Assembly: GCA_011364905.1 (NCBI GenBank)
Contig: RDNZ01000001.1
Span: 96,001 to 160,000 of the forward strand
DNA: 64,000 bases
Origin: Candidatus Thorarchaeota archaeon
GTDB lineage: Archaea; Asgardarchaeota; Thorarchaeia; Thorarchaeales; Thorarchaeaceae
Reading direction: 5' to 3'
Made by a program: the position numbers and the translations under genes. The notes beneath the pieces were generated by a model. The model did not search any database, had not been told where the DNA came from, and saw only the letters and a list, made by a program, of their open reading frames with translations. Positions 1 through 64,000 of the stretch are shown here, piece by piece (position 1 is the stretch's first letter; each line of letters begins with the position of its first letter).

Positions 1-2
1 TG

Positions 3-257
3 GTTGAACTGAATGAGGCCTTTGCGAGTCAATTCTTGGCAGTCGAGAAAGGACTAAAGCCTCTTGGTTTTGATCGAGAGAAAGTCAATGTGAATGGTTC
101 AGGAATAGGTTTAGGCCACCCAGTAGGTTGTACTGGAGCTCGGATAGTTGTTACACTACTTCACGCGCTTAGGAAACGCGGTCTCAAATCAGGAATGGCC
201 ACGTTATGTGGTGGCGGTGGAGTCAGTACTGCAACTACATGGGAACTGATCCAATAG
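3..257 (+). CDS. Acetyl-CoA acetyltransferase (thiolase), 3' part; truncated by window edge
   Basis: Frame open from the window edge: [25 protein letters not shown] and CGGGG thiolase C-terminal motifs. Confidence 0.93.
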
Positions 258-263
258 ATTAGA

Positions 264-1061
264 CTACCTTACTCGACGTTTGGCGAGTATAGCGACCAGT
301 ACAACTACTCCGAGAGTAATTCCTATACCGATGATTATGACAGTCTCAAAAAAGAAAGGTGGAGGAGTTGGCGTGAGAGTTGATGGTAGTACATATGCTA
401 TCACTGTGTCAGATGCGGTATTCCCAATATCATCTTCGAGAACAATTGTAATGTTATAAACGCCAAACTGAAGTGATGACAGGGGTACAATAATTGGAAT
501 ACCTGAGGTCCATGAACCTGAAACCATCTCTGTACCATTTCGATAGACTGTATATGTGTCAGGGTCTGAATCACTCGCAATCCAAGTGCAGTTAGCAGTC
601 GGATCACCTGCGAAAAAGATCACAAACAATGGGTGGTTGACTATTGGTGGAGAATAAGCATCAACAACAACTGTAACAAATACTGTTGATGTGGAGTGTT
701 GAGAAAACATGTCATCAAGTAACAAAGTGTAGTTGTAAGCCCCAACACTTAAACCATCTATATTCCAAGTGAGGCTTGTAGGATTGTCTACCATATTGTC
801 AATGAAAATCATCGTACCATCCAAGTACAGTTCTACAGCAGCTAAATTCTCATCAGAATATTCCCAATAGAGAGTATTTCCAGTTGTCCCCTCTACATAA
901 CTCAGATCTGCAGGTTCGGTTGAGATGACTGGAGGACCACTGTCTTGATAGGTTTCATCTAACAATCCAGTTTCAGCAAACCCAATTTCAATCCGAGAAC
1001 AGGCTAGTGTAATCACTAAGAATATGCTTAGAATTATCGGGATATACGATGTTTTTTGCAT
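264..1061 (-). CDS. Membrane-anchored surface protein with two Ig-like repeats
   Basis: Start moved to ATG 1061 (MQKTSYIP, signal peptide). Two ~90-aa beta-rich repeats (PP..HP...W...D...Y.NGT...GxYNxT...D), a C-terminal TM helix and a KRRVR tail. Confidence 0.8.
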   Translation of the reverse strand: MQKTSYIPIILSIFLVITLACSRIEIGFAETGLLDETYQDSGPPVISTEPADLSYVEGTTGNTLYWEYSDENLAAVELYLDGTMIFIDNMVDNPTSLTWNIDGLSVGAYNYTLLLDDMFSQHSTSTVFVTVVVDAYSPPIVNHPLFVIFFAGDPTANCTWIASDSDPDTYTVYRNGTEMVSGSWTSGIPIIVPLSSLQFGVYNITIVLEDDIGNTASDTVIAYVLPSTLTPTPPPFFFETVIIIGIGITLGVVVLVAILAKRRVR

Positions 1062-1186
1062 GAAACTCCAATCTCCTGACGTAAACGCATACCTACCACC
1101 ATTTAGATTTAATGGTGGCTTTCCGCCAAATCTGGGGTTTTGCTCCACCTACATCTTTATTAACAAATGCACTATTGTTAATAATT

Positions 1187-2614
1187 ATGAAGGAGTACGA
1201 TCTCATTGTTATTGGCTCAGGTGCGGGTATGAACATAGCTTCGGACGCATATCAACAGGGACTTAGAGTAGCAGTTATTGAGCATGGACCGATGGGAGGC
1301 ACCTGTCTAAATCGTGGTTGCATCCCTACTAAGATTCTAACATATGTAGCGGATATCATTACACAAGCAAGACATCTGAAGGAACTTGGTGTTGAAATCG
1401 ACATCAGGAAGATAGACTATCCATGGATAATGAGGAGGATGCGAGATGAAGTTGATGGCGACAGTAGGATACAAGGCGAGTCTGTCGATGAAGCAGAGGG
1501 CATTGACTGGTATAAGCAAACCGGAGCTTTCGTAGATGACTACACTCTTGAAATCGAAGGCGAGCAAATCAAGGCGCCTAACATCATCATCGCAGCAGGT
1601 TCAAGGCCACTGGTTCCAAATATCAAAGGGATTGACAAAGTAGCATATCTCACCAATAATGAAGCTCTTCACCTCATGAAACAGCCAAAGTCAATGTTGA
1701 TTATAGGCGGAGGATACATCGCAACGGAATTTGGTCACTTCTTTTCAGCTGTTGGGACCGAAGTCACAATCATTGGAAGAAACAAGTATCTTGTAAAGAA
1801 AGAAGACTCTGATATTTCGGATATTCTCAAGCGAGAACTCTCGAAAAGGATGAAGGTCTACACAAATCACGAAGTTGTTGAGGTCAAGGAAGAAAATGGA
1901 GAGAAGATAATTATTGCAGAGGACAGAGAATCCGGTTTAAAGAGAGAGTTCCGTGGTGAGACCATCCTACTTGCAGCGGGGAGGCAATCTAATGCTGATC
2001 TATTCAAACCCGAGAAGACAGGTGTGAAGGTTGACAAGAATGGCTGGATAATCGTTGATGAACATTTCGGGACAAGCAAGAAGGGCATCTGGTCATTTGG
2101 CGATGCCATTGGCAGATATCAGTTCAGACATGTGGCAAATGATGAGTCACAAATCGTGTGGTACAACTTTGTTCAGACGCTCAATGCTCAGCATCAAGGT
2201 TCAAAACCTGAGCTTCTGACAATGGATTATCATGCCATCCCTCATGCCGTCTTCTCATACCCTCCAATAGCAACTGTCGGAATGACCCTCAAGGAGGCAA
2301 AAGAGTCCAAGAGAAGACTATTGGTCGGTAGTGCAGACTACTCAATTGCTGCCAAAGGATTTGCCATGGGCAATCCCCCCTCATTGGTTCGGGTCATTGT
2401 TGATGCTGATACTCAAAAGATACTTGGTGCGTCAATAATTGGACCTTATGCGCCCATTCTGATTCAGGAGATCATTAATCTCATGTATACGCAAGATGGG
2501 AGCTATCGTCCCATGTTTCAAGCAATTCATATCCATCCTGCGCTGCCAGAGGTAGTTCAACGTGCATTTGGCAGACTGGCACCGATTGATGGAATTCATG
2601 AGCATCACCACTGA
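1187..2614 (+). CDS. Pyridine nucleotide-disulfide reductase (dihydrolipoamide dehydrogenase / mycothione reductase-like)
   Basis: MKEYDLIVIGSGAG FAD motif, GGTCLNRGCIP redox disulfide, GGGYIATE, HPALPE. TTTATTAA TATA box at 1156 suggests a leaderless start at 1187. Confidence 0.9.
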   Translation: MKEYDLIVIGSGAGMNIASDAYQQGLRVAVIEHGPMGGTCLNRGCIPTKILTYVADIITQARHLKELGVEIDIRKIDYPWIMRRMRDEVDGDSRIQGESVDEAEGIDWYKQTGAFVDDYTLEIEGEQIKAPNIIIAAGSRPLVPNIKGIDKVAYLTNNEALHLMKQPKSMLIIGGGYIATEFGHFFSAVGTEVTIIGRNKYLVKKEDSDISDILKRELSKRMKVYTNHEVVEVKEENGEKIIIAEDRESGLKREFRGETILLAAGRQSNADLFKPEKTGVKVDKNGWIIVDEHFGTSKKGIWSFGDAIGRYQFRHVANDESQIVWYNFVQTLNAQHQGSKPELLTMDYHAIPHAVFSYPPIATVGMTLKEAKESKRRLLVGSADYSIAAKGFAMGNPPSLVRVIVDADTQKILGASIIGPYAPILIQEIINLMYTQDGSYRPMFQAIHIHPALPEVVQRAFGRLAPIDGIHEHHH

Positions 2615-2743
2615 ATGTGCTTCACATATTATTAGACAGGTGTAAAGAAACCGTTTTCAAAACCTGTGTGGAACAAAAGGGTAGAGTTAGTTACGAAGGA
2701 CTTTTCTTAATGATTGCATAGTAGCAATTTCAGGTGATTCAGG

Positions 2744-2998
2744 ATGGGAGAAAAGAAAAAAATTGGAGTCATCACAAGGTACTTTCACAAAATCGGGGTT
2801 GCTGCAATCATGCTGGAAGATCAACTAAATGTTGGTAGCAAAATCAGTATCGAAGGAGCAACGACCAACTTCGAGATGACTATTAACTCAATGCAGATTG
2901 ATCGAGCTAATATTGAATCCGGTTCAAAAGGACAGGAGATTGCCATCAAGGTTCCGGACAGAGTACGAGAGCACGATGAAGTTTTTCTAGTAGAGTAG
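2744..2998 (+). CDS. Small EF-Tu domain II-like / U32 peptidase C-terminal-like beta-barrel protein
   Basis: KIGVITRYFHKIGVAAI...I.IEG.TTNF...SMQI...A.KG.E.AIKV..RVRE.D.V pattern; AGGTGA RBS. Confidence 0.75.
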   Translation: MGEKKKIGVITRYFHKIGVAAIMLEDQLNVGSKISIEGATTNFEMTINSMQIDRANIESGSKGQEIAIKVPDRVREHDEVFLVE

Positions 2999-3089
2999 GT
3001 AGAACTCCTCATGTGCGCGTCACTCTATTATTAGCCAAGCAATCATCTGCATTTTTGAAATCGATTAGTATCAATAAGCGATTCTTCAA

Positions 3090-3677
3090 CTAAGGTTTCT
3101 TCATCATTCGTGTGCCATCGCGAGAAATAAGCTCGTCACCCTCGCCTTCCGCCAAATTCTCATATCTGGCCATGACGAATATCAGATCGGAAAGGCGGTT
3201 GATGTATTTGATGAGATCTTGGTTTACTGGCTGTATCTTGGCAAATTGAACAATTCTTCGCTCTGCCCTTCTACAGACTGTTCGAGCAACATGAAGAAAA
3301 GCTGCGCCCTTGGTACCTCCGGGGACAACAAAATTGGTGAGTAGCGGGAGTTCCTCTGATAGTTCATCAGCAACCTGCTCCAAGAAGTCAACATCTTGTT
3401 TGGTAATCCTCTTGAGATCCTTTATTGGGTCGTCAGCATCTAGCGAGTCTAGATTTGTAGCCAATTCAGCATTCACGAGGAAAAGTTTCTGCTGAATTCC
3501 GTGAATATAGTCCGCAATTCGTTTTGATGCATGGACCTTTGCAACGCCTAAGGTTGTACCTAGTTCATCTACGGTCCCATACGCTTCAACACGAGAGTCT
3601 GTCTTATCGATTCGCTCGCCAGATAAAAGACCAGTTTCTCCTTTGTCTCCAGCTCTAGTGTAGATACGTTTTGACAA
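3090..3677 (-). CDS. pduO: ATP:cob(I)alamin adenosyltransferase, PduO type
   Basis: IYTRAGDKGETGL, RVEAYGTVDEL, FVVPGG, LHVARTVCRRAER, YINRLSD; start TTG 3677. Confidence 0.93.
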   Translation of the reverse strand: MSKRIYTRAGDKGETGLLSGERIDKTDSRVEAYGTVDELGTTLGVAKVHASKRIADYIHGIQQKLFLVNAELATNLDSLDADDPIKDLKRITKQDVDFLEQVADELSEELPLLTNFVVPGGTKGAAFLHVARTVCRRAERRIVQFAKIQPVNQDLIKYINRLSDLIFVMARYENLAEGEGDELISRDGTRMMKKP

Positions 3678-3808
3678 GATACCACCAAGTTGAGGTTTAT
3701 CCAAGTCCAAATGATTAGCTTTTCTCTCTATACCTAATATGGAATAAACTGACTTACATGCCCCTTAAATACAACCTCAGTACAAAGTGTTGATTTATCG
3801 GGGTTATT

Positions 3809-5656
3809 GTGATGTCGTCAAAAAGGAAGAAACTTGAACTTGAAGAACTATTAGCTCTGCCTACCAGTTTTTGGGGAGCTTTAGGCAAGATCAGTGACAA
3901 GATTGTCTATATTTCAAATAAGACCGGACCTCCGGAGCTGCATCTGCTTGACTTGGACACTATGAAGTTCTCTCAATTGACTGATGGTAATTTTCCCAAG
4001 AGCCCTGGGGGCTATCATAAATGGGCTCCAGATGACTCTTATGTACTCTTCACTAAAGATCCAATTGAGGGTAATGAAAAATACGATATTTACAGCATCT
4101 CAATTCAAGATGGGAAAATCACTCAACTAACAAATACCCCTGAAAATCGGGATGATTTAGGCGAGGTGAGCCATGATGGTAAATGGATTGTTTTCTCCTC
4201 CGACCGTTCAGGAGGTGTTGCCCAGCTATTCAGAATGAAGGTGGATGGCACTGATGTCATTCAATTGACTGATCATACCCGGCCAGTCGCTTCCTGGTAT
4301 GAATTTTGGATATCGCCGGATGATGAATGGATTGCCTATACAGCAAATGATAGTGAGAATTTAAGGAATCTAGATGTCTGGATTGTGAGAAGTGATGGAT
4401 CTGAGAAGAGGAAAATCTACTCAGCAAAGGATGGCTCACAGGAAATTGCTGCAGATTGGTCAAAAAATGGTTCAAAGCTACTGATTATGTCGGATCATTC
4501 AGGAATTGAACGTGCGGGAATATGCGACTTAGAATCTGGTGAAGTAAAATGGTTTGGCAAAGGAATCAATCCAGAAACCCCGATTGTATTCACACCAAAT
4601 TCTGAACAAATACTAGTTCAACGCGATGCCGATGCAGAAATGAAGCTCATTCTATATGATGTGAAATCAGGAAACGAGATCCCACTTAAGATTCCACCAG
4701 GCTCCGCAGGAGGTCGACATTTTACAGTCGATGGATCTCGGCTTTTAATTGGCCATCAGGATTCCATTCATCGGATGCGCTACTTACTTTATGACATAAC
4801 TAACCATAATTACAAAGAGATTATTCCTGCTGATTATGGACGTTACACACCCGATGACTTTCATCCGGATGAATATATTAGCTACAAATCCAATGGTGTG
4901 ACAATTCATGCTATTCTCTACAAACCAAAGGAATTGCTTCCCAACAAAAAACTACCAGCAATTATAATGCCTCATGGAGGTCCTACGGGGCATTATCCAA
5001 GATTGTTTGATGTATATTCTCAAGTCTTAGTAGACAGGGGGTATGTTATCTTGCTGCCCAATGTTAGAGGATCAACCGGATATGGTGTCGAGTTTAGAGA
5101 TGCTTGTCTAAACGACTGGGGAGGAAAAGACTTGGATGACATTGAAGCAGGTGTAAAGTATCTAAGAAGTCTCAAATATGTCGATCACACGCGAATAGGG
5201 ATAACTGGTGGGAGTTATGGAGGGTATATGACCTTCATGGCTGTAACAAAGAAACCTGACCTCTGGAAGGCAGCATCTGCATATATGGGAATTACTTCTT
5301 TGAAACACCTCTATGATAAGTGCCTTGAAACATATCCTGCGCTCTCGTATTATCTTGAGGAGCAAATGGGAAAACCTGATTCAAAAGAAACACTGGATTT
5401 GTGGGAGGATCGTAGTGCAATCAATTTCGTTGAGAAGATGACAACGAAACTGCAAATCATTCATGGAGAGAATGATCCGAGATGTCCACTTGAGCAAGCT
5501 GAGATGTTTAAGGACAGGTTATTGGAGTTGGGCAAGAAGGAAGTTAAAGACTTCGAGTACATTGTTCTTTCTGACGAAGGTCACGGCTCATTTGACACTG
5601 CCCAACGAATAAGAATGTTCAAGCATCTCGTTGATTATTTCTACAGAGAACTGTAA
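3809..5656 (+). CDS. S9 family (prolyl oligopeptidase / acylaminoacyl) peptidase with TolB-like beta-propeller
   Basis: HGGP, NVRGSTGYG, GGSYGG nucleophile, GENDPRC, EGHG catalytic His. Confidence 0.93.
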   Translation: MMSSKRKKLELEELLALPTSFWGALGKISDKIVYISNKTGPPELHLLDLDTMKFSQLTDGNFPKSPGGYHKWAPDDSYVLFTKDPIEGNEKYDIYSISIQDGKITQLTNTPENRDDLGEVSHDGKWIVFSSDRSGGVAQLFRMKVDGTDVIQLTDHTRPVASWYEFWISPDDEWIAYTANDSENLRNLDVWIVRSDGSEKRKIYSAKDGSQEIAADWSKNGSKLLIMSDHSGIERAGICDLESGEVKWFGKGINPETPIVFTPNSEQILVQRDADAEMKLILYDVKSGNEIPLKIPPGSAGGRHFTVDGSRLLIGHQDSIHRMRYLLYDITNHNYKEIIPADYGRYTPDDFHPDEYISYKSNGVTIHAILYKPKELLPNKKLPAIIMPHGGPTGHYPRLFDVYSQVLVDRGYVILLPNVRGSTGYGVEFRDACLNDWGGKDLDDIEAGVKYLRSLKYVDHTRIGITGGSYGGYMTFMAVTKKPDLWKAASAYMGITSLKHLYDKCLETYPALSYYLEEQMGKPDSKETLDLWEDRSAINFVEKMTTKLQIIHGENDPRCPLEQAEMFKDRLLELGKKEVKDFEYIVLSDEGHGSFDTAQRIRMFKHLVDYFYREL

Positions 5657-5756
5657 TCAGCAATCAATGACTAGTCCACAAGTACATCATTCAGTTGGTT
5701 TTCTTTCAGATCAGTTGCAGAAATGTTAATCTTTTGGAGTTCTGACTGGTCAACTA

Positions 5757-8138
5757 ATGGCGATTGAAAAGCATCGTTCAGCTTGCGCGTTGAACTGCCC
5801 CGACATTTGTGCTTATGTAGTCCATGTTGAGGATGGCAAGATTGTAAGACTGGATGGAGACCCCGAGCATCCATATACACTTGGACGATGCTGCCCAAAG
5901 GGCTACGCACACGTTCTCAGAATGTATTATGATGACAGGTTGCTTTATCCTCAAAAGAAGCAGCCTGACGGGTCATTCAAGCGTATATCTTGGTACGAAG
6001 CCTTAGATGAGATCGCACATAAGATGAAGACCGCCAGAGATGACTTTGGACCACAGAGTGTGGGGATATATTCAGGGTCAGGTAATGATGGAATGGCTCC
6101 CCGATACGCAGCGAGGTTCGCCAATGCATTTGGCTGCAGATTGATACCAGGCATAGTCGAGATTTGTTTTGAGGGAGCATATGAAGGCGCGCGATTCAAT
6201 GTAGGTCCATTCCCTCCACATGAGCTATCAGATTGGGCTAACTCAAAATGCATTGTGATATGGGGAACCAACAAATTCGAATCGAGTATCCACTGCAAAC
6301 GAATCATCCAAGAAGCCATCGATAGTGGTGCGAAATTAATTGTCATTGATCCAAGAAGGACACCCTATGCAAAGGTTGCAGATGTTTATACAACTATAAG
6401 ACCTGGAACTGATGGTGCTTTGGCTTTGGGGATAGCTAATGAAATAATTAGGAGAGACCTCTACGACCATGAGTTCGTTAAAAGACATGTTCATGGTTTT
6501 GAGGAATTCCGAAGCCGCGTATCCGAATATGATACCAGACAGGTGAGTAAAATCACCTGGGTTGAGGAGAGTACAATTCGGGAGATAGCTAGGATATTTG
6601 CTACACATGGACCAGCCCTCATCACAACTGCTCCTGCAGGCATGAATCATTACACTAATGGTACCTGGGCTGCAAGAGCAGTTCATAGTCTCTTGGCAGT
6701 CTGCGGATATCTTGGAGTTTCAGGAGGAGGATTTCAATATCTTTCGTCAGATAACAGTCCCTTTAACGGCGCTGCAGTTGCCTTGCCTGAGCTTCTGGAT
6801 TCTTCGGTGAAACCTGTCGTTCCATCAGGCACATATGTACCAGATTACGTTTTGCGACAGGAGGAAAGCCCGCTTAAGGTGTTTGTAATTCAAGCCGCGA
6901 GTCCGATGACGCAGTGGCCTAACACAAACAAGACAAAGAAGGCATTAGATAAGATACCATTCAAAGTGTGCATTGATCTCGAGATGACTGATACTGCTAG
7001 GCTCTGTGACATTGTTCTTCCAGCGACATTCATTTTCGAGCATCACAACCTTGTACATTCCGAGTTGCATAGAATTGTACAATATGCACCAAAGCTTGTT
7101 GAGCCATTGGGGGAAGCAAAGAGCGAATTGGATATTTGGAGGGGTATCGCTGAGCGAATTGGTATTGGAGATCACTTCCAGCTGAGTGAATTGAATGCGA
7201 TAAGACTAGCCCTTCAGAGTGAGGATTGTCGAGATATAACATTAGAGAAACTAATCGAAAAGCCAGAAGGGATAAGGACACGAAGTGAGGCCATTCCTTT
7301 TTCGGATGGAAAATTCGGAACGCGAACTGGATGGATTCATCTATATTCCTCTGAACTTGAAGAACAAGGATTGGACCCCTTGCCTTTTCATCAGGAACCA
7401 CTGGAAAGTCCAATCTCAACTCCTTGGCTAGTTGAGGAGTATCCACTTATGATGATAACCGGCAGGTTGAGGGAGCGACTTCACTCACAGTATACTACTG
7501 TTGAGATTGGCGGCACTGTAAAGAGCTATGCTCACTGTACGACATGCAAGAAATGTGTTGAAGGATGCCCCGATGAAGCTATCACTTTGACTGAACCCAG
7601 CGTTGATACAATCCAACGGAACGCAGAGTCTGCACCGCAAGAACCTGCAAGACTCAGAAAGAAGCTTGGCGAATTGGTGGGAGAATTAGCTGTACGTGTT
7701 TCTGACGAGCAGCTCCATATTCCGAAGGAAATCACAGGTCTTCTTGTTCCTGTGTGGGACTCCGAAAAATGTATTGGTTGCAGAGAGTGTGCCCTCGATA
7801 TTTGTCCGTACGAGGTAGTGACAGAGCCAATAAGAATACTAACAAGAGAGGATGTTGGTGTACACAGAGCCTTCCTGCGCATGCACCCTGAAACAGCAGA
7901 TACCTTGGGTCTTAGAGAAGGAGATCGTGTTGATGTTGAGTCCAAGCGTGGGACTGTGAAGAGCATGAAACTCGTTTTGACTCCAGATATTGATCCGAGA
8001 GTGGTTTGGTCATCAGACGGGTGGTGGCAGGATGATGGCAATATTAACCTCTTGACCGATGACATGCATACGGCTTTTGGACATACTCCGGGATTCAACT
8101 CAGTCCTTGTCAATGTTAAGAAAGCGCTCCACCAATAA
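5757..8138 (+). CDS. Molybdopterin (bis-MGD) oxidoreductase with an internally inserted 2x[4Fe-4S] ferredoxin domain
   Basis: N-terminal CALNCPDIC...C-KG FeS motif, IRPGTDGALA, TDTARLCDIVLPA, C-terminal ITGR..LHSQ and MHPETA motifs; CTTCKKC...CP and CIGCREC....CP lie between the last two. Confidence 0.9.
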   Translation: MAIEKHRSACALNCPDICAYVVHVEDGKIVRLDGDPEHPYTLGRCCPKGYAHVLRMYYDDRLLYPQKKQPDGSFKRISWYEALDEIAHKMKTARDDFGPQSVGIYSGSGNDGMAPRYAARFANAFGCRLIPGIVEICFEGAYEGARFNVGPFPPHELSDWANSKCIVIWGTNKFESSIHCKRIIQEAIDSGAKLIVIDPRRTPYAKVADVYTTIRPGTDGALALGIANEIIRRDLYDHEFVKRHVHGFEEFRSRVSEYDTRQVSKITWVEESTIREIARIFATHGPALITTAPAGMNHYTNGTWAARAVHSLLAVCGYLGVSGGGFQYLSSDNSPFNGAAVALPELLDSSVKPVVPSGTYVPDYVLRQEESPLKVFVIQAASPMTQWPNTNKTKKALDKIPFKVCIDLEMTDTARLCDIVLPATFIFEHHNLVHSELHRIVQYAPKLVEPLGEAKSELDIWRGIAERIGIGDHFQLSELNAIRLALQSEDCRDITLEKLIEKPEGIRTRSEAIPFSDGKFGTRTGWIHLYSSELEEQGLDPLPFHQEPLESPISTPWLVEEYPLMMITGRLRERLHSQYTTVEIGGTVKSYAHCTTCKKCVEGCPDEAITLTEPSVDTIQRNAESAPQEPARLRKKLGELVGELAVRVSDEQLHIPKEITGLLVPVWDSEKCIGCRECALDICPYEVVTEPIRILTREDVGVHRAFLRMHPETADTLGLREGDRVDVESKRGTVKSMKLVLTPDIDPRVVWSSDGWWQDDGNINLLTDDMHTAFGHTPGFNSVLVNVKKALHQ

Positions 8139-8335
8139 AAGCGACGATTAAGTGTTTTGGAGATAGAGGGAAGTTCAGTCGACTGCGAGAACTATTATCA
8201 GAAAAACAGAACAGCGGCAATAAAAGAGTAGATTGTTCTGCAGAAATATGGGTATTAAGGCACTCGTGATTGATTAAGCCGGAACATCATGGAGAAGTAG
8301 AAAGATTGACTTCTTCTCAAAAATCGAGTCGATTC

Positions 8336-8941
8336 TCATTGGTGCTTTCTCAGTCTTATTGAGTTCCAAGCTAGCAGTCCAACGAAAACCAGTGATCCAA
8401 AAACGGTATACCATTCAATCAGCGGGCCCCTTAGTGTCAGTGCAAATCCAAGACTAGAGAGGGTGACAGCAAGTCCATATATTCCAACGAGTCGGTTGAA
8501 CTTGGAATTCAAAAAGAGCGCAATAGTGATGATGATGAGCACAAAAAAGTTGAGCAAGAAGAAATCGCCAGAAGCGGTCATATGTGGCTCTCCCGTGTTT
8601 TCAGAAAAAACCCCAATAGCCATTAGAGCAAATCCTGAAGCTACACCTAGCACTTGGCCAATCACCATGATTGCTTTCTGAATGTTACTTTCAGTATACC
8701 AGTCCTTCAGACTGAGAAAGAAAGGTACAAGGGTAATGCCTGTTAAGATACAGCCAATATTGTAGAAGTAGCCTCCGAAGGGACTGTGATTGAGGTTCCC
8801 CAAACGACTCAGGTAGTTGGTAATAGGACCATAAGGCTCTGGGTAGAAAGCCCATGAAACAAGAGTGAACACACAATAGAATAGAATGACCAAGAATCCA
8901 CTGATTGTGGTCAATGGATAGTTTCGAATATTAAAACCCAT
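8336..8941 (-). CDS. DUF998-like integral membrane protein
   Basis: Five to six TM helices with NYLSRLG, GVFSE..H and EW motifs. Confidence 0.7.
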   Translation of the reverse strand: MGFNIRNYPLTTISGFLVILFYCVFTLVSWAFYPEPYGPITNYLSRLGNLNHSPFGGYFYNIGCILTGITLVPFFLSLKDWYTESNIQKAIMVIGQVLGVASGFALMAIGVFSENTGEPHMTASGDFFLLNFFVLIIITIALFLNSKFNRLVGIYGLAVTLSSLGFALTLRGPLIEWYTVFGSLVFVGLLAWNSIRLRKHQ

Positions 8942-8981
8942 GGTATTCTAGGTGCAATTCGTCCTAATTAAACTACATTAC

Positions 8982-10241
8982 TCAGAGAACAGGAACAGAT
9001 ATGAGAAATGCCGCGCCTTTTCGCTCCTTCTCATCAAGAAGCTCAATAGTTCCGCCATATGACTCAACAATTCTTTTCGAGAGATAGAGACCAAGTCCTT
9101 TTCCTTCGCCTTTTGTAGTAACGCCTTTCTGGAAAATCTTTGGCCGAATGCTTGGTTCGATACCAGGACCATTATCTCGATATGTGATTATCAGCTGTTT
9201 CTCAACAAGTCCCAACCGAATTGTTACCACTGCGTTCGAGCCAACATAGTCAGCTGTGTTCCGAAGAAGGTTTTCTAACACAAGCGGCAGCAGAATCCCT
9301 GGACGTATATCAGCTGAACGAATGTCAGGTTCAATCACGATGCTGACCTTAGCGGCACTACTAGCCTGCTTAGCCCTGTCAGCCAAAGTCTGAACGGTTT
9401 CGAGAAAGTCGTATTCACTCGCTCGACCAACAACAGAAAATAGCTTGATGACGCGGGACATTCTTTCACTAACAGCAATCGACGTTGAGAGATATGATTC
9501 TTGATCCGGTGGAAGATTCAACTTCTGATGCAATAACTCGACAAGACCTCTCACAATCTGCATATCATTCCCTAAATCATGTGTGAGAACTGATGTGTAT
9601 ACTTCTAGCTCCCGTTGACGCTGCTCAAGGAACTGCTTATGTTCTTCAAGCTCCGATACATAATAATTTACAGACCAATTCAAAATGAGCACAACGAGAG
9701 ACAGAGCCGCCTGGTCAATTATTGGTTCTAACGCTATCATAAAATCGATACTAGGATGAACATTGCAGTAGATGACGAGTCCCAGAGTTTGTCCTGTAAT
9801 GAATACCCCTTCGATCTTAGCACTAAGCCATTGACTACCAAATAAGGCAGCGATAACTGGCCAAATGATTAAGTTCAACGACATCCTCATTGGTGATCTA
9901 TTGAACATCACCAGAAGGAAGAGATAAGGCATGGTTGCCATACTTAAAGTCGTAATCACACCTGCTGCTACGACATACTTGGTGCGGCTTAGGAGATAAA
10001 TAGCAAGGAAAATGCCTGTCGCACTTAAGAAAAGGAGAAGATTACTGAACAGAATACCAAGCCCAATTTGGACAATTGGCAGAACAATCACTATCAACAG
10101 CAGTGCAAATGAAAGAAGACGGGCCTTCATTCTCAATATATCAGAATGGACTAATTCTGATGGCTCAACCAGGATTTGGCGAACTCTCTGAGATATTGTG
10201 ACAGTATTCGAATGAGGTTCGTCATCTGCCATTCTCAACAT
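8982..10241 (-). CDS. Membrane sensor histidine kinase
   Basis: N-terminal TM bundle; THDLGND H-box, ENLLRN N-box, DNGPGI G1, IFQKG F-box, GKGLGL G2. Confidence 0.92.
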   Translation of the reverse strand: MLRMADDEPHSNTVTISQRVRQILVEPSELVHSDILRMKARLLSFALLLIVIVLPIVQIGLGILFSNLLLFLSATGIFLAIYLLSRTKYVVAAGVITTLSMATMPYLFLLVMFNRSPMRMSLNLIIWPVIAALFGSQWLSAKIEGVFITGQTLGLVIYCNVHPSIDFMIALEPIIDQAALSLVVLILNWSVNYYVSELEEHKQFLEQRQRELEVYTSVLTHDLGNDMQIVRGLVELLHQKLNLPPDQESYLSTSIAVSERMSRVIKLFSVVGRASEYDFLETVQTLADRAKQASSAAKVSIVIEPDIRSADIRPGILLPLVLENLLRNTADYVGSNAVVTIRLGLVEKQLIITYRDNGPGIEPSIRPKIFQKGVTTKGEGKGLGLYLSKRIVESYGGTIELLDEKERKGAAFLISVPVL

Positions 10242-10393
10242 ATCCGAATTTTTCAGCGTGAATTCTCACTTAAATAAGACATGTAAGGTTTGGTGGGTTG
10301 TGTTAATGTGTATTTGACTAATCAATACGAAGAGAAAGACGAATAGAGAATGCGTCGTAGATTAGTTGCTATTTTTGGTTTCCATACTCCTCC

Positions 10394-12034
10394 TTAATCC
10401 TTGAGAAGTTTCGGTACATACTTCCAAACAACTGCAACCAAGATAGCCACAATGATTGCTTGGCTCAAGAGGCTAGCAATTTGCATCCCTGTGAAGAGCA
10501 TCACTGCCCCATAACCTACAAGGGGAGCAATTCCAACAATCGCCCCCACAGCGGCAGAAACAAGACCCATAGCTTGATCTGATGCCACATTGACAGCGAC
10601 AGCTCGGCCACCACCTCGCATACGAAAGACAGTTCCACCTACTGCCATACCAACTATGTATCCGCAGGGTATCTGAATAATAGGTATCAATAGGATGAGT
10701 GGAGTTATTGGGTTGTTGATTAGAACAATGAGGTCAATTGCGACCATGCTCAAAACATAAGGCACGAGTACGATTGAAGTCTTGCTTTGAAGGACGAGCC
10801 TTGAGCTTATCGGAAGTCCTTCATGTATGGACGCTCCTTGTGTGTCGAACATAAGAATTGATACAAGAGAGATTCCTCCGAATAGATTGGCATATTCAAC
10901 CGCAGCGAGCGTTGTTATGCTGCGTAGAAATCCTGCATCATCTTTCCAATTTTGGATCATTGGAAACAGCATTATGACAAGGAAAATTGGAATAGCAAAA
11001 ACAAATGCGGATCCGATGTTCCTGGTTGCCAATTTTAGGTCTTTTCGAATCATAGCTCTAAGTGGTGTAGTGGAATCGATTGCTATCTCCCGCTCTGAGA
11101 TGATTTGACTTGTAGAAACTCCGCTAATCGTTACTTCTCTAAGTGATTTTCCACTCCTACGATATGCCACGATCGCAATGAGGGTATAGAATCCTGTACC
11201 TATTGTTGAAGTAAGAAGAACACTTGAGGATGTGGGAAAGGCAATTGATGCTGCAAGAAAACCATATGAAAATGGAAAAATCAAAGATAGAATAGAGAAG
11301 GCGGTCTCACCCCAAACAGATGAGAGCTGAGTTATGAATAATATCATGCCAGGAAGATAACTGCTGAGACCATAGACACTGATCATACCGATGACAATAC
11401 CAAGAGAAGCAGCAATCCTAACAAAAGCGGAGCTTCTCGATTCATCTGATGAATGAGATTTCTTGTGGAACCATTTTGATATCCCAATCAATGCCCCTAT
11501 GGCAATCGAAACAGTGCTTGCGCATGCAACAAGAGCAATTAGTGAAACCAAGGGTCCGAATATAATGAGGCTGCCAATTGGAAAAATGGTCAGAGATAGA
11601 ATCACAGGCGCAAAGAAGACCCGAGCGAAAGTCATGAATGAAAGTTGTTCGAGGTCAGCCTTGCTAAGAGGCAAGGTGGCAGGTAGACTCATTACGCCTG
11701 ATGAGATCAATCCAGTTGTTGAGGTGAGATTAAGAAAGAATACAACTACAAAACTGAGTGCCAAATACACAGCAAAACCTACAGCTAAGCGAGGTCCCGG
11801 ATTTCCAAGAGAAACATCGAATGCAGACGCGGCAAGAGCAATTATAGCTATCATCGAAAGTATCATCGATGTCATGATATAGCTAATACGGCTCGATGAC
11901 TTGATTGACCGGGAAATCTTTTCAGGATTCTCCTTAATACGAGCAAGGTTAGATGGATTCATCTCTAAAAAAGCTTGAAATCGGGACTCTCGTGCAACCA
12001 CCCCAGCAAGTTTCCAACACTCTGAGAATTTCAT
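10394..12034 (-). CDS. ABC-2-type exporter permease (archaeal, 12-14 TM)
   Basis: Highly hydrophobic, TLPLS and RKDLKLATR motifs, ATGA overlap with the upstream ATPase. Confidence 0.8.
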   Translation of the reverse strand: MKFSECWKLAGVVARESRFQAFLEMNPSNLARIKENPEKISRSIKSSSRISYIMTSMILSMIAIIALAASAFDVSLGNPGPRLAVGFAVYLALSFVVVFFLNLTSTTGLISSGVMSLPATLPLSKADLEQLSFMTFARVFFAPVILSLTIFPIGSLIIFGPLVSLIALVACASTVSIAIGALIGISKWFHKKSHSSDESRSSAFVRIAASLGIVIGMISVYGLSSYLPGMILFITQLSSVWGETAFSILSLIFPFSYGFLAASIAFPTSSSVLLTSTIGTGFYTLIAIVAYRRSGKSLREVTISGVSTSQIISEREIAIDSTTPLRAMIRKDLKLATRNIGSAFVFAIPIFLVIMLFPMIQNWKDDAGFLRSITTLAAVEYANLFGGISLVSILMFDTQGASIHEGLPISSRLVLQSKTSIVLVPYVLSMVAIDLIVLINNPITPLILLIPIIQIPCGYIVGMAVGGTVFRMRGGGRAVAVNVASDQAMGLVSAAVGAIVGIAPLVGYGAVMLFTGMQIASLLSQAIIVAILVAVVWKYVPKLLKD

Positions 12035-12810
12035 TCAGCGAGTGCCTCCCTAATGACAGACACTCCTTCTTCAACTTCTTCCTCTTGTTCTGTTAGTTTT
12101 AGGAAAAGACTCTCAAGTGTTGCACCATCTTTGTGAGCTCTTGAACGAAGCTCGTCTAAAGTTCCTTCTGCAATCAAAAGACCCTCATCAATTATTCCAA
12201 CACGGTCACAGAGACCTTGGGCCACCTCCATAACATGCGTGCTGAGTAAGACTGATCCCCCATTTTCCGCATGAATCCTGACGATATCCTTCATGATTTT
12301 GGCTGAACGAACGTCCAATCCCGAGAAGGGTTCATCGAGTATCAGTAGTTTAGGTGCATGCAGTAAGGCGGCAATAAGCATCGTTTTCTGCTTGTTTCCC
12401 TGTGAAAGCGTCACAATCATCTTGTCATAGTGCTGGCTAAAATCAAGGGCCTTGGCGAACTCCTTTGCTCTCTTACTGGCTTTATCCGAAGGTAGTTGCC
12501 GTATTGAGGCAACAAAATCAAAAAGCTCACGAGGTGTTAATGAGTCGTACAACTGCTGCTCCTCAGGTACATATCCAACCATGCGTTTTACCTCTACAGG
12601 ATTATCCGTAGAGTCGATTCCAAACACGGTAGCAAGGCCAGAATCGGGATCCAGGAGACCCATGATCATTTTGATCGTTGTAGACTTTCCAGCCCCATTA
12701 GGTCCAAGCAGACCATAAATCTCGCCCTCGCGAACATCAAGTGAGAGCTCACTGACTGCAATCAGATCCCCAAAGGTCTTCACTAGATGCTCCAATTTAA
12801 CCGCAGACAT
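12031..12810 (-). CDS. ABC transporter ATP-binding protein
   Basis: GPNGAGKST, LSQGNKQK signature, LILDEP, H-loop. Confidence 0.95.
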   Translation of the reverse strand: MSAVKLEHLVKTFGDLIAVSELSLDVREGEIYGLLGPNGAGKSTTIKMIMGLLDPDSGLATVFGIDSTDNPVEVKRMVGYVPEEQQLYDSLTPRELFDFVASIRQLPSDKASKRAKEFAKALDFSQHYDKMIVTLSQGNKQKTMLIAALLHAPKLLILDEPFSGLDVRSAKIMKDIVRIHAENGGSVLLSTHVMEVAQGLCDRVGIIDEGLLIAEGTLDELRSRAHKDGATLESLFLKLTEQEEEVEEGVSVIREALAE

Positions 12811-12857
12811 TTTTTTCTTCAAACTCCATTCTTATGCTAAAGAGACTCTCAGATGCG

Positions 12858-12876
12858 TATTCTCTTCGGGAGAATA
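12858..12876. promoter_or_regulatory. 7-5-7 inverted repeat next to the TATA box of the ABC exporter operon
   Basis: TATTCTC-TTCGG-GAGAATA adjacent to ATATATAA. Confidence 0.4.
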
Positions 12877-12909
12877 TATAATGTTTAATAACTACGCGAG
12901 AAATCATAA

Positions 12910-13362
12910 TCAAAGGCCCTCCAATTCGTCTTGCTCGTAGCTATCGCCTCTTAGTTTCACTCTCCTTTTGACAAAGGTCCAGTAGCTGTAGAATACAATC
13001 CATCCAATTGACGGGATTGCTGCAAGGAGAAAGAACGCAGGCGCAGCAAAAAAGAAGTAGATGGTAATCAAACTCAGCATAAGTACATTGATCACCCAAG
13101 CTCTTCGTTGCCAACCGTAATTTGATACGACAGCCACTGCACGAAGAGCAGCAAAGCCTCTCGCATTCAAAGTGTAAAGCCCGTCCTTGTCGGTGGTCAC
13201 AACGGCTTGCATCTTCTTGAGATGAAAATCTAGGAGACCGTTACTTTTGATTCTCAAGGTCCGTTTCAGATCTGCAAACCTGAGAGGCTTATTTGCTAGT
13301 TCTTTCAAGATAGCGATTCTCATTGGATGCGAGATTGCTTCGAATACTTCATCCGAGGTCAT
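12910..13362 (-). CDS. ArsR-like winged-helix regulator with two C-terminal TM helices
   Basis: FEAISHPMRIAILK..L...LRFADLK...LDFHLKK followed by two hydrophobic helices. Confidence 0.85.
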   Translation of the reverse strand: MTSDEVFEAISHPMRIAILKELANKPLRFADLKRTLRIKSNGLLDFHLKKMQAVVTTDKDGLYTLNARGFAALRAVAVVSNYGWQRRAWVINVLMLSLITIYFFFAAPAFFLLAAIPSIGWIVFYSYWTFVKRRVKLRGDSYEQDELEGL

Positions 13363-13406
13363 TTTTCTTCACTCAAAACATGGGCATGATTTGATATAAT
13401 CCTACG

Positions 13407-13430
13407 GTCATTGACTGCCCAGTCAATGAC
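13407..13430. promoter_or_regulatory. Perfect 11-2-11 palindrome, putative operator
   Basis: GTCATTGACTG-CC-CAGTCAATGAC, just upstream of the TATA box (GATATAAT) of the 13362 regulator. Confidence 0.7.
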
Positions 13431-13687
13431 TGTTGACTATCTATTTGAGGACAATTATCTCATTTTCACAGGTTTTTAGATAATAGTGTGTTTGTCAGGA
13501 TGTTTCTATTGAAACCTGATGATGTATGTACCCTTCACTCACGGGTCGGGACCACTTTCTTATATCGCGAGAAACCTCAAGCTGACATCAGGCCGTACTT
13601 TCCCTTAATGCTGACCGACGGCATCTGGTTATCAGAAATGTTGACATACAAATTAAATACTGGAGGAGATTCCGAGCATTGGGAGAT

Positions 13688-14028
13688 GTGTTGGCAATAC
13701 GTTCTGCTGTACTCATGCTTGTCTTAATGTCGGTCGTGATTGTACCTTCCATTCATACTGCTGAAACTTTTGACTTCAGTGATTCTGAGTGGGGGTTTGA
13801 GGAGGGGAGCAAGTTCAATTACACTCTAAGAATGAGGATGCCACTCTTTGACATTGACATTTTGGAAAAAGTCACAGTAATAATAGAGTACGCGCCATCG
13901 CCACTCACAACAATTTCTTCTACCAGCTGCGAGCTGTAGGAGAAACCATCCTTACCATTACTGGCATAGCATACTTCGCACTTGCATTGCGAACAGGACA
14001 GGTAACTTGGTCCAAGGCGTCAGAGTAG
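13688..14028 (+). pseudogene. Internally deleted, frameshifted surface-protein remnant
   Basis: Signal peptide plus EWGFEEGSKFNY N-terminus stops at 13939. The -1 frame encodes a TM anchor (TILTITGIAYFALALR...SKASE*) ending at 14028. Confidence 0.55.
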
Positions 14029-14076
14029 TTCGAGGGAGATTGACTCGTCAAAATGTGACGAGAGATGGAAAATAAG

Positions 14077-14103
14077 AAGAGAAGAGAATGATTCTCTTCT
14101 CTT
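14077..14103 (-). terminator. 13-1-13 inverted repeat downstream of the 14120 gene
   Basis: AAGAGAAGAGAAT-G-ATTCTCTTCTCTT between convergent genes. Confidence 0.55.
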
Positions 14104-14119
14104 TCAGTTATTCTGAAAA

Positions 14120-15178
14120 CTACCTTCGCTTTACGACGAAGGCGATGCCAATAACGACGACAGCTCCACCAATGGCAACGGGCAGAAGATTGTCAGCTAG
14201 GAATGTAGGAAGTTGGAATCCTCCAGTAAGAAGAAGGTTCTCAAAACCAATCTTGGGATCATGGATGATTTCGTTGCCCTGTGGATAGTTCAAGTAAATG
14301 TCCTGTTCAGTAGCTGATATCTCATGAATGCTGGAGTTAACTTGATGAGATACACCGTCAATCATAGCTGTGTCTTTCCAAGAGAAGAATCCATTCACAT
14401 CAGTCACAGAAACGTCGACTGCAGACTCACCAACCGCTCGACCATCCTCTTCATCTTCTGTTACGCCATCATAGGAGGCTTCCGATTCTGAACTGAATTC
14501 GACTTTCAAAGCCAGCTGAGATGCGCTCTCAGTGAAGTTGAAACCACGAATCGCGACATCAATCTTCACTTGAGTAGGTGCGATTAATGATCCGTTGATA
14601 TCAGTGAATGCTCCGGCTGCGTAGATCTTGGCTTCAAACACACCATCAGTTGTCACTACATCGAAAACGTGAACTGGTCCATCAGCTGTGTTCTCCACCG
14701 TGTAGGCGATAGGATTGAAGCTGTTGAGCAGCAAGGTTTGGACTCCTGTATCAACATTGTCATCGTAGACACCATTGCCGTTCACATCGAGATATTCAAT
14801 GAGCTCTTTGAAATTCACCTCGAACTCGCGTCCGGTTTCATTGACGCCAGTTTCTGTTTCGAAGCCCACTTTGAATTGAACGCCATCGGATCCTACAACG
14901 ACTTCGATCTTGAAGGAATCTTCAGTGCCTCCGGATTCGAGTTGGGACTCTATCTCCGCGGAGAATGCCATGACATTGACATTGACCTCTCGATTGTTGG
15001 AATCATCCCCACTGCCATCATCACCTGCAGTGTGGGTGTTATCATCAGTAGTTGTGTTGTCATCCACCTGAGTGTTTTCATCTTCTGTGGTGGTCTGAGC
15101 TTTGACCCTCACAGCTGTTGTTAGCACTAAAATGAGCAACATCACAAGGATAGCTTTGTTGCGAGTAGGGTGTTTCAT
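14120..15178 (-). CDS. Acidic secreted, membrane-anchored beta-rich surface protein
   Basis: Signal peptide, D/T-rich low-complexity linker, VKIDV and IIHDPKIG motifs, C-terminal TM plus KRR; TATATAA ~30 nt upstream. Confidence 0.8.
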   Translation of the reverse strand: MKHPTRNKAILVMLLILVLTTAVRVKAQTTTEDENTQVDDNTTTDDNTHTAGDDGSGDDSNNREVNVNVMAFSAEIESQLESGGTEDSFKIEVVVGSDGVQFKVGFETETGVNETGREFEVNFKELIEYLDVNGNGVYDDNVDTGVQTLLLNSFNPIAYTVENTADGPVHVFDVVTTDGVFEAKIYAAGAFTDINGSLIAPTQVKIDVAIRGFNFTESASQLALKVEFSSESEASYDGVTEDEEDGRAVGESAVDVSVTDVNGFFSWKDTAMIDGVSHQVNSSIHEISATEQDIYLNYPQGNEIIHDPKIGFENLLLTGGFQLPTFLADNLLPVAIGGAVVVIGIAFVVKRR

Positions 15179-15353
15179 TGTTTAATCACTGAAACAACAG
15201 CCAAGAGTTTGTATATAACCAATGTTAAGGAACTTTCAATACTGGAAGAAAAAAAGAGGCCTCATAACCCTTATTTTCCTCTTTAAACCTTCACAACGCT
15301 TCGAAACCATTCTTTGCAAGTTCTTTCACAGGACCAAAGAAAGGCAAAGAGAA

Positions 15354-16547
15354 TCATCCAATGATGAGACTCTCTAGGTCTCGCGGATACTTTGTCAACA
15401 CCTCAATGCCATCATTAGTCACTACGAAACTATCGCTATGTCTGAACCCTCCGAGACCCTTTTCATAAACGCCTGGTTCGCACGAGAATATCATTCCTGG
15501 TCTAAGAACATCCTCATACCCCCTGTCCAAGAAAGGCCGTTCATGGCCTTCCATTCCAAGTCCGTGTCCAGAATGATGCCTTACAAGATGAATGACGCCA
15601 TGGTTCTTGAAAGCTTGTCTTGCAGCCTGATCTACATCTGAACAGTATACACCAGGACCTGCAGCCTCAAGAGCAGCATCCTGTGCGGCTAACATCGCTT
15701 CGAATAGTTCTTTCTGCCTTTCATTGGGCGAGCCCATGAACATAGTACGCTCCAATTCCGCTTGGATGCCATACACATCTGAAGATGCACCTGTGACTAG
15801 TGTATCACCTTTCTTGAAGACAAGTCCTCGAGAGAGTGCATGTGGGAAGTACGAGTTAGGTCCGACTTGCCCACGATACAGTGCAATGGCTGGAAACATA
15901 GTGAATCCTGTTGGATGATACTCATCTCCAAGCTCTGTCACCATGTCCTTAGAACCTTGCATACTGGCTCTAATTGTCACATCAATCTCGTTAACCCCAA
16001 CCTCTGTATATTCTTGGAGATACTTATGTGCTCTATCAGCCCATTTGGCAGACTCGCGCATCAGCTGTATTTCCTCAGGCTCTTTGATTACACGCATGTC
16101 CATTATGATATCAGGCAGTAGTTTGAACCTGAGACCTGTCACCTCTTCAAGTGACGGCCCTTTGTACCCCCACATTCCTGGGGCTCCAGGAGCTTCGGAA
16201 GCAACTCGATTGGGAGATAATTCGAGTTCATTCTTCAGAATTGCCGCTAGATGGTACATTGGATGTTTTTCATCAGGATATTCGAAGTATGAAAACACTT
16301 GAGAAACAAAGGGAACCTGATGCTGAACATTGTCTATCTCAAGTGAGGGGACAAAGAAATTCACATCTCCCTTATGAAGAATCAAGATAATTGGTCTCTC
16401 AGTAGGGATAAACGATAGTCCAGTGAGGTAAAAGATGTTCTTTGAGTTGAAAATCATGAAAGTCTCGACATCTTGTTTTTCAAGTTCTATGCACAACTTC
16501 TCGGTTCGCTTTTTGTGATGAGCTGGAGGTAGATGTGTAAGTGCCAT
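15354..16547 (-). CDS. Xaa-Pro aminopeptidase / prolidase, M24 family
   Basis: RVIKEPEEI, ELERT, HHSGHGLGMEGHE, EPGVY, GFRHSD; start moved to MALTHL (16547). Confidence 0.92.
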   Translation of the reverse strand: MALTHLPPAHHKKRTEKLCIELEKQDVETFMIFNSKNIFYLTGLSFIPTERPIILILHKGDVNFFVPSLEIDNVQHQVPFVSQVFSYFEYPDEKHPMYHLAAILKNELELSPNRVASEAPGAPGMWGYKGPSLEEVTGLRFKLLPDIIMDMRVIKEPEEIQLMRESAKWADRAHKYLQEYTEVGVNEIDVTIRASMQGSKDMVTELGDEYHPTGFTMFPAIALYRGQVGPNSYFPHALSRGLVFKKGDTLVTGASSDVYGIQAELERTMFMGSPNERQKELFEAMLAAQDAALEAAGPGVYCSDVDQAARQAFKNHGVIHLVRHHSGHGLGMEGHERPFLDRGYEDVLRPGMIFSCEPGVYEKGLGGFRHSDSFVVTNDGIEVLTKYPRDLESLIIG

Positions 16548-16629
16548 CTTTTGCGCACACTCTAGTGTATTATCAGTAAGTTCAACGCAATAAGGATTCC
16601 CAAAGAGTGGAGATTCTGCAATCCCAGAA

Positions 16630-18870
16630 TCAGTTGCTTTTAGAAAGCAATCTAATGGTGAACAGACGCCCCTCACAGACGTCCGTGCGTGCGTAAGTTT
16701 CCTTACTGAATTGTCCATTCAACGATTCAGTCATCAATTCTGCAGCAAGCAGGCCTAGTGTTCCGCTACTGTAGCCATCCTGTTCATCTGCCCTTCGACC
16801 AGGAGCTTTGATGTCGATTTCCCAGTAACTCTGACCAGAGTATTCAGCTTCATGAATAGCTATCCTAACGGTTTCGCCCCTCTTTCTGCACTCCAGTGCA
16901 CTATAGAGAATGTTAAGAAAGATATGCACAAGGAGATCATTTGCCATCACATAAGCATCGTATTCCTCTGATTGGAATTCCACAATGAGCTCGCCAGAGC
17001 CTATTCGCCTAGTGAAGATATCTAGCGCGCTCACTATTGTATCCACTAGGTTTGTTGGTTGCAGTTCGCTGAGTTTCAGATTATCAGCTTCACTAAGAAG
17101 TCGTACATTACTAATTAATTGCTCAGAGAATGAGATGACCTGACGTCCGTCTTCAGCAAGACGTTTCCGCTTTTCATTTGTCAAATCATTGGACCCAAGG
17201 AGTTCCAAAGACATCATCATCATCTGATTGTAATTTGACACATCGTGCATGAGGAGGTCTGCATACATGTTAGCGCGTCTGTGCGAATCCTCAACCTGAT
17301 GCATGGATCTGACATATAGCCAAATCAATAGAGGCGGCCCAGCAAGAAGCCCGACAAATAGGAGCACCTCTGAGATCCACCATCCGGGTGTCCATGCAAC
17401 ATAATACCCTTTGAGGGTGTTCGGGAGAATCCACATGTTCAAGAAGAATAGCACATACAGCTCCACCGGCGGTTTGCCTTTCGACCCTTCAGCAAGCATG
17501 AAGATGATGTATGCAAAAGCGAACATGATGAACAAGTTTGACCCAACTATTACTATGCTGCTCAATGGGCTCGTGCCTATTGAGGGCCATATCCCTATGG
17601 CAACTTGATTCACTATTTCTCCGAGTTCAATTGCTCCAACAAGACCAAGAATAACGAGAAGCAGCTGGATTGCTGAAGGAACCTTTTCTAGCTTGATTGG
17701 AGGTGTCCTTGTCCACCGGATAGTCAAGTAAAGAAGACCAATTGTGAGCAGACTTCCGACTGTGATTGGAGTGACGGGTTCTCCTTGCAAGGATTCGGAA
17801 AGGAGAAAACGGACCACAAGTGCTATTGCCACACCAGCCCACATGCCGAATAGAAGTATCAATGGATAATGATTCCAGTTTTCCTTTCTCTTCGGATAGA
17901 CATAGAGAAGAATTGCCATCATTATTGATAATGATGCAGCGCCAAGGTGAATGATGGAGTACGCCAGAAGATTCTCAAGCGGAGGGGGAGAAGTGAGAGA
18001 CATCTTTTCGATTGTGATGGTCAAAAGAAACGGGAGGTATGCAATCAGAATTAAGCCTATGACAATACCATAAGCGAATTTCCGGTTGTAACCTTGCTGG
18101 CGCAAGAAGGGTACACCCATAGCCAATGCTAGAAGCACATATGCAGCCATTTGCAATGTTTCTGGATATTCCCAGTTTGCTGTGGGATCGGGAAGAGTTG
18201 ATAGGAGCAAAGCTGCAGCGATGGAGAACAACAAGACAGAACTGATAAGATAGCCGGAGTCAAGTTGAAAACCATACTTCTTGATTTTGGGGATCATGAG
18301 TGCTATCAACAAAAAGCAGACGACGCTAATGCTGCAAAGTACCCAGCTCATGTCATTCAATAGCGTTGGAGTTATGAAATCCACAACGAGTAACGAAATC
18401 AAACCATAGACAATCAATGGTAGTAAGACGATTATGATTATGATTAGGCGGTTTGGAATTGCTTGCCTCCTTTGAGGGTCATCTTTAATGATGAATACGC
18501 AAGCAGCCATTAGAAGAACTGCCAGCATGGACAACTCCAAGAGGTCGGTGATCAATAGCGATGGTTCTCGCTGAACAGTTTCACCCGGTTCAAGGAGTAA
18601 ATGCCTCAGTGCGCTGCCTATATGAACAATCATTGGAAAAAGCAACGCTGTCATCAGGAGCATGTTTGGTCGATTCAGTTTCTCTTGATAGGCAAGTACG
18701 CTTAACGCTGCAGGTATCGCAATCCAGAATGCAATCATAGCATGGACACCAATTCTTGTGGCAGGTGTGTACGAAACGAAATTGCCCGGCCCAATAACAA
18801 ACGCGGCAGCTAAAGTCGCGAGAGGGACTAAGACTATGACTTTGACCAATGCTCGTCTTAATCCTCTCAC
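16630..18870 (-). CDS. Large polytopic membrane sensor with HisKA and a degenerate HATPase domain
   Basis: About 15 TM helices; LLMHDVSNYNQ H-box; N-box reads IFLNILYSA; no DxGxG G1 box. Confidence 0.8.
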   Translation of the reverse strand: MRGLRRALVKVIVLVPLATLAAAFVIGPGNFVSYTPATRIGVHAMIAFWIAIPAALSVLAYQEKLNRPNMLLMTALLFPMIVHIGSALRHLLLEPGETVQREPSLLITDLLELSMLAVLLMAACVFIIKDDPQRRQAIPNRLIIIIIVLLPLIVYGLISLLVVDFITPTLLNDMSWVLCSISVVCFLLIALMIPKIKKYGFQLDSGYLISSVLLFSIAAALLLSTLPDPTANWEYPETLQMAAYVLLALAMGVPFLRQQGYNRKFAYGIVIGLILIAYLPFLLTITIEKMSLTSPPPLENLLAYSIIHLGAASLSIMMAILLYVYPKRKENWNHYPLILLFGMWAGVAIALVVRFLLSESLQGEPVTPITVGSLLTIGLLYLTIRWTRTPPIKLEKVPSAIQLLLVILGLVGAIELGEIVNQVAIGIWPSIGTSPLSSIVIVGSNLFIMFAFAYIIFMLAEGSKGKPPVELYVLFFLNMWILPNTLKGYYVAWTPGWWISEVLLFVGLLAGPPLLIWLYVRSMHQVEDSHRRANMYADLLMHDVSNYNQMMMMSLELLGSNDLTNEKRKRLAEDGRQVISFSEQLISNVRLLSEADNLKLSELQPTNLVDTIVSALDIFTRRIGSGELIVEFQSEEYDAYVMANDLLVHIFLNILYSALECRKRGETVRIAIHEAEYSGQSYWEIDIKAPGRRADEQDGYSSGTLGLLAAELMTESLNGQFSKETYARTDVCEGRLFTIRLLSKSN

Positions 18871-19020
18871 TTTCTAATCTCCTGAAGATGCAAACGATAT
18901 CTTTGAACGTGAAAAGCCTTTCTTGCGCAAAGCCGAGGAAAAAAAGTCGAATTCTTGCGCTGAACAAAGAGCTATATAATCAATTCATCGAAGATATCAT
19001 ATCGTGTGGTGAAATTATCG

Positions 19021-19374
19021 ATGGAAAAGTTTCAGCGAACGGAAGCGATTCCGGAGCAATTGCGGTATGCTATGGTGCCAAAGCCGCTCCTGAAACGCTT
19101 CATCATTGGAAGGTCAATCCGGTGTGCTATATGCATAGCACTGGCGGGTTTAATGTTAGTGCCCCTCACTGTTTTACCTGGACTGATTCTCTTTGTGCTG
19201 CCAGCAGAGGTCACAGTAGTCTCCAAGATCCGCGATGAAACGGAGCTTATTCGATGGGTGAGATGCAATATGGTCTCTGGGGAATGTAACTGGGATGATG
19301 CAGAGTCTGAAACCGAATTGGCTCGAATCAGAGCTCATGACAGACCCAGTGTAACGCAGGGTTTTGCTCGATAA
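19021..19374 (+). CDS. Small membrane protein, paralog of 20549..20902
   Basis: TATATAA plus GTGGTGA RBS before ATG 19021; hydrophobic segment then KIRDETELI...W..AE...ELARIRA...FAR. Confidence 0.7.
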   Translation: MEKFQRTEAIPEQLRYAMVPKPLLKRFIIGRSIRCAICIALAGLMLVPLTVLPGLILFVLPAEVTVVSKIRDETELIRWVRCNMVSGECNWDDAESETELARIRAHDRPSVTQGFAR

Positions 19375-19391
19375 ACACGGTTGGTTGTTAG

Positions 19392-19419
19392 GGCACGGGG
19401 GTCCAGCTACTCTCGTGCC
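19392..19419 (+). terminator. 11-bp RNA hairpin 3' of the small gene
   Basis: GGCACGGGGGT / ACTCTCGTGCC, two G-U pairs on the + strand. Confidence 0.6.
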
Positions 19420-19467
19420 GCCTTTGTCTAGGGGTTCGTCTTGGCTTACCTGTAATTTGATTGGCCG

Positions 19468-20358
19468 CTAAGAAAGGTAATCAATAAAGTCGAAAATTCG
19501 AAGAGCAATTTGACACTCATCACTTCCGGCTTGTGCGGCATCGGCAACGGTAATTTTACTATCGGATGAGAAGGCATTCTTCACAACTGGATGATTAGCA
19601 AAATCGCGAATCTTCTCTCCTCTCAAGTTCCGTTTCAAGCATTTCATCAGAGCTTTTTGGGAATAAGAGTCCCACGGATTCACTGTCAATGCCCACGAGA
19701 ATGAGTCGATTGCGGATTCGTAATTATCGTTCATCTCAAAAGCTATACCGTAACTACTCCAAGCATCGACTTCTTTCTCTTTGCGGAAACGTGGTTTCTT
19801 CCTCTGCTGAACATCAGTTTCATAATAATAGACTTGAAGTTCAAATTGATCTCCAAGTGCTTTCTGAAGCAACGCCTTAAGAGGACCCAAATAGGGATGA
19901 ATTGGTGCGATAAGAGCCTGAAGACTTTCAGTACGATTGACTTTGATATCGAGTTCATTTGGGATTTGCAGTCTAATTCTGTTTCGACCGAGGTTGATCC
20001 ATCCAACTTGTCCTGTAGGAGATTCGAATGTGATGCCCATTGCTGGATTGTACCTAAGTCTTGTAACATGCCCGGTTCTAAATGACATAGTCCATTTTGC
20101 TTCACCTTGCTCTACGGCAACATGGACTTCTGGATAGGAACATCGCTCATCTAGGGACATCGCCTCTTTGTGAGCCTTGGAAGCTTTCTTAGCATCATCA
20201 TTAAGCAAGTAAATGTCACCCATGAACATCATAGGGAGAGGATTGTTCGGTTCACGGTCTGAGAGTTCTTCGAATACCTCGAATGCATCATAGATGTCAC
20301 CGCGTCCCAGAAAAGCAAATCCATCATCTAAGGTTGGCTTCCCCAAATCATAACGCAC
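19468..20358 (-). CDS. TPR-containing protein
   Basis: TPR units (GDIYDAFEVFEE...P...MGDIY; AWSSYGIA...NYESAIDSFSWAL..NP) flanking a beta-rich insert. Confidence 0.75.
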   Translation of the reverse strand: MRYDLGKPTLDDGFAFLGRGDIYDAFEVFEELSDREPNNPLPMMFMGDIYLLNDDAKKASKAHKEAMSLDERCSYPEVHVAVEQGEAKWTMSFRTGHVTRLRYNPAMGITFESPTGQVGWINLGRNRIRLQIPNELDIKVNRTESLQALIAPIHPYLGPLKALLQKALGDQFELQVYYYETDVQQRKKPRFRKEKEVDAWSSYGIAFEMNDNYESAIDSFSWALTVNPWDSYSQKALMKCLKRNLRGEKIRDFANHPVVKNAFSSDSKITVADAAQAGSDECQIALRIFDFIDYLS

Positions 20359-20454
20359 CCCAGTAAGGACTGGCGACTCTTGTGATATAAATTATAGGAA
20401 TCTCTTTTTCTGTCTCATGCCGTTTCCGTCTAACGTTTGGCGCTGGTCAAAGAA

Positions 20455-20519
20455 TTTATATATGTTTGTGGCACTGGAACGATAGGTAAAAACGCATCGT
20501 TCCGGAATAACGGAACGAT
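20455..20519 (+). promoter_or_regulatory. TATA box plus three GGAACGAT operator half-sites (9-6-9 palindrome and one extra half-site)
   Basis: TTTATATA 20455; GGAACGATA 20476; ATCGTTCCG-GAATAA-CGGAACGAT 20496-20519. Confidence 0.7.
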
Positions 20520-20548
20520 AAGTTCGGTATTCGCGTGGTGCTTACAAA

Positions 20549-20902
20549 ATGTATAATGCAAGAATCAAAACAAAAGACACAGATGACGTGACTCACATCG
20601 AGAGTCTGAGTTTCTCACTCAATCGGGTCATTGCGAATCGAGTAGCACACATGCTTGCTGCTCTTGCAGGTTTGGTAATTCTTGTTTACATGGTTGTACT
20701 TGTCCCAGGTGCAGTCGTGATTGCCTTACCAGGAGGAGTTTATGCAGCCGGCAAGATCTATGATGAAACTCGAATCATTCAGTATCTCCGATATGGAGAC
20801 CCAGTTGATCCCGGCGTATGGGAAAACGCAGAACTTTCCTCTGAGATGGCTAGAATAAAAGCATCGGAGAACAGAGATGCTTCTAGGCAGTTTTCACGAT
20901 GA
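20549..20902 (+). CDS. Small membrane protein, paralog of 19021..19374
   Basis: GTGGTG RBS; hydrophobic segment then KIYDETRII...W.NAE...EMARIKA...FSR. Confidence 0.75.
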   Translation: MYNARIKTKDTDDVTHIESLSFSLNRVIANRVAHMLAALAGLVILVYMVVLVPGAVVIALPGGVYAAGKIYDETRIIQYLRYGDPVDPGVWENAELSSEMARIKASENRDASRQFSR

Positions 20903-20956
20903 GCTGATGTCATGAGCGTTCTCTCTATCTTGACAAATGAATCATCTATCTCCACC

Positions 20957-20985
20957 GTGACCCCATCAACCTCTGGTGGGGTCAC
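20957..20985 (+). terminator. 12-bp intercistronic RNA hairpin
   Basis: GTGACCCCATCA-ACCTC-TGGTGGGGTCAC with one G-U pair. Confidence 0.6.
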
Positions 20986-21014
20986 ACTCCTATTTAGAAA
21001 GAAGAGGTGTCGTA

Positions 21015-21968
21015 ATGAGCTGGCCAAGTAATTATCCGGACCCCGAAGACAATGATAGGAAACCCGCAGAAACAAGTGCTGCTGCGCCATCACCAAGTGG
21101 AATTTTAAAAGATTTCAAAGTAGGTTTTACGCTTGCTGTAAAGAACTTCCTGTCATTTGGACTTGCGATGCTAGGAATTATTCTGATAACAATACTACTC
21201 TTGCTACTAATCGTACTCTTCATACTGATCCCAATCCTCTTCACGTTGGGACTCCCATTCCTCATCCAACTTGTAGAAACAATTGCAACTGGATTTCAAA
21301 CTACAACAGGACTCACTCTCGTCATGCTAATCATGTTCCTGGTCCTACCAATTCTGGGACCCTTCTTCGTTGCACTTGGAGCGATATTTGGCATGGCACG
21401 GGAGCTTGTTGAAAGCGATGGAACTCAAGCAGAGAGTGCATTCTCATGGTACGGCAAAAGAGGGCTATCGCTTCTAGGAGGGGGCGCCATACACTTCCTA
21501 ATTACGCTTGCGCCGCTTGTAATTGCATTTCTGGCGATTTCCTATCCAACTTGGAATCCCCCTTCAGATGAGGAACTGCGAGTCATAATTCCGCTTATTG
21601 TTGTCTGGATCATTCTGGTCAATGGAATGTTATCTCTAACTTATCCTGGAATCATAGATGGACTGTCAGCAGTCAAAGCCGCTGGACGCTCTGTAAGGTT
21701 AGCCTGCCAATTCCCAGTGCGCGTATTAGGTGCGTGGTTGATCATTACTGTACTTGTGACTATTCCACTTATACCTGTCATCAACGAAGTTGCATTCCTC
21801 TGGGCCCCAATCATACCTTCGGATTTATTGGAGCCGTATGGTGCGTTGGCGATTCTTACACTACTCTTTGTTATCGTACCAGCTGTGTCCATCGTTCTGA
21901 CAAGAATCTACATGATTCTAACGGCAAAAGTCGATGCAACCTACACCCAAGGAGCTGATTCAACATGA
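21015..21968 (+). CDS. Multi-pass membrane protein of unknown function
   Basis: About seven TM helices; GAGGTG RBS before MSWPSN; ATGA overlap with the next gene. Confidence 0.8.
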   Translation: MSWPSNYPDPEDNDRKPAETSAAAPSPSGILKDFKVGFTLAVKNFLSFGLAMLGIILITILLLLLIVLFILIPILFTLGLPFLIQLVETIATGFQTTTGLTLVMLIMFLVLPILGPFFVALGAIFGMARELVESDGTQAESAFSWYGKRGLSLLGGGAIHFLITLAPLVIAFLAISYPTWNPPSDEELRVIIPLIVVWIILVNGMLSLTYPGIIDGLSAVKAAGRSVRLACQFPVRVLGAWLIITVLVTIPLIPVINEVAFLWAPIIPSDLLEPYGALAILTLLFVIVPAVSIVLTRIYMILTAKVDATYTQGADST

Positions 21969-22612
21969 ATCCAAAAGTATCCCACCCACGAATCAAGGAG
22001 TTCGAGGTCGTGACAAATCCAAAGATTATCAAACTCCTATTAGATGGAACCCGGAAGGATATCGTTTTCAACTACCTCGTGAACGAGCCCATGACAGTCA
22101 AGCAGCTTTCTGATGCCATGAAAAAGAAACCAGGTACAGTGCTGCATCATGTCCAGAAGTTGAAAAACGCAGGGATCATCCAACTCGTTGAAACCCGTGA
22201 AACACCGAGGGGGATTGTCGAAAGGTATTATCGAGCAGTGGCAAGAGAATTTCGCCTTGGAATCAGCGAGAGAATGAGTGCATACGACGATGACACAGTG
22301 GCATCAAAGGATAGGGTACGAGCAGCGCTTCTGGGTCTATCAACACTTGGTATACATATCTCAGAATCAGACTTCGAACACGCGCATGATCTCCTTCAGA
22401 GACTAATAGACAGAGAGGCCGAGGTAGCGAAAGTTTACGACTCCCCGAGCAATCATGCTTTTCAGAGTCTGCCCCCATCCACACGCTATGATGTGTCCTA
22501 TAGAATGTCACAATTCTTGCTCTCTCAAGATGCGCTATATAGGAAGACGCTCTCAGATTGGCATGACCTAATATCGCATTACTTGAGGAAAATCGAATCG
22601 GAGATGGTGTGA
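21965..22612 (+). CDS. ArsR-family winged-helix transcriptional regulator
   Basis: IKLLLDGTRKDIV...MTVKQLS...TVLHHVQKLKNAGII...ERYYRAVA. Confidence 0.88.
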   Translation: MNPKVSHPRIKEFEVVTNPKIIKLLLDGTRKDIVFNYLVNEPMTVKQLSDAMKKKPGTVLHHVQKLKNAGIIQLVETRETPRGIVERYYRAVAREFRLGISERMSAYDDDTVASKDRVRAALLGLSTLGIHISESDFEHAHDLLQRLIDREAEVAKVYDSPSNHAFQSLPPSTRYDVSYRMSQFLLSQDALYRKTLSDWHDLISHYLRKIESEMV

Positions 22613-23503
22613 GTGGCAATCGACTTCATTCTTGGTATAGGATTGGCACGAATCATTGCAGTTGTATTGCCAATTGTCGCGGTGGGCATATTCTATGTGT
22701 TTAACACCAGGTTCAGAGATAGGTCTGAAGGCAAGGCAAGGAAGTATCTCTCATATCTTGTGGTTCCGCCCCGATTGCACATTGATGGCCCCAATAAGTC
22801 ATGGAGAAGAGATAAGGTTAGACTGTATTTCTACTATCTTGCAGTTGTTTTGTTCTTGGCCAGCTTCTTGATTGGAGAGTTCTACCAGGTCATGTTTGAC
22901 TTGCTCCTTCCTGTTACCCAAGGCAGTACAGGAGACGCAAGAATTGTAACTGATGTGCTTTTCACAAGTCTATTCAGTGCTGGCTGGATTGGGTCCCTTC
23001 CCTGGATGGGACTTGTAACCTATCATGAAACCTGGAGTTGGATACTCTTTACCGCAGCTTTCACAGACAACCCTGGTTTTTTGATCTCAGTGATTCCAAC
23101 TTTGGTGGGAACATCCATCGTGGGTGGACTTGCTTTCTTAGTACCTCTTGTAATCAGAAAGATAAGGCAATCATTTCTCTCCTCAATGTTCTTCTTCACA
23201 ACAGGCATGGCTGTTTTTTCGAAAGCAACAATTAGTTGTCTTGCCTATGCTTGTGCTCTCCAGTTCGGAAAAGTAGAATTGGTGTATTTTGGAATAACAG
23301 CCACAGGAGATATGATCCCCGGTTTAGTCAGTGTCATAGCTGCCACATTTACACTCGCTCTTGCGATGTTCACACTATTCGTCTTGCTGGGACGAAAATT
23401 GTGGATGGTCTACTATACTGACTCCAAATCTAAGACTTGGTTCACTGTTTTCATCACTTTGAGTTACTGGTTAGGCTTTGTAATTACAATGATGGTGGTG
23501 TAA
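22613..23503 (+). CDS. Multi-pass membrane protein
   Basis: About seven hydrophobic segments; abuts the regulator stop. Confidence 0.75.
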   Translation: MAIDFILGIGLARIIAVVLPIVAVGIFYVFNTRFRDRSEGKARKYLSYLVVPPRLHIDGPNKSWRRDKVRLYFYYLAVVLFLASFLIGEFYQVMFDLLLPVTQGSTGDARIVTDVLFTSLFSAGWIGSLPWMGLVTYHETWSWILFTAAFTDNPGFLISVIPTLVGTSIVGGLAFLVPLVIRKIRQSFLSSMFFFTTGMAVFSKATISCLAYACALQFGKVELVYFGITATGDMIPGLVSVIAATFTLALAMFTLFVLLGRKLWMVYYTDSKSKTWFTVFITLSYWLGFVITMMVV

Positions 23504-23508
23504 TCAAT

Positions 23509-24702
23509 ATGGATACTAGACAGAACTTGTTGTTCGCTATGTGCATCGTAATTCTCATGATTCAGTTCGTTCCGGTCAGCGGTGTCTCATTAGCACAAAC
23601 AGATACGGATAGGGACTATTGGCCAACTGATGAGTGGCTCGTATCGACACCAAGTGCCCACGGATTAGACAATGACATCCTAAATCAGATTGATAATTCG
23701 ATTTCTGAAAACAATATTCACCTAGATTCTGTCATTATCGTAAGCGAGGGATACATTGTCTATGAGAAGTACTACAATACATGGACTCAATACATGGCAC
23801 ATACAATTCAATCCTGCACAAAGAGCTTCATGTCTGCCCTTATCGGGATTGCAATTGACAAAGGGTATATTGACAACGTGAGTCAGCGCGTTCTCGATTT
23901 CTTCCCCAATTACACTATTGACAATTGGGATCCCAGGAAAGAAAACATCACAATTGAAAACCTTCTTACAATGTCTTCAGGCCTCGAATTTCACGAGGTT
24001 GACATCCCGTATTCGGACCCGTTAAACGATTTGTTCGCTATGTATCGTAGCAATAACATGTGGCAGTATGTATTGAATAGACCCATGGAAAACGATCCAG
24101 GCGTTCAGTGGTCATATAACTCAGGAGGCATAGAACTCCTAGCAGGAATTATAGAGCAAGCAACAGGATATAGTATTGTGGACTTTGCAGAAGAATTCTT
24201 ATTCGACCCAATAGGTATTGATTACTTCACATGGTGGAATGTTCCAGCGAGCGGTCAATATGGATGCAGTGGGGGATTGTATCTCAAACCAAGAGATATG
24301 GCTCGTTTCGGGTATCTCTACCTGAATGAAGGAAGATGGAACGGTACACAGGTTATTTCCTCAGAATGGGTTAATGTTTCAACCCAGATGTATTATGACA
24401 CCGGGTCTTGGTATCACTATGGATATACATGGTGGGGTGTTCCAGGTTTTAACTTCTATGAAGCAACAGGGCATTACGAGCAGAAAATCTATGTCTTACC
24501 CGCTGAGGATATCGTAGTGGTTTTCACTGGCGATATAGCTGATGAAGACTGGCATCCGACTGACTACTTTGTCATGCAATATGTACTCACTGCAAGTGAG
24601 GAAAGCGGGCATCTGGACAGTCTGTTCGTCATCAATCTTTCTCTTCTAGTGGTTGTTGTTCTACCAGTTCCACTACTTGTGATACGACGAAGATATCACT
24701 GA
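23509..24702 (+). CDS. Secreted, membrane-anchored serine hydrolase (beta-lactamase class C / PBP-like fold)
   Basis: Signal peptide, YWPT..W, SCTK (SxxK), YNS, LLTMSSG, PRDMARFG, C-terminal TM plus RRR; start moved to 23509. Confidence 0.88.
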   Translation: MDTRQNLLFAMCIVILMIQFVPVSGVSLAQTDTDRDYWPTDEWLVSTPSAHGLDNDILNQIDNSISENNIHLDSVIIVSEGYIVYEKYYNTWTQYMAHTIQSCTKSFMSALIGIAIDKGYIDNVSQRVLDFFPNYTIDNWDPRKENITIENLLTMSSGLEFHEVDIPYSDPLNDLFAMYRSNNMWQYVLNRPMENDPGVQWSYNSGGIELLAGIIEQATGYSIVDFAEEFLFDPIGIDYFTWWNVPASGQYGCSGGLYLKPRDMARFGYLYLNEGRWNGTQVISSEWVNVSTQMYYDTGSWYHYGYTWWGVPGFNFYEATGHYEQKIYVLPAEDIVVVFTGDIADEDWHPTDYFVMQYVLTASEESGHLDSLFVINLSLLVVVVLPVPLLVIRRRYH

Positions 24703-24908
24703 CAGCGCAATCTGATGCAATGACAGTAGCCTTAATGAAAACTATTGACAGGAGTCGAGTCAAAAGGCTCACTTGCCTTCTAAGAACAAGGTCATGAGTT
24801 TCATATGAATGCAATTCACTTGAAACGTTTTTCTGGAATCGTAAAAGAACAGGAGTCGGGCCCCTCCAAGAGAAGGAACCCGAAAAGCGATTTTTTGATG
24901 AATCTTAT

Positions 24909-25448
24909 TCAATATCTACGACGTCTGTCGCGGCCACCGTAGCTGCCACCACGGCGATCTCTTCTATCACGGTATCCACCGCCACCATAGCCGCCGCCGC
25001 CGCCGCCGCCACCGTAGCCACCATAACCGCCACCGCCACCACGGCCGCCACCATAGCTTCGACGACGGGTGTCTTCGTGCTCTTCAGCACTCATGTCAAC
25101 TTCTTCGTTGATCTCTTCAATGGCTTCCTCAGCCTCAGCAACCTCACCGTACTTTCCGATATTGAGTCGGAGGTTTCCGCGGAACAGACCTGTGTAACCG
25201 TTTTTCAGTGTGTAGGTAGTTCCTGCCTTCATATCATCAATAGAGGCGTCCCACAAAGGCACTTGGACAGTACCCGTTGAATCACCAACTGTTGCGTCAG
25301 CCACGCGGTGGCTCTCTCCATCTCTTCGAGATGTGACTTCACGCGCTTCTCCAGTAGCAATCACTTTGAAAGTGATTGTTACATTTTTCATTCGTGGCTT
25401 TAACTCAGCCACTGTAGCCTCAATAGGCTCGCTTTCTGCGTAACTCAT
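24909..25448 (-). CDS. ssb: Single-OB-fold single-stranded nucleic acid-binding protein with a Gly/Arg/Tyr-rich tail
   Basis: VAELKP...RVADATVGDSTG.V...LW...NGYTGLFRG..RLNIGKYG OB fold of crenarchaeal-SSB/RPA type; C-terminal YGGG/RGG repeats. Confidence 0.85.
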   Translation of the reverse strand: MSYAESEPIEATVAELKPRMKNVTITFKVIATGEAREVTSRRDGESHRVADATVGDSTGTVQVPLWDASIDDMKAGTTYTLKNGYTGLFRGNLRLNIGKYGEVAEAEEAIEEINEEVDMSAEEHEDTRRRSYGGGRGGGGGYGGYGGGGGGGGYGGGGYRDRRDRRGGSYGGRDRRRRY

Positions 25449-25674
25449 CGTATATTCTCTCGCTTTTGCGAATAACAGGTCAAACAAAAACAGGGTGTTC
25501 TTCAGTGGGCATGTGTGTAATCGTAATAGACCCCTCACGGGCCACGTTTCGAAATCGCCTAGTACTTGGTATACCTGTGTGTTCTTGTGATAGATGTACC
25601 CTTAAGAACTTGTGCACAGGGGTCTTTTATTGCTTTTAAAAACATTCAAAAAGTATGAAGCAATTTAATTAGCA

Positions 25675-26661
25675 ATGAATGGAAATCGAAAGATCCTTGC
25701 AGGAATTGTCGCAACGATAGTAGTTGTGGTTCTTGTCGTTGTTAGTATGAATCAAATACCTCCGCCACAGAATGCGAACCTTACGGACTTCCCCGACTTC
25801 TACACAAAGAATGAAGACTATTACATTACGAGAATCGATGGTGTGCCAAATGTCAATCGGGACACGTATCGACTTGAAATAACTGGCCTTGTTGATAATC
25901 CTCGTTCTTTCACTCTCGAAGAGTTGCAGGCTTTGAATCTAACCGATTTACCTCTCACCATAGAGTGTATTGGTAACACCAAAAATGGAAAACTGGTGTC
26001 CACTGCTATTTGGAGGGGATTTAATGTCTATGATCTGTTGGATTCATTAGGAATTTCAGGAAGCGCAACGGGAGTCAAGTACACTGCTGCTGATGGGTAT
26101 TATGCATCACATACTATGAACCAGCTGCAAAACAACGGTGTTCTTGGAGCACTGTATATGAACGGTGTAGAGCTACCTCCAGTTCAGGGATTTCCATTGC
26201 GAATTCTTAACCCGGGGTACTATGGGATTAAACAGCCGGCATGGGTTATTGGGATAGAGGTAATTGATACGCCTCTGGAAGACTATTGGCAAGATCGCGG
26301 ATGGGACACGTCCCCACCCATAGATATTGATTCTAAGATTTTCTTTCCTACTAGCTACGTAAGAATCAATGTGAGCGAATCCCTCAGAATCGGTGGTTGT
26401 GCGTTTGGCGGGACTCGCGTTAAGCTAGTGGAATACACAACAGACGATGGAGCAACGTGGCATAATGCGCCTATAATTCAGCAAATCGACGCAGATAACG
26501 TGTGGGTATTTTGGGAGGTTTACGTGAGTTTTTCAACAGCGGGAAGCTACTCCTTTCAGACCAGAGCAACAGACATCAATGATAATCAACAGATTCAAGT
26601 AGACCCTGACCCGCTCGACGGAACCAGTAGCTGGCCACTTCTCATCATTGATGTGACTTAG
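25675..26661 (+). CDS. Sulfite-oxidase-family molybdoenzyme with N-terminal membrane anchor
   Basis: YRLEITGLVDNP, TIECIGN Mo-Cys, MNG..LP..QGFPLR...PGYYG.KQ..W, C-terminal Ig-like dimer domain. Confidence 0.9.
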   Translation: MNGNRKILAGIVATIVVVVLVVVSMNQIPPPQNANLTDFPDFYTKNEDYYITRIDGVPNVNRDTYRLEITGLVDNPRSFTLEELQALNLTDLPLTIECIGNTKNGKLVSTAIWRGFNVYDLLDSLGISGSATGVKYTAADGYYASHTMNQLQNNGVLGALYMNGVELPPVQGFPLRILNPGYYGIKQPAWVIGIEVIDTPLEDYWQDRGWDTSPPIDIDSKIFFPTSYVRINVSESLRIGGCAFGGTRVKLVEYTTDDGATWHNAPIIQQIDADNVWVFWEVYVSFSTAGSYSFQTRATDINDNQQIQVDPDPLDGTSSWPLLIIDVT

Positions 26662-26712
26662 CAAGAAGAACAGTAGTAGGAAGCAACTTGCAGGTGTTGT
26701 AACTTGAAGAGC

Positions 26713-27087
26713 ATGAAGATCTATGTTGCTGGACCCTACACAGGACAGACCAAGGAAGAGATTGAAGAGAATGTCCGAAAGGCTATGGAAGCAGGTCTCA
26801 GAATATGGAAAAAGGGACATTTCCCCTACATCCCCCATCTCACTCATTGGCCGGATATTCTCGCAAAGGAACTCGGAATTGATATGGATTGGCCTGATTA
26901 TATGAACTGGCACGCACCATGGGTCGACCACTGTGATGCATTGTTCCTGCTCGCTGAGTCGAAGGGAGCTCTATTGGAACTGAATCGAGTAAAGGAACAA
27001 GGTAAAACAGTCTTCCATACACTGGAGGAAATTCCAACTGTAGACAGATCCTTGACTTGGGCTCACGAATATGTAAATGAAAAATAA
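26713..27087 (+). CDS. Nucleoside 2-deoxyribosyltransferase-like (DUF1937/DUF4406-type) protein
   Basis: MKIYVAGPYTG...GH.PY.PH...CDAL....ESKGA..E pattern. Confidence 0.75.
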   Translation: MKIYVAGPYTGQTKEEIEENVRKAMEAGLRIWKKGHFPYIPHLTHWPDILAKELGIDMDWPDYMNWHAPWVDHCDALFLLAESKGALLELNRVKEQGKTVFHTLEEIPTVDRSLTWAHEYVNEK

Positions 27088-27132
27088 TGGGATGAGAGGG
27101 TGTAGATTATCTCTTTCCCTCTCTTGGATTCT

Positions 27133-27309
27133 TCAATCTGCTACTTGGCTCAGTCCTGCAAGACCAAGACAGAAGACTGCAATTCCGACCAATATGATAT
27201 CAACAGGCTGGCCAAGAATTGGCAATATTACAGTCGCTACGCCCATGGCTAGAGCCACTGCGTATAGAATGAATAGAATGATTTTGGTAGGTGACATGTT
27301 TTCTGACAT
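27133..27309 (-). CDS. 58-aa two-TM membrane microprotein (not in ORF track)
   Basis: MSENMSPTKIILFILYAVALAMGVATVILPILGQPVDIILVGIAVFCLGLAGLSQVAD*, with AGGAG RBS upstream. Confidence 0.75.
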   Translation of the reverse strand: MSENMSPTKIILFILYAVALAMGVATVILPILGQPVDIILVGIAVFCLGLAGLSQVAD

Positions 27310-27437
27310 TAATCAAGTTCTCTCCTATTCTGGTTGTCAGTAGCACTGACGTAGTGAGGGTGACATCTCCTATTTATTAGTCTTCCATTCAAAATGCCTC
27401 GATAAGTTATTGTATTGGAGTTTATTATATTCCTGAA

Positions 27438-27899
27438 ATGGAGATTCTAACTTTGTCTGAGAGGAGTCGTGAACAAAGATTCGATGAAGTATATCAGGTG
27501 ATTCTGATTGTTGTTGCCCTTTCATTCGACATTCTATGGACATCTGGACATTTCCCGTTAGCTGAGATAGCTGTCTTCATGTGGATCCTTGCTTTCTGGG
27601 CCTTCGGGAACCTCAAGGGAGGCATTTGGGAGTATCCTCTAAAGGTGGGCAGTTTCAATCTGTCGATTACATTGTTGACTTATTTCTACATGGTTGGAGT
27701 TTTCGGAGATATTGCAGCGCTAGGTCTATTGGAGAATCTCCTAATCATCATTTTACTCCCAGGTCTGTGTTTGATTATATCGCTAGTCTTAATGTCCTAT
27801 CTGCGAGAAGCAGTGGACCGTGTTATTGCTTTGCCTGTCTTGATTGGTGGGACTTTGGGTTATGTTTTTTCGATATGGGCCGTGCTTTTTCTCGGATAA
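27438..27899 (+). CDS. Small multi-pass membrane protein
   Basis: About five TM helices. Confidence 0.7.
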   Translation: MEILTLSERSREQRFDEVYQVILIVVALSFDILWTSGHFPLAEIAVFMWILAFWAFGNLKGGIWEYPLKVGSFNLSITLLTYFYMVGVFGDIAALGLLENLLIIILLPGLCLIISLVLMSYLREAVDRVIALPVLIGGTLGYVFSIWAVLFLG

Positions 27900-27909
27900 T
27901 CAGCGATGA

Positions 27910-27946
27910 CTAACATACGTTAGCTTAATAACTAACAGGTGTTAGT
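27910..27946. promoter_or_regulatory. Two CTAAC-N4-GTTAG palindromes (TetR autoregulatory operators)
   Basis: CTAACATACGTTAG 27910-27923 and ACTAACAGGTGTTAGT 27931-27946 flank CTTAATA. Confidence 0.7.
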
Positions 27947-27967
27947 AGATGCACGGGTTGTGCTTTG

Positions 27968-28543
27968 ATGTCCAATGAGGATCCCACTAAGAAACTAGTT
28001 CGAGATTCTGCGTACACTCTCTTTGTTGAGCGAGGATTCCATGGAAGCTCAATGAGGGATATCGCTGAAGGAGCGGGAATCAAGGCTGCTTCCATCTACA
28101 ACCATTTTGACAATAAAGAACAGATCTTCGAAGCTGTTTTCATCGAGCGGCATCCAATGTTTAGAATTCTTGAGATTCTTGATGGTATCAGTGGAGCGAC
28201 AGCCGAAGAACTACTGACAAATGCGGTTAATCAGCTCGACAAAGAACTTCGGAGTGATCCGACACTGCTCAACCTGTTTTTTGTAGAACTTGTTGAGATG
28301 AATGGAAAACATATTGAGAGAGCCATCAAACTCAATTTCCCCACAGACTCTGGGTTCATAAAGCAGATCTACGAGAAGAAGTCAGAAATTCGAAACATAT
28401 CCATACCTGTTCTTATTCGTTCGCTTATCGGAACAATATTTGCTAACATTGTATTCAACTGGTTTGTTGGGAAGAGTAATTCTCGACGATGGGGGACTAC
28501 TTCTGAAATGACCAATGTTTTGCTTCGAGGGATACTCAAATAG
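27968..28543 (+). CDS. TetR/AcrR family regulator
   Basis: AYTLFVERGFHGSSMRDIAEGAGI...SIYNHFDNKE. Confidence 0.92.
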   Translation: MSNEDPTKKLVRDSAYTLFVERGFHGSSMRDIAEGAGIKAASIYNHFDNKEQIFEAVFIERHPMFRILEILDGISGATAEELLTNAVNQLDKELRSDPTLLNLFFVELVEMNGKHIERAIKLNFPTDSGFIKQIYEKKSEIRNISIPVLIRSLIGTIFANIVFNWFVGKSNSRRWGTTSEMTNVLLRGILK

Positions 28544-29999
28544 CAGTCTGTTCAACGCTTTTGAGGACTCGTTCAAACCGTACGAGTGCATCTTCCACAA
28601 CTGCATCATCGTCTGCCATACTTGTATACATTCGAGAGCCTGCAAGTGTGACGATTCCCTCAGCCATGTAAGCCGCACCCACTCTCTCCATGAAGTGCTG
28701 CCTGATCTGAATCTCCTTCAAAATGGTCTTGATCTTGAAAGGATTTTTGATGACTTTCACAAACATGGTCCCAGAGGTTTCCAGATGACAGATGGCGCCC
28801 TGATTGTATGCCACAAAAGGCAGGTTCAGGTCATCAATGATATCTTCGAGACCCTTGGTCATCTTATCTGCAGCGTGTCCTGCTTTCTCGCAGGCATTGG
28901 TTCGGTCAATCTCCTGAATTGTGTAGTAACCTGCTGCAGAACTCAAAGGATTTGCAGCCAGAGTGCCACCAACATAAGCTCTCTTCTTACCACCTTCTAT
29001 GCCTGCTGAAACATGTTCCATAAGATCGCGTCTTCCACCAAGGCCTCCAGCTGCAGGATAGCCGCCAGCAACGACCTTACCAAAAGTCGTTAGGTCAGGG
29101 GTGATGCCGAAATAGCCCTGAGCTCCAGCAAGGCCGATCCTACCGAATGTGACGACTTCATCAAAGATGAGAAGGGCATCATATTGGTCACATAGCTCTC
29201 GTATCTGTTTGTTGTGGTCCTTATCAACAGGTCTGGTTCCGGACTCAGGACCAACTGGCTCAACTATAACAGCAGCAGTACCCCCCCGAATTCGGTTTGT
29301 GGACATTTTCCTGCGTAGAGCATCTATATCATTTGGAAATACCTCATGAGTGTGCTTTCTGCACCCGCCAGGAATACCATGCGCTTCGAAGCTACCAGTG
29401 CCTGGGATATGTAGTCCATACACCATCTGGTCGCTCCAGCCATGATACGCTCCTCCCATTTTGATGATCTTCTTTTTTCCAGTCGCGAGACGTGCAACTC
29501 GAATTGCAGCCATGGCTGATTCTGTTCCGCTCCCAAGCATTCGGAACATCTCAATGGACGGCATGTGTTTGCTGATTTCCTTAGCAAGTTTTAATTCGAA
29601 TTTAGAGAAAAGACCAGTTAACGGTGCTTTCTCATTAATCAGTTGAATTATCTTGTCTCTGACAGGTTTGTAGTTATTCCCCAGCATGATAGGGCCGCCT
29701 GATTGAAGGAAGTCAATATACTGATTGCCATCAGTGTCCCAAAGGTAAGCTCCATCTGCTCGATCAATTACAATAGGAAATGGATAGTTAAATGCAAGAT
29801 TGTGCTGGACACCTCCAGGAATGAAATTCTTGGCTTCAGTAATCATGTCCTTTGATTTCTTGCACTTCTCCTCGAAATATCGCAGGTATTCACTCATGGC
29901 TTTTTCTTCAATCCTGTACACAGGGAGGCTCATCAGATGGTCGAGCTTATCATAGATATCAGCAGTGTTGTGATATTCAGAGATACTAAAACCAGACAT
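28536..29999 (-). CDS. Class III PLP-dependent aminotransferase (GSA aminomutase-like)
   Basis: IPGGVQHN, GAYLWDTDGNQYIDF, SGTES, GAYHG, LIFDEV, FGKVVAGG PLP-Lys; start moved to 29999. Confidence 0.88.
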   Translation of the reverse strand: MSGFSISEYHNTADIYDKLDHLMSLPVYRIEEKAMSEYLRYFEEKCKKSKDMITEAKNFIPGGVQHNLAFNYPFPIVIDRADGAYLWDTDGNQYIDFLQSGGPIMLGNNYKPVRDKIIQLINEKAPLTGLFSKFELKLAKEISKHMPSIEMFRMLGSGTESAMAAIRVARLATGKKKIIKMGGAYHGWSDQMVYGLHIPGTGSFEAHGIPGGCRKHTHEVFPNDIDALRRKMSTNRIRGGTAAVIVEPVGPESGTRPVDKDHNKQIRELCDQYDALLIFDEVVTFGRIGLAGAQGYFGITPDLTTFGKVVAGGYPAAGGLGGRRDLMEHVSAGIEGGKKRAYVGGTLAANPLSSAAGYYTIQEIDRTNACEKAGHAADKMTKGLEDIIDDLNLPFVAYNQGAICHLETSGTMFVKVIKNPFKIKTILKEIQIRQHFMERVGAAYMAEGIVTLAGSRMYTSMADDDAVVEDALVRFERVLKSVEQTAI

Positions 30000-30098
30000 T
30001 TCACTCACACTGAGAGCAGATATCTCTCTCAATGAAAAGAGTTGTGGAGTTCAAGGGCACACCGATTCTTCCTGTCTTTCCTGAATCGGAGTAGTGAA

Positions 30099-30644
30099 TC
30101 ACTTTGTCGGTACGATTCCGCCAAATCCTATATGTGAGAATCTATCCGTAGATTCCCCCAAGTCTTTACATCGTTCTTCGAAGCGTGTCTGAAAAACAGC
30201 ATATTCCTCGTTCCACACATCAGCCTCCGTCTTAGACAAGAAAGTGAATGTGAATGATACCTTCGAACCTTTTTTTGATCTAGTTTGTTTTTCCAACGCT
30301 GACTTAGCCCGCTCCAACAATAGAGTGGAGATGATTTGTAGATGAGCAGAAGCTGACTCCAAAAACATTAGTCTTTTTCTAAGCGCCCCATCATCAGTAC
30401 CCTCAATGATTACTTCCTCATTGAAGTCAGGATTATGACTGTAGTACTTCACGGACCTACCCGTCTCTTGTACACGAACACTGAAGACATGAGCCTCTAC
30501 GAATTTTGAAAGGTGATGGGACATGGTGCTACGACTGATCTTTATCGTATCCATGAGCTCTTGCGCAGTTACCTCTCCTCTCAATAAGACCTCGAGGTAG
30601 ATCCTAGCCCTGACTGGATCGGAAAGAAGTTCAGGTAGTGTCAT
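30099..30644 (-). CDS. ArsR-family winged-helix regulator
   Basis: LSDPVRARIY...TAQEL...SRSTMSHHLSK...VKYY. Confidence 0.88.
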   Translation of the reverse strand: MTLPELLSDPVRARIYLEVLLRGEVTAQELMDTIKISRSTMSHHLSKFVEAHVFSVRVQETGRSVKYYSHNPDFNEEVIIEGTDDGALRKRLMFLESASAHLQIISTLLLERAKSALEKQTRSKKGSKVSFTFTFLSKTEADVWNEEYAVFQTRFEERCKDLGESTDRFSHIGFGGIVPTK

Positions 30645-30692
30645 ATTGCTATCCCCAATAGAGATGAACTAGTACCTGCTACGAGAAGAGAC

Positions 30693-30738
30693 CTTATAAG
30701 TTCGACGTTGTCAATATATTTCGATATTATCGAAATAT
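30693..30738. promoter_or_regulatory. TATA box plus perfect 11-1-11 palindrome operator between divergent arsR and hydrolase genes
   Basis: CTTATAAG 30693; degenerate TTCGACGTTGTCAA 30701; ATATTTCGATA-T-TATCGAAATAT 30716-30738. Confidence 0.72.
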
Positions 30739-30762
30739 TTTCATATATTCGGAGGCAGCGCG

Positions 30763-31788
30763 ATGTCAGAGTTTGATATTGATGAGTTCAGGAAACTGAT
30801 TGAGAATCAAGTGGAGAACGACAAATTCTCAGGGACAGTGTTGGTTGCCAAGGATGACAAAATCATGTTCAAAGAAGCATATGGAATGGCATCAAAGACT
30901 TTTGATGTCCCAAATGAGATTGATACAAAGTACAATATTGGTTCTCTGAACAAACTAATAACAAAGATTGCCATTCTGCAACTGGTTCAAGCTGGCAAGG
31001 TGGTTCTTGATGATTTTGTGGGCAAGCATTTGCCGGAGTTTCGAGAAGACATTGCCTCAAGTGTGAGAATCAGACATCTCATCACATTTACATCGGGATT
31101 GGGAGACTATTTTGGCCAGAAGTTTGACGCGGCATTGGGTAGACTTCGAAAGGTTTCCGATTTTGTGCCATTCTTCATTGATGACCCCCTTCTATCAAAA
31201 CCTGGAGAGAAGCGGAACTACAGCAATGCAGGATATGTTGTACTTGGTTTGATCATAGAGGCGGCAACTGGGATGGATTACTATGACTATGTGAGAGAGA
31301 ATATCTATGCTCCTGCTGGAATGATGAACACTGATCACTATGAAGTGGACTCTGCCACACCAAAGATGGCTACGGGATACACTCGCATGATGCCAGGTGG
31401 CTCTGAGCATCCCAATAAGCGGAGATGCAATTACTTTATCATAGGAAGCCGTGGCAGTCCAGCAGGAGGAGGATACTCAACAGTTGAGGACTTTCTCTTA
31501 TTAGATAATGCAATAGCGAATAATGATCTTTTGAACTCGGCTTATTCCAATATGGTACTAAGACCTCTAGAGGTAGACCCAGGTACGCCTCTAAGGGTTA
31601 TTGCGATGGCAGGAGGAGCCCCTGGACTTACGGCGCTCTACATCAAGTTCTTTGAATTCGGCCTCACATTCATTGTGATGTCAAACTACGACCCTGAGGA
31701 TGTCGAACCCTTAGCAGAACAGATCAGAGACCTTGTCATTCCTAAATTCTCGCAAAGCAAGGTTGTCAGGCAGCATGACAATTGCTAG
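30763..31788 (+). CDS. Cytoplasmic serine hydrolase (beta-lactamase class C / PBP-like fold)
   Basis: FSGTVLVA, GSLNK (SxxK), HLITFTSG, YSNAGY, PAGGGYST; GGAGG RBS. Confidence 0.9.
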   Translation: MSEFDIDEFRKLIENQVENDKFSGTVLVAKDDKIMFKEAYGMASKTFDVPNEIDTKYNIGSLNKLITKIAILQLVQAGKVVLDDFVGKHLPEFREDIASSVRIRHLITFTSGLGDYFGQKFDAALGRLRKVSDFVPFFIDDPLLSKPGEKRNYSNAGYVVLGLIIEAATGMDYYDYVRENIYAPAGMMNTDHYEVDSATPKMATGYTRMMPGGSEHPNKRRCNYFIIGSRGSPAGGGYSTVEDFLLLDNAIANNDLLNSAYSNMVLRPLEVDPGTPLRVIAMAGGAPGLTALYIKFFEFGLTFIVMSNYDPEDVEPLAEQIRDLVIPKFSQSKVVRQHDNC

Positions 31789-31818
31789 TGGGCAAAAAAG
31801 AGTCACGGGAAGGAGTCC

Positions 31819-32166
31819 TCAGACCTCCTTCCGTGCGTATATGTACTCTCTTTTATCCTCCCCAACAATCTCAACCATGTTCCACTTCATAAGAGCGAGG
31901 AGATTCTCAAGAATGTAGTCCTTCTCCATCATCGTTGCTTTTGCAATCTCTGTGATTGTCGCAGGTCCATCCTTTAACTCTCCAAGAATATAGCTTCGGT
32001 CAATCTCCTCTCGGACTGTCTGCTCCATTAGTTGTTTGAGTCTCTCAGGTGTTAGGTCTCCGCGCTGAAGAAGAACATCACCTTTGCCAATAAGCCATCT
32101 CAAGCGCTCGTTTCCAAAAGCTTCAGCAGCTGCATCCACTTTCTCCATGTTGGCTGTTTCTTTCAC
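31819..32166 (-). CDS. Small helical/wHTH protein closing the hdr operon
   Basis: ERLRWLIGK helix plus wHTH (GPATITEIAKAT...ILENLLAL..WNMVE); GTGA overlap with hdrA. Confidence 0.75.
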   Translation of the reverse strand: MKETANMEKVDAAAEAFGNERLRWLIGKGDVLLQRGDLTPERLKQLMEQTVREEIDRSYILGELKDGPATITEIAKATMMEKDYILENLLALMKWNMVEIVGEDKREYIYARKEV

Positions 32167-33914
32167 TGTTCGCCACCTCCTTTCAGAGTCTGAGGTGTCA
32201 GATATGCCTCGACCATGGTCATGATCTGTTCGTCAGTGGAATGTCGCATTGTGATTGCATTACTTGGACATGCAGCTGCACACGTCCCACAGCCTTTGCA
32301 CTTTGCCTCGGTGACAAATGCTATTGGTGGATCGTTTGTTGTGAGCATTCCTATGGCTCCGAATGGGCAAGCTGTCACACAGGTATGACATGACGAGCAA
32401 AGCGTTTCATCAACCCACGAAACCGTCGACTCAATCTCCACGTTCTTTTGAGCCATCAGCGAGGTTGCCTTTGCAGCTGCTCCACTGGCTTGTGTCGCGC
32501 TATCAGTAGCATCCTTTGCTGCTTGAGCAGCTCCTGCAATCATGATACCCGCAGTATGTGTTGTGAGAGGTGCAAGCTTGATGTGCTCCTCATTGAAGAA
32601 ACCGTCTCCCGAGCGAGTCAGACTGAACATCTTGCTGACCTCATCCGTTGTAGGAGGAGGAACCATAGCTGTAGTGAGTATTAGGAGGTCTGGCTGAAAC
32701 TCACAATAGGTCTCTGACAGGACATCTTTCCACTTGACGACAATATCGTCTCCTTTAAGGCAGACCTTTGGTTTTTTCGTATGTGCAAACTTCGAGAACA
32801 TAACGTGTTTCTGTCTTGCTTCTCGATGGATCTCCTCATGCCCCCTTCCGAATGTTCTAATGTCATCATAGAGAACCATTACTTCATCTGAGATATCCTT
32901 GATTTCAGAGGCTGCTTTCGTCATTGCGGTGCAGCAATAACGTGAACAATGCTCATGGCCCTTGTTGCCCTCTTCTCGAGAACCAACACACCCGACGAAC
33001 ATGACTTGTTTTGGTGGCTTGCCATCACTAATCCGAAGCACTGAGCCATTCTTCTTCATTTTTTCATAATCTGCGAGGGTGATGATGTTTGGATTATTTC
33101 CGTATTCGTAGTATCCTTCTGGCTCGAATGGTTCAAACCCTGTTGCGACAATGACTGTCCCAACTGTTCGTTTGACTGTCTTGCTAGTCTTCAAGTTCTT
33201 GATTTCAACTTCAAAGTCCCCAATATGGCCGTCAAAATCAACGACAACGGAGTCCGTCAACAACTCAACATCTTCAATTGCTCGTGCGGCAATGAGCATG
33301 CGGTCAATCACATCCTCAGCTTTCTCATTGTTGGGATACATCGTTGAGAGATATCGAAGATGCCCTCCGAGCTCCGACTCCTTTTCAACAAGAGTCACTT
33401 TGAATCCACGGGATCCAATGTCCACGACCGCCCTAAGTCCAGTGACACCACCTCCCACAACAAGAGTATGCGGTGTGACTTCAACTGTTTTCACTTCAAG
33501 TGGCTCAAGAAGTGCTGCTCGCGCTGCTGCCATACGAACGAGATCATTAGCCTTTGCTGTTGCTTTTTCTGGTTCTAGAGCATGACACCAACTGCAGTGT
33601 TCCCTAAGGTTCACCTGCTCGAAAAGATACCTGTTGAGTCCAGCCTCCTCTACAACTCGTCGGAATGTGGGCTCATGCATTCGCGGCGAGCAGCTAGCAA
33701 CCACAACCCGATTCAGATTGTTAACATGAATCATGTCTTTGATTAACTGTTGACCAGAATCGCTACACATGAACATGAAGTCAGTTGCATACTCAACATG
33801 GGGATAGTATTGAGCGTTCCGAGCAACCTGTTCCACATCTATTGTTCCAGCTATATTGTGTCCACAGTGACAGACAAACACACCAATCCTTGGTTCATCT
33901 ACCTGTTCCATCAC
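32163..33914 (-). CDS. hdrA: HdrA-like flavoprotein lacking the inserted ferredoxin
   Basis: RIGVFVCHCG.NI, VVASCSPR.HE, NLREHCSW, GGGVTG, CVGSR...HCSRYCC, C-terminal 2x CxxCxxCxxxCP. Confidence 0.9.
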   Translation of the reverse strand: MMEQVDEPRIGVFVCHCGHNIAGTIDVEQVARNAQYYPHVEYATDFMFMCSDSGQQLIKDMIHVNNLNRVVVASCSPRMHEPTFRRVVEEAGLNRYLFEQVNLREHCSWCHALEPEKATAKANDLVRMAAARAALLEPLEVKTVEVTPHTLVVGGGVTGLRAVVDIGSRGFKVTLVEKESELGGHLRYLSTMYPNNEKAEDVIDRMLIAARAIEDVELLTDSVVVDFDGHIGDFEVEIKNLKTSKTVKRTVGTVIVATGFEPFEPEGYYEYGNNPNIITLADYEKMKKNGSVLRISDGKPPKQVMFVGCVGSREEGNKGHEHCSRYCCTAMTKAASEIKDISDEVMVLYDDIRTFGRGHEEIHREARQKHVMFSKFAHTKKPKVCLKGDDIVVKWKDVLSETYCEFQPDLLILTTAMVPPPTTDEVSKMFSLTRSGDGFFNEEHIKLAPLTTHTAGIMIAGAAQAAKDATDSATQASGAAAKATSLMAQKNVEIESTVSWVDETLCSSCHTCVTACPFGAIGMLTTNDPPIAFVTEAKCKGCGTCAAACPSNAITMRHSTDEQIMTMVEAYLTPQTLKGGGEQ

Positions 33915-35251
33915 TGTTCACCTCCTTGCGCAAGAGTGATACTAGCCCGCATTGCAGCTGCGCTCCCGGCTGCAACGGAGTCCGGAATGTCCTTTGCAGA
34001 CTCGGCGCAACCTGCGACATAGACACCTGGAACTGCAGTATCTACAGGATTACTCGCGGGGTATTGGATTGGAATGAACCCATCCACACTGACCTCTAGT
34101 CCCACATAGTCAGCAAGTTCCTTCAGGCCTTTCGGAGGAAGTATGCCCGGACAGAGGACAAGTAGTTCATGTTCCTGTTTTAGGAACTCGCCGGTCTCAG
34201 TGTTTTCGGCCCAGATTTTGACGTTCTTGGTCTTCGAATCCTCAGAAACCTCACCAACGCGCCCTCGGATGAACTTGATTCCGAAGCGCTCCTTGGCCAT
34301 CGTATAGAACTCTTCGAATCCCTTTCCATATGCTCTGATGTCTGCATAGTAGACTGTCACATTCTTGACAATATCGTGCTGAAGTTCTTTGGACATGACT
34401 GCGTTTTTGATCCCATACATACAACATACACGACTGCAGTACGGTACGCCTTTTTGCACATCACGAGCGCCTACGCACTGTATAAAGCCAATCGACTTCG
34501 GGATCTTTCCATCACTCAGACGCATCAGTTTACCCCCAGTTGGACCAGCAGCATTGATAATTCGTTCATACTCAAGAGCATTGATGACATTCTTGAACCG
34601 ACCATATCCTAACCTGTGGTATTGCGACACATCAAACAACTCATAGCCTGTTGCTATGACAATAGCGCCTGCAGGAATCTCAAGTTGCTCATCCTCCATA
34701 GAGAGGTCTATGGCATCCCTCTGACAGGATTTGACACAGAGTTCACACTTGATGCAATTATCCTTGTCAATCGTATACACCAGTGGTGTGTTTTGTGGGA
34801 ACCCTATGTAGATAGCCTTCCTGTATCCAAGATTCTGGTCAAACTCGTTTCTCACTTGGACAGGACAATGAGGTACGCAATCTCCACATCCCGAACATTT
34901 GTCTTCCAAGACTCTTCTGGCTTTCTTGAGAACCTGAACTCTGAAATTCCCTGCTTCACCTGAAATTCCCTTGATCTCGCTATAGGTCAATAGTTTGATG
35001 TTTGGATGCCGGGACACTTGGCTTAGTCTGGGAGTCAAGATGCAAGCACTGCAGTCCAGCGTGGGGAAGGTCTTGTCGAGCATTGCCATGACACCACCGA
35101 TTGATGGCGTTTTCTCCACCAGAACAACTTGATATCCCTGATCTGCAATGTCAAGAGCTGCCTGCATCCCTGCCACTCCGCCTCCGACGACAACTGCAGT
35201 TTCGGCGGGTCTCATTGAACCAAAGTCAACCTTTTCGTCTGCTATGGTCAC
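33911..35251 (-). CDS. hdrA: HdrA-like flavoprotein lacking the N-terminal and C-terminal domains
   Basis: GGGVAG, LDKTFPTLDCSACIL, inserted 2x[4Fe-4S], CVGARD..YCSRVCC, PKDIPD-like; ends before any C-terminal ferredoxin. Confidence 0.9.
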   Translation of the reverse strand: MTIADEKVDFGSMRPAETAVVVGGGVAGMQAALDIADQGYQVVLVEKTPSIGGVMAMLDKTFPTLDCSACILTPRLSQVSRHPNIKLLTYSEIKGISGEAGNFRVQVLKKARRVLEDKCSGCGDCVPHCPVQVRNEFDQNLGYRKAIYIGFPQNTPLVYTIDKDNCIKCELCVKSCQRDAIDLSMEDEQLEIPAGAIVIATGYELFDVSQYHRLGYGRFKNVINALEYERIINAAGPTGGKLMRLSDGKIPKSIGFIQCVGARDVQKGVPYCSRVCCMYGIKNAVMSKELQHDIVKNVTVYYADIRAYGKGFEEFYTMAKERFGIKFIRGRVGEVSEDSKTKNVKIWAENTETGEFLKQEHELLVLCPGILPPKGLKELADYVGLEVSVDGFIPIQYPASNPVDTAVPGVYVAGCAESAKDIPDSVAAGSAAAMRASITLAQGGEQ

Positions 35252-35679
35252 TTTCCAGCACCTCCTGCTTTCAGCGGACTAGGTCCCAATAGCCGGATAG
35301 ATTCCGTCATCTCGGTTATCCCCTCTGCCCATTGTTGTCCTTCTGAGGCACTTGCCCAGAGAAGCTTGAGCCTGTCTGGGTGCAGCCCCATAGTTTTCAT
35401 TGCCATTTGGAGGGCATCGAATCTGACCTGGGTTCGGTAGTTGCCGGTTGCGTAATGACAATCGCCAGGATGACACCCAGTGACCATCACTCCATCGGCA
35501 CCTCCTTTGAACGCTTCAATCACCATTACTGGGTCCACTCGCCCGGAACACATCAAGCGAATGACCTTTGCATTGGGAGGATGTTGTATTCGAGAGATGC
35601 CGGCTAGATCTGCCCCTCCATAGGAACACCAGTTGCAGGTAAACGCAACAATCTTCGGTTCGAATCTCTTTCGAGTCAC
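35248..35679 (-). CDS. mvhD: MvhD [2Fe-2S] subunit
   Basis: FEPKIVAFTCNWCSYGGAD, MCSGRVDP, GCHPGDCHY, WASASEG; GTG 35679 overlaps the upstream TGA. Confidence 0.95.
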   Translation of the reverse strand: MTRKRFEPKIVAFTCNWCSYGGADLAGISRIQHPPNAKVIRLMCSGRVDPVMVIEAFKGGADGVMVTGCHPGDCHYATGNYRTQVRFDALQMAMKTMGLHPDRLKLLWASASEGQQWAEGITEMTESIRLLGPSPLKAGGAGK

Positions 35680-38600
35680 GGTATCAACTCTCCTCTTACA
35701 GATGCCGCAGCTAAAATCTGCGGTATGATCTGTTGCTTGCGATAATGTCGCATATCGATAGCATTCTTTGGACATGCTGCCGCGCAGGTCCCACAGCCTT
35801 GACAAAGCTCGAACATTACCCGACGTTCCTCTCCAGTCCCGGTAATTGCAAAATATGGGCAAAGATCTGTACAAAGGTCACAGTCAAAGCATCGCTCTGT
35901 GTCTATCTCAGCATAGATCGGTTCCACATAGAAGACACCAGGTGCCATCAGGGCCTGAGCACCAGCAGCTGCACCTTTCCCATAGGCGACAGCCTTTGGA
36001 ATGTCCATGGGCCCAAGTACAGCTCCAGCCAAGAACACTCCATCCTGAAATGAGTCTACAGGACGCAGTTTCGGATGAGCTTCCATCAAGAACCCATATT
36101 CCCCAGTGGAAACCTTCAGCTTTCGGGCAAGCTCGGCTGTGTTATCATTTGGCAGCAAGGCAGTTGCAAGAACCACAAGGTCAGTGGTAGTTTCAAGACG
36201 CGCACCTGTGTATAGATCCTCTGCTAGAACAACAAGGGACTTGGTTTCAGGATCTTCCTCAATCTCAGAGGGACGACCTTTTACCACAACTACGCCCTTC
36301 TCCCTTGCCCGCCTGTAGAGACCTTCGTATCCAAGTCCATGAGTTCTGATATCCATGGCATACACAGTGACCTCTGTCTTTGGATACTTCTCTTTGATCT
36401 GAATAGCTTGCTTCAGTGAATTTTCGCAGCCAATATAGCAGCAATAGTCTTGGTTAAATCGTCGGTCTCTTGACCCAACGCACTGGACAAAAGCTACTCG
36501 TTTGGGAACCGTGTGATCCGAAGGACGATATGGCTTACCCTGAGTTGGACCTGCTGCGTTGGTCAGCCGTTCTAGCTGTGCGTTCGTAATGACATTTTCA
36601 AAAGTTCCATACCCAAATTCACGTGTTTCAATGGGATCATGGACCTTGAATCCTGTGGCTACTATGATGGTTCCTATGTTGAGCTCAACAATCTCATCTT
36701 GAAGCGAGTGGTCAACAGCCTCGAGTTTACAAGCCTCAACGCACTTCTCACATTCGCAGCATACACCACAGCTCAAGCAGCGTTCGGCTTCGGCAAGCGC
36801 TACAGCCTCTTTGAATCCAAGTTCAACCTCACCAAATGATGTAGTTCTCTTGGACTTGCTGAGAGTCCGCATAACTGGTGCATAACTCATCTTGATACTA
36901 CCATCAATCTCGATATTTTCGATGGGCTTCAGATATTCTTCGCGGCCTTCTAAAAGATCTTCATCCTTTAGATATCGATCAATAGATTTAGCAGCTTCTT
37001 TCCCTGCGGCTACAGCCTCGACAACAGTACCACCGCCGCCAAGAACTACAGCGCCTCCACCAAAAACACCTTTCATGTTTGTCTGAAGAGTGACTGGGTT
37101 AACTTCAAGTGAGCCCCACATTGTGGGTTCGAGCTGTGTTAGCAATGCATCAGCAGTCACCTCCTGACCTATTGCGATGATGACATTATCAACCGACATC
37201 TTGAATTCTGAATCCGGAATAGGAATTGGTCTTCTCCTACCGGTATCATCTGGTTTACCTAGTTTCATTCGTACACATTTCATTCCTGAAACTTGCTTAT
37301 TCTTCTCGATGACCTCCACAGGATTCGCTAGAAGGGCAATCTTGACTCCTTCTTCTTCTGCTGCATCTATCTCAGATGAAATTGCTGGCATTTCTTCTCT
37401 AGAACGGCGATAGACAATCGTGACTTTCTTTGCCCCTAACCGTCTAGCAGTGCGTGCAGCATCAATTGCTGCATTGCCTCCACCGATCACCGCAACGTTA
37501 CGACCAATCTCAACGGTTTTTCCGCTGTTCACCTTATCGAGGAAAGCGAGTGCGTGATGAACACCTTTGGCATTCTCGCCCTTGATATTCATCTTGCGAC
37601 TGCCAGGAGCCCCAGTTCCAACAAAGATGGCTTTAAAGCCTTGACTTCTTAGTTCCTCAATTGATTCTATTTTGGATCCTGTTTTGATTGTAACTCCAAG
37701 CTTCTTGATGATTCCAATCTCATCATCTAAAATGTCCCGGGGGAGCCGATATTCAGGGATACCATACCTAAGTAGACCTCCAGCTTTCTTTCTTGCTTCG
37801 AAGACTGTAACTGAGTATCCTTCTCTAACGAGATCATACGCGCAAGCAAGACCAGCAGGTCCAGCCCCAACGATAGCAATTGGTTTCTTAGCTTTCTTCT
37901 TATTGGGAACAATCGGATCGATTTTGATTTCACCAGCCTCTCTTTCATAGTCAGCTAAGAATCTGTGCAGGTTTCTGATACTTACGGATTCATCATATTT
38001 TCCACGCTCACATTCTAACTGACAAGGATTCGTACAGACTCTACCCAACGTACCAGCGAAAGGCGAGCTCTTTCGATAAATCTCAAGAGCCTCATCGAAA
38101 CGTTCCTCTTTAAGGAGGATAATGAATGCTTGAACATTCACATGCGCTGGGCAGGCGATCTTACAAGCAGAGGTGCCTCTCTTGTCAATCGTATACTTGT
38201 TAGGCACTGCCTGTGGAAATGGCCTGTAAGCCGCTCTACGTGTAGCAAGTCCGAATTCATAGTCGTTCTTTACACTAACAGGGCAGGCTTTTTCGCAGTC
38301 ACCACACCCATTGCATTTGTCATAATTGATGTAAGGCGACTTCTTTCTTACTTTCAAACGGAAGTTGCCGACGTATCCATCCACACTATCGAGCTCGCTA
38401 TAGGTCATGAGATTGATTTTTGGATGCTGACCAACCTTGGACATGATTGGTCCCAAAATGCAAATCGCACAATCATTTTGTGGGAAGACCTTGTCAAGCA
38501 GAGCCATTTGGCCCCCGATTGTTGGACGACTTTCAATAAGGTGAGTTTCAAATCCCGCATTAGCCAGATCTAGAGCTGCAGAAATGCCAGCTACTCCTCC

Positions 38601-39056
38601 ACCAATAACCGCAGCGCTTTGTATCACGTCGACCGCTTTTCTTTCTAAGGGCTCAAGGTACTTTACACGCTCAACCGCCATTGCGATGAGCTCCTCAGCC
38701 TTCATGGTTGCGAGGTCGTGATCATCCATGTGAACCCAACTTACATGTTCACGAAGATTTACCTGATCGTAGAGATAGCGGTTCAATCCAGCCTCTTCAA
38801 CACAGGCACGGAAAACTGGTTCATGTGTTCGGGGTGTGCAAGAAGCAACAACAACTCTGTTTAGGCTGTATTCCCGAATCGCCTGTTTGATATTCTCTTG
38901 TCCATCGTCAGAGCATGCAAACAGCAAATCTACTGCATAAGCAACATCTGGAAGATTCAATGCGTATTTTGCTACACGTTCGCAGTCTACTGTGCCTGCG
39001 ATGTTCAAACCACAGTGACATATGAACACGCCTACTCGCAATTCTGGTTCACTCAT
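35676..39056 (-). CDS. hdrA: Large HdrA with an embedded GltD/NfnB-like FAD/NAD(P)H module (HdrL-type)
   Basis: Complete HdrA motifs interrupted (~36770-38170) by ACKIACP...[42 protein letters not shown]. Confidence 0.92.
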
Positions 39057-39949
39057 CTACTACCACCTCCAACTATCTTGGCCACAATTTTGTCAGTCTT
39101 CACAGTATGCAAATCAAGACCAAGTTCTTCGGGAGAGTAACCAAACCCTAAAGCTAGAATTTGTGGGAAATGCAGGACGGGAATATCCAAATCATCCATG
39201 GCGAACTTTCGCTTGATGGTTCTCTGACCCATGTCATGCTGCAAATGACACAACGAACAGACTGTAACGATGCCATCCACTCCAGCATCCTGTGCATCCA
39301 CAAGTCGTTCATGAAGAATACGATCAGCGAGGTCATCCTGGACACCCCTCAAGAGTCCTCCACAGCATCGATGCCGACCGGTATACTGCACACTGTTCAC
39401 GCCAAACTGCTCAATGAGCTCATCTGCAAAGGTGGGTCGCTCAGAGTATTCGATGTTCAACAGCTCGTGAGGTTTAAGCATATGACATCCATATCTGAGA
39501 CCAATTGAGATGTTGCTCAGATCTCGCACGGACTTTTGCCTGATCTTGTCAGCTCCAATATCGGTGTACAGGAAGTCCACAATGTGCCTGGCTTCTACAG
39601 TGCCATCATAGTGCAGACCAACCGTCTTCAGGATTTCATTTACGCGTTCCCGCATATCCGGATAAGTTTCCAGTACGTGGTTCACGCGTTTATAGGAATG
39701 GAAACATCCGCTGCAAGGTGTAAGGAGATCCAAGCCCATCTCTTCGGCTTTGGCAAGATTCCTTGCAGCCATCGCGATTGAAGTGGTAAGATCAAGAGAT
39801 TGCATCCAGAAAGGAGCACAGCAAGTTTCGTTGGGAATGTCTATTGTTTCAATTCCCAGATGGTCTAGAACCTTTCTGGTGGCAGCCTCGTAGCCTATCA
39901 AAGATCGTCTTGTGGGAACCAAACAGCCCCAAGCTATTGCCTTCTTCAA
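39053..39949 (-). CDS. hdrB: HdrB-like CCG-domain subunit (copy 2)
   Basis: GC...CC...CxxC motif twice (ETCCAP..CSGC; YGCH..RCCGG..CSLC). Confidence 0.9.
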
Positions 39950-40503
39950 TCCGATTCCACCTCCTTCTTCTGGTTAGCTGCCAAGACCTCGTTAAGTCCG
40001 GCCGCTTTCATTATCCCTTGTAATTGCGTAATGTCAGGGTCGTGTAAGGGAGGTAAACCAAGTTGTTCACGCATCTTGTCTACTAAGCCGGTTCTTGCGC
40101 TCACGCGTCCATTCTGCCTTACCATTTCAGCCATCTTGACATAACCCTGTGCAGCGTGTCCCTCCTTGCTTGCCATATTGCGTAACACGGTAACAACATC
40201 CGTAAAGTTCACTTGTTGGACACATCGTTCTTCACAGGTAAAACAAGCCGCGCAAAGCCAAATCTGGTCGGTTGAGAGCACCTCATCCTTGAGTCCGAGC
40301 AATACATTGCCTAGGACTTTCCTGGGTCTGTAGTCTATTACCGCACCAACAGGACAGCCGCCACTACAAGCGCCACATTTCAAGCATCGAAGAAGACCCT
40401 CTCCGCCAACCATGTCAGCGACATTATATTTGAATGACGCCTTCACATCTTCGTCGCGAACAGGAAAATCGCCTCGATAGCTTCTCTTTTCAGTTTCTTC
40501 CAT
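39946..40503 (-). CDS. hdrC: HdrC 2x[4Fe-4S] subunit (copy 2)
   Basis: [29 protein letters not shown]. Confidence 0.92.
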
Positions 40504-41381
40504 TAGTACCTCACACCTGTTAATGATTCGAGTATACGACTAGGACTGATACGATTCATGTGCATCCCCAGCTCTTCGTCGAGGATGCCTAAAGATGGAC
40601 CAAGGAACTGCGGAAGCGTTATCACAGGCATTCTGGACTTTCCTAATCTGCCTCCAAGCTGAACCTGAGATAGCTGGATGTTGCAATAAGCGCAGGCTGT
40701 GACAATCCCCTCTGCACCCGCTTCTTTGATGCTCCTGATCTTCTCTATTCCCACCTTACTTGCTAGCTTGTCATCCATTGCAAGAAGAGGAGCACCGCAA
40801 CAACGAAACTTACCTTCGTATTTGACAGGCCATCCACCTGCAACTCGTATGATTGAATCGATGATCGTTGGAACCTTGCCACTGGTAGAATTCATGTCAT
40901 CGAAAGGTCTTGATACATGACAACCATAATGGGCCGCTAAACGGATATTTGTGTAGGGATTAGTTATCGCAGATTCAAGAGAGCTGAGAGTTAAATCCTG
41001 TTCAAAGACATCCAGAAGATGCTTTACTTCCACCTTTCTTGTATATTGAAGCCCATCTCTATCAAGCAAAGAGTTGACATCAGCGCGTGCTCGTTTCCTT
41101 CTATCAAGCAGCATTTTCACGTGCTTCAAGGATCCAGCACAAGCGCCACAGATGGCAAGGATGTCCTTACCTTCATTCTCTGCGAGTGCAAGAATCCTTC
41201 CCCCCAGAGCAAGGAAGGCATTCTCATTGAGAGATTCAATGTATTGTGCGCCGCAGCAGTTTGTGTTGTTTAGAGGGCTTATATTGATTCCAAGCTTTTC
41301 GAGGACAGCTATAGTTGCAGCCTCATATGCAGGAAGACGTACTGGAGTTACACAGCCTCTGAACAGTACGTACTCCTTCAT
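40503..41381 (-). CDS. hdrB: HdrB-like CCG-domain subunit (copy 1)
   Basis: YVLFRGC, NCCG, CGAC, HYGCH, RCCG, ACAYC; start moved to ATG 41381. Confidence 0.9.
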   Translation of the reverse strand: MKEYVLFRGCVTPVRLPAYEAATIAVLEKLGINISPLNNTNCCGAQYIESLNENAFLALGGRILALAENEGKDILAICGACAGSLKHVKMLLDRRKRARADVNSLLDRDGLQYTRKVEVKHLLDVFEQDLTLSSLESAITNPYTNIRLAAHYGCHVSRPFDDMNSTSGKVPTIIDSIIRVAGGWPVKYEGKFRCCGAPLLAMDDKLASKVGIEKIRSIKEAGAEGIVTACAYCNIQLSQVQLGGRLGKSRMPVITLPQFLGPSLGILDEELGMHMNRISPSRILESLTGVRY

Positions 41382-41385
41382 GCGA

Positions 41386-41877
41386 CTACCCATCCTCTTC
41401 AAAATACATCGATCTTACGTCCCTTGTGTATCGCTTATTGTGAGATAGTCTCGAGCTTAGACCTAGTTCCTTCCGTTCATCAGCAATGAAGTCAGAATAG
41501 GCGTCCTTCATGAGCCACCCATCGGAAAAGATCGCATCTGCTGCTTTTTGAAAAGAAGCCGGTATGATGTTTTCTCGGATTGCCAGACTACGTACAACTC
41601 TAAAAACGTCAGCAAGTCTCACACCGTATTGACAGGTGTCCTCACACTGATGACATGTCTTGCAGACCCATGGTTGCTCACTATGCAAGACTGGTTCCCG
41701 AGCTCCAACAAGAATCTTCTGCATAATCTGGCGTGGATTGTAATGAGTACCAGCTGCAACTGCACATCTTGCTGTACACATTCCACAAGCAACACAATTC
41801 TCCAGGAGTCTACCCTTTGCCAGGGTAGTCAATTCTTGAATGAAGCTTGAAGACGGAATGAGTCTAGTTCGTACCAT
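41386..41877 (-). CDS. hdrC: HdrC 2x[4Fe-4S] subunit (copy 1)
   Basis: CVACGMCTARC, NPR, WVCKTCHQCEDTC. Confidence 0.88.
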   Translation of the reverse strand: MVRTRLIPSSSFIQELTTLAKGRLLENCVACGMCTARCAVAAGTHYNPRQIMQKILVGAREPVLHSEQPWVCKTCHQCEDTCQYGVRLADVFRVVRSLAIRENIIPASFQKAADAIFSDGWLMKDAYSDFIADERKELGLSSRLSHNKRYTRDVRSMYFEEDG

Positions 41878-41975
41878 CTTTTTCCACCTATTGAATCAAG
41901 CACGGTGGCCAGATAGAAAGCATCGATGGTGTTCATGATTCGTCGATTGTCACTAAACTTGGTGGAAATTTGTGG

Positions 41976-42011
41976 TTTTCAAGGTTCGATGATCCCAAAT
42001 TTTCAAGGTTC
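41976..42011. repeat. 12-bp direct repeat upstream of the hdr operon
   Basis: TTTTCAAGGTTC at 41976-41987 and 42000-42011 (24-nt period). Confidence 0.6.
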
Positions 42012-42690
42012 ACCGCCCTAGTCAATATACTCATATCTTGCATAAAGGGCCTATATGCTTCATTGTCGAAAACAGCGCATACACATTACAAGAAATGATT
42101 GGAATTGAAACTATCACAATTGAATTCTTACTATATAGGACAAGAAATAGGCATTTCATGATTACGAGCTCCAAGTCTTAACCATGAATCTATTCAATCA
42201 GAAAAGCTGGAATGATGTCACAAAACAAACATGGCTGTTTTACCTTAGTTTCAGGTTGAAACAAAACTATGCACACAATGGAGATGAAATGTGAACCATT
42301 ACCTCTCAAACATGCACATTACTAATCATTCAACTATATTATTTTTAGCTGATTTGATAAACTGACCTCTTAAGCTTTTTAGTAGCTATTACTACGTCAG
42401 CATTAATAAAAATAGTAAAAACGAAGCTTCCCAAATATCTCTAAAATGATGATTCATATCATTCAAATATTGGCTTGATTTGCATCATTTCATAACTATT
42501 TTGTGTCTATGTCCAAAAATCAACACAATAGAGAAAACGAGAAGGTTGTTTGCGGCCTACTTTTTCTTAGGAATTGGAACCCTAATTAGGAATTGAGGCA
42601 GTTGCTTTTTCGAAAAACATCATCTCGAAGCAAATTATGTATCTGATTAGACGTCAATGTGCGCTCTCGCCGCATAATAGAAAAATGGAT

Positions 42691-42710
42691 GGGGGTTCTC
42701 TGAAACCCCC
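42691..42710 (-). terminator. GC hairpin followed by a U-rich tract, after the 67-aa gene
   Basis: GGGGGTT...AACCCCC followed on the minus strand by ATCCATTTTTCT. Confidence 0.6.
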
Positions 42711-42728
42711 TGAACTTACTTCGGCACT

Positions 42729-42932
42729 TTACTTTCTGCGTATGCTTGGGCCTTCGATAATACGGAGAATCTGTTTCGATGTCAGAGTAGTATACTCAGC
42801 ATCCGGAAACATGCTATTCTCATGCTGCTCTTTGATCATCTCTGCAAAGTACTTTAGATACCATCGGACCTCGTCCTTGCTATGTTGACGTATTGCCTTA
42901 GTTTTCCGTTTTCGTGAGATACTTCCTGACAT
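42729..42932 (-). CDS. 67-aa basic protein of unknown function
   Basis: GGAGGT RBS 9 nt before ATG 42932: MSGSISRKRKTKAIRQHSKDEVRWYLKYFAEMIKE...GPSIRRK; followed by a terminator-like hairpin. Confidence 0.65.
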   Translation of the reverse strand: MSGSISRKRKTKAIRQHSKDEVRWYLKYFAEMIKEQHENSMFPDAEYTTLTSKQILRIIEGPSIRRK

Positions 42933-43118
42933 TCTTGTTTTACCTCCAATGAGGAACAAGACATCCAGAGCAGCTGTTCGCTTATAGCTACAGTCCGCAA
43001 ACCTAGTCCTCTCCCCCGAGAGGACCACAGAGAAAACGCAGGCATCACGAGGAAAAGGACATAGCATTAGTTCCCACTAATATTTGGGAACCAATACTGG
43101 ATTGTCATTATTCCTCGC
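42933..43118 (-). ncRNA. Highly structured 5' leader RNA (candidate riboregulator)
   Basis: Rod hairpin 43047-43118 with G-U pairs, 8-bp hairpin 43006-43025, SD-sequestering hairpin 42933-42961; TTTAAA box at ~43148. Confidence 0.55.
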
Positions 43119-43236
43119 ATTGTAAACGATTTTTAGGGAAATTTGAATTTAAACATTGACATCGAAGTATTGTCGTACTGCTGGAAATGCTTTTGAACAA
43201 CTAGAGCACATGTAAAGAAAGCGTCCAATAGGAAGA

Positions 43237-45804
43237 GTGGCTTTGACAGAATCTGCTCAAGAAAAACTCACTCGTGCAAAGGCCCTCCTAAAGACGGGAG
43301 AATATGAGAAATGTCTACAGGTCATAAACGCCCTTTCTGCAGGAGATGAGTCAAAGGATCCTCTCGTAACACTGGACACCCTAGTTATCAGAGCAGAAGT
43401 TTCCTGGCGAACAGGAAAGCTGGATGATGGTCTTGACGCTATTGACAAAGCTGAAAGATTCTTCTCCGCCGATTGGATGAGGAAGCTAGAAGAGCAAAAG
43501 GAGATTCTTCAACAAAAGAAGAGCAATATCCTATCACAAGCAGGTGTGATTTATTGGTACAAAGGTGACCTGATTAAGGCAAAGGAAAGCCATGAAGAGA
43601 GCTTGAGAATCAGAGAGAGGCTAGGGGATAAAGAAGGCATTTCTATAGCCTACAACAACCTGGGTCTCGTTTTTTGGACGAAGGGAGACCTTGACAAAGC
43701 AACTGAGTGCTACAAAAGGAGCATAACGATCTATGAAGAGCTAAATGATGAGAATGGTGTATCAAAAGTCCTCAATAATCTGGCTAACATAAGTGCATCA
43801 AGAGGTGAGCTCGATCAGGCATTGGAATATCATCAACAGAGTCTAGCCATCAAAGAGCGAATAGCATCAAAGCAAGACGTTGCTGTATCACTCATAAATA
43901 TCGGCGTGATTTACAGACTCAAGGGAGAGTTGGACAAGGCAACGGAGTACTACAACAAAAGCTTAGCCATTCAAGAGGATATTAACATTGGACCAGAGTT
44001 CGCTCTTGTTCTACACAACTTGGGAGAGATATACAGTCTAAAGGGAGAAATTCAACTATCTTTGGAGTTCTATCAGAGAAGTCTTCTCATTTATGAAGCA
44101 ATGGGGACAAAGGAAGGAATAGTTCTGACTCTGATCAATATTGGGGATTGTTACAGTAGAAAAGGGCAGCCTGAGATTGCATACGAATACTTCCAAAGGG
44201 GCTTGACAATTGCAGAGGATATGGGAAGTCTAAGGCTGATTTCAAATGCTCTCTCTGATATCATTTGGGCCGCATTGGACAATAAAGACACAGAGCTAGC
44301 CCACGAATATTTGTCAAAGCTAGAACTGGTGAATTCAGAATCCGACAGTCTCTTTGTTGACCAAAGATATCGACTTTCAAAAGCCCTTTTTCTTAAAAAG
44401 AGCGGACGTACACGTGAGAGAGCAGAGGCGGAGGAGATTCTTGAGAAACTTTTGGAGGAAGAAATCACAGACCATTCGCTCACGGTCACAGCTATGATCC
44501 ATCTGTGCGATTTACTACTGATGGAACTAAAGATATCAGGGGAAGAGAGCATTCTCAAAAGAGCAAAAGATCTTACCGAACGACTCAGCGGAATAGCTGA
44601 AGAACAGGCATCACATCCTTTGTTCGTCGAAACACTTCTTCTTCAATCTAAGCTAGCAGTTGTGGCATTCGAATTTAATCAAGCAGATGAATTGATGAAA
44701 AAAGCGAAGCAGATTGCAGATGAAAAAGGACTGCTAAGATTGTCAAAAACTGTGGAACGTGAGGTTCAACTTCTACAACAGCAAAGAGAGAAATGGGAAA
44801 AAACTCTCAAGACCAGTCCGTCCAAACAGGAGATGGTTGAACTTACCAACCTGAATGAACTGTTGGAAAAGATGGTCCAGAAAACAGTAGAAACTCTTGG
44901 TCTAGAATCAAAGGTCGAGTCAAGAAAGTCTAAGTATAGATTGGTTTACCAAGACCTGCTGGGAAGCAGTCAGAAATCAGAAAGAGGTCGGTTCAGAGTA
45001 GGTATTGCGCAGATTGGACTCGCCGACCAAGGGGATATTCTGAATGAGCTCTACGAAGAGAAAGGTGACGGATTAATCGGTCTTCGAGATGACTCAATTG
45101 AAACAGTGCGAGAGAAATTGCAGAGCATGGTAAAGAGAGCTAATTCTGAGAATGTTGACGTCCTCATCTTTCCTGAGATGACCATCGATCTCAACTATGA
45201 ACAACTGGCAGAGGATGTACGAAACCTTGCTAAACAGTACGAGATGTGTATCATTCCGGGATCATTCCACAATAAGGATACAAGGAAGAATGTTTGCAGA
45301 GTCTATGGTCAAGATGGAATCCTTTGGGAGCAGGAGAAGCATATTCCAGCTATCATCCATATAGCAGATAAGAGGTTCATAGAAAAAATTGAAACTTCAG
45401 AAAAAGAAAAAAACACAATCGTATGCAACACACAGTTTGGTAGGATTGCTATAACGATTTGCCGTGACTTTCTTGACATGGACTTAAGAGTTGAATTGAA
45501 GAACTCGGACCCTCCTGTGGACCTAATCATCAATCCAGCTTTCACTCCAGTAACTGCTGATTTCAAAGCGGCACATTTTGACGCGAGAAGGTCAATCTAT
45601 GCGTACTGCTTTTTTGCTAATGTTGCGGAGTTTGGCGACTCACTGATTTATAGTCCTGAGAAGGACCGCATTGAGAGGAATGTGCCAAGGGGAGAGGAGA
45701 ATCTAATCTACAAGGATGTGGATCTGTTCCAACTTAGATCGGAACGTAAGAAATGGGAAGAAGAGAGGAAGAAAAAAGTTTCATTCATCCAAAGCACGAG
45801 ATGA
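43237..45804 (+). CDS. TPR-repeat protein fused to a C-terminal nitrilase / carbon-nitrogen hydrolase domain
   Basis: About six or seven 40-aa TPRs (NNLG.V...KG.LDKA...Y..SL.I), then RVGIAQ, IFPE, QEKH and ICRDF (E-K-C triad). Confidence 0.88.
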   Translation: MALTESAQEKLTRAKALLKTGEYEKCLQVINALSAGDESKDPLVTLDTLVIRAEVSWRTGKLDDGLDAIDKAERFFSADWMRKLEEQKEILQQKKSNILSQAGVIYWYKGDLIKAKESHEESLRIRERLGDKEGISIAYNNLGLVFWTKGDLDKATECYKRSITIYEELNDENGVSKVLNNLANISASRGELDQALEYHQQSLAIKERIASKQDVAVSLINIGVIYRLKGELDKATEYYNKSLAIQEDINIGPEFALVLHNLGEIYSLKGEIQLSLEFYQRSLLIYEAMGTKEGIVLTLINIGDCYSRKGQPEIAYEYFQRGLTIAEDMGSLRLISNALSDIIWAALDNKDTELAHEYLSKLELVNSESDSLFVDQRYRLSKALFLKKSGRTRERAEAEEILEKLLEEEITDHSLTVTAMIHLCDLLLMELKISGEESILKRAKDLTERLSGIAEEQASHPLFVETLLLQSKLAVVAFEFNQADELMKKAKQIADEKGLLRLSKTVEREVQLLQQQREKWEKTLKTSPSKQEMVELTNLNELLEKMVQKTVETLGLESKVESRKSKYRLVYQDLLGSSQKSERGRFRVGIAQIGLADQGDILNELYEEKGDGLIGLRDDSIETVREKLQSMVKRANSENVDVLIFPEMTIDLNYEQLAEDVRNLAKQYEMCIIPGSFHNKDTRKNVCRVYGQDGILWEQEKHIPAIIHIADKRFIEKIETSEKEKNTIVCNTQFGRIAITICRDFLDMDLRVELKNSDPPVDLIINPAFTPVTADFKAAHFDARRSIYAYCFFANVAEFGDSLIYSPEKDRIERNVPRGEENLIYKDVDLFQLRSERKKWEEERKKKVSFIQSTR

Positions 45805-45813
45805 ATGTTGTTT

Positions 45814-46269
45814 TCAGATTTCACGCATCATAGATGGCGAGCTTGTACAGAGGGTGGTGAATTCGACTGATTGCTTCATGTCCTCAGGAACCCTATCTCG
45901 CGTAACTACAACAAATCCTTTCTTCACAAAGTATCTTTCAGCTGTGTCAGTCAAAAGGAATAGACGAGTTATTCCATTCTTTTTTGCTAGTTCGGTTATG
46001 CTCTCGACCAGTTGCGTACCTAGTCCGGCTCCTTGAAAGTCAGGGTGCACTGCAAGAGACCTCAATAGTGCTGATTCACCGTAAATCTCCAAACCTACTG
46101 AACCGATGAGGAATTCAGATCCATCTTTTTCATTTGGATGTCGGATAATGAGGAAGTTCTCCAAATGAGGCTCGATACCATCAGGTGGAAGCTTAGTGAT
46201 TTCTAGAAGCGCCGAAATCGAAGAATAATCAGATTCCTTTGCTCTTTCTGGACTAAAATTATTGGACAT
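45814..46269 (-). CDS. GNAT acetyltransferase, ArsN2-like
   Basis: LP.DG...GLEIYG..ALLRSLAV.P..QG.GLG, LFLLTDTAE.YF..GF, SVEFTTLC pattern. Confidence 0.8.
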   Translation of the reverse strand: MSNNFSPERAKESDYSSISALLEITKLPPDGIEPHLENFLIIRHPNEKDGSEFLIGSVGLEIYGESALLRSLAVHPDFQGAGLGTQLVESITELAKKNGITRLFLLTDTAERYFVKKGFVVVTRDRVPEDMKQSVEFTTLCTSSPSMMREI

Positions 46270-46395
46270 ATTGCGACTGATAGTAGGAATTGGTTATAAC
46301 TGACTCGGAGCGAGCGAGGACAATCAGACTTGACCATAGCCTTTCTTATACAAGTTCAAACAGTCATTTTGAAGAGAAATCAGAAGCTGGTCAAG

Positions 46396-47208
46396 ATGGT
46401 AAGCGATTACTCCTTGAGACCTTTGAGAGAGGAAGACTGGGACAGGTTCCACGAGATGGAGAAGACTGCATTTGAAGAAGGGGACCTGATGACAAAGGAC
46501 AATTTCGACAATTCGTTCAGTACGGATGGATTCATTGCATTGGAAATCAATGAATTGCTAGTAGGCTATATCCGTGTTTCTCAATATGGATCAGAGGAAG
46601 GCCATCTTGGTAGAATAGGTGTGGCTGGTTCGCATCAGGGGCAGGGATGGGGGAAGGTTTTGATGGAGCATGCGATTGATTGGTTCAAAAACAAAGAAAA
46701 CATCAAGGCAGTCCATCTCTACACTCAAGACTACAATAAAACAGCTCAGTCTCTATACATGAAGTACGGTTTCATGGTATCAGGGACAACCTGGAGCTAT
46801 TTTATCCCATTTGAAGGTCTTGAACCTAAAGGAAGATATACCTGTCAAATTATTGATGAAAATGACATTGATGTAGCGGCTGAAATGTTCCCCTCATTAC
46901 CATCAGCACAGATCAGGAAATTCATAGAGAGTGAAGTGAATCAAGTCCTTACACTGAAGAATGAAACCAAGAAGATTGTCGGGGCAGCCAGATTCACACC
47001 ATCATATCCAGGTGTCTTTCCATTCGAAATCACTGACGTCGATTGTTTTGATGATTTCATTATCGGGATACAAAAACTAAGTCTGCCAGAGTTTGATTAT
47101 GTGAGAAGCACTTTCACTGACAATGAGGAACTGGCTAAACTCTGTGGAGAGCGCGGATATCATTTACATCACAGACTGTACAAGATGACCCTCAGACTAG
47201 TAGACTAG
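46396..47208 (+). CDS. GNAT acetyltransferase
   Basis: GHLGRIGV...QGQGWGK motif A, N..A..LY.KYGF. Confidence 0.85.
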   Translation: MVSDYSLRPLREEDWDRFHEMEKTAFEEGDLMTKDNFDNSFSTDGFIALEINELLVGYIRVSQYGSEEGHLGRIGVAGSHQGQGWGKVLMEHAIDWFKNKENIKAVHLYTQDYNKTAQSLYMKYGFMVSGTTWSYFIPFEGLEPKGRYTCQIIDENDIDVAAEMFPSLPSAQIRKFIESEVNQVLTLKNETKKIVGAARFTPSYPGVFPFEITDVDCFDDFIIGIQKLSLPEFDYVRSTFTDNEELAKLCGERGYHLHHRLYKMTLRLVD

Positions 47209-47288
47209 AGCCTGATGGGTGACTATTACAAAACCATCATATACAGTTGCATGTAGGGGTACACATTCTCTAAAGCAGGTGGAAGACT

Positions 47289-48176
47289 ATGACCAAGGTT
47301 GCAGTTATTTCAACAAATGATCGAGTCTACGGAGTGAACAAATCCTTCGAACTCCTTGGAATCAATCCAGTCAAAGACAAGAGGGTCGTTTTCAAACCAA
47401 ACTTCAACACAGCGGACCCACCACCCGCATCGACTCACATGGATACATTCAGACAGATTCTGGTAAAGATACAGGAGATGGGAGCAAAGACAATCACTGT
47501 TGCAGAGAGATGCGGACCTGCAAATACAGATGAGGCATTCAGGAAAAAGGGTCTCTATGAACTGTCAGACGAGTTTGGATTCAATATCGTAAACCTCGAA
47601 ACGGCAACGGAAGACCAATGGGTGAAGAAAAATCCTGAAGGAAATCACTGGAAGAATGGTTTCCTTTTTGCAAAGGTCTTCGATGAAGCAGAGTGCGTTG
47701 TCGAAACCTGCTGCTTAAAGACTCACATGTATGGAGGTCAGTTCACCCTATCTCTGAAGAACGCAACAGCTTTGGTTCCAAGAGTGGGCTACAAATACAT
47801 GAGTGAGCTTCATAGCTCACCGCACCAGAGAAAGATGATTGCCGAGATCAATGCTGCTTACAAATGGGACTTGGTCATTATGGACGGAGTACTTGCTTTT
47901 GTTGATGGGGGACCGATGGAGGGGACGCTCAAAGAGCCGAATGTGTTTGTTGCCGGAACAGACAAAATCGCAATAGATGCAGTCGGTGTCGCGCTGCTAC
48001 GAATGCTTGGCACCACACCAGAGGTTTCCAAGGGATCAATTTTCAAGCAGGAACAGATTGCACGAGCTGTGGAGCTGGGGATTGGGGTTTCGTCTTTCCA
48101 GGAGATCGAATTCGTGACGGATTCAGCACAGAGTGAGAAGTTAGTTGAAAAGATGAAACAAGAGTTCGAAGAGTAA
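47289..48176 (+). CDS. DUF362 family protein
   Basis: VVFKPNF, CLKTH, TLSLKN, MDG...GGP, DKIAIDAV. Confidence 0.85.
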   Translation: MTKVAVISTNDRVYGVNKSFELLGINPVKDKRVVFKPNFNTADPPPASTHMDTFRQILVKIQEMGAKTITVAERCGPANTDEAFRKKGLYELSDEFGFNIVNLETATEDQWVKKNPEGNHWKNGFLFAKVFDEAECVVETCCLKTHMYGGQFTLSLKNATALVPRVGYKYMSELHSSPHQRKMIAEINAAYKWDLVIMDGVLAFVDGGPMEGTLKEPNVFVAGTDKIAIDAVGVALLRMLGTTPEVSKGSIFKQEQIARAVELGIGVSSFQEIEFVTDSAQSEKLVEKMKQEFEE

Positions 48177-48224
48177 TTCACTTAGTTCAAAAGTCTCTTA
48201 AATGCCCAACTTCTCAGATGCATT

Positions 48225-49427
48225 ATGATAGAGGTACGAGAAGCCCGTGAAGAAGACAGAGAGTCTGCGCTAAGAGTGCTCTGGAAAGCATTCGAATCAA
48301 CCACAGGTTATGAAGACTATCTAAAACAAGAGTGGATTAAGAGATGGAACACTCCTGAAAAGGAGAATTACGCCTATGTTGCAGTGGATGGAAGTAAGGT
48401 TGTTTCGAGTCTCTCGTTCTTCACTACCGCTGAACAAGAACAGATTATCAGAGGTGCTCCAGTAAGATTTGGCGGCGTATGGGCAGTTGCAACTGATCCA
48501 GCGTACCGTAGGAAAGGACTAGTCAGGAAGATATTTGATATCTCTTTACCTAGGATGCGAGATGAGAGTGCATCTCTCTCAATCTTAGACCCCTTCTATA
48601 GACCATTCTATGAGAAATTTTCATACGCATTAGCAGAGAAGCGAGCCTACCATGTATTCACGAGGGACCAAATTAGAGTCGGCAAGACCAGGAACGACAT
48701 AACATCAAGAGAAGCGAAGGACCCAGATGATAGGAAAACAATCCAGCAAATCGAAAGAACAATGACACGGTTTGGCTCTAGGTTCTTCACGAGTGGCGAG
48801 TTCATGGACTATGTCATGAAGAATGGTATTATGCATATACTTGAGGACGATAGTGGGCCAGTAGGCAGTGTGTGGTTCAACTTCACGAAAGGACCACCGA
48901 GGGAGCCTCCTGAACTGACTGTCGGTATGTCGAGATACGCGCGCGATGATGTTTTTCCCTCAATCGTCGAGTTGGTTCGTAACCACTCAGTTAACGTGAG
49001 CAAAGTTTCATGGTGGACCGATGCTGATGTTCCAGTCAGACATTATTTCAGTGATATCCATCGAACCGAGTCGCATTTGATAGGCTCTATGATGATGAGG
49101 GTTGTTGATATTGAAGGCTACTGCCGAAGTATCAAGATTCCTGAAGATACGACAGAAAAAGTCACTATTGAGTTGACTGATGATCAATGTCCATGGAACA
49201 ATGGTATCTTTACTCTTGTTCCTGATGGAGGTAAACTAACAGCTGAAAGGAGTGACTCAGAACCAGACATATCTCTTAACGCATTTCAGTTATCGGAAGT
49301 GATTGCAGGGATTACTCCACCGACACTTCTTAGGTCTCTAAAGGAGATCGACTGCGATGAAAAGACAGCAAGAAGACTTGAGGACATATTCCCTGCTGAT
49401 GCATTTGTATCGTACACTCGTTTCTGA
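48225..49427 (+). CDS. Eis-like tandem GNAT acetyltransferase with C-terminal SCP-2-like domain
   Basis: GGVWAVATDP.YRRKGL, L.PF..FYEKF, MMRVVDI, D.CPWNNG, C-terminal F. Confidence 0.85.
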   Translation: MIEVREAREEDRESALRVLWKAFESTTGYEDYLKQEWIKRWNTPEKENYAYVAVDGSKVVSSLSFFTTAEQEQIIRGAPVRFGGVWAVATDPAYRRKGLVRKIFDISLPRMRDESASLSILDPFYRPFYEKFSYALAEKRAYHVFTRDQIRVGKTRNDITSREAKDPDDRKTIQQIERTMTRFGSRFFTSGEFMDYVMKNGIMHILEDDSGPVGSVWFNFTKGPPREPPELTVGMSRYARDDVFPSIVELVRNHSVNVSKVSWWTDADVPVRHYFSDIHRTESHLIGSMMMRVVDIEGYCRSIKIPEDTTEKVTIELTDDQCPWNNGIFTLVPDGGKLTAERSDSEPDISLNAFQLSEVIAGITPPTLLRSLKEIDCDEKTARRLEDIFPADAFVSYTRF

Positions 49428-49480
49428 TTATACTAGTCTACCATAGAGAAGGTCCGGAAAAGGACAAAGCCAATCCGAAT

Positions 49481-50365
49481 TCATTTCAATGATTTAACGA
49501 AGTTGTCTGCACAGGTCTCTGAACAGAAGGACTGAGATTTCCCTTCCACGTTTCTCAAAATCATTTCGCCTTTCTCTATAGAGTCACCGCAGTACGAACA
49601 AACTGCATCCATGTCTGTTGTATTTCCACAGCAAGGAGTGAGAATAACATCTTTGATCTCCTTTTGGATACCAAGAAACTCGTCATTATCAGAGAGGAAG
49701 ATGTATGCAAGTCCTTGGAGCAAGTCACTCAAAGCGGTGGATTCGATATCGACATCCTTCATTTGAGTCGCTAGATACTCCATCGTTTCATCAACCATTT
49801 CAATCTGCCGCAGCATAAGGTCTTCCAGATGTCCCCAATCTTTTTCCTTCATGTCGACATTTAGGCCATCTTTGAAAAGCTTGAAGTATGAACCTACAAC
49901 ATCGCCGCTCATCTTCGAGTCAATGATAATGAAGACTTTCGCTGTACGTCTATAGTAAATCCCTCGACGACTCTTACTATCGTCTTCATCTTTTTGAGAG
50001 AATTCCTCCACAAGACCTTGTTCTACCAGTTTTGGTAAATGATAATAGCAGTTGTATTTTGATACATCCACCTCTGGGAGATATTGCTCGACGTTTGCCA
50101 CGATGTCAGGCACAGTCAACCAGAAACGTTTAGTCTTCTTTTCCTCCACCACAGTCGTGCGCACCTTCGTGCCATCAGCCTTGATCGTTTCTTCTGTGGT
50201 TGTATGCTCTTTGATGCTCTCAGTTCCATACCGGAGGGCAACAAGAATAGCACGCCGAATAGGATCTCGAAAAGATTCGACAAGGTCTCGGTTAGTAATC
50301 ATGAAGTAACTGCGTACTTTTGAATCAGGGAAAACTGGTTGTGGTTCTGTGGACAATATTCGCAC
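49481..50365 (-). CDS. ArsR-like wHTH regulator with C-terminal TRASH/YHS metal-binding domain
   Basis: DPIRRAILVAL...YYHLPKLVEQGLV...YYRRTA; tail PCCG...CSYCG..I...GK...FCSETC. Confidence 0.82.
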   Translation of the reverse strand: MRILSTEPQPVFPDSKVRSYFMITNRDLVESFRDPIRRAILVALRYGTESIKEHTTTEETIKADGTKVRTTVVEEKKTKRFWLTVPDIVANVEQYLPEVDVSKYNCYYHLPKLVEQGLVEEFSQKDEDDSKSRRGIYYRRTAKVFIIIDSKMSGDVVGSYFKLFKDGLNVDMKEKDWGHLEDLMLRQIEMVDETMEYLATQMKDVDIESTALSDLLQGLAYIFLSDNDEFLGIQKEIKDVILTPCCGNTTDMDAVCSYCGDSIEKGEMILRNVEGKSQSFCSETCADNFVKSLK

Positions 50366-50476
50366 CGTTTATTTTTCGACAGATACACTAAATCTGCTTC
50401 AATGCTATAGCTCTTACACTTTTATAGCCTTTGCTATCTTTGTTAGTATTTTCTTTACACCTTTATCAACGATAAG

Positions 50477-50503
50477 TTTATAAGAAAGTGTAATGTTTAC
50501 ACT
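50477..50503 (+). promoter_or_regulatory. TATA box plus perfect 7-3-7 palindromic operator
   Basis: TTTATAAG 50477-50484; AGTGTAA-TGT-TTACACT 50487-50503; extra TTACAC half-sites at 50414 and 50455. Confidence 0.72.
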
Positions 50504-50554
50504 ATGTGTAGCATAACAATGTGACAATTGAACTAAATTGTCTGGGTGATAAAA

Positions 50555-50674
50555 ATGGCGTTCACTAAAACAAGAAAAAGCTCAAAGGGTTGCTGGGAAT
50601 GCACTGAAAGAAACAATCTAGACCGTGTTTCAATATATCAGTACAATAGTCCGGTAGCCTCAATGATTAGGTAA
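50555..50674 (+). CDS. 39-aa CxxC peptide (not in ORF track)
   Basis: GGGTGA RBS; MAFTKTRKSSKGCWECTERNNLDRVSIYQYNSPVASMIR*; own TATA box and operator, and a 3' hairpin. Confidence 0.62.
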   Translation: MAFTKTRKSSKGCWECTERNNLDRVSIYQYNSPVASMIR

Positions 50675-50706
50675 TCCGAGAAAATCTCTCTATTCTCCAT
50701 ACTAAG

Positions 50707-50747
50707 GAGGAAGCATCGCACTCAGATCGTGGGTGTGATGCTTCTTC
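50707..50747 (+). terminator. 18-bp RNA hairpin 3' of the peptide gene
   Basis: GAGGAAGCATCGCACTCA-GATCG-TGGGTGTGATGCTTCTTC, three G-U pairs on the + strand. Confidence 0.65.
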
Positions 50748-50945
50748 AACTATATCTGCGTGTTGCAGCCAAACCACACTCTTCGAAATTGCTTCCAAGT
50801 TTCAATGCCTTCTTTTCCACATGGACCTGTTTTGAAAAACCATCAATGCTGAGAAACTCAATTCATAGCTTTTGCACAGAATAAAGTGTTTTATTAGTTG
50901 CGACCATAGGAAGGAACTCTTGCCGTTTGTGTGGAGGAGCGATGG

Positions 50946-53900
50946 ATGAAGAAGGTGAGAACGAACCAAAGGAGGCCTTCCCTGAAATTCATGGCGGCTA
51001 TTATTGTATCAATGTTAGCAGTTTCTACCATAGCCATGATCAGAGTAACAACCGATATTGGCTCTGGAAAAGAGTTAGAACCAATTCCTGTTGACCAGGT
51101 ATATGCAAGCCACCCCTGTGAAATCAGTTCAGTTCTTGCCCAAGAAGGAGTTTGGGTTTCACCTGATTCATCACTCGCTGGAACTCCATCTCAAGCTCAC
51201 ACTACGGTCTCGGATACTTCAGGGACCACGATTGTTGCAGATTTTCATGGATTCTATAGAAACAACACCTTTTCGATAAACGGAACTCTGTATGACAACC
51301 TCGAAATGCCAGGAGCTTTCTCCATGAATGAGCCCGGTAGGCCCATGCTACCACGGTTGTCCGAGTTTGTCGAGATTCCTTTTGACGTTGACGTTTCGGT
51401 TCAAGTCCTCGCCTCATCGTATGTGACAGACACTGGATACAACGTCAGACCTGCTCCCCTCCCCAATGTTCCAGTTGAGCTAAGTGTACCCGACTCTTAC
51501 AATTTGTCCCTATTCTATCCGGCTCCAACAATCTTCGACCCTGTGTATTCGAGAAATGCCTTCTTTCCCGGAAATGGTACCAGTGTTAGTGGAGAAACAA
51601 CCGCGACATCGATAGTGATAAGGGGCCACAGACTGCTGGAACTCAACTTCTATCCCGTTCAGTTCAATCCTGTAACAGGAAACGCTCTGATGTTCTCCCA
51701 ATTAGTAATTAAACTAAAGTATAGCAAGCCTGCTCAGATTCAGCCAGTTCGAAGCTCGTTGCGATCAGATATCTTTGAGCAAATCATTCGTGACTCCATT
51801 TTATACTACGATCCTATCCACATCCAACACTCTGAAACCTTGGGCGAACCGTTCCTGTACTCAATCACACCACCGTCGCCGCCATCTTCTCCAAATTCCA
51901 CGGTGCATATGTTCTCTCAGTCCCAATTGATCCCAGAGGATGTAAGCGGCGAGTATCTGATTATCACAACCGACCTTCTCAAACCTCAAGCTCTGAAACT
52001 AGCCGCTTGGAAACAGCAAAAGGGCGTTCGCTCCGCAGTCTATTCCTTTTCGGAACCACCAACAACAACAGATGTAAGGGCGGTAATTGAATTTGCTTAC
52101 AACAATGCGATTCCAGCTCCGACATATGTCTTGCTTTTTGGAGATGTCGAAATCATTCCAACTAATTATGACATGAATCATAGAGCAAAGTTCGGCCCGG
52201 GTTTTCCGCCTCCTCTTTTTCAACCAAATACGGATGGTTTCGGTACCATTGCATCGGACTTAGGCTACTTCAATATTGAGGGGCATAGATATTTCCCCGA
52301 TATGATTTACAGCCGGATATCAGTGGACACCCCAGAACAAGCCGAGATAGTCGTAAACAAGACTCTTCAATATGAGCAGTCTCCGCCATTTCAACCAGAG
52401 TTCTATAGCAATATGCTGTCAACTGGATATTTCAATGACATGAAACCCAGAAATGGGATAGAAGACAGAGAGTACCCATTTGTCTATTATCTTGAAAAGA
52501 TTAGAGAATTTTTGGAATCGGACTATGCTTACAAAGTGAACTACACCTATACACGGTCGGATGCTCAAATACCGGTGAAGTTCTACACTCGATTCGATCC
52601 GACAGATCCAGACTCCAATCTGCTGTCGAACTCACCCCTAGCTGACTATTACTGGCCTGAAGAAGAGGTCAATCCAATTTTGGCTGCTCCTGTAATAGAG
52701 AGATTGCAGTCAGTTTTCAATCAAGGAAGTTTCTTCGCTCTCTATTACGGTCATGGCAGTTCGACGAATATGGTCTACAACTTTGATGCGAATCCAAGGG
52801 AAGGCATAGAAGGATGGGTCACGCCATACTTCGACACCTCTTGTGTTCGGGATTTGGTGAATGGAAATAAGACACCATTGATAGTGAGTATGGGTTGCAA
52901 TACTGGATGGTTTGATGGTGAAACCGATCAAACGTACATGGATATCTCCGGGTTGGTTCCAAATCCTTTTAGTTCTGTGGCGAGCGAATGCTTCGCTGAG
53001 AACATTACAAGGATGAAAGATGGGGGCGCTATTGCGGTAATTGCAGCTTCACGTCCAGCTTATGCACGAATCAGCGGAGATCTACTAAACGGAATAGTCC
53101 AAGCCTTCTGGCCAGGATTTCAAGAGTCTGAAAATCAACCCATTTACGAAATGGGTGCGGCTCTACTTTTCAGCAAGTTACAGGTAGCACACGCAAGGAT
53201 GACTCGCTATGATCCAGAGGCGCAAACCAGAACAACATTCGAAGAATTCCATCTCTTTGGCGACCCTGAAACACAGCTTTGGACAGAGAATCCTTCCAAT
53301 TTTAGTGTCGAGTATCAGCCCATCGGAACCACAGGTGACCAGAAGTTTGCTGTGACCGTCAAAAACAAAGACACCGGTGATCGCGTCCCTGGAGCCAAGG
53401 TTTGTATCCAACAGGGCACATATATCTATCAAGTTGGTTATACGGACAATTGGGGTCAAATAAGATTCAATTGCGATCCATTTGATACATTATCATCTCT
53501 CAATGTGACTGTGACAAAACACAATTTCAGACCATATATCGGTGAAGTCGAGACTTTTGCGCCGGACTACATTAGTCCCACTGGAGAGCCCCCCACAGTT
53601 AGCGCTTCCCCCGAATCAGTCGTTGTGGGCAGAGATGTAAAAATCATCGTATCTGGATTCGATGAACAGCAAGAAGTAAACATATTTTTCGATGGAGTGG
53701 AGCAATATCCGCCGATACCTGTGGGCTCAAACGAAGTTCAAATACCTGTACCTGACGATGAGCCACCTATCGTTACAGTCACTGCGAAACAAGGTAATAC
53801 TCGGGCATCTAATTATTTCAAACGATTATCTACAGACCAGAATCCTGATTCTTACATCTATTCGCAGTATGACGAAAGCACTTGGCATCTTGCAAATTAC

Positions 53901-54635
53901 GAACTTGTTTGGGACAATCCTTGTATAACAATATACAAAGGTTCGAGGCAAGTGACATATGTCAAACAGAATGAGAATTACGATGTCAAAGTGAAGGTGT
54001 ATTGTGGAGGAAACGCGGATGCAGTTGATACTAAAGTGTCCCTTCGATGTTCATATAATGGAGGAGTATCTTGGAGACCAGTTGGAAATGATACAATTAC
54101 AATTGCCCTTGGAGAATCAAATGAGGCATCCATTAGCTGGATGCCTAACCTCCCTAATGCTGCATACTTACAAGTAGTACTCGAACCCACGAATGAAAGA
54201 CTAGAAGATGAGAGCAACAACATCGGATTAGAGTATCAAGATGTCATTCCTCTGTGCTCGCCTGGTTCAAGAAACTTTCAGGTTGGTAATCCTACAGATG
54301 CCAAAGACTATGTCTTAATCAACGTGAAGCAGGAGGGGAGCTATGACGATGTTTGGAATGCCACGGTTCTAAACTACTCCTCTCAGAGAATGGAGGCAAA
54401 TGAAAACAAGTCAGTAACGTTGTTTGTTGATCCCGGAATACTTGAGAATTCTCAAGAAGAACGCAATTTCACGGTTGATATCTACATTAATGGGAGATTA
54501 GTAGGCGGCGCGACAATGGAAGCAACAGCCAATGCAGCAGAATGCCATCACGTCTGTTATTGCATTTGCGTTTTGATTCTATTAGTAGGAATAATAGCAA
54601 TTGGAGTGCTTCTTTGGTATGCGAGAAGACCATGA
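50946..54635 (+). CDS. Gingipain-like C25 cysteine peptidase, cell-surface anchored
   Basis: Signal peptide, C25 propeptide (PG.P.LP..S.FVEIP; YPVQFNP), YLIIT, YVLLFGD, YYGHG, MGCNTG, LFGDP, VTVTKHNF.PY, Ig/CARDB-like domains, C-terminal TM plus RR. Confidence 0.88.
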   Translation: MKKVRTNQRRPSLKFMAAIIVSMLAVSTIAMIRVTTDIGSGKELEPIPVDQVYASHPCEISSVLAQEGVWVSPDSSLAGTPSQAHTTVSDTSGTTIVADFHGFYRNNTFSINGTLYDNLEMPGAFSMNEPGRPMLPRLSEFVEIPFDVDVSVQVLASSYVTDTGYNVRPAPLPNVPVELSVPDSYNLSLFYPAPTIFDPVYSRNAFFPGNGTSVSGETTATSIVIRGHRLLELNFYPVQFNPVTGNALMFSQLVIKLKYSKPAQIQPVRSSLRSDIFEQIIRDSILYYDPIHIQHSETLGEPFLYSITPPSPPSSPNSTVHMFSQSQLIPEDVSGEYLIITTDLLKPQALKLAAWKQQKGVRSAVYSFSEPPTTTDVRAVIEFAYNNAIPAPTYVLLFGDVEIIPTNYDMNHRAKFGPGFPPPLFQPNTDGFGTIASDLGYFNIEGHRYFPDMIYSRISVDTPEQAEIVVNKTLQYEQSPPFQPEFYSNMLSTGYFNDMKPRNGIEDREYPFVYYLEKIREFLESDYAYKVNYTYTRSDAQIPVKFYTRFDPTDPDSNLLSNSPLADYYWPEEEVNPILAAPVIERLQSVFNQGSFFALYYGHGSSTNMVYNFDANPREGIEGWVTPYFDTSCVRDLVNGNKTPLIVSMGCNTGWFDGETDQTYMDISGLVPNPFSSVASECFAENITRMKDGGAIAVIAASRPAYARISGDLLNGIVQAFWPGFQESENQPIYEMGAALLFSKLQVAHARMTRYDPEAQTRTTFEEFHLFGDPETQLWTENPSNFSVEYQPIGTTGDQKFAVTVKNKDTGDRVPGAKVCIQQGTYIYQVGYTDNWGQIRFNCDPFDTLSSLNVTVTKHNFRPYIGEVETFAPDYISPTGEPPTVSASPESVVVGRDVKIIVSGFDEQQEVNIFFDGVEQYPPIPVGSNEVQIPVPDDEPPIVTVTAKQGNTRASNYFKRLSTDQNPDSYIYSQYDESTWHLANYELVWDNPCITIYKGSRQVTYVKQNENYDVKVKVYCGGNADAVDTKVSLRCSYNGGVSWRPVGNDTITIALGESNEASISWMPNLPNAAYLQVVLEPTNERLEDESNNIGLEYQDVIPLCSPGSRNFQVGNPTDAKDYVLINVKQEGSYDDVWNATVLNYSSQRMEANENKSVTLFVDPGILENSQEERNFTVDIYINGRLVGGATMEATANAAECHHVCYCICVLILLVGIIAIGVLLWYARRP

Positions 54636-54774
54636 CGTTAAGTTAGCAGTTCATACTTTATCATAAAATCTAGAGTCGTTTTCGGCAAATATTTTGTTTT
54701 ATCTTTTAATAGCTGAATTTTTATACAACCTGCATAGAGTTTACAACTACTACGTCGTTAGGAGGTAGATGTAA

Positions 54775-54897
54775 ATGGACCGTAGGATCCTTTATGCTAT
54801 CATTGTTGTTCTCATAATCATTTTACTTATCGTAGTTTTGGAATGCTTGGGAATATCAGATATAATACCCGGTTTTCCAGTGGAAGGCTTTACATAA
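54775..54897 (+). CDS. 40-aa single-TM microprotein (not in ORF track)
   Basis: AGGAGGT RBS; MDRRILYAIIVVLIIILLIVVLECLGISDIIPGFPVEGFT*; TTTTATA upstream. Confidence 0.65.
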   Translation: MDRRILYAIIVVLIIILLIVVLECLGISDIIPGFPVEGFT

Positions 54898-54967
54898 TCC
54901 AGTGCGTTACTTGCACCCAATGATCCAGATGCTAGTTCCAGCGGTGAAGAGACCTACAGCTATCTTC

Positions 54968-56437
54968 CTATAGCTTCTCAGTCAAACTTTCAAAATGAAT
55001 TCTTAAGAATTCTAGATCCTCCTTTTCAATGAGTGATTGGAGCTGTGGAACAATCTCTCTTAGACGCGTTGCGTCGCTGTCCATAATCGCTGCATCAGCC
55101 TTGAGTAGCAGAACAAGTCCCAATATTCCGGGAAGGTCTTCAGACAGTGCCTTATCCTCCAAAATGGCCAACGATGGAGAAACTACTTCTTCCGAGGTAC
55201 AAGAATAAACTTCAATCTTTGCGAGTTGATACAAGAAGATGAGTTCCATAATGAAAGCTCCCCGAAATTGTTCATAGATCTCAAGTCCCTGATTAACACT
55301 ACTTAGAGCTGATGTAAAGTCTCCTCGAGCCATTTCCAAAACGCCAGTAACAAAGTAGAGCCATGCAAGTTGACTCTCATCTCCAGATTTCAAGATTGGT
55401 TCTTGATATGTATCCAAAAGAATCTGAGCCTCTGTGAGCCTATTCAAGAGAATAAGTGACCACATCTGATTGAGTTTTGCGCGATTTGTCAGAATTGGTC
55501 TGTTCTTTACCTGATTTTCGGTCATTAGTCCCCACTCCAAACCAGATTCAGGTTCGCCAATCACATTGTATAAGGTCGAGAGAAAGTAAGAAGCATTGGC
55601 TGTGCTCAAACCTGCTCTTTCTCGTAGCGTGATAACATCTAGAAGACTCTTGATTGCGCTATCAAACTTGCCGCGCATTGCGTCTATAAGACCAAGCTTA
55701 TCCAGAATATTTGCGTAGTTCATGGGAATCCCCAGAGAAGATTCAACTATTGCATATGCTTGTTGAAGTAATTCCTTACATTCTGCCCGATCCTGGTTCA
55801 TAATGATGTTTGCTTTCTTTGTTAGAAGGTGTGCAACTCGTACTCGGTCATTGAATTTCTCGGCGGCGCGTAACGCTCTGTTAATGCATCGAAGTCGGCC
55901 ATCAGCGTCACCATCTGAGAGTGCCTTCTCTGACAAGTAATCATAAAGCGTGGCTTCGTAGAAACCAAAATTAGATTCGTTGTCCATTAGCTCTTTGATC
56001 TTATCCATTATTTCTGTTTCATACATGGTTTTTGGATAGTTTCTCATGGCAACTTCGAATTTCATGAAGTACATTTCTAGTGCGATCCAATCATCTGGTT
56101 GCGTAGCAAGAATTGCATCAGCCATTTCATGGACTTTCTCAACATCTTCATAGGTGCCCTGATATGATGAAGCAAAGAACAGATTTGGTTCCAAAATCTG
56201 ATTTTCACCATATTTCTCTCTAATCTTGTCGATGAGTTTGTATTCGTATGCAAGGATAGCATGATGAATTGCAAAATAGACAGTCATGACTCGACTATTA
56301 GTGTTTAAGACCAATTCACCCAATCTTTCAACAAAGTTATAGTAGTCTGAAGCTTCAGCCATAACATACTCCAGCACATTCTTTGTTTCTTCATCGATAA
56401 AAGGGAAATATTGGGTTATAGTCCCAATTGGTTCCAT
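54968..56437 (-). CDS. TPR-like all-helical protein
   Basis: GGAGGAG RBS before MEPIGTIT; TPR-like units (LG.I..MRG.FD.AI, TGVLEMARGDF..AL...QGL.I). Confidence 0.8.
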   Translation of the reverse strand: MEPIGTITQYFPFIDEETKNVLEYVMAEASDYYNFVERLGELVLNTNSRVMTVYFAIHHAILAYEYKLIDKIREKYGENQILEPNLFFASSYQGTYEDVEKVHEMADAILATQPDDWIALEMYFMKFEVAMRNYPKTMYETEIMDKIKELMDNESNFGFYEATLYDYLSEKALSDGDADGRLRCINRALRAAEKFNDRVRVAHLLTKKANIIMNQDRAECKELLQQAYAIVESSLGIPMNYANILDKLGLIDAMRGKFDSAIKSLLDVITLRERAGLSTANASYFLSTLYNVIGEPESGLEWGLMTENQVKNRPILTNRAKLNQMWSLILLNRLTEAQILLDTYQEPILKSGDESQLAWLYFVTGVLEMARGDFTSALSSVNQGLEIYEQFRGAFIMELIFLYQLAKIEVYSCTSEEVVSPSLAILEDKALSEDLPGILGLVLLLKADAAIMDSDATRLREIVPQLQSLIEKEDLEFLRIHFESLTEKL

Positions 56438-56590
56438 CGCTACTCCTCCGCTATGGCGAATATCCAGCATATCATGTATGCGTCACTTAGAGAAAAATCT
56501 TGTTCACATTCCACTAATGTCTAAATGAATTGTTGACACATTAGTACGACATCTGCGAAGTATAAGGAAGAAGAGAATCGTCAATTGGAT

Positions 56591-57514
56591 TTATAGTCCG
56601 ACCTCATCAATCATTCGCTCTAACTCAATTCGTCCAAGCCTTGGGAATTTTTTCACAGGATATGAGAGAAGGACATCAACAGATTTGGCGAAATGCGCGC
56701 TCTTGGTAAGGTGAGAGATCTTCTCAGCGTCTCGGAAATGTTCGGTCACAAACTTTGCAAAGAGTATAGGTTCCATTGCGGAGCAGAAAGAATACCAATA
56801 CTCATCAGGAAAAGATTCCCGGAACCATCTGTTTATCTCTTCTATCTCCGAAGTCTGTTCATCATATGTGATTTTGAGATAGAACTCTGAGTTATTTCCA
56901 AGACTCAGATTCCACCGTGCAGCGAACCAGACTGCATTACTGTCAAGCATCTCCTGAATGGCTCTGCTTACTCGTCTTGCCGTCAAGCCGGTTTCCTCCG
57001 CTAGTTGACCGACTTGCATTCGAGCATCTTCGAGAAGATATTTCAAAACTTTAAGATGAAGTTTCTTGATTTTGAATTTTTCACCACGTTGTACCAATAT
57101 TGTGTGTAATTCGGCATCATTGACTGAATCAAGTGTCCGAATGAACGATGCAAGACTCTGAAGTCCTTCTGCTCCTTTGTACTCACATTGGAGAAAATAT
57201 AGTCTACCAGCTCCGGTTACTATTTGGCCTACTTGGACTATCAAGGGATTAGATCCAATCAGTTCCATGAGTTCTTCTTCATCCTCAGAACCATCGGTGA
57301 AAACTAGTGCAACCAAATAATCAGAGTCCATCATTGCTGGCTTCAAAATCACTGAGAATTCTTCTATGACACCGGTTTCAATCAACCTATCCATACGTTT
57401 TCTAATAGCAGTGGCAGTCAAACCAGTTTTTTCGCCTAGAGCTTGGTAAGATAATCTGCAATTTTCATCAAGTGCGAGAAGTATTCGCTTGTCAATAGAG
57501 TCCACAACTTCCAC
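56591..57514 (-). CDS. Tandem (double) Lrp/AsnC family regulator
   Basis: DSIDKRILLALDENCRLSY..L....G.T...IRKR and a second HTH (VLKYLLEDARM...LAEETGLTARRV). Confidence 0.88.
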   Translation of the reverse strand: MEVVDSIDKRILLALDENCRLSYQALGEKTGLTATAIRKRMDRLIETGVIEEFSVILKPAMMDSDYLVALVFTDGSEDEEELMELIGSNPLIVQVGQIVTGAGRLYFLQCEYKGAEGLQSLASFIRTLDSVNDAELHTILVQRGEKFKIKKLHLKVLKYLLEDARMQVGQLAEETGLTARRVSRAIQEMLDSNAVWFAARWNLSLGNNSEFYLKITYDEQTSEIEEINRWFRESFPDEYWYSFCSAMEPILFAKFVTEHFRDAEKISHLTKSAHFAKSVDVLLSYPVKKFPRLGRIELERMIDEVGL

Positions 57515-57534
57515 CCTGACTGGTTTTAATCAGT

Positions 57535-57906
57535 TTACGGTGGAATTAGAGCTCTAAATAAATTATCTTTGGGAGTTCCATCAATGTCCAGTGATGCGCA
57601 GTAGATGCATCCAGTGCCAATCACGGACAATTCAAAACCGCTATCTCTGAGCTGTTGGAGATATAACAGATGTTTGGAGAGTGTATCAATAAGTTCTGAG
57701 GATTTTAGCTCACTCTTTCCATTGGAGTCTGGAATTGATATCTCAACCTCAATTGAGAGAGAATGGTCATCATCTTGGTTATTCACGAGTAGTATACGGA
57801 GCCACGGAGTTCGATGAATCAAAACAGTTACTTCTCCGGTGCCGCCTTCACCTCTAAGTGTAGCTTCGGCTTTGGCATATTTCTCTTTCAAGCTGAAACT
57901 ATTCAT
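57535..57906 (-). CDS. Hypothetical protein
   Basis: Open frame between the two Lrp genes with plausible composition; start uncertain. Confidence 0.6.
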   Translation of the reverse strand: MNSFSLKEKYAKAEATLRGEGGTGEVTVLIHRTPWLRILLVNNQDDDHSLSIEVEISIPDSNGKSELKSSELIDTLSKHLLYLQQLRDSGFELSVIGTGCIYCASLDIDGTPKDNLFRALIPP

Positions 57907-58055
57907 ACATTTCACGAAGTTTAACACTCACGAAATAGATATGAAATGTCCTACACCTGCTGGTTTGGAAACTAGCTGTACATCACATATCTCTAGACCG
58001 AAAAACAAATGGGTAGGTTAGAGAGCGGTTTCAATCTTGGTATGAAGTGATTCCC

Positions 58056-58967
58056 ATGGATGATATCGATAAGAGAATCATATTCCAACTTGATTCAGAC
58101 TGCAGAATGACATACCAAAAAATGGCTGACAAACTAGGTATTACTGCTACTGCTGTGAAAAAGAGAGTCACGAAATTACTGGAGCGAGGGGTGATAGATC
58201 GCTTCATTACTACGCTCAACTTCGAGATGATTGATTCCGACCTAGTACTAGCCATAGTCCAGACAGATGGTTCTGAATTCGAGGAGGACTTCATTGACGA
58301 ATTAGGAGAACCATCCTTTGTATTCCAAGTCAGTCCCATTGCTTGTGGTAAAGGAGGTCTTTATGCTGTGTTTGCTGTTACTAGCGGGCTTTCTGGCCTT
58401 TCAGAATTTGGGACATTCATACGAACCTTGAAACCAGTTGCAAATTCGGAGATTCATGTTCTTCTTTATCCTAAAGGGAAAAAAGTCAACCTGACAAAGA
58501 CTCAGCTTCGAGTTTTGAAATATTTGGTCGAAAATCCGCGTATGTCTATCGTGGAGATTGCAGACCTAAGTGGAATGACTGCGAGGAGAATTAGACGTAC
58601 AATCGAGGAGTTGCAAGAAGGAGAAGGGATTCTCTTCGCCGTCATCTGGAACCTTGGAATAGGTGGACTAACCGAAGTCCTATTGCGAATTGAGTGGGAT
58701 GAGAAAAATACCGATCATGAATCAGTTATAGCTTGGCTTAGGAAAAGGTATCCTCTCGAATACTGGTCACCATTCATCAGCGCCGCATTCCCTGTCATCT
58801 TTGCTCGTTTTGTTGTAGAGAAACTTGAAACTATCGAATCAATTGCACGAGAGGTGAAAAGAGCACCATTTGTGAAATCTTTATCGACCCTAGTCTTTTA
58901 TTCCAACTATCTATTCAATTGGCCTGGTGTCACAGAGCTAAGACGACTCTTTGAAACTGAACTATGA
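58056..58967 (+). CDS. Tandem (double) Lrp/AsnC family regulator
   Basis: MDDIDKRII..LD.DCR..Y...A..LG.T..AVKKRV and a second HTH (VLKYLVENPRMS..EIA..SGMTARRI); paralog of 56591..57514. Confidence 0.88.
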   Translation: MDDIDKRIIFQLDSDCRMTYQKMADKLGITATAVKKRVTKLLERGVIDRFITTLNFEMIDSDLVLAIVQTDGSEFEEDFIDELGEPSFVFQVSPIACGKGGLYAVFAVTSGLSGLSEFGTFIRTLKPVANSEIHVLLYPKGKKVNLTKTQLRVLKYLVENPRMSIVEIADLSGMTARRIRRTIEELQEGEGILFAVIWNLGIGGLTEVLLRIEWDEKNTDHESVIAWLRKRYPLEYWSPFISAAFPVIFARFVVEKLETIESIAREVKRAPFVKSLSTLVFYSNYLFNWPGVTELRRLFETEL

Positions 58968-58995
58968 TAGATCTAAACTTTTACCAAGGTGCGCG

Positions 58996-59613
58996 TTAAA
59001 CAGTAATTCCACTACGGACCGTAGACACAAGCGCTTCCTTAATTTTGTCCCACTTGAACTTGATACCTGCTGTCACCATAAGGTTTGACAATCCTCCAAT
59101 CGCGCTTATCAAGATGGCAGCAAGACTGTTAGCATCAACCTCTTTCCTGAACTCGCCTGATTCAATGCCTTCTTTGATAGTGTCCTCAAGGAGTTTCATA
59201 ACCGCCATCTGCTGAAATCTATGCTGTTTTCTCATTTTTGGCGATCGAGAAGAGGCCACTTGAAACTCAAGATCCATTAGACACATTTCCTCAGAGACCT
59301 CGCACATGGATGCAAAGACAAGGTCTGCAGTTCGCTCAAGCTTTGCCAAAGCTGTTTTCTCTTTATCAATCACTGCTTTGAGCTCCAGATAGTTCAGTGT
59401 CGCAAACTTCTTCTGAAGCTCGATAAACAGGGCTTCTTTGCTATCAAAGTAACCATAGATTGCACCCTTGCTAAAGCCGCTCTCTTCAACAATGTCATCC
59501 ATGGAAGTTTCATGATAACCTTTCCGCGAGAATAGGGTTATTGATGCTTCAAGGATCTTCTCCCTCATCATAGTCTTGTATTCATCAGATACTTTCGGAG
59601 ACAATAAGGACAC
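58996..59613 (-). CDS. TetR/AcrR family regulator
   Basis: ILEAS..LFSRKGYHETSMDDIV.ESG.SKGAIY.YF.SKE. Confidence 0.93.
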   Translation of the reverse strand: MSLLSPKVSDEYKTMMREKILEASITLFSRKGYHETSMDDIVEESGFSKGAIYGYFDSKEALFIELQKKFATLNYLELKAVIDKEKTALAKLERTADLVFASMCEVSEEMCLMDLEFQVASSRSPKMRKQHRFQQMAVMKLLEDTIKEGIESGEFRKEVDANSLAAILISAIGGLSNLMVTAGIKFKWDKIKEALVSTVRSGITV

Positions 59614-59631
59614 CTCATCGTATGCTATATA

Positions 59632-59649
59632 AAACTGACTGGTCGGTTT
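59632..59649. promoter_or_regulatory. TetR operator, copy 1
   Basis: AAACTGACTGGTCGGTTT imperfect palindrome next to the TATA box of tetR. Confidence 0.75.
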
Positions 59650-59714
59650 AATATAAATCTATTGTACTGAACGGGATGTTGCCCTCGATCTCTCAAGGGC
59701 AACCATTGATTACA

Positions 59715-61079
59715 TCAGTCCTCCTCGAGGTCAATTGTGATCTCGCCAAGAGGCAGGATGGATTTGTTCATCCCAGCAAAGACCCCTATTACAGCGAGAA
59801 GGATGCCTCCAATGAGGTACCAAGTCTGAATGCCAAAAACGTCACCAATCGCACCGGCCGCTCCTAGTCCAATAGGTGTCATAATGGGGCCAAGACTGAT
59901 CAAGACTGTAAAGACTCGGCCTTGAATGTGGGGAGGAACGACTGCCTGCACTATAGCCATGATTGAACCGCTAGCAAGGGGAATCATCATTCCAGCAAGG
60001 AACATCCCGGCAACTGCCAGTTGTATCAGATTAGCTGGTGTTATCCCGACCAAGACGATGCTTGCAGATGCAATAAGGATAGCCATCAATGCTGTGAGCA
60101 TTCTTCTTCTGAAGCCGCCCCAGACACCCAATGCAATGCCGCCGAGAACCATACCAACCCCCATCATTGACTCAATCAATGCAAGTTCGAAAGCACCACC
60201 AGCAAAGTGACGCAGCACGAGAAGAGGTGTAAGTGCAAAGGTTGGGATCAGTACGAAATTAATCACCATCATAGCGACCGCAATGAACCGTCCACCTTTC
60301 CAGTTCTTCATATATGAAAAACCTTCAACGATGTCCTCAATTACACCCGATGTGACCGAATCATGCCTCAACTCAGTCGAGGTAGGTTCTGGAACCTGAA
60401 TCATGAACAATGGCAAGACTGCTAGCGCAGCGGTAGCAACATCAACCATGAGTATTAGCTGCATGGGCAGAAACACCAAGAGGACTGCACCCATTGCGGG
60501 AGCAGCTATCTTGGCAAGACCCTGTAGAGCCTGGTACATTCCATTCACCCGTGAAAGATGTTCCTCTGGCACCATCAAAGATGCCGATGCCTGTAGTGCA
60601 GGCCACTGGAAACTGCCTAACGTTGAACGGACAGCCATTACAGCAAACACATGGATGAACTCAACCACGCCCATTGTCCAAAGGGAAGCTAGAACCACTA
60701 TTGCCAGAGCTGATAGTGTGTCTGAAACAATCATAACTCGGCGGCGACTCCAGCGATCAACTAGTGCGCCAGCGAAGGGACTGACTAAGATCTGAGGTAA
60801 GATGACCATCATAGTTGCCAGTGAAAGAATTACTGCACTCCCGGTCGTGTAGGTCAGCCACCAGACAAGTGCAAATTGGACAAGTGCACTGCCAACGAGA
60901 GAGAACGCCTGTCCACCAAAGATCTTCATGTAATCCTTCATCTGAGTAGGTTTCAGTATTGGGATTTCTTGGAGAGATTCAACAGCCATTGATTCAGTCT
61001 GCGGTAGCACTATACTAACCTGATGCGCATTCGTTGTAGATCCATCAAGATTTGGTTCATTCTTTGAGAGTAAAGTCAA
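59715..61079 (-). CDS. MFS efflux transporter (MefA-like, DHA3 type)
   Basis: GQAFSLVGSALVQFALVWWL, AGALVDRWSRRRVM..SD, FQWPA.QA...MVP..L.R.NG, QGRVF; start uncertain. Confidence 0.9.
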   Translation of the reverse strand: MTLLSKNEPNLDGSTTNAHQVSIVLPQTESMAVESLQEIPILKPTQMKDYMKIFGGQAFSLVGSALVQFALVWWLTYTTGSAVILSLATMMVILPQILVSPFAGALVDRWSRRRVMIVSDTLSALAIVVLASLWTMGVVEFIHVFAVMAVRSTLGSFQWPALQASASLMVPEEHLSRVNGMYQALQGLAKIAAPAMGAVLLVFLPMQLILMVDVATAALAVLPLFMIQVPEPTSTELRHDSVTSGVIEDIVEGFSYMKNWKGGRFIAVAMMVINFVLIPTFALTPLLVLRHFAGGAFELALIESMMGVGMVLGGIALGVWGGFRRRMLTALMAILIASASIVLVGITPANLIQLAVAGMFLAGMMIPLASGSIMAIVQAVVPPHIQGRVFTVLISLGPIMTPIGLGAAGAIGDVFGIQTWYLIGGILLAVIGVFAGMNKSILPLGEITIDLEED

Positions 61080-61105
61080 TTTTGATACACTCCATGTATT
61101 TATTA

Positions 61106-61154
61106 AAACCGACTGGGCGGTTTTTATTATTAAAATAAACTGACTAGTCGGTTT
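61106..61154. promoter_or_regulatory. TetR operator, copies 2 and 3
   Basis: AAACCGACTGGGCGGTTT 61106-61123 and AAACTGACTAGTCGGTTT 61137-61154, next to TTTATAAA. Confidence 0.78.
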
Positions 61155-61246
61155 ATAAATGTATCTACTCCAGTCAGAATTCAGAAAAACAGAGATTTAC
61201 AGAAGTATCTCTTTAGAAAAAGCATACGGGATGAGAGTACGAAGAA

Positions 61247-62710
61247 CTATTCAGACACTCGAGCCAAGTTCTTTGCGAGCTTCTTCTTCTCCTCTATGTC
61301 ACTTAAGCGGTTAATCATTATTCTCTGTGCCTGAGGAGAGCCAGCACCATGCATTGATTCAGTTAGATATCCAACAGCAGCCCGGCCGAGTGTCAGGTTC
61401 TCAATAAGTCTGAGCATCTTCACACGATCCATTGTGTCAACCCCCTCTGCTCCAGCCAGATACTTCTCGACGATTTCACGGGTTTCAGGATTATTGAGCT
61501 CTCGTGCACTTGGACAGGTAACAAAGAGCCCTCCAGCTATGTCCTGCAAGAGTCGGGATATTTCATAGGGAAACCGCGTCACGTTTTGCTTGCACACATT
61601 TGCTAATAGAAGATCAACGAGATAGTTGCCTGCAGGAGTCTTGTGTCCCGCAGCTGAACAAGCAATTCCACAGGAATATAGCGTTTCATTCAGGTGAACC
61701 ATCTCTGTGATTTTATCTTTGATGTGGGATGCCTTTTCAACTCCATTATATTCTGCAATGGATGCAGCCGCCCCAACGAGAACATCTCCAACTCCAACCT
61801 TGCAACCACCATAACTCTGACGATGGTAGGCTGCAAAGGACTCAACCAACCTATTGCAGAACTCGCTCTCGCCATTCATGAAGATGCGTTCGTTGGGTAC
61901 GAATACATTATCAAAAACAATGAGGCACTCTTGGCCTCCAAAAGTGGGATTACCACAGTCCACGTCTCCAGTTTCTGTCTGGTCTAGTCGACGAAGATCA
62001 CACGATTGGCGTCCATAATAGTAGGTGATACCCTCTGCATCTGCAGGAATAGCACAACAGATTGCATAGTCCTTGTCTTCGTTCCGCATCGCCAAGGTAG
62101 GCATGATGAGATGTTCGTGGGAGTTTATAGCTCCAGTTTGATGCGCCTTGGCGCCCCGTATCACAACACCATCGTTTCTTCGCTCAGCAACATGGACAAA
62201 GAGATCAGGATCCTTTTGTTCCGAGGGTCGTTTGCTACGGTCACCTTTTGGATCGGTCATGCATCCATCAATTACCCAATCTTCAGCTTCTGCTTTTTTG
62301 ATATACTCAATGAACCTCTTGTTATAGTCAGTTTTGAACTGCTGGTCAATCTCGTAGGTAGTGAGATAGACTGCGTTCAGCGCGTCCATGCCAACACATC
62401 TCTGAAAACATGTTCCTGATAGCTGGCCAAGTACGCGTTGCATCTTGACCTTGTCCTGAAGGTCCTCTGTGCTATTATGCAAATGGCAAAACCTATTGAT
62501 CCTGTTTCCTGTAATCACGGACTTAGCGGTCATTAGGTCTGAGAACCTTTCATCATGAGCCAAATCATAGGTGAGCGCCACTGAATTGATTGATGCTCTG
62601 ATTATTGGATGATCTATAGGATTCTCGATCTTCTCACCAAGCATGTATATCTTGAGAGGACCGCGTTTTCTCAGACTCTCTATATATTCTTCACCAGTCT
62701 TCAGAACCAT
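61247..62710 (-). CDS. abfD: 4-hydroxybutyryl-CoA dehydratase / vinylacetyl-CoA isomerase
   Basis: KTGEEYIESLR, GTCFQRCVGMD, MTDPKGDR, GAKAHQTG, YHRQSYGGCKVG, ESMHGAGSPQAQR; start moved to 62710. Confidence 0.93.
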   Translation of the reverse strand: MVLKTGEEYIESLRKRGPLKIYMLGEKIENPIDHPIIRASINSVALTYDLAHDERFSDLMTAKSVITGNRINRFCHLHNSTEDLQDKVKMQRVLGQLSGTCFQRCVGMDALNAVYLTTYEIDQQFKTDYNKRFIEYIKKAEAEDWVIDGCMTDPKGDRSKRPSEQKDPDLFVHVAERRNDGVVIRGAKAHQTGAINSHEHLIMPTLAMRNEDKDYAICCAIPADAEGITYYYGRQSCDLRRLDQTETGDVDCGNPTFGGQECLIVFDNVFVPNERIFMNGESEFCNRLVESFAAYHRQSYGGCKVGVGDVLVGAAASIAEYNGVEKASHIKDKITEMVHLNETLYSCGIACSAAGHKTPAGNYLVDLLLANVCKQNVTRFPYEISRLLQDIAGGLFVTCPSARELNNPETREIVEKYLAGAEGVDTMDRVKMLRLIENLTLGRAAVGYLTESMHGAGSPQAQRIMINRLSDIEEKKKLAKNLARVSE

Positions 62711-62776
62711 CAATGGCAACTCCTTTTCAAGAGGTGGTTCTATTTGATATCTCGAAATCACTTATGAGCTGTTCTA

Positions 62777-63610
62777 TTAGTCGAAGTGCTCATCAAGCCA
62801 AGTTCCAAGTGGGTCCCAGCTTCCAGGAGGAAAATCGGAGTGTGTTCCACCTTTCGCGATGTGAAACATTTTTTCAGTTGATGGAATTTCATCGAAAAGT
62901 GCCCTGCAGTCCTCAACTGTAAATAACTCGTCTTTGTCACCCACTCCAACAAAGATAGGCATATCTCCAAAGTCTGGAAATGTGAAGTCTCGAATACTGG
63001 TAATCTTCATGAATCTGTAGGTATAGTTGAAATTGAAGAGAGGATTATCAAGTCCAAGCATCCCTTCACGATAATACTTTATCACAGGTTTACTGGGTCT
63101 AAAAACAGAACTGAAGAAGATTTTCAGTTTTTGAGTTGTAGACATAGGTGGATAGGCACCGGGTCTAGTCCTACGAGCTCCGCTCAGGAGGACAGCACCA
63201 TCTATATTCTCGAGACAATTGTTGAAAGCAATTGCACTTGACAGGACTCCAAGACTATGGCCCAATATAACAACTTTCGGATGAATCTGCTTGACGAACT
63301 GGATTGTTTCACAGAGGTCCTTGATGAATCGCTCCTTGCTTGGATAGTCGCCTCGATTCCCATCAGAGAGTCCGTGTCCCCGCAGATCAAGACCATAAAC
63401 TGTGAATCCCAAATCTGTGAGAGGTCTGGTAATTAATCCATACGGACCGCTATATGCAGTGATTCCATGAAATAGAAGTATCGCTGTACTCTTGGAAACT
63501 TCACTTCTAGACTCCCATTCTCTAAGAAAGAGGATTTTGTTATCAGAGGTTCTAATTAGATGATGGGGACCTTCGAATTGATTCTGGAGGGACTGAATAT
63601 CGAGTGCCAT
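62777..63610 (-). CDS. Alpha/beta hydrolase (lysophospholipase / monoacylglycerol lipase-like)
   Basis: LFHGI, DLRGHGLS.G.RG, GHSLG, GDKDEL, GTH; start moved to 63610. Confidence 0.9.
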   Translation of the reverse strand: MALDIQSLQNQFEGPHHLIRTSDNKILFLREWESRSEVSKSTAILLFHGITAYSGPYGLITRPLTDLGFTVYGLDLRGHGLSDGNRGDYPSKERFIKDLCETIQFVKQIHPKVVILGHSLGVLSSAIAFNNCLENIDGAVLLSGARRTRPGAYPPMSTTQKLKIFFSSVFRPSKPVIKYYREGMLGLDNPLFNFNYTYRFMKITSIRDFTFPDFGDMPIFVGVGDKDELFTVEDCRALFDEIPSTEKMFHIAKGGTHSDFPPGSWDPLGTWLDEHFD

Positions 63611-63692
63611 ACTATCACTTTGTGAAAAGCATGTGTTGGTGCCTAAAGTATTCTCCCCCCTCAATCAGCTAGACATTACTTGGACAAATCTA

Positions 63693-64000
63693 TCATTCTC
63701 TGTACGCCTTGAAGATTTCAATGACCTCGCTATCAGGTACATCATACCAATTCCTGTATGCATTGGCAACTGCGAAAATGAATCCCGACTCTATCCTTGG
63801 ACAGATAAGATTCTCAACTTTGGCTCCAACGAGATCTGCAGCGCTGCGAGATGATGTTGGAACTGCCACAGTAATACTAATCGGCCCCAAAGTTCCTACT
63901 GATTCAACCGCGGCCATCATTGTGTATCCACTAGCAAGCCCGTCATCTACAAGAATGACGTCCTTGTCAGATATGTCGATGATTCCCACAAGACCACGAT
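63693..64000 (-). CDS. Type I phosphoribosyltransferase-like protein, 3' part; truncated by window edge
   Basis: VILVDDGLASGYTM PRPP motif, VAVP, FAVA.AY..W.D..D.EV. Confidence 0.85.
   Translation of the reverse strand, partial: RGLVGIIDISDKDVILVDDGLASGYTMMAAVESVGTLGPISITVAVPTSSRSAADLVGAKVENLICPRIESGFIFAVANAYRNWYDVPDSEVIEIFKAYRE

Follow-up and report, generated by a model that had tools for sequence, protein, structure and literature searches.

The question raised by this locus is what a set of nine tightly coupled genes for heterodisulfide reductase (Hdr)-like proteins does in an uncultured Thorarchaeota archaeon, and from which partner its electrons come. The genes occupy positions 41877-31819 of the window (the whole stretch of 64,000 nucleotides that was analysed), all on the minus strand, in the 5' to 3' order hdrC1, hdrB1, hdrC2, hdrB2, hdrL, mvhD, hdrA', hdrA'' and a gene for a 115-aa winged-helix protein. 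The original prediction, made from the sequence alone, took them for a hydrogenase-free supercomplex of a fermentative archaeon. The host was confirmed to be an Asgard archaeon, and the nine predicted open reading frames are all present on the minus strand, their families being assigned with Pfam and NCBIfam.

Operon organisation

The predicted translational coupling is borne out by the junctions between the nine genes, which comprise six 4-nt overlaps (TTGA, ATGA and four GTGA), one 1-nt overlap (between hdrC2 and hdrB1) and one 4-nt gap. GGAGGTG-like ribosome sites precede nearly all start codons of the operon, and a T6 run read from the sequence about 19 nt past the last stop codon (31795..31800, minus strand) is likely an archaeal terminator. 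The operon is flanked by unrelated genes, with beta-lactamase-like, ArsR and aminotransferase genes at one end and a gene for a TPR protein at the opposite end. Purifying selection acts on each of the nine genes (dS saturated, dN 0.06-0.36, omega 0.015-0.12 where computable).

Synteny across Asgard genomes, proposed earlier as a check, was found: the gene order recurs in Thorarchaeota MAGs including AB_25, and the set of HdrC, HdrB, an A'-type HdrA, an N-domain-type HdrA, MvhD and the winged-helix protein turns up again, rearranged and duplicated many times over, in Thorarchaeota as well as in further families of Asgard archaea. Another family holds a second nine-gene version, C-B-C-B-A::D-A'-A''-D-wHTH. 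Variants without hdrC1B1 also occur, so not all nine genes need be present: one of these variants lacks hdrA'' too, another keeps it, and a third is cut off by the end of its contig ahead of that gene's place. The term hydrogenase-free stands for the operon itself, which holds no mvhAG, fdh or flx genes, but not for the system as a whole. A paralogous hdr operon 27 kb away on the same contig has mvhD, a small winged-helix gene, mvhG and mvhA at its 3' end. In G071, a genome of a sister genus, the orthologous operon leads without a break into mvhD-wHTH-mvhG-mvhA, both types being merged into a single transcription unit; in genomes G041 and L043 they lie next to each other.

HdrBC pairs and their possible substrates

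The first pair begins with hdrC1 (41386..41877, minus strand), which has a GGTGG ribosome site upstream of its ATG and encodes 163 aa with two CxxCxxCxxxC [4Fe-4S] motifs (Pfam Fer4_8/Fer4_17). It is followed by hdrB1 (40503..41381, minus strand), read as 292 aa from the ATG at 41381, with alternative starts at 41393 and 41402. HdrB1 has two CCG domains (Pfam CCG x2) with all 10 Cys and aligns over its full length with methanogen HdrB 8rvu_b (174 bits); in the HdrB tree it groups with HdrB of the Mvh-linked sister operon. The second pair consists of hdrC2 (39946..40503, minus strand; 185 aa) and hdrB2 (39053..39949, minus strand; 298 aa, two CCG domains, all 10 Cys). HdrB2 aligns end to end with 8rvu_b at 249 bits, the dN of its gene is about half that of hdrB1, and in sequence terms it is the more canonical and slower-evolving HdrB of the two. 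In relatives hdrB2 always adjoins hdrL or the insert-less counterpart of hdrL. Each pair combines an HdrB with two CCG motifs (ten Cys, two non-cubane [4Fe-4S] clusters) with an HdrC carrying two [4Fe-4S] motifs. HdrB1 and HdrB2 are 33% identical, in agreement with the early view of two divergent copies that keep all CCG cysteines. Two old paralogous HdrBC lineages thus coexist here, with the non-cubane cluster ligands complete in both.

A functional equivalog of the CoB-CoM heterodisulfide reductase was considered and rejected. HdrB1 and HdrB2 score 208 and 284.8 bits against TIGR03288 (NCBIfam equivalog cut-off 345), HdrC1 and HdrC2 score 87.9 and 116 bits against TIGR03290 (cut-off 160), the score for NF040770 (HdrA) is 838 (cut-off 1100), no McrA was found in 28 genomes of the genus, and no ComA in the 81%-complete genome. 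As neither McrA nor ComA was found, a disulfide other than that of CoM and CoB, as originally proposed, is plausible. DsrC was looked for and not found either, and the operon is linked to no candidate for the substrate.

Three forms of HdrA and the MvhD adaptor

The largest protein of the operon is HdrL (35676..39056, minus strand; 1126 aa). It is a complete HdrA, with an NfnB/GltD-like module interrupting its inserted ferredoxin. Its HdrA parts comprise the N-terminal domain, Cys196/199, the inserted ferredoxin, the TrxR cluster, the C-terminal ferredoxin and the motif EAHPKLRP. They match NF040770 in two pieces (residues 7-305 and 758-1114) and PDB 5odc_A likewise in two pieces (698 bits). 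The insert (36777..38174, minus strand; residues ~295-760; Pfam Fer4_20, Pyr_redox_2 and NAD_binding_8) represents a NAD(P)H-FAD-2x[4Fe-4S] module: residues 286-796 match PRK12771 with 530 bits (cut-off 516), and residues ~295-699 match NfnI 5jca_L (301 bits) and NfnB 4ylf_B (290 bits). Its cysteines Cys298, 302, 341, 345 and 349 are found only in HdrL and HdrLs. HdrL thus fits the published definition (PMC2702500) of a single chain, encoded beside mvhD, that combines HdrA domains with a FAD/NAD(P)H module of GltD/NfnB type and its two [4Fe-4S] clusters. NADPH, tentatively preferred to NADH from a YRRS-type motif, is named below.

The mvhD gene (35248..35679, minus strand) starts with a GTG that overlaps the hdrL stop in a GTGA junction and encodes a [2Fe-2S] adaptor of 143 aa (Pfam FlpD, 170 bits; NF045873 VhuD, 128 bits). 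HdrA' (33911..35251, minus strand; 446 aa) consists of a TrxR/FAD core and an inserted 2x[4Fe-4S] ferredoxin, has C67 and C70 (Cys70 being the Cys197 equivalent), lacks the N-terminal domain and the C-terminal ferredoxin, and aligns to residues 135-568 of 5odc_A with 506 bits. HdrA'' (32163..33914, minus strand; 583 aa) has an N-terminal Fe-S domain, a TrxR/FAD core and a C-terminal ferredoxin, and its alignment with 8rvu_a falls into two parts (3-239 and 244-573). It is without the FPTxDCxxC loop and the inserted ferredoxin, with K and D where HdrA' has C67/C70. Of the N-terminal domain, Cys197 and the two ferredoxins (inserted and C-terminal), each protein thus has what the other lacks. They show the sequence pattern of the complementary tandem HdrAs of Chadwick et al. 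2022 and are predicted to pair as a heterodimer.

The TrxR-fold FAD domain and the four-Cys cluster (C386/C399/C403/C404 in 5odc numbering) are found in all three HdrA forms, which match 5odc_A and 8rvu_a with 470-700 bits. All three keep GGGxxG, CVG(S/A)R, the CC-type motif and the Glu356 and Lys409 equivalents, so the sequence does not tell which FAD bifurcates. The alignments show the three forms to share out the domains of what corresponds to one canonical HdrA dimer: HdrA' supplies the Cys197 ligand and the putative ferredoxin-exit domain, the N-terminal cluster domain and the C-terminal ferredoxin predicted to face MvhD come from HdrA'' and HdrL, and HdrL has in addition a complete NfnB-like NAD(P)H/FAD/2x[4Fe-4S] module inserted in its own putative ferredoxin-exit domain. 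There are two N-domain-type HdrAs (HdrA'' and HdrL) per one of A' type. The operon holds four FAD-type motifs and one NAD(P)H site in total, as expected from the original estimate of up to four flavin sites with a NAD(P)H module. The predicted asymmetry of the complex is supported by the complementary domains of HdrA' and HdrA'' and by single-chain A'-A''(-MvhD) fusions in the same genome (C6:31309-34794 and C6:26190-29312).

Relation to described Hdr complexes

HdrA, HdrB, HdrC and MvhD align with the MvhAGD-HdrABC complex of methanogens (PDB 5odc, 8rvu, 7bkb, 9sfi) over full domains with all cluster ligands, and the positions of Glu and Lys at the bifurcating FAD are kept. In contrast to the methanogen complex, in which HdrA is a homodimer, the operon encodes HdrA in three non-identical forms, two HdrBC pairs and an NfnB-like insert; the missing McrA and ComA and the scores under the equivalog cut-offs set it apart as well. 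It was not assigned to this hydrogenase complex, as MvhA and MvhG are encoded in the paralogous operon with its own MvhD. FlxABCD-HdrABC was rejected because no FlxABC genes lie in or beside the operon, only an FlxD/MvhD homologue being present. QmoABC, which has the membrane subunit QmoC (an HdrC-HdrE fusion) and is linked to aprAB, was rejected too: both HdrC proteins here are short and soluble (163 and 185 aa) and match NF038018 qmoC on the N-terminal ferredoxin part only (54-60 bits, cut-off 300). The sHdr system of sulfur oxidisers (hdrC1B1A-hyp-hdrC2B2) shares two different HdrBC pairs per operon, but sHdrA is a short single-cluster flavoprotein of about 350 aa, and sHdr has lipoate-binding protein partners and neither MvhD nor an NfnB module. 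The operon was not assigned to sHdr on account of its HdrAs, which are of the methanogen type, reaching 121-133 bits with the sHdrA structure 6tjr against 470-700 bits with methanogen HdrA.

Similar gene sets are found among the HdrL clusters of sulfate reducers, namely HdrL1-3 of D. autotrophicum, where HdrA is fused with a GltD-type NAD(P)H module (PMC2702500), and Sfum_0819-0824 of S. fumaroxidans, an HdrABC/HdrL-MvhD cluster (PMC5947623). Common to both sides are the HdrA-GltD fusion followed by MvhD, the presence of HdrABC and the lack of a hydrogenase. The sulfate-reducer clusters differ in being bacterial, in that HdrL is accompanied there by a single HdrA of the ordinary form, one HdrBC and an additional FeS protein, in their presumed substrate DsrC, and in that no winged-helix gene is reported there. 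Among the HdrA groups of ANME archaea (Chadwick et al. 2022, PMC9012536) the tandem HdrA5/6 and 12/13 complement each other in the same way, one protein having the N-terminal domain but no Cys197 and its partner Cys197 but no N-terminal domain; HdrA3/4 are fused, and HdrA9-11 of ANME-1 carry an NfnB-like insert of ~500 aa at the same site within the inserted ferredoxin. Here tandem complementarity and NfnB insert are combined in one operon with two HdrBC pairs and the winged-helix protein, and the host is an Asgard archaeon that does not metabolise methane. BamDEF of class II benzoyl-CoA reductase (bioRxiv 10.64898/2026.04.10.717634) likewise has asymmetric HdrA-like cores and an MvhD-type adaptor with a winged-helix element. 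BamE is an HdrA dimer fused into a single chain with only one bifurcating FAD, and the wHTH of the MvhD-like adaptor BamF docks the input module. In the Bam system electrons come in through a HydBC-like NADH/Fd module and go out to a tungsten enzyme, and BamD is a fusion of HdrD type. The predicted parts are confirmed and an asymmetric complex is supported. The architecture itself is of a known kind: HdrL combined with MvhD in the absence of a hydrogenase has been published (PMC2702500, PMC5947623), and so have NfnB-inserted HdrA and complementary tandem HdrAs (PMC9012536).

Proposed electron flow and its alternatives

It is considered slightly more probable than its negation that the operon encodes a soluble Hdr-type flavin-based bifurcating or confurcating system of an Asgard-wide modular Hdr/Mvh family, wired as follows. 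Asymmetric HdrA heterodimers (A' with A'' and/or A' with HdrL) would each form one working bifurcation circuit. NADPH would enter or leave via the HdrL insert, low-potential electrons would pass to ferredoxin via the inserted ferredoxin domain, and high-potential electrons would run through HdrC to HdrB, reducing one or two disulfides other than CoM-S-S-CoB. MvhD with the winged-helix docking piece would connect the HdrA core to its source of electrons, for which HdrL itself and the sister operon's MvhAG hydrogenase are the two candidates. Overall, a reaction of the following type would result: 2 NADPH + Fd(ox) + RSSR' <-> 2 NADP+ + Fd(red) + RSH + R'SH. In favour of such a system count the family and cofactor assignments, translational coupling, purifying selection, the recurring gene set, the domain pattern shared with the ANME HdrAs, the A'-A''(-MvhD) fusions and the fusions of the winged-helix protein with MvhD, together with the precedents of BamE, BamF and S. 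fumaroxidans, which expresses its HdrABC/HdrL-MvhD without a hydrogenase. Such a system would keep NADPH and ferredoxin in balance, and H2 as well by way of the sister operon. A bolder version is speculative and probably too far-reaching: the Asgard Hdr/Mvh proteins would be a distinct bifurcating class of interchangeable half-HdrAs (A' with A'', HdrL or HdrA::MvhD), the winged-helix subunit, not recognised before, would be an obligate MvhD docking partner selecting the input (MvhAG, NfnB insert or ferredoxin protein), and the window operon would encode a three-HdrA particle with two active sites, at which NADPH would reduce two different thiol/disulfide or protein-persulfide substrates.

The same genes might encode two separate co-transcribed enzymes, an NADPH-dependent HdrL2-(HdrC2B2)2 and an asymmetric HdrA'A''-MvhD-HdrC1B1 as counterpart of the Mvh-linked enzyme. 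HdrL, a complete HdrA that has Cys196/199 itself, might pair with a second HdrL; hdrC2B2 always stands beside hdrL or the counterpart without the insert; hdrB1 falls into one cluster with HdrB of the Mvh-linked operon, in which A'' is encoded too; and minimal C2-B2-L-D-A'-wHTH variants exist without C1B1 and A''. Those minimal variants, however, retain A' with L, which points to L working with A'; moreover, the genus shows at least three duplications of the whole six-part set, and mvhD lies between hdrL and hdrA', not beside C1B1. A division into two enzymes is rather unlikely. Distinctly less probable is a dependence on H2, in which MvhAG of the sister operon would dock on this MvhD and the NfnB-like module would be an output reducing NADP+; the result would be an H2:NADP+/ferredoxin/disulfide oxidoreductase or its H2-evolving reverse. 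It would explain why mvhD is kept in an operon without hydrogenase, and it is favoured by the mvhD-wHTH-mvhG-mvhA genes nearby, merged with or adjacent to the operon in relatives, by a close MvhA in 11 of the 13 genus genomes holding the operon, and by the general reading of Asgard MvhADG-HdrABC as an H2-evolving confurcating enzyme (PMC7015854). Against it, no MvhA match at E <= 1e-60 was obtained in two genomes with the operon, G024 (99% complete) and G008 (90% complete), which hold other [NiFe] large subunits; the sister operon encodes a separate MvhD, scoring just 172 bits with the one described here; and MvhD adaptors elsewhere serve non-hydrogenase partners (Fdh, MetFV, Bam).

The winged-helix protein

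The ninth gene (31819..32166, minus strand) encodes an acidic protein of 115 aa with two N-terminal helices, a long helix and then a wHTH; no family was assigned to it in Pfam and NCBIfam. Its AF2 model is a winged helix (pLDDT 85.7), for which Foldseek returns ArsR/MarR/Z-alpha folds (best E 2e-3). The protein is present in 61 of 151 Asgard genomes. It is more likely a docking subunit than a plain regulator, because its gene lies inside an hdr/mvhD cluster at all 14 sampled loci across Asgard families and because it is fused to MvhD in several lineages (proteins of 246-271 aa); BamF offers a precedent for such a role. This Asgard-wide tie to hdr/mvhD clusters and the MvhD fusions are new here. 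A fusion to HdrA''-MvhD (812 aa) also occurs, a 754-aa protein from an hdr cluster matches it as well, and in Mvh-type operons the gene stands between mvhD and mvhG.

All these associations speak against an autoregulatory transcription factor that would bind an inverted repeat in the leader and be no subunit at all, as do the pI of ~4.9 and the acidic putative recognition helix; such a role is rather doubtful, even though the fold matches ArsR/SmtB/MarR repressors, Pfam gives weak HTH_5/TrmB matches and the last gene of an operon is frequently a small regulator. The repeat that such a factor would recognise belongs to a conserved non-coding leader (41980..42060, minus strand; ~100-180 nt upstream of hdrC1), made up of a CATATAG box and then an imperfect inverted repeat (TTGACTAGGnCGGTG ... 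GGATCATCGAACCT). No match was found for the leader in Rfam. It is kept across six orthologous loci, occurs as a single copy in the genome at <=1 mismatch, and may form a weak hairpin.

Organization and conservation of the operon

Nine open reading frames on the minus strand (window 41877-31819) were assigned with Pfam and NCBIfam. They encode HdrC1 (163 aa), HdrB1 (292 aa counted from the ATG at 41381), HdrC2 (185 aa), HdrB2 (298 aa), HdrL (1126 aa), in which the HdrA sequence is split by a GltD/NfnB-type module, MvhD (143 aa), whose GTG start overlaps the hdrL stop, the further HdrAs HdrA' (446 aa) and HdrA'' (583 aa), and a ninth product of 115 aa without a family in either collection. Neighbouring genes overlap by 4 nt at six junctions (TTGA, ATGA and four times GTGA) and by 1 nt at another, and a gap of 4 nt separates the remaining pair; almost every start has a GGAGGTG-like ribosome site upstream, a T6 run lies 3' of the last stop and the flanking genes are unrelated. 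With these reading frames, coupled junctions and flanks, the original prediction of a nine-gene Hdr operon was right in all structural details.

The host genome, in which the window occupies C15:96001-160000, comprises 3.08 Mb and is 81% complete. Orthologues of HdrL with 81-86% identity are found on contigs of other Candidatus Thorarchaeota archaeon MAGs, including AB_25 (MEHG01000045) and SMTZ1-45 (LRSL01000102), and seven or more independent Thorarchaeota assemblies show the nine-gene order again. Between the assemblies dN of the operon genes is 0.06-0.36 and synonymous sites are saturated, so that omega (0.015-0.12) was computable for some pairs only. The hdrC1B1 pair evolves at about twice the rate of hdrC2B2, yet is kept under purifying selection. 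The operon is thus real and conserved, and it is a variant built of known kinds of parts; no paper describing it in Thorarchaeota was found in a literature search.

Cofactor sites and asymmetry of the HdrA proteins

The three HdrA forms were aligned to each other and to solved methanogen HdrA. HdrL lacks no HdrA element: the four cysteines of the N-terminal domain are conserved, the FPxxDCxxC loop is intact (Cys196/199, corresponding to Cys194/197 in 5odc), the inserted ferredoxin has its two clusters and the C-terminal ferredoxin its 2x[4Fe-4S], and the TrxR cluster and EAHPKLRP are likewise present. HdrA' retains the Cys67/Cys70 loop and the inserted ferredoxin and is devoid of the N-terminal domain and the C-terminal ferredoxin, while HdrA'' has the latter two and is devoid of the inserted ferredoxin and of the Cys loop, both cysteines of which are replaced by K and D. 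The NfnB-like insert of HdrL (residues ~295-760) separates the first cluster motif of the inserted ferredoxin from the second; it adds five cysteines and has motifs for FAD (GAGPAG) and NAD(P)H (GGGNAA). All three HdrAs retain the FAD motif, the TrxR cluster and the equivalents of Glu356/Lys409; with the insert counted in, four sites for flavin and one for a nicotinamide are predicted, in line with the up to four flavin sites proposed initially. Both HdrBs, likewise as proposed, possess the full set of ten CCG cysteines, yet share only 33% identity with each other.

The same complementarity was described for the tandem and fused HdrAs of ANME by Chadwick et al., who suggested that such HdrAs pair as heterodimers and that the N-terminal cluster of one chain is completed by Cys197 from its partner; ANME-1 HdrA9-11 also bear an NfnB-like insert of ~500 aa within the ferredoxin domain (PMC9012536). 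Two natural A'-A'' single chains are encoded in the host genome on contig C6 (31309-34794, with MvhD at its end, and 26190-29312); their domain order is that of the hdrA'-hdrA'' genes of the window. In the cryo-EM structure of class II benzoyl-CoA reductase, the fused HdrA dimer BamE contains one bifurcating and one structural FAD (bioRxiv 10.64898/2026.04.10.717634). Taken together, the ANME complementarity, the C6 fusions and the BamE precedent support well the predicted asymmetry of the complex, a design already known in kind.

The winged-helix protein

The ninth product is acidic (pI ~4.9), and its AlphaFold2 model, based on 14 homologues (pLDDT 85.7), consists of a pair of N-terminal helices, followed by a long helix and then a winged helix, for which Foldseek returned generic ArsR/MarR/Z-alpha winged-helix folds only (best E 2e-3). 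Of 151 sampled Asgard genomes, 61 have the protein according to a family profile, among them 22 of the 26 from its home family. In all 14 fetched loci, representing nine families, the gene is part of an hdr/mvhD cluster, mostly directly 3' of mvhD, and its place in Mvh-type operons is between mvhD and mvhG. In six of the 14 loci an MvhD protein of 246-271 aa carries the winged helix at its C-terminal end, and in one locus an 812-aa HdrA''-MvhD protein ends with it. Fusions of these two kinds, all from Asgard families other than that of the window, are located at L063:8566-9303, L056:13689-14501, L058:8306-9070, L059:8266-9051, L064:8209-8982, L065:556-1320 and L065:9316-11751. The family is also matched by a 754-aa protein whose gene directly follows an hdrA::mvhD gene. 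When the profile was run against a large database, the best 120 of 336 matches were without exception close "hypothetical proteins" of Thorarchaeota type; look-alikes from the Atlas, in Thermodesulfobacteriota and Bathyarchaeota, are candidates only.

The MvhD-like adaptor BamF docks its input module via a winged-helix motif (bioRxiv 10.64898/2026.04.10.717634). Sequence and profile searches found no solved BamF-like chain, so that homology of the two winged helices is putative; the literature search found no paper on an archaeal MvhD with a winged-helix partner. Given the distribution, the hdr/mvhD context, the MvhD fusions and the BamF precedent, the protein is probably a docking subunit. 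That it is an autoregulator of the operon appears doubtful, and this reading keeps some weight because of an imperfect inverted repeat (TTGACTAGGnCGGTG / GGATCATCGAACCT) which, with a CATATAG box, is found in the non-coding leader upstream of hdrC1 (window 41980-42060, minus strand). The leader is conserved across six orthologous loci and unique in the genome; it had no match in Rfam, and RNAalifold predicted only a weak hairpin (-7.4 kcal/mol), two pairs of which covary. This leader may be an operator or form a hairpin in the 5'-UTR.

Sister operon and proposed mechanism

The host genome is rich in Hdr genes, with seven MvhD matches, about 12 HdrA-like genes and eight HdrBC pairs. A paralogous operon is located 27 kb from that of the window, on the same contig and strand (L011, which is C15:160001-176000, at 4878-15115, minus), in the order hdrLs (946 aa), hdrC, hdrB, hdrA' (432 aa), hdrA'' (588 aa), mvhD, a short winged-helix gene, mvhG and mvhA. 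Its hdrLs product has an A'-type core without the N-terminal domain and the C-terminal ferredoxin, and the same NfnB insert as HdrL. In relatives, window-type and Mvh-type operons are adjoining or merged: the order is [C2 B2 A664 D A' wHTH] [L] [C1 B1 Ls A'' D wHTH G A] in L043/L044 (B, C, L, Ls and D standing for hdrB, hdrC, hdrL, hdrLs and mvhD, G A for mvhG-mvhA), ...A'' D wHTH G A followed by C1 C2 B2 L D A' wHTH in genome G041, and one uninterrupted unit, C2 B2 L D A' A'' D wHTH G A in G071. Yet another paralogous class, the third of the genus (L021-L023, from G009, G023 and G024), comprises hdrC-hdrB-hdrA' (~430)-hdrA'' (~651)-a 321-aa MvhD-containing protein-hdrL (~1134).

In the favoured mechanism, which as a whole is held to be somewhat probable, asymmetric HdrA heterodimers would form one bifurcation circuit, with NADPH coupled via the HdrL insert and ferredoxin via the inserted ferredoxin domain, non-CoM/CoB disulfides would be reduced by HdrC/HdrB, and MvhD with the winged-helix protein would serve as a plug for an input module, possibly MvhAG acting in trans. 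It seems unlikely that the operon encodes two co-transcribed enzymes instead. In a quick IQ-TREE analysis with SH-aLRT support, HdrB1 groups with HdrB of Mvh-type operons, and HdrB2 with the second HdrB of a separate Asgard family that has a similar nine-gene design, C B C B A::MvhD A' A'' D wHTH. A shorter variant, C2 B2 L D A' wHTH, also exists. In the MAG HM6_B34 (G024; L016/L032, 1-3066) the orthologous operon begins at hdrC2 and no hdrC1B1 is present within 3 kb upstream, so at least one lineage can do without the second HdrBC pair. An obligate dependence on H2 via the sister operon is quite improbable. A close MvhA is also present in 11 of the 13 genus genomes holding the window-type operon, and none was found at E <= 1e-60 in G024 (99% complete) or G008, both of which have other [NiFe] large subunits. 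Considering the sister operon, its merging with window-type operons and these counts, the original prediction of a hydrogenase-free complex holds for the transcription unit of the window in its genus and fails for the system as a whole, with mvhG-mvhA 27 kb away.

Candidate donors and substrates

McrA was not found in 28 genomes of the genus, nor were ComA and DsrC in the 81% complete host genome, and all Hdr subunits score under the NCBIfam equivalog cut-offs. Genes for the sulfur carriers TusA and DsrE-like proteins exist in the genome but are far from the operon. Fdh was discounted as a donor: the sole nearby molybdopterin enzyme (window 5757-8138, plus strand, ~24 kb off) reaches 287 bits against an Fdh-alpha cut-off of 666 and has no FdhB neighbour, and the genome's one gene of FrhB/FdhB type belongs to a different contig. 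A link to MetFV was discounted as well, MetF being encoded on contig C57 with no hdr genes nearby, and the sHdr, Qmo and Flx readings are ruled out by subunit content and scores. Two further genes of the plus strand are unlinked to the operon, one for a dihydrolipoyl-dehydrogenase-type pyridine-nucleotide disulfide oxidoreductase (window 1112-2614, 596 bits against a cut-off of 592) and one for a sulfite-oxidase-type Mo enzyme (window 25675-26661).

Models of Asgard physiology, and syntrophy models of eukaryote origin, lean on an "MvhADG-HdrABC" enzyme taken over from methanogens. The Thorarchaeota family clusters labelled in this manner differ in their complementary HdrA halves in predicted asymmetric assemblies, embedded NADPH module, two HdrBC lineages and winged-helix partner of MvhD, and they are situated in an organism in which the CoM/CoB genes looked for (McrA, ComA) were not found. 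The nine-gene set is cloneable and present in public MAGs, for example AB_25, and would serve the questions of HdrBC substrates outside methanogens and sulfate reducers and of electron bifurcation by a single-circuit HdrA heterodimer.

S. fumaroxidans expresses an HdrABC/HdrL-MvhD cluster that lacks a hydrogenase (PMC5947623), and the name HdrL was coined in D. autotrophicum (PMC2702500). Search matches in relatives include HdrL-like frames with one or two in-frame TGA codons (G023:C144:595-3486, G004:C10:6125-9025 and G005:C57:27944-29527), which may encode selenocysteine by analogy with HdrL/HdrA of D. autotrophicum.

Follow-up and report, generated by a model that had tools for sequence, protein, structure and literature searches.

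A conserved leader RNA with two competing folds and an embedded short reading frame: a candidate translational switch in Thorarchaeota

In the 64,000-nucleotide stretch of Candidatus Thorarchaeota DNA analysed here (the window), a minus-strand leader of about 190 nucleotides (about 43123 to 42933) runs up to the AUG at 42932 of a small ORF, and it is likely to be a conserved cis-acting two-state element controlling access to the Shine-Dalgarno (SD) sequence of that ORF. As judged from comparison of homologous sequences, its two folds are both conserved and mutually exclusive, and a short upstream ORF (uORF) within it is conserved in start, stop and frame. We favour, at somewhat under even confidence, the reading that the leader is a translation-coupled, attenuation-like switch whose state is set during transcription by translation of the uORF. 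More tentatively, it might be the first archaeal translational attenuator to be described, in which the ribosome on a leaderless 17-codon uORF picks the fold co-transcriptionally and thereby gates a basic-helix protein. To our knowledge, bacterial cis-regulatory RNAs have been charted thoroughly whereas hardly any are known from archaea, and the leader would be among very few candidate translational switches in the latter. It makes a compact candidate with comparative evidence, namely an RNA of about 160-200 nucleotides, two folds over six genera and a mini-ORF. Its read-out is clear, the SD being either free or paired, and could be tested in vitro without culture of the host.

A TATA box, TTTAAA (43148..43153, minus strand), lies about 30 nucleotides ahead of the conserved block and predicts a transcription start near A43123. 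The box is conserved: in 41 of 42 homologous loci, a TTWWAW sequence stands 32-37 nucleotides 5' of the AUG that opens the uORF. Folding of the leader gave a minimum free energy (MFE) of -83.3 kcal/mol, compared with -54.3 +/- 4.4 kcal/mol for 200 dinucleotide-preserving shuffles (z -6.57), none of which reached the energy of the leader. The MFE fold is exactly the set of hairpins from which an earlier note on this DNA had proposed a folded leader of about 190 nucleotides hiding the SD, and the TTTAAA box, the rod, the second hairpin and the final SD hairpin all lie on the minus strand where that note had placed them. The rod pairs GCGAGGAA with UUCCUCGU and GACA with UGUC and is topped by a 14-bp stem, the P2 hairpin (43063..43098, minus strand). 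The next hairpin, GUCCUCUC-GGGG-GAGAGGAC (43006..43025, minus strand), brings together two segments, C and D, which are 92% paired among the homologues.

The third hairpin, P4 (42970..42998, minus strand), had been read in the earlier note as GUAGCU/AGCUGC. The hairpin is present, but covariation backs another register, GCGG.CUGU.GCU/AGC..ACAGCUGC, in which seven of the eight stem pairs are changed on both sides. Its sequence is variable and it is missing from some lineages; an SMTZ1-45-like clade carries a 32-nucleotide deletion at this place. Directly 5' of AUG 42932, UCUUGUU-CCUC pairs with GAGG...AACAAGA to form the SD hairpin, which takes up the SD of the main ORF, GGAGGU (42942..42947, minus strand). 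SD-like motifs stand 5' of 11 of the 50 long ORFs in the window, as against 5% at random positions. CCUC precedes the SD by 3-6 nucleotides in most of the 42 leaders and the CCUC:GAGG helix is 90% paired, a motif search finding plain CCUC or GAGG missing from 3 leaders. At the far end of the gene, a GC hairpin (42710-42691) and a run of five T form a terminator-like element (42681..42710, minus strand), in agreement with the hairpin and U-tract noticed earlier, and an equivalent GC hairpin after the stop codon is conserved within the genus.

Homologues were gathered by DNA and protein searches, and a covariance model was built from 20 genus-level leaders. Within one Thorarchaeota family, the leader and the small ORF occur together in 36 of 86 genomes, covering 6 of 16 genera, with one leader copy per matching genome by the covariance model. 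The model did not find the leader in 125 searched genomes from the other families of the phylum, many of the searched MAGs being incomplete, so that the lack of a match in any one genome is no proof of absence. The ORF that follows is the same small basic one in all 42 distinct leaders. A search of Rfam 15 gave no match at E <= 10 within 42691-43153 on either strand, and neither tRNA nor tmRNA was found in the window. The stretch occurs once in the 3.08-Mb assembly and is therefore not a repeat, which rules out a repeat or mobile element. Literature searches yielded no description of this leader and, in the literature searched, no cis-regulatory RNA described from Asgard archaea; the combination of a leaderless uORF and a junction-closing helix in an archaeal host was likewise absent from Rfam and from that literature. 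These results agree with the proposal in the earlier note of an undescribed cis-acting leader. Assignments of the rod to a K-turn, C/D box or H/ACA RNA were dropped after inspection by eye, its internal loops being without tandem G.A pairs and no ACA box following the hairpins. Covariance models also matched weakly on the antisense strand of the leader loci themselves (L057:1516-1716 (+), L036:241-442 (-), L066/L060:1496-1588 (-) and L062:1617-1714 (+)); these matches arise because the hairpins are near-palindromic and are no evidence for an antisense gene.

RNAalifold, applied to an unbiased MAFFT alignment of 20 sequences, returned a long-range fold and not the local hairpins. Four minus-strand segments and one further strand are involved. 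Segment A, which is also the 5' strand of helix P1, is GCGAGGAAUAAUGACAAUCCAG (GCGAGGAA..GACA.UCCAG; 43097..43118), segment B is UGUCCUUUUCCUCGUGAUG (core GUCCUUUUCCUCGUGA; 43043..43061), segment C is GUCCUCUC and segment D is CGGGGGAGAGGAC. The 3' strand of P1, CUGGAUGUCUUGUUCCUC (42951..42968), includes the anti-SD CCUC. In the OFF fold, the A:B helix forms the rod that carries P2, C pairs with D, and the P1 3' strand pairs with the SD and the start region. In the ON fold, A (GAGGAA...GACA.UCCAG) pairs with CUGGAUGUCUUGUUCCUC to give P1, and GUCCUUUUCCUCG pairs with CGGGGGAGAGGAC to give B:D, in which D and its loop (43018-43006) are the partners of B. P2 and P4 are found in both folds. The ON fold leaves the SD and the AUG single-stranded, and P1 closes a three- or four-way junction. 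The two folds are mutually exclusive, the P1 3' strand doubling as the 5' arm of the SD hairpin. The static rod and hairpins of the earlier note therefore stand as a conserved fold, the OFF fold, but as one of two that exclude each other.

The support for each fold was assessed by counting pairs in 42 sequences from 6 genera, with slid partners as control. On an alignment fitted to ON, 84.2% of cells were paired in the ON fold and 38 of 59 pairs were changed on both sides (score 0.234); on an alignment fitted to OFF, the same fold retained 82.5% paired cells and 29 of 59 such pairs (score 0.189). The OFF fold gave 84.2% and 31 of 59 on its own alignment (score 0.183) and 80.5% and 25 of 59 on that fitted to ON (score 0.153), and all four pair counts overstate the independent events, since many of the 42 sequences are close relatives. 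The slid-partner control scored 0.05-0.08 throughout. Covariation among homologous loci had been suggested in the earlier note as a check on its RNA, and across these sequences and genera the helices are indeed maintained through sequence change.

On these comparative grounds, P1 is the most convincing helix. It spans 11-18 bp in most lineages and has been rebuilt from unrelated sequences in different genera, as in GACA.UCCAG/CUGGAUGUC, UACCGAA.ACAAUG/UAUUGUUUCGGUG and GUUAUUACAC/GUGUAGUAAC. B:D is 90-92% paired, with compensatory changes. A:B is 94.8% paired among the 42 sequences and varies on one side only, and the OFF fold therefore owes its support more to conservation than to double compensation; the same holds for the OFF-specific helices generally, which are supported mostly by conservation and one-sided changes. 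It could thus be asked whether ON is the sole functional structure, for example by serving the small protein as an RNA scaffold or as a partner in an RNP, with OFF a by-product of repeated GAGG/CCUC words. That most double compensations sit in ON-specific helices, and that A:B has none, is what such a scaffold would lead one to expect. We nevertheless consider it quite improbable, as segment C is almost invariant although unpaired in ON, and the complementarities 5' AUG(UCA)C/GUGAUGU and CCUC/SD (3-6 nucleotides apart) are kept in all genera. Moreover, B, C and D co-vary as a trio. In four sequences of one clade, C>U changes in both B and C accompany G>A in D, a concerted change that is expected if D pairs with B and C in turn.

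We further compared the energies of the two folds by forcing four core pairs of either one and then computing the full structure. In every homologue the two full structures came out with comparable energies. The difference, ON minus OFF, was -1.4 +/- 4.5 kcal/mol for 39 homologues, the folds themselves being worth -50 to -85 kcal/mol. OFF and ON are thus nearly isoenergetic, and ON is the unconstrained minimum in some homologues. Near-equal energies are required of a switch, and they would also suit a translational ON riboswitch for a metabolite or ion, in which a ligand at the P1-closed junction keeps the anti-SD strand off the SD. The layout resembles an aptamer joined to an expression platform, with the 3' strand of P1 as the anti-SD, and the covariation of the ON helices is strong and holds on the alignment fitted to OFF. 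A riboswitch is rather improbable nonetheless: the leader stands only ahead of one orphan, non-enzymatic protein and not ahead of transporters or biosynthetic genes, the junction strands differ among genera, P4 is dispensable, and Rfam offers no match. Temperature might also be thought to shift the balance between the folds, as in an RNA thermometer or a cold-shock-type leader, given two competing folds and a long structured 5' UTR before a small nucleic-acid-binding-like protein (compare cspA). However, computed values of ON minus OFF for 39 homologues showed no consistent trend from 4 to 65 C, with means of -1.8 to -0.5 kcal/mol and signs that differ among homologues, and both folds are very stable; we regard a thermal switch as very improbable.

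The leader also carries the uORF (43067..43120, minus strand), which is absent from the account given in the earlier note. It has 17 codons and a UAA, would encode the peptide MRGIMTIQYWFPNISGN and is predicted to be leaderless. The conserved block opens with ACAAUG, which places the uORF AUG at 43120, and the UAA (43069-43067) lies inside the 3' arm of P2. An AUG and a UAA or UAG are found at the same places, 16-18 codons apart, in all 42 leaders. The distance from AUG to stop is 48, 51 or 54 nucleotides, a multiple of three in 42 of 42, and the frame is held although the P1 5' strand, the P2 loop and the stretch following the AUG all contain indels. Other segments of the leader vary by non-multiples of three. 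The independent indel events within the uORF whose length is a multiple of three number about four or five only. In archaeal promoters, the spacing from TATA box to start site would put the start 1-6 nucleotides before this AUG. With the box 32-37 nucleotides upstream, the 5' UTR is therefore predicted to be 1-6 nucleotides long and the uORF to be leaderless.

Coding and pairing are superimposed along the uORF: codons 1-9 make up segment A, that is, the 5' strand of P1, and codons 8-17 and the stop codon lie in P2. P2 contains a G.U wobble that is invariant in 40 of 42 leaders and never becomes G-C. The G of this pair belongs to UGG (Trp), of which it is the second G, and the U opens the stop codon; coding accounts for the retention of the wobble. 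The Gly codon two positions ahead of the stop uses all four third bases. The conserved residues R-G, W-F and S-G coincide with paired nucleotides, so that the peptide might be conserved solely on account of the RNA structure. The uORF stop also overlaps an AUG in the sequence UAAUG (43065-43069, minus strand), which here opens a 112-codon frame into the main ORF; this overlap is limited to some members of the genus, and others read CUAGUA.

In the translation-coupled reading that we favour, local hairpins would form in order of synthesis when the leader goes OFF: the A:B rod would bury the uORF AUG, C:D would form, and the anti-SD strand would cover GGAGGU and the start-codon region. A ribosome on the nascent 5' AUG would keep A and P2 unfolded as B emerges, and B would then capture D. 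After termination of that ribosome, A would be left with the anti-SD strand as its sole option, and the ON fold would result. Without a pioneer ribosome, the rod would form first and the mRNA would be locked OFF. As the uORF AUG lies in or beside a helix in both finished folds, it should be usable mainly during RNA synthesis. The signal would be the speed of ribosome loading or the dwell of the ribosome on the uORF, set for example by translational capacity, by charged tRNA at the Tyr-Trp-Phe-His codons or by nascent-peptide arrest. The ribosome may pause at those codons or at termination.

This sequence of events was sketched for the 42 leaders by sequential folding, with the uORF masked to 12 nucleotides past its stop where a ribosome was assumed. 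In this crude sketch, the rod formed in 42 of 42 prefixes without a ribosome, after which 41 of 42 had an SD that was at least 75% paired. Masking of the uORF let B:D form in 38 of 42 leaders, and with B:D fixed and the mask lifted, P1 reached at least 8 bp in 32 of 42. Equilibrium calculation gave a mean unpaired probability for the SD of 0.22-0.26 with a ribosome on the uORF and of 0.30 without. A ribosome on the uORF thus does not free the SD at equilibrium, and occupancy as the cause of SD opening was rejected; since equilibrium occupancy leaves the SD paired, activation must be kinetic and follow termination. As in an attenuator, the last hairpin holds the main SD, and the first competing segment is overlapped by the uORF.

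The product that would be gated by this leader is a basic helical protein of 67 amino acids (42729..42932, minus strand) belonging to an orphan family. Column identity among 16 genus-level homologues was 0.877, 0.925 and 0.748 for the three codon positions, indicating that the ORF is a real coding sequence. The leader, with a column identity of 0.872, is at least as conserved as the ORF. The consensus of the protein is MS[GA]..S.KRKRK..R[QE]..K[DE]E[VI]R.....F[AG][DE].I...FP..Y..LT. An AlphaFold model (pLDDT 77.7) consists of a long basic helix (residues 3-40) and a short one (residues 52-60). Among 1.84 billion proteins, 16 cluster representatives were found, all of the same orphan family, and the protein has no Pfam match above threshold and no match to PDB sequences, by Foldseek or in the Atlas.

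Dedication of the leader to one basic protein raises the question of autoregulation, in which the protein would bind its own leader, for example at the rod or P2, and stabilise OFF. RNA and ORF accompany each other one to one at all 42 loci and are single-copy in each genome, no other gene type carries the leader while neighbours vary by genus, the Arg/Lys-rich N-terminal helix is the best-conserved part of the protein, and P2 is kept across genera in its sequence as well as in its pairing. Against this, the protein has no RNA-binding domain recognisable in Pfam, PDB or Foldseek searches, no leader-like primary target that the leader could mimic was found elsewhere in the genome, and the conserved frame of the uORF would be left unexplained; we regard autoregulation as unlikely. 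The suggestion in the earlier note that the protein might be toxic fits the data poorly. In a type I toxin-like mRNA, the 5' fold would silence the message until processing and an antisense RNA would serve as antitoxin; such an mRNA would share with this locus the small product, the long inhibitory leader and the sequestration of the SD. The protein is, however, hydrophilic and basic without a membrane helix, and its gene, which shows no sign of mobility, is single-copy, vertically inherited and conserved in position within the genus. An antisense promoter was not seen, and the weak antisense matches of the models reflect palindromic hairpins, so that a toxin mRNA is hardly credible here.

The ATG at 43067, from which translation might have run through the leader, was also examined. 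The 112-amino-acid ORF that starts there was rejected, in-frame stops and frame shifts interrupting it in most homologues; its frame stays open only in some close relatives. This answers a doubt that the earlier note had raised about its own leader. Some public gene calls (P0001, P0002 and P0007) give 112 amino acids here (42729-43067, minus strand) and 104 and 91 in relatives, with the leader as an N-terminal extension. As the leader frame is not conserved, these starts are probably over-extended, and the present analysis would correct the calls that take the leader as part of a 112-amino-acid protein. It also draws attention to a small basic protein that is specific to the lineage and apparently merits tight control.

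By analogy, the logic of the leader is that of bacterial leader-peptide attenuators combined with that of translational ON riboswitches. In attenuators such as ermC, cat/cmlA, secM-secA and mifM-yidC2, as in the leader, a short ORF overlaps the first of the mutually exclusive segments and the main SD hairpin is opened by alternative pairing. The leader differs from them in its archaeal (Asgard) host, in a uORF that is predicted to be leaderless and not SD-led, and in a much larger RNA whose three- or four-way junction is closed by a helix of 11-18 bp. In the folding sketch, moreover, opening follows termination and not occupancy. The add adenine riboswitch similarly uses P1 to capture the anti-SD strand and free the SD, and has near-isoenergetic competing apo folds, whereas the leader has no Rfam aptamer match, serves a single orphan gene and embeds a uORF. 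The leader is also comparable to the autoregulatory leaders of L1, S15 and L20 and to the archaeal L7Ae K-turn leader in being dedicated to one small basic protein; in its internal loops, however, no K-turn was recognised by eye, and no mimicked genomic target was found.

Two further comparisons concern the uORF. A preprint reports mycobacterial leaderless polycysteine sORF attenuators, in which an sORF at the 5' end acts as a sensor for expression of the downstream gene (bioRxiv 10.1101/834739). The leader resembles these in its short ORF, predicted to be leaderless, at the 5' terminus of the RNA; the mycobacterial sORFs are bacterial, contain runs of Cys codons and control operons, whereas the leader has single Tyr, Trp, Phe and His codons and an RNA with two folds. 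GCN4 and ATF4, examples of eukaryotic uORF control, offer an analogy in that a small protein with a basic helix is preceded by a long leader in which a uORF is conserved, and the host lineage of the leader is related to eukaryotes. The 67-amino-acid protein, by contrast, has no detectable bZIP signature, and the proposed control would act by RNA refolding and an SD and not by scanning and reinitiation. If the attenuator reading is true, the leader would place a prokaryotic example alongside regulators that are controlled by uORFs, such as GCN4, and it would reveal whether coupling of transcription, translation and RNA folding regulates genes in the archaeal lineage nearest to eukaryotes.

The earlier note had connected the small gene with the hdr operon. 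Within the genus the gene is often upstream of hdrCB, and most loci of the genus share synteny with the gene on the other side, which is not found in other genera. That gene (43237-45804, plus strand) is divergent from the leader and encodes an 855-amino-acid protein with a TPR array fused to a C-N hydrolase (nitrilase-superfamily) domain. In other genera neither neighbour is present, and an AsnC-type regulator, an L-PSP protein and others take their place. As the neighbours differ among genera, the leader and its ORF are best regarded as an autonomous unit and the hdr connection as incidental; the small gene, furthermore, has its own terminator. With synteny confined to the genus, neither hdr nor the TPR-nitrilase gene was retained as a general functional partner. 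Between the terminator of the small gene and hdrC1 lie about 810 nucleotides (41878-42690) with no ORF of at least 60 amino acids and no Rfam match, and the spacing to hdrC ranges in relatives from about 0.7 to 2.6 kb. Directly upstream of the leader, and in the same orientation, one other genus encodes a 367-amino-acid protein with two AsnC/Lrp-type winged-helix domains (L060:336-1436 (+) and equivalents). Conserved promoter-proximal motifs were also seen upstream of the TATA box (43154-43194, minus strand). One, ATAC-N5-6-RARGTCAA (43170-43154), abuts the box and recurs in most genera, and another, AAAAGCATTTCCAGCA (43194-43179), lies farther 5'; these motifs may be a transcription-factor site between the divergent genes.
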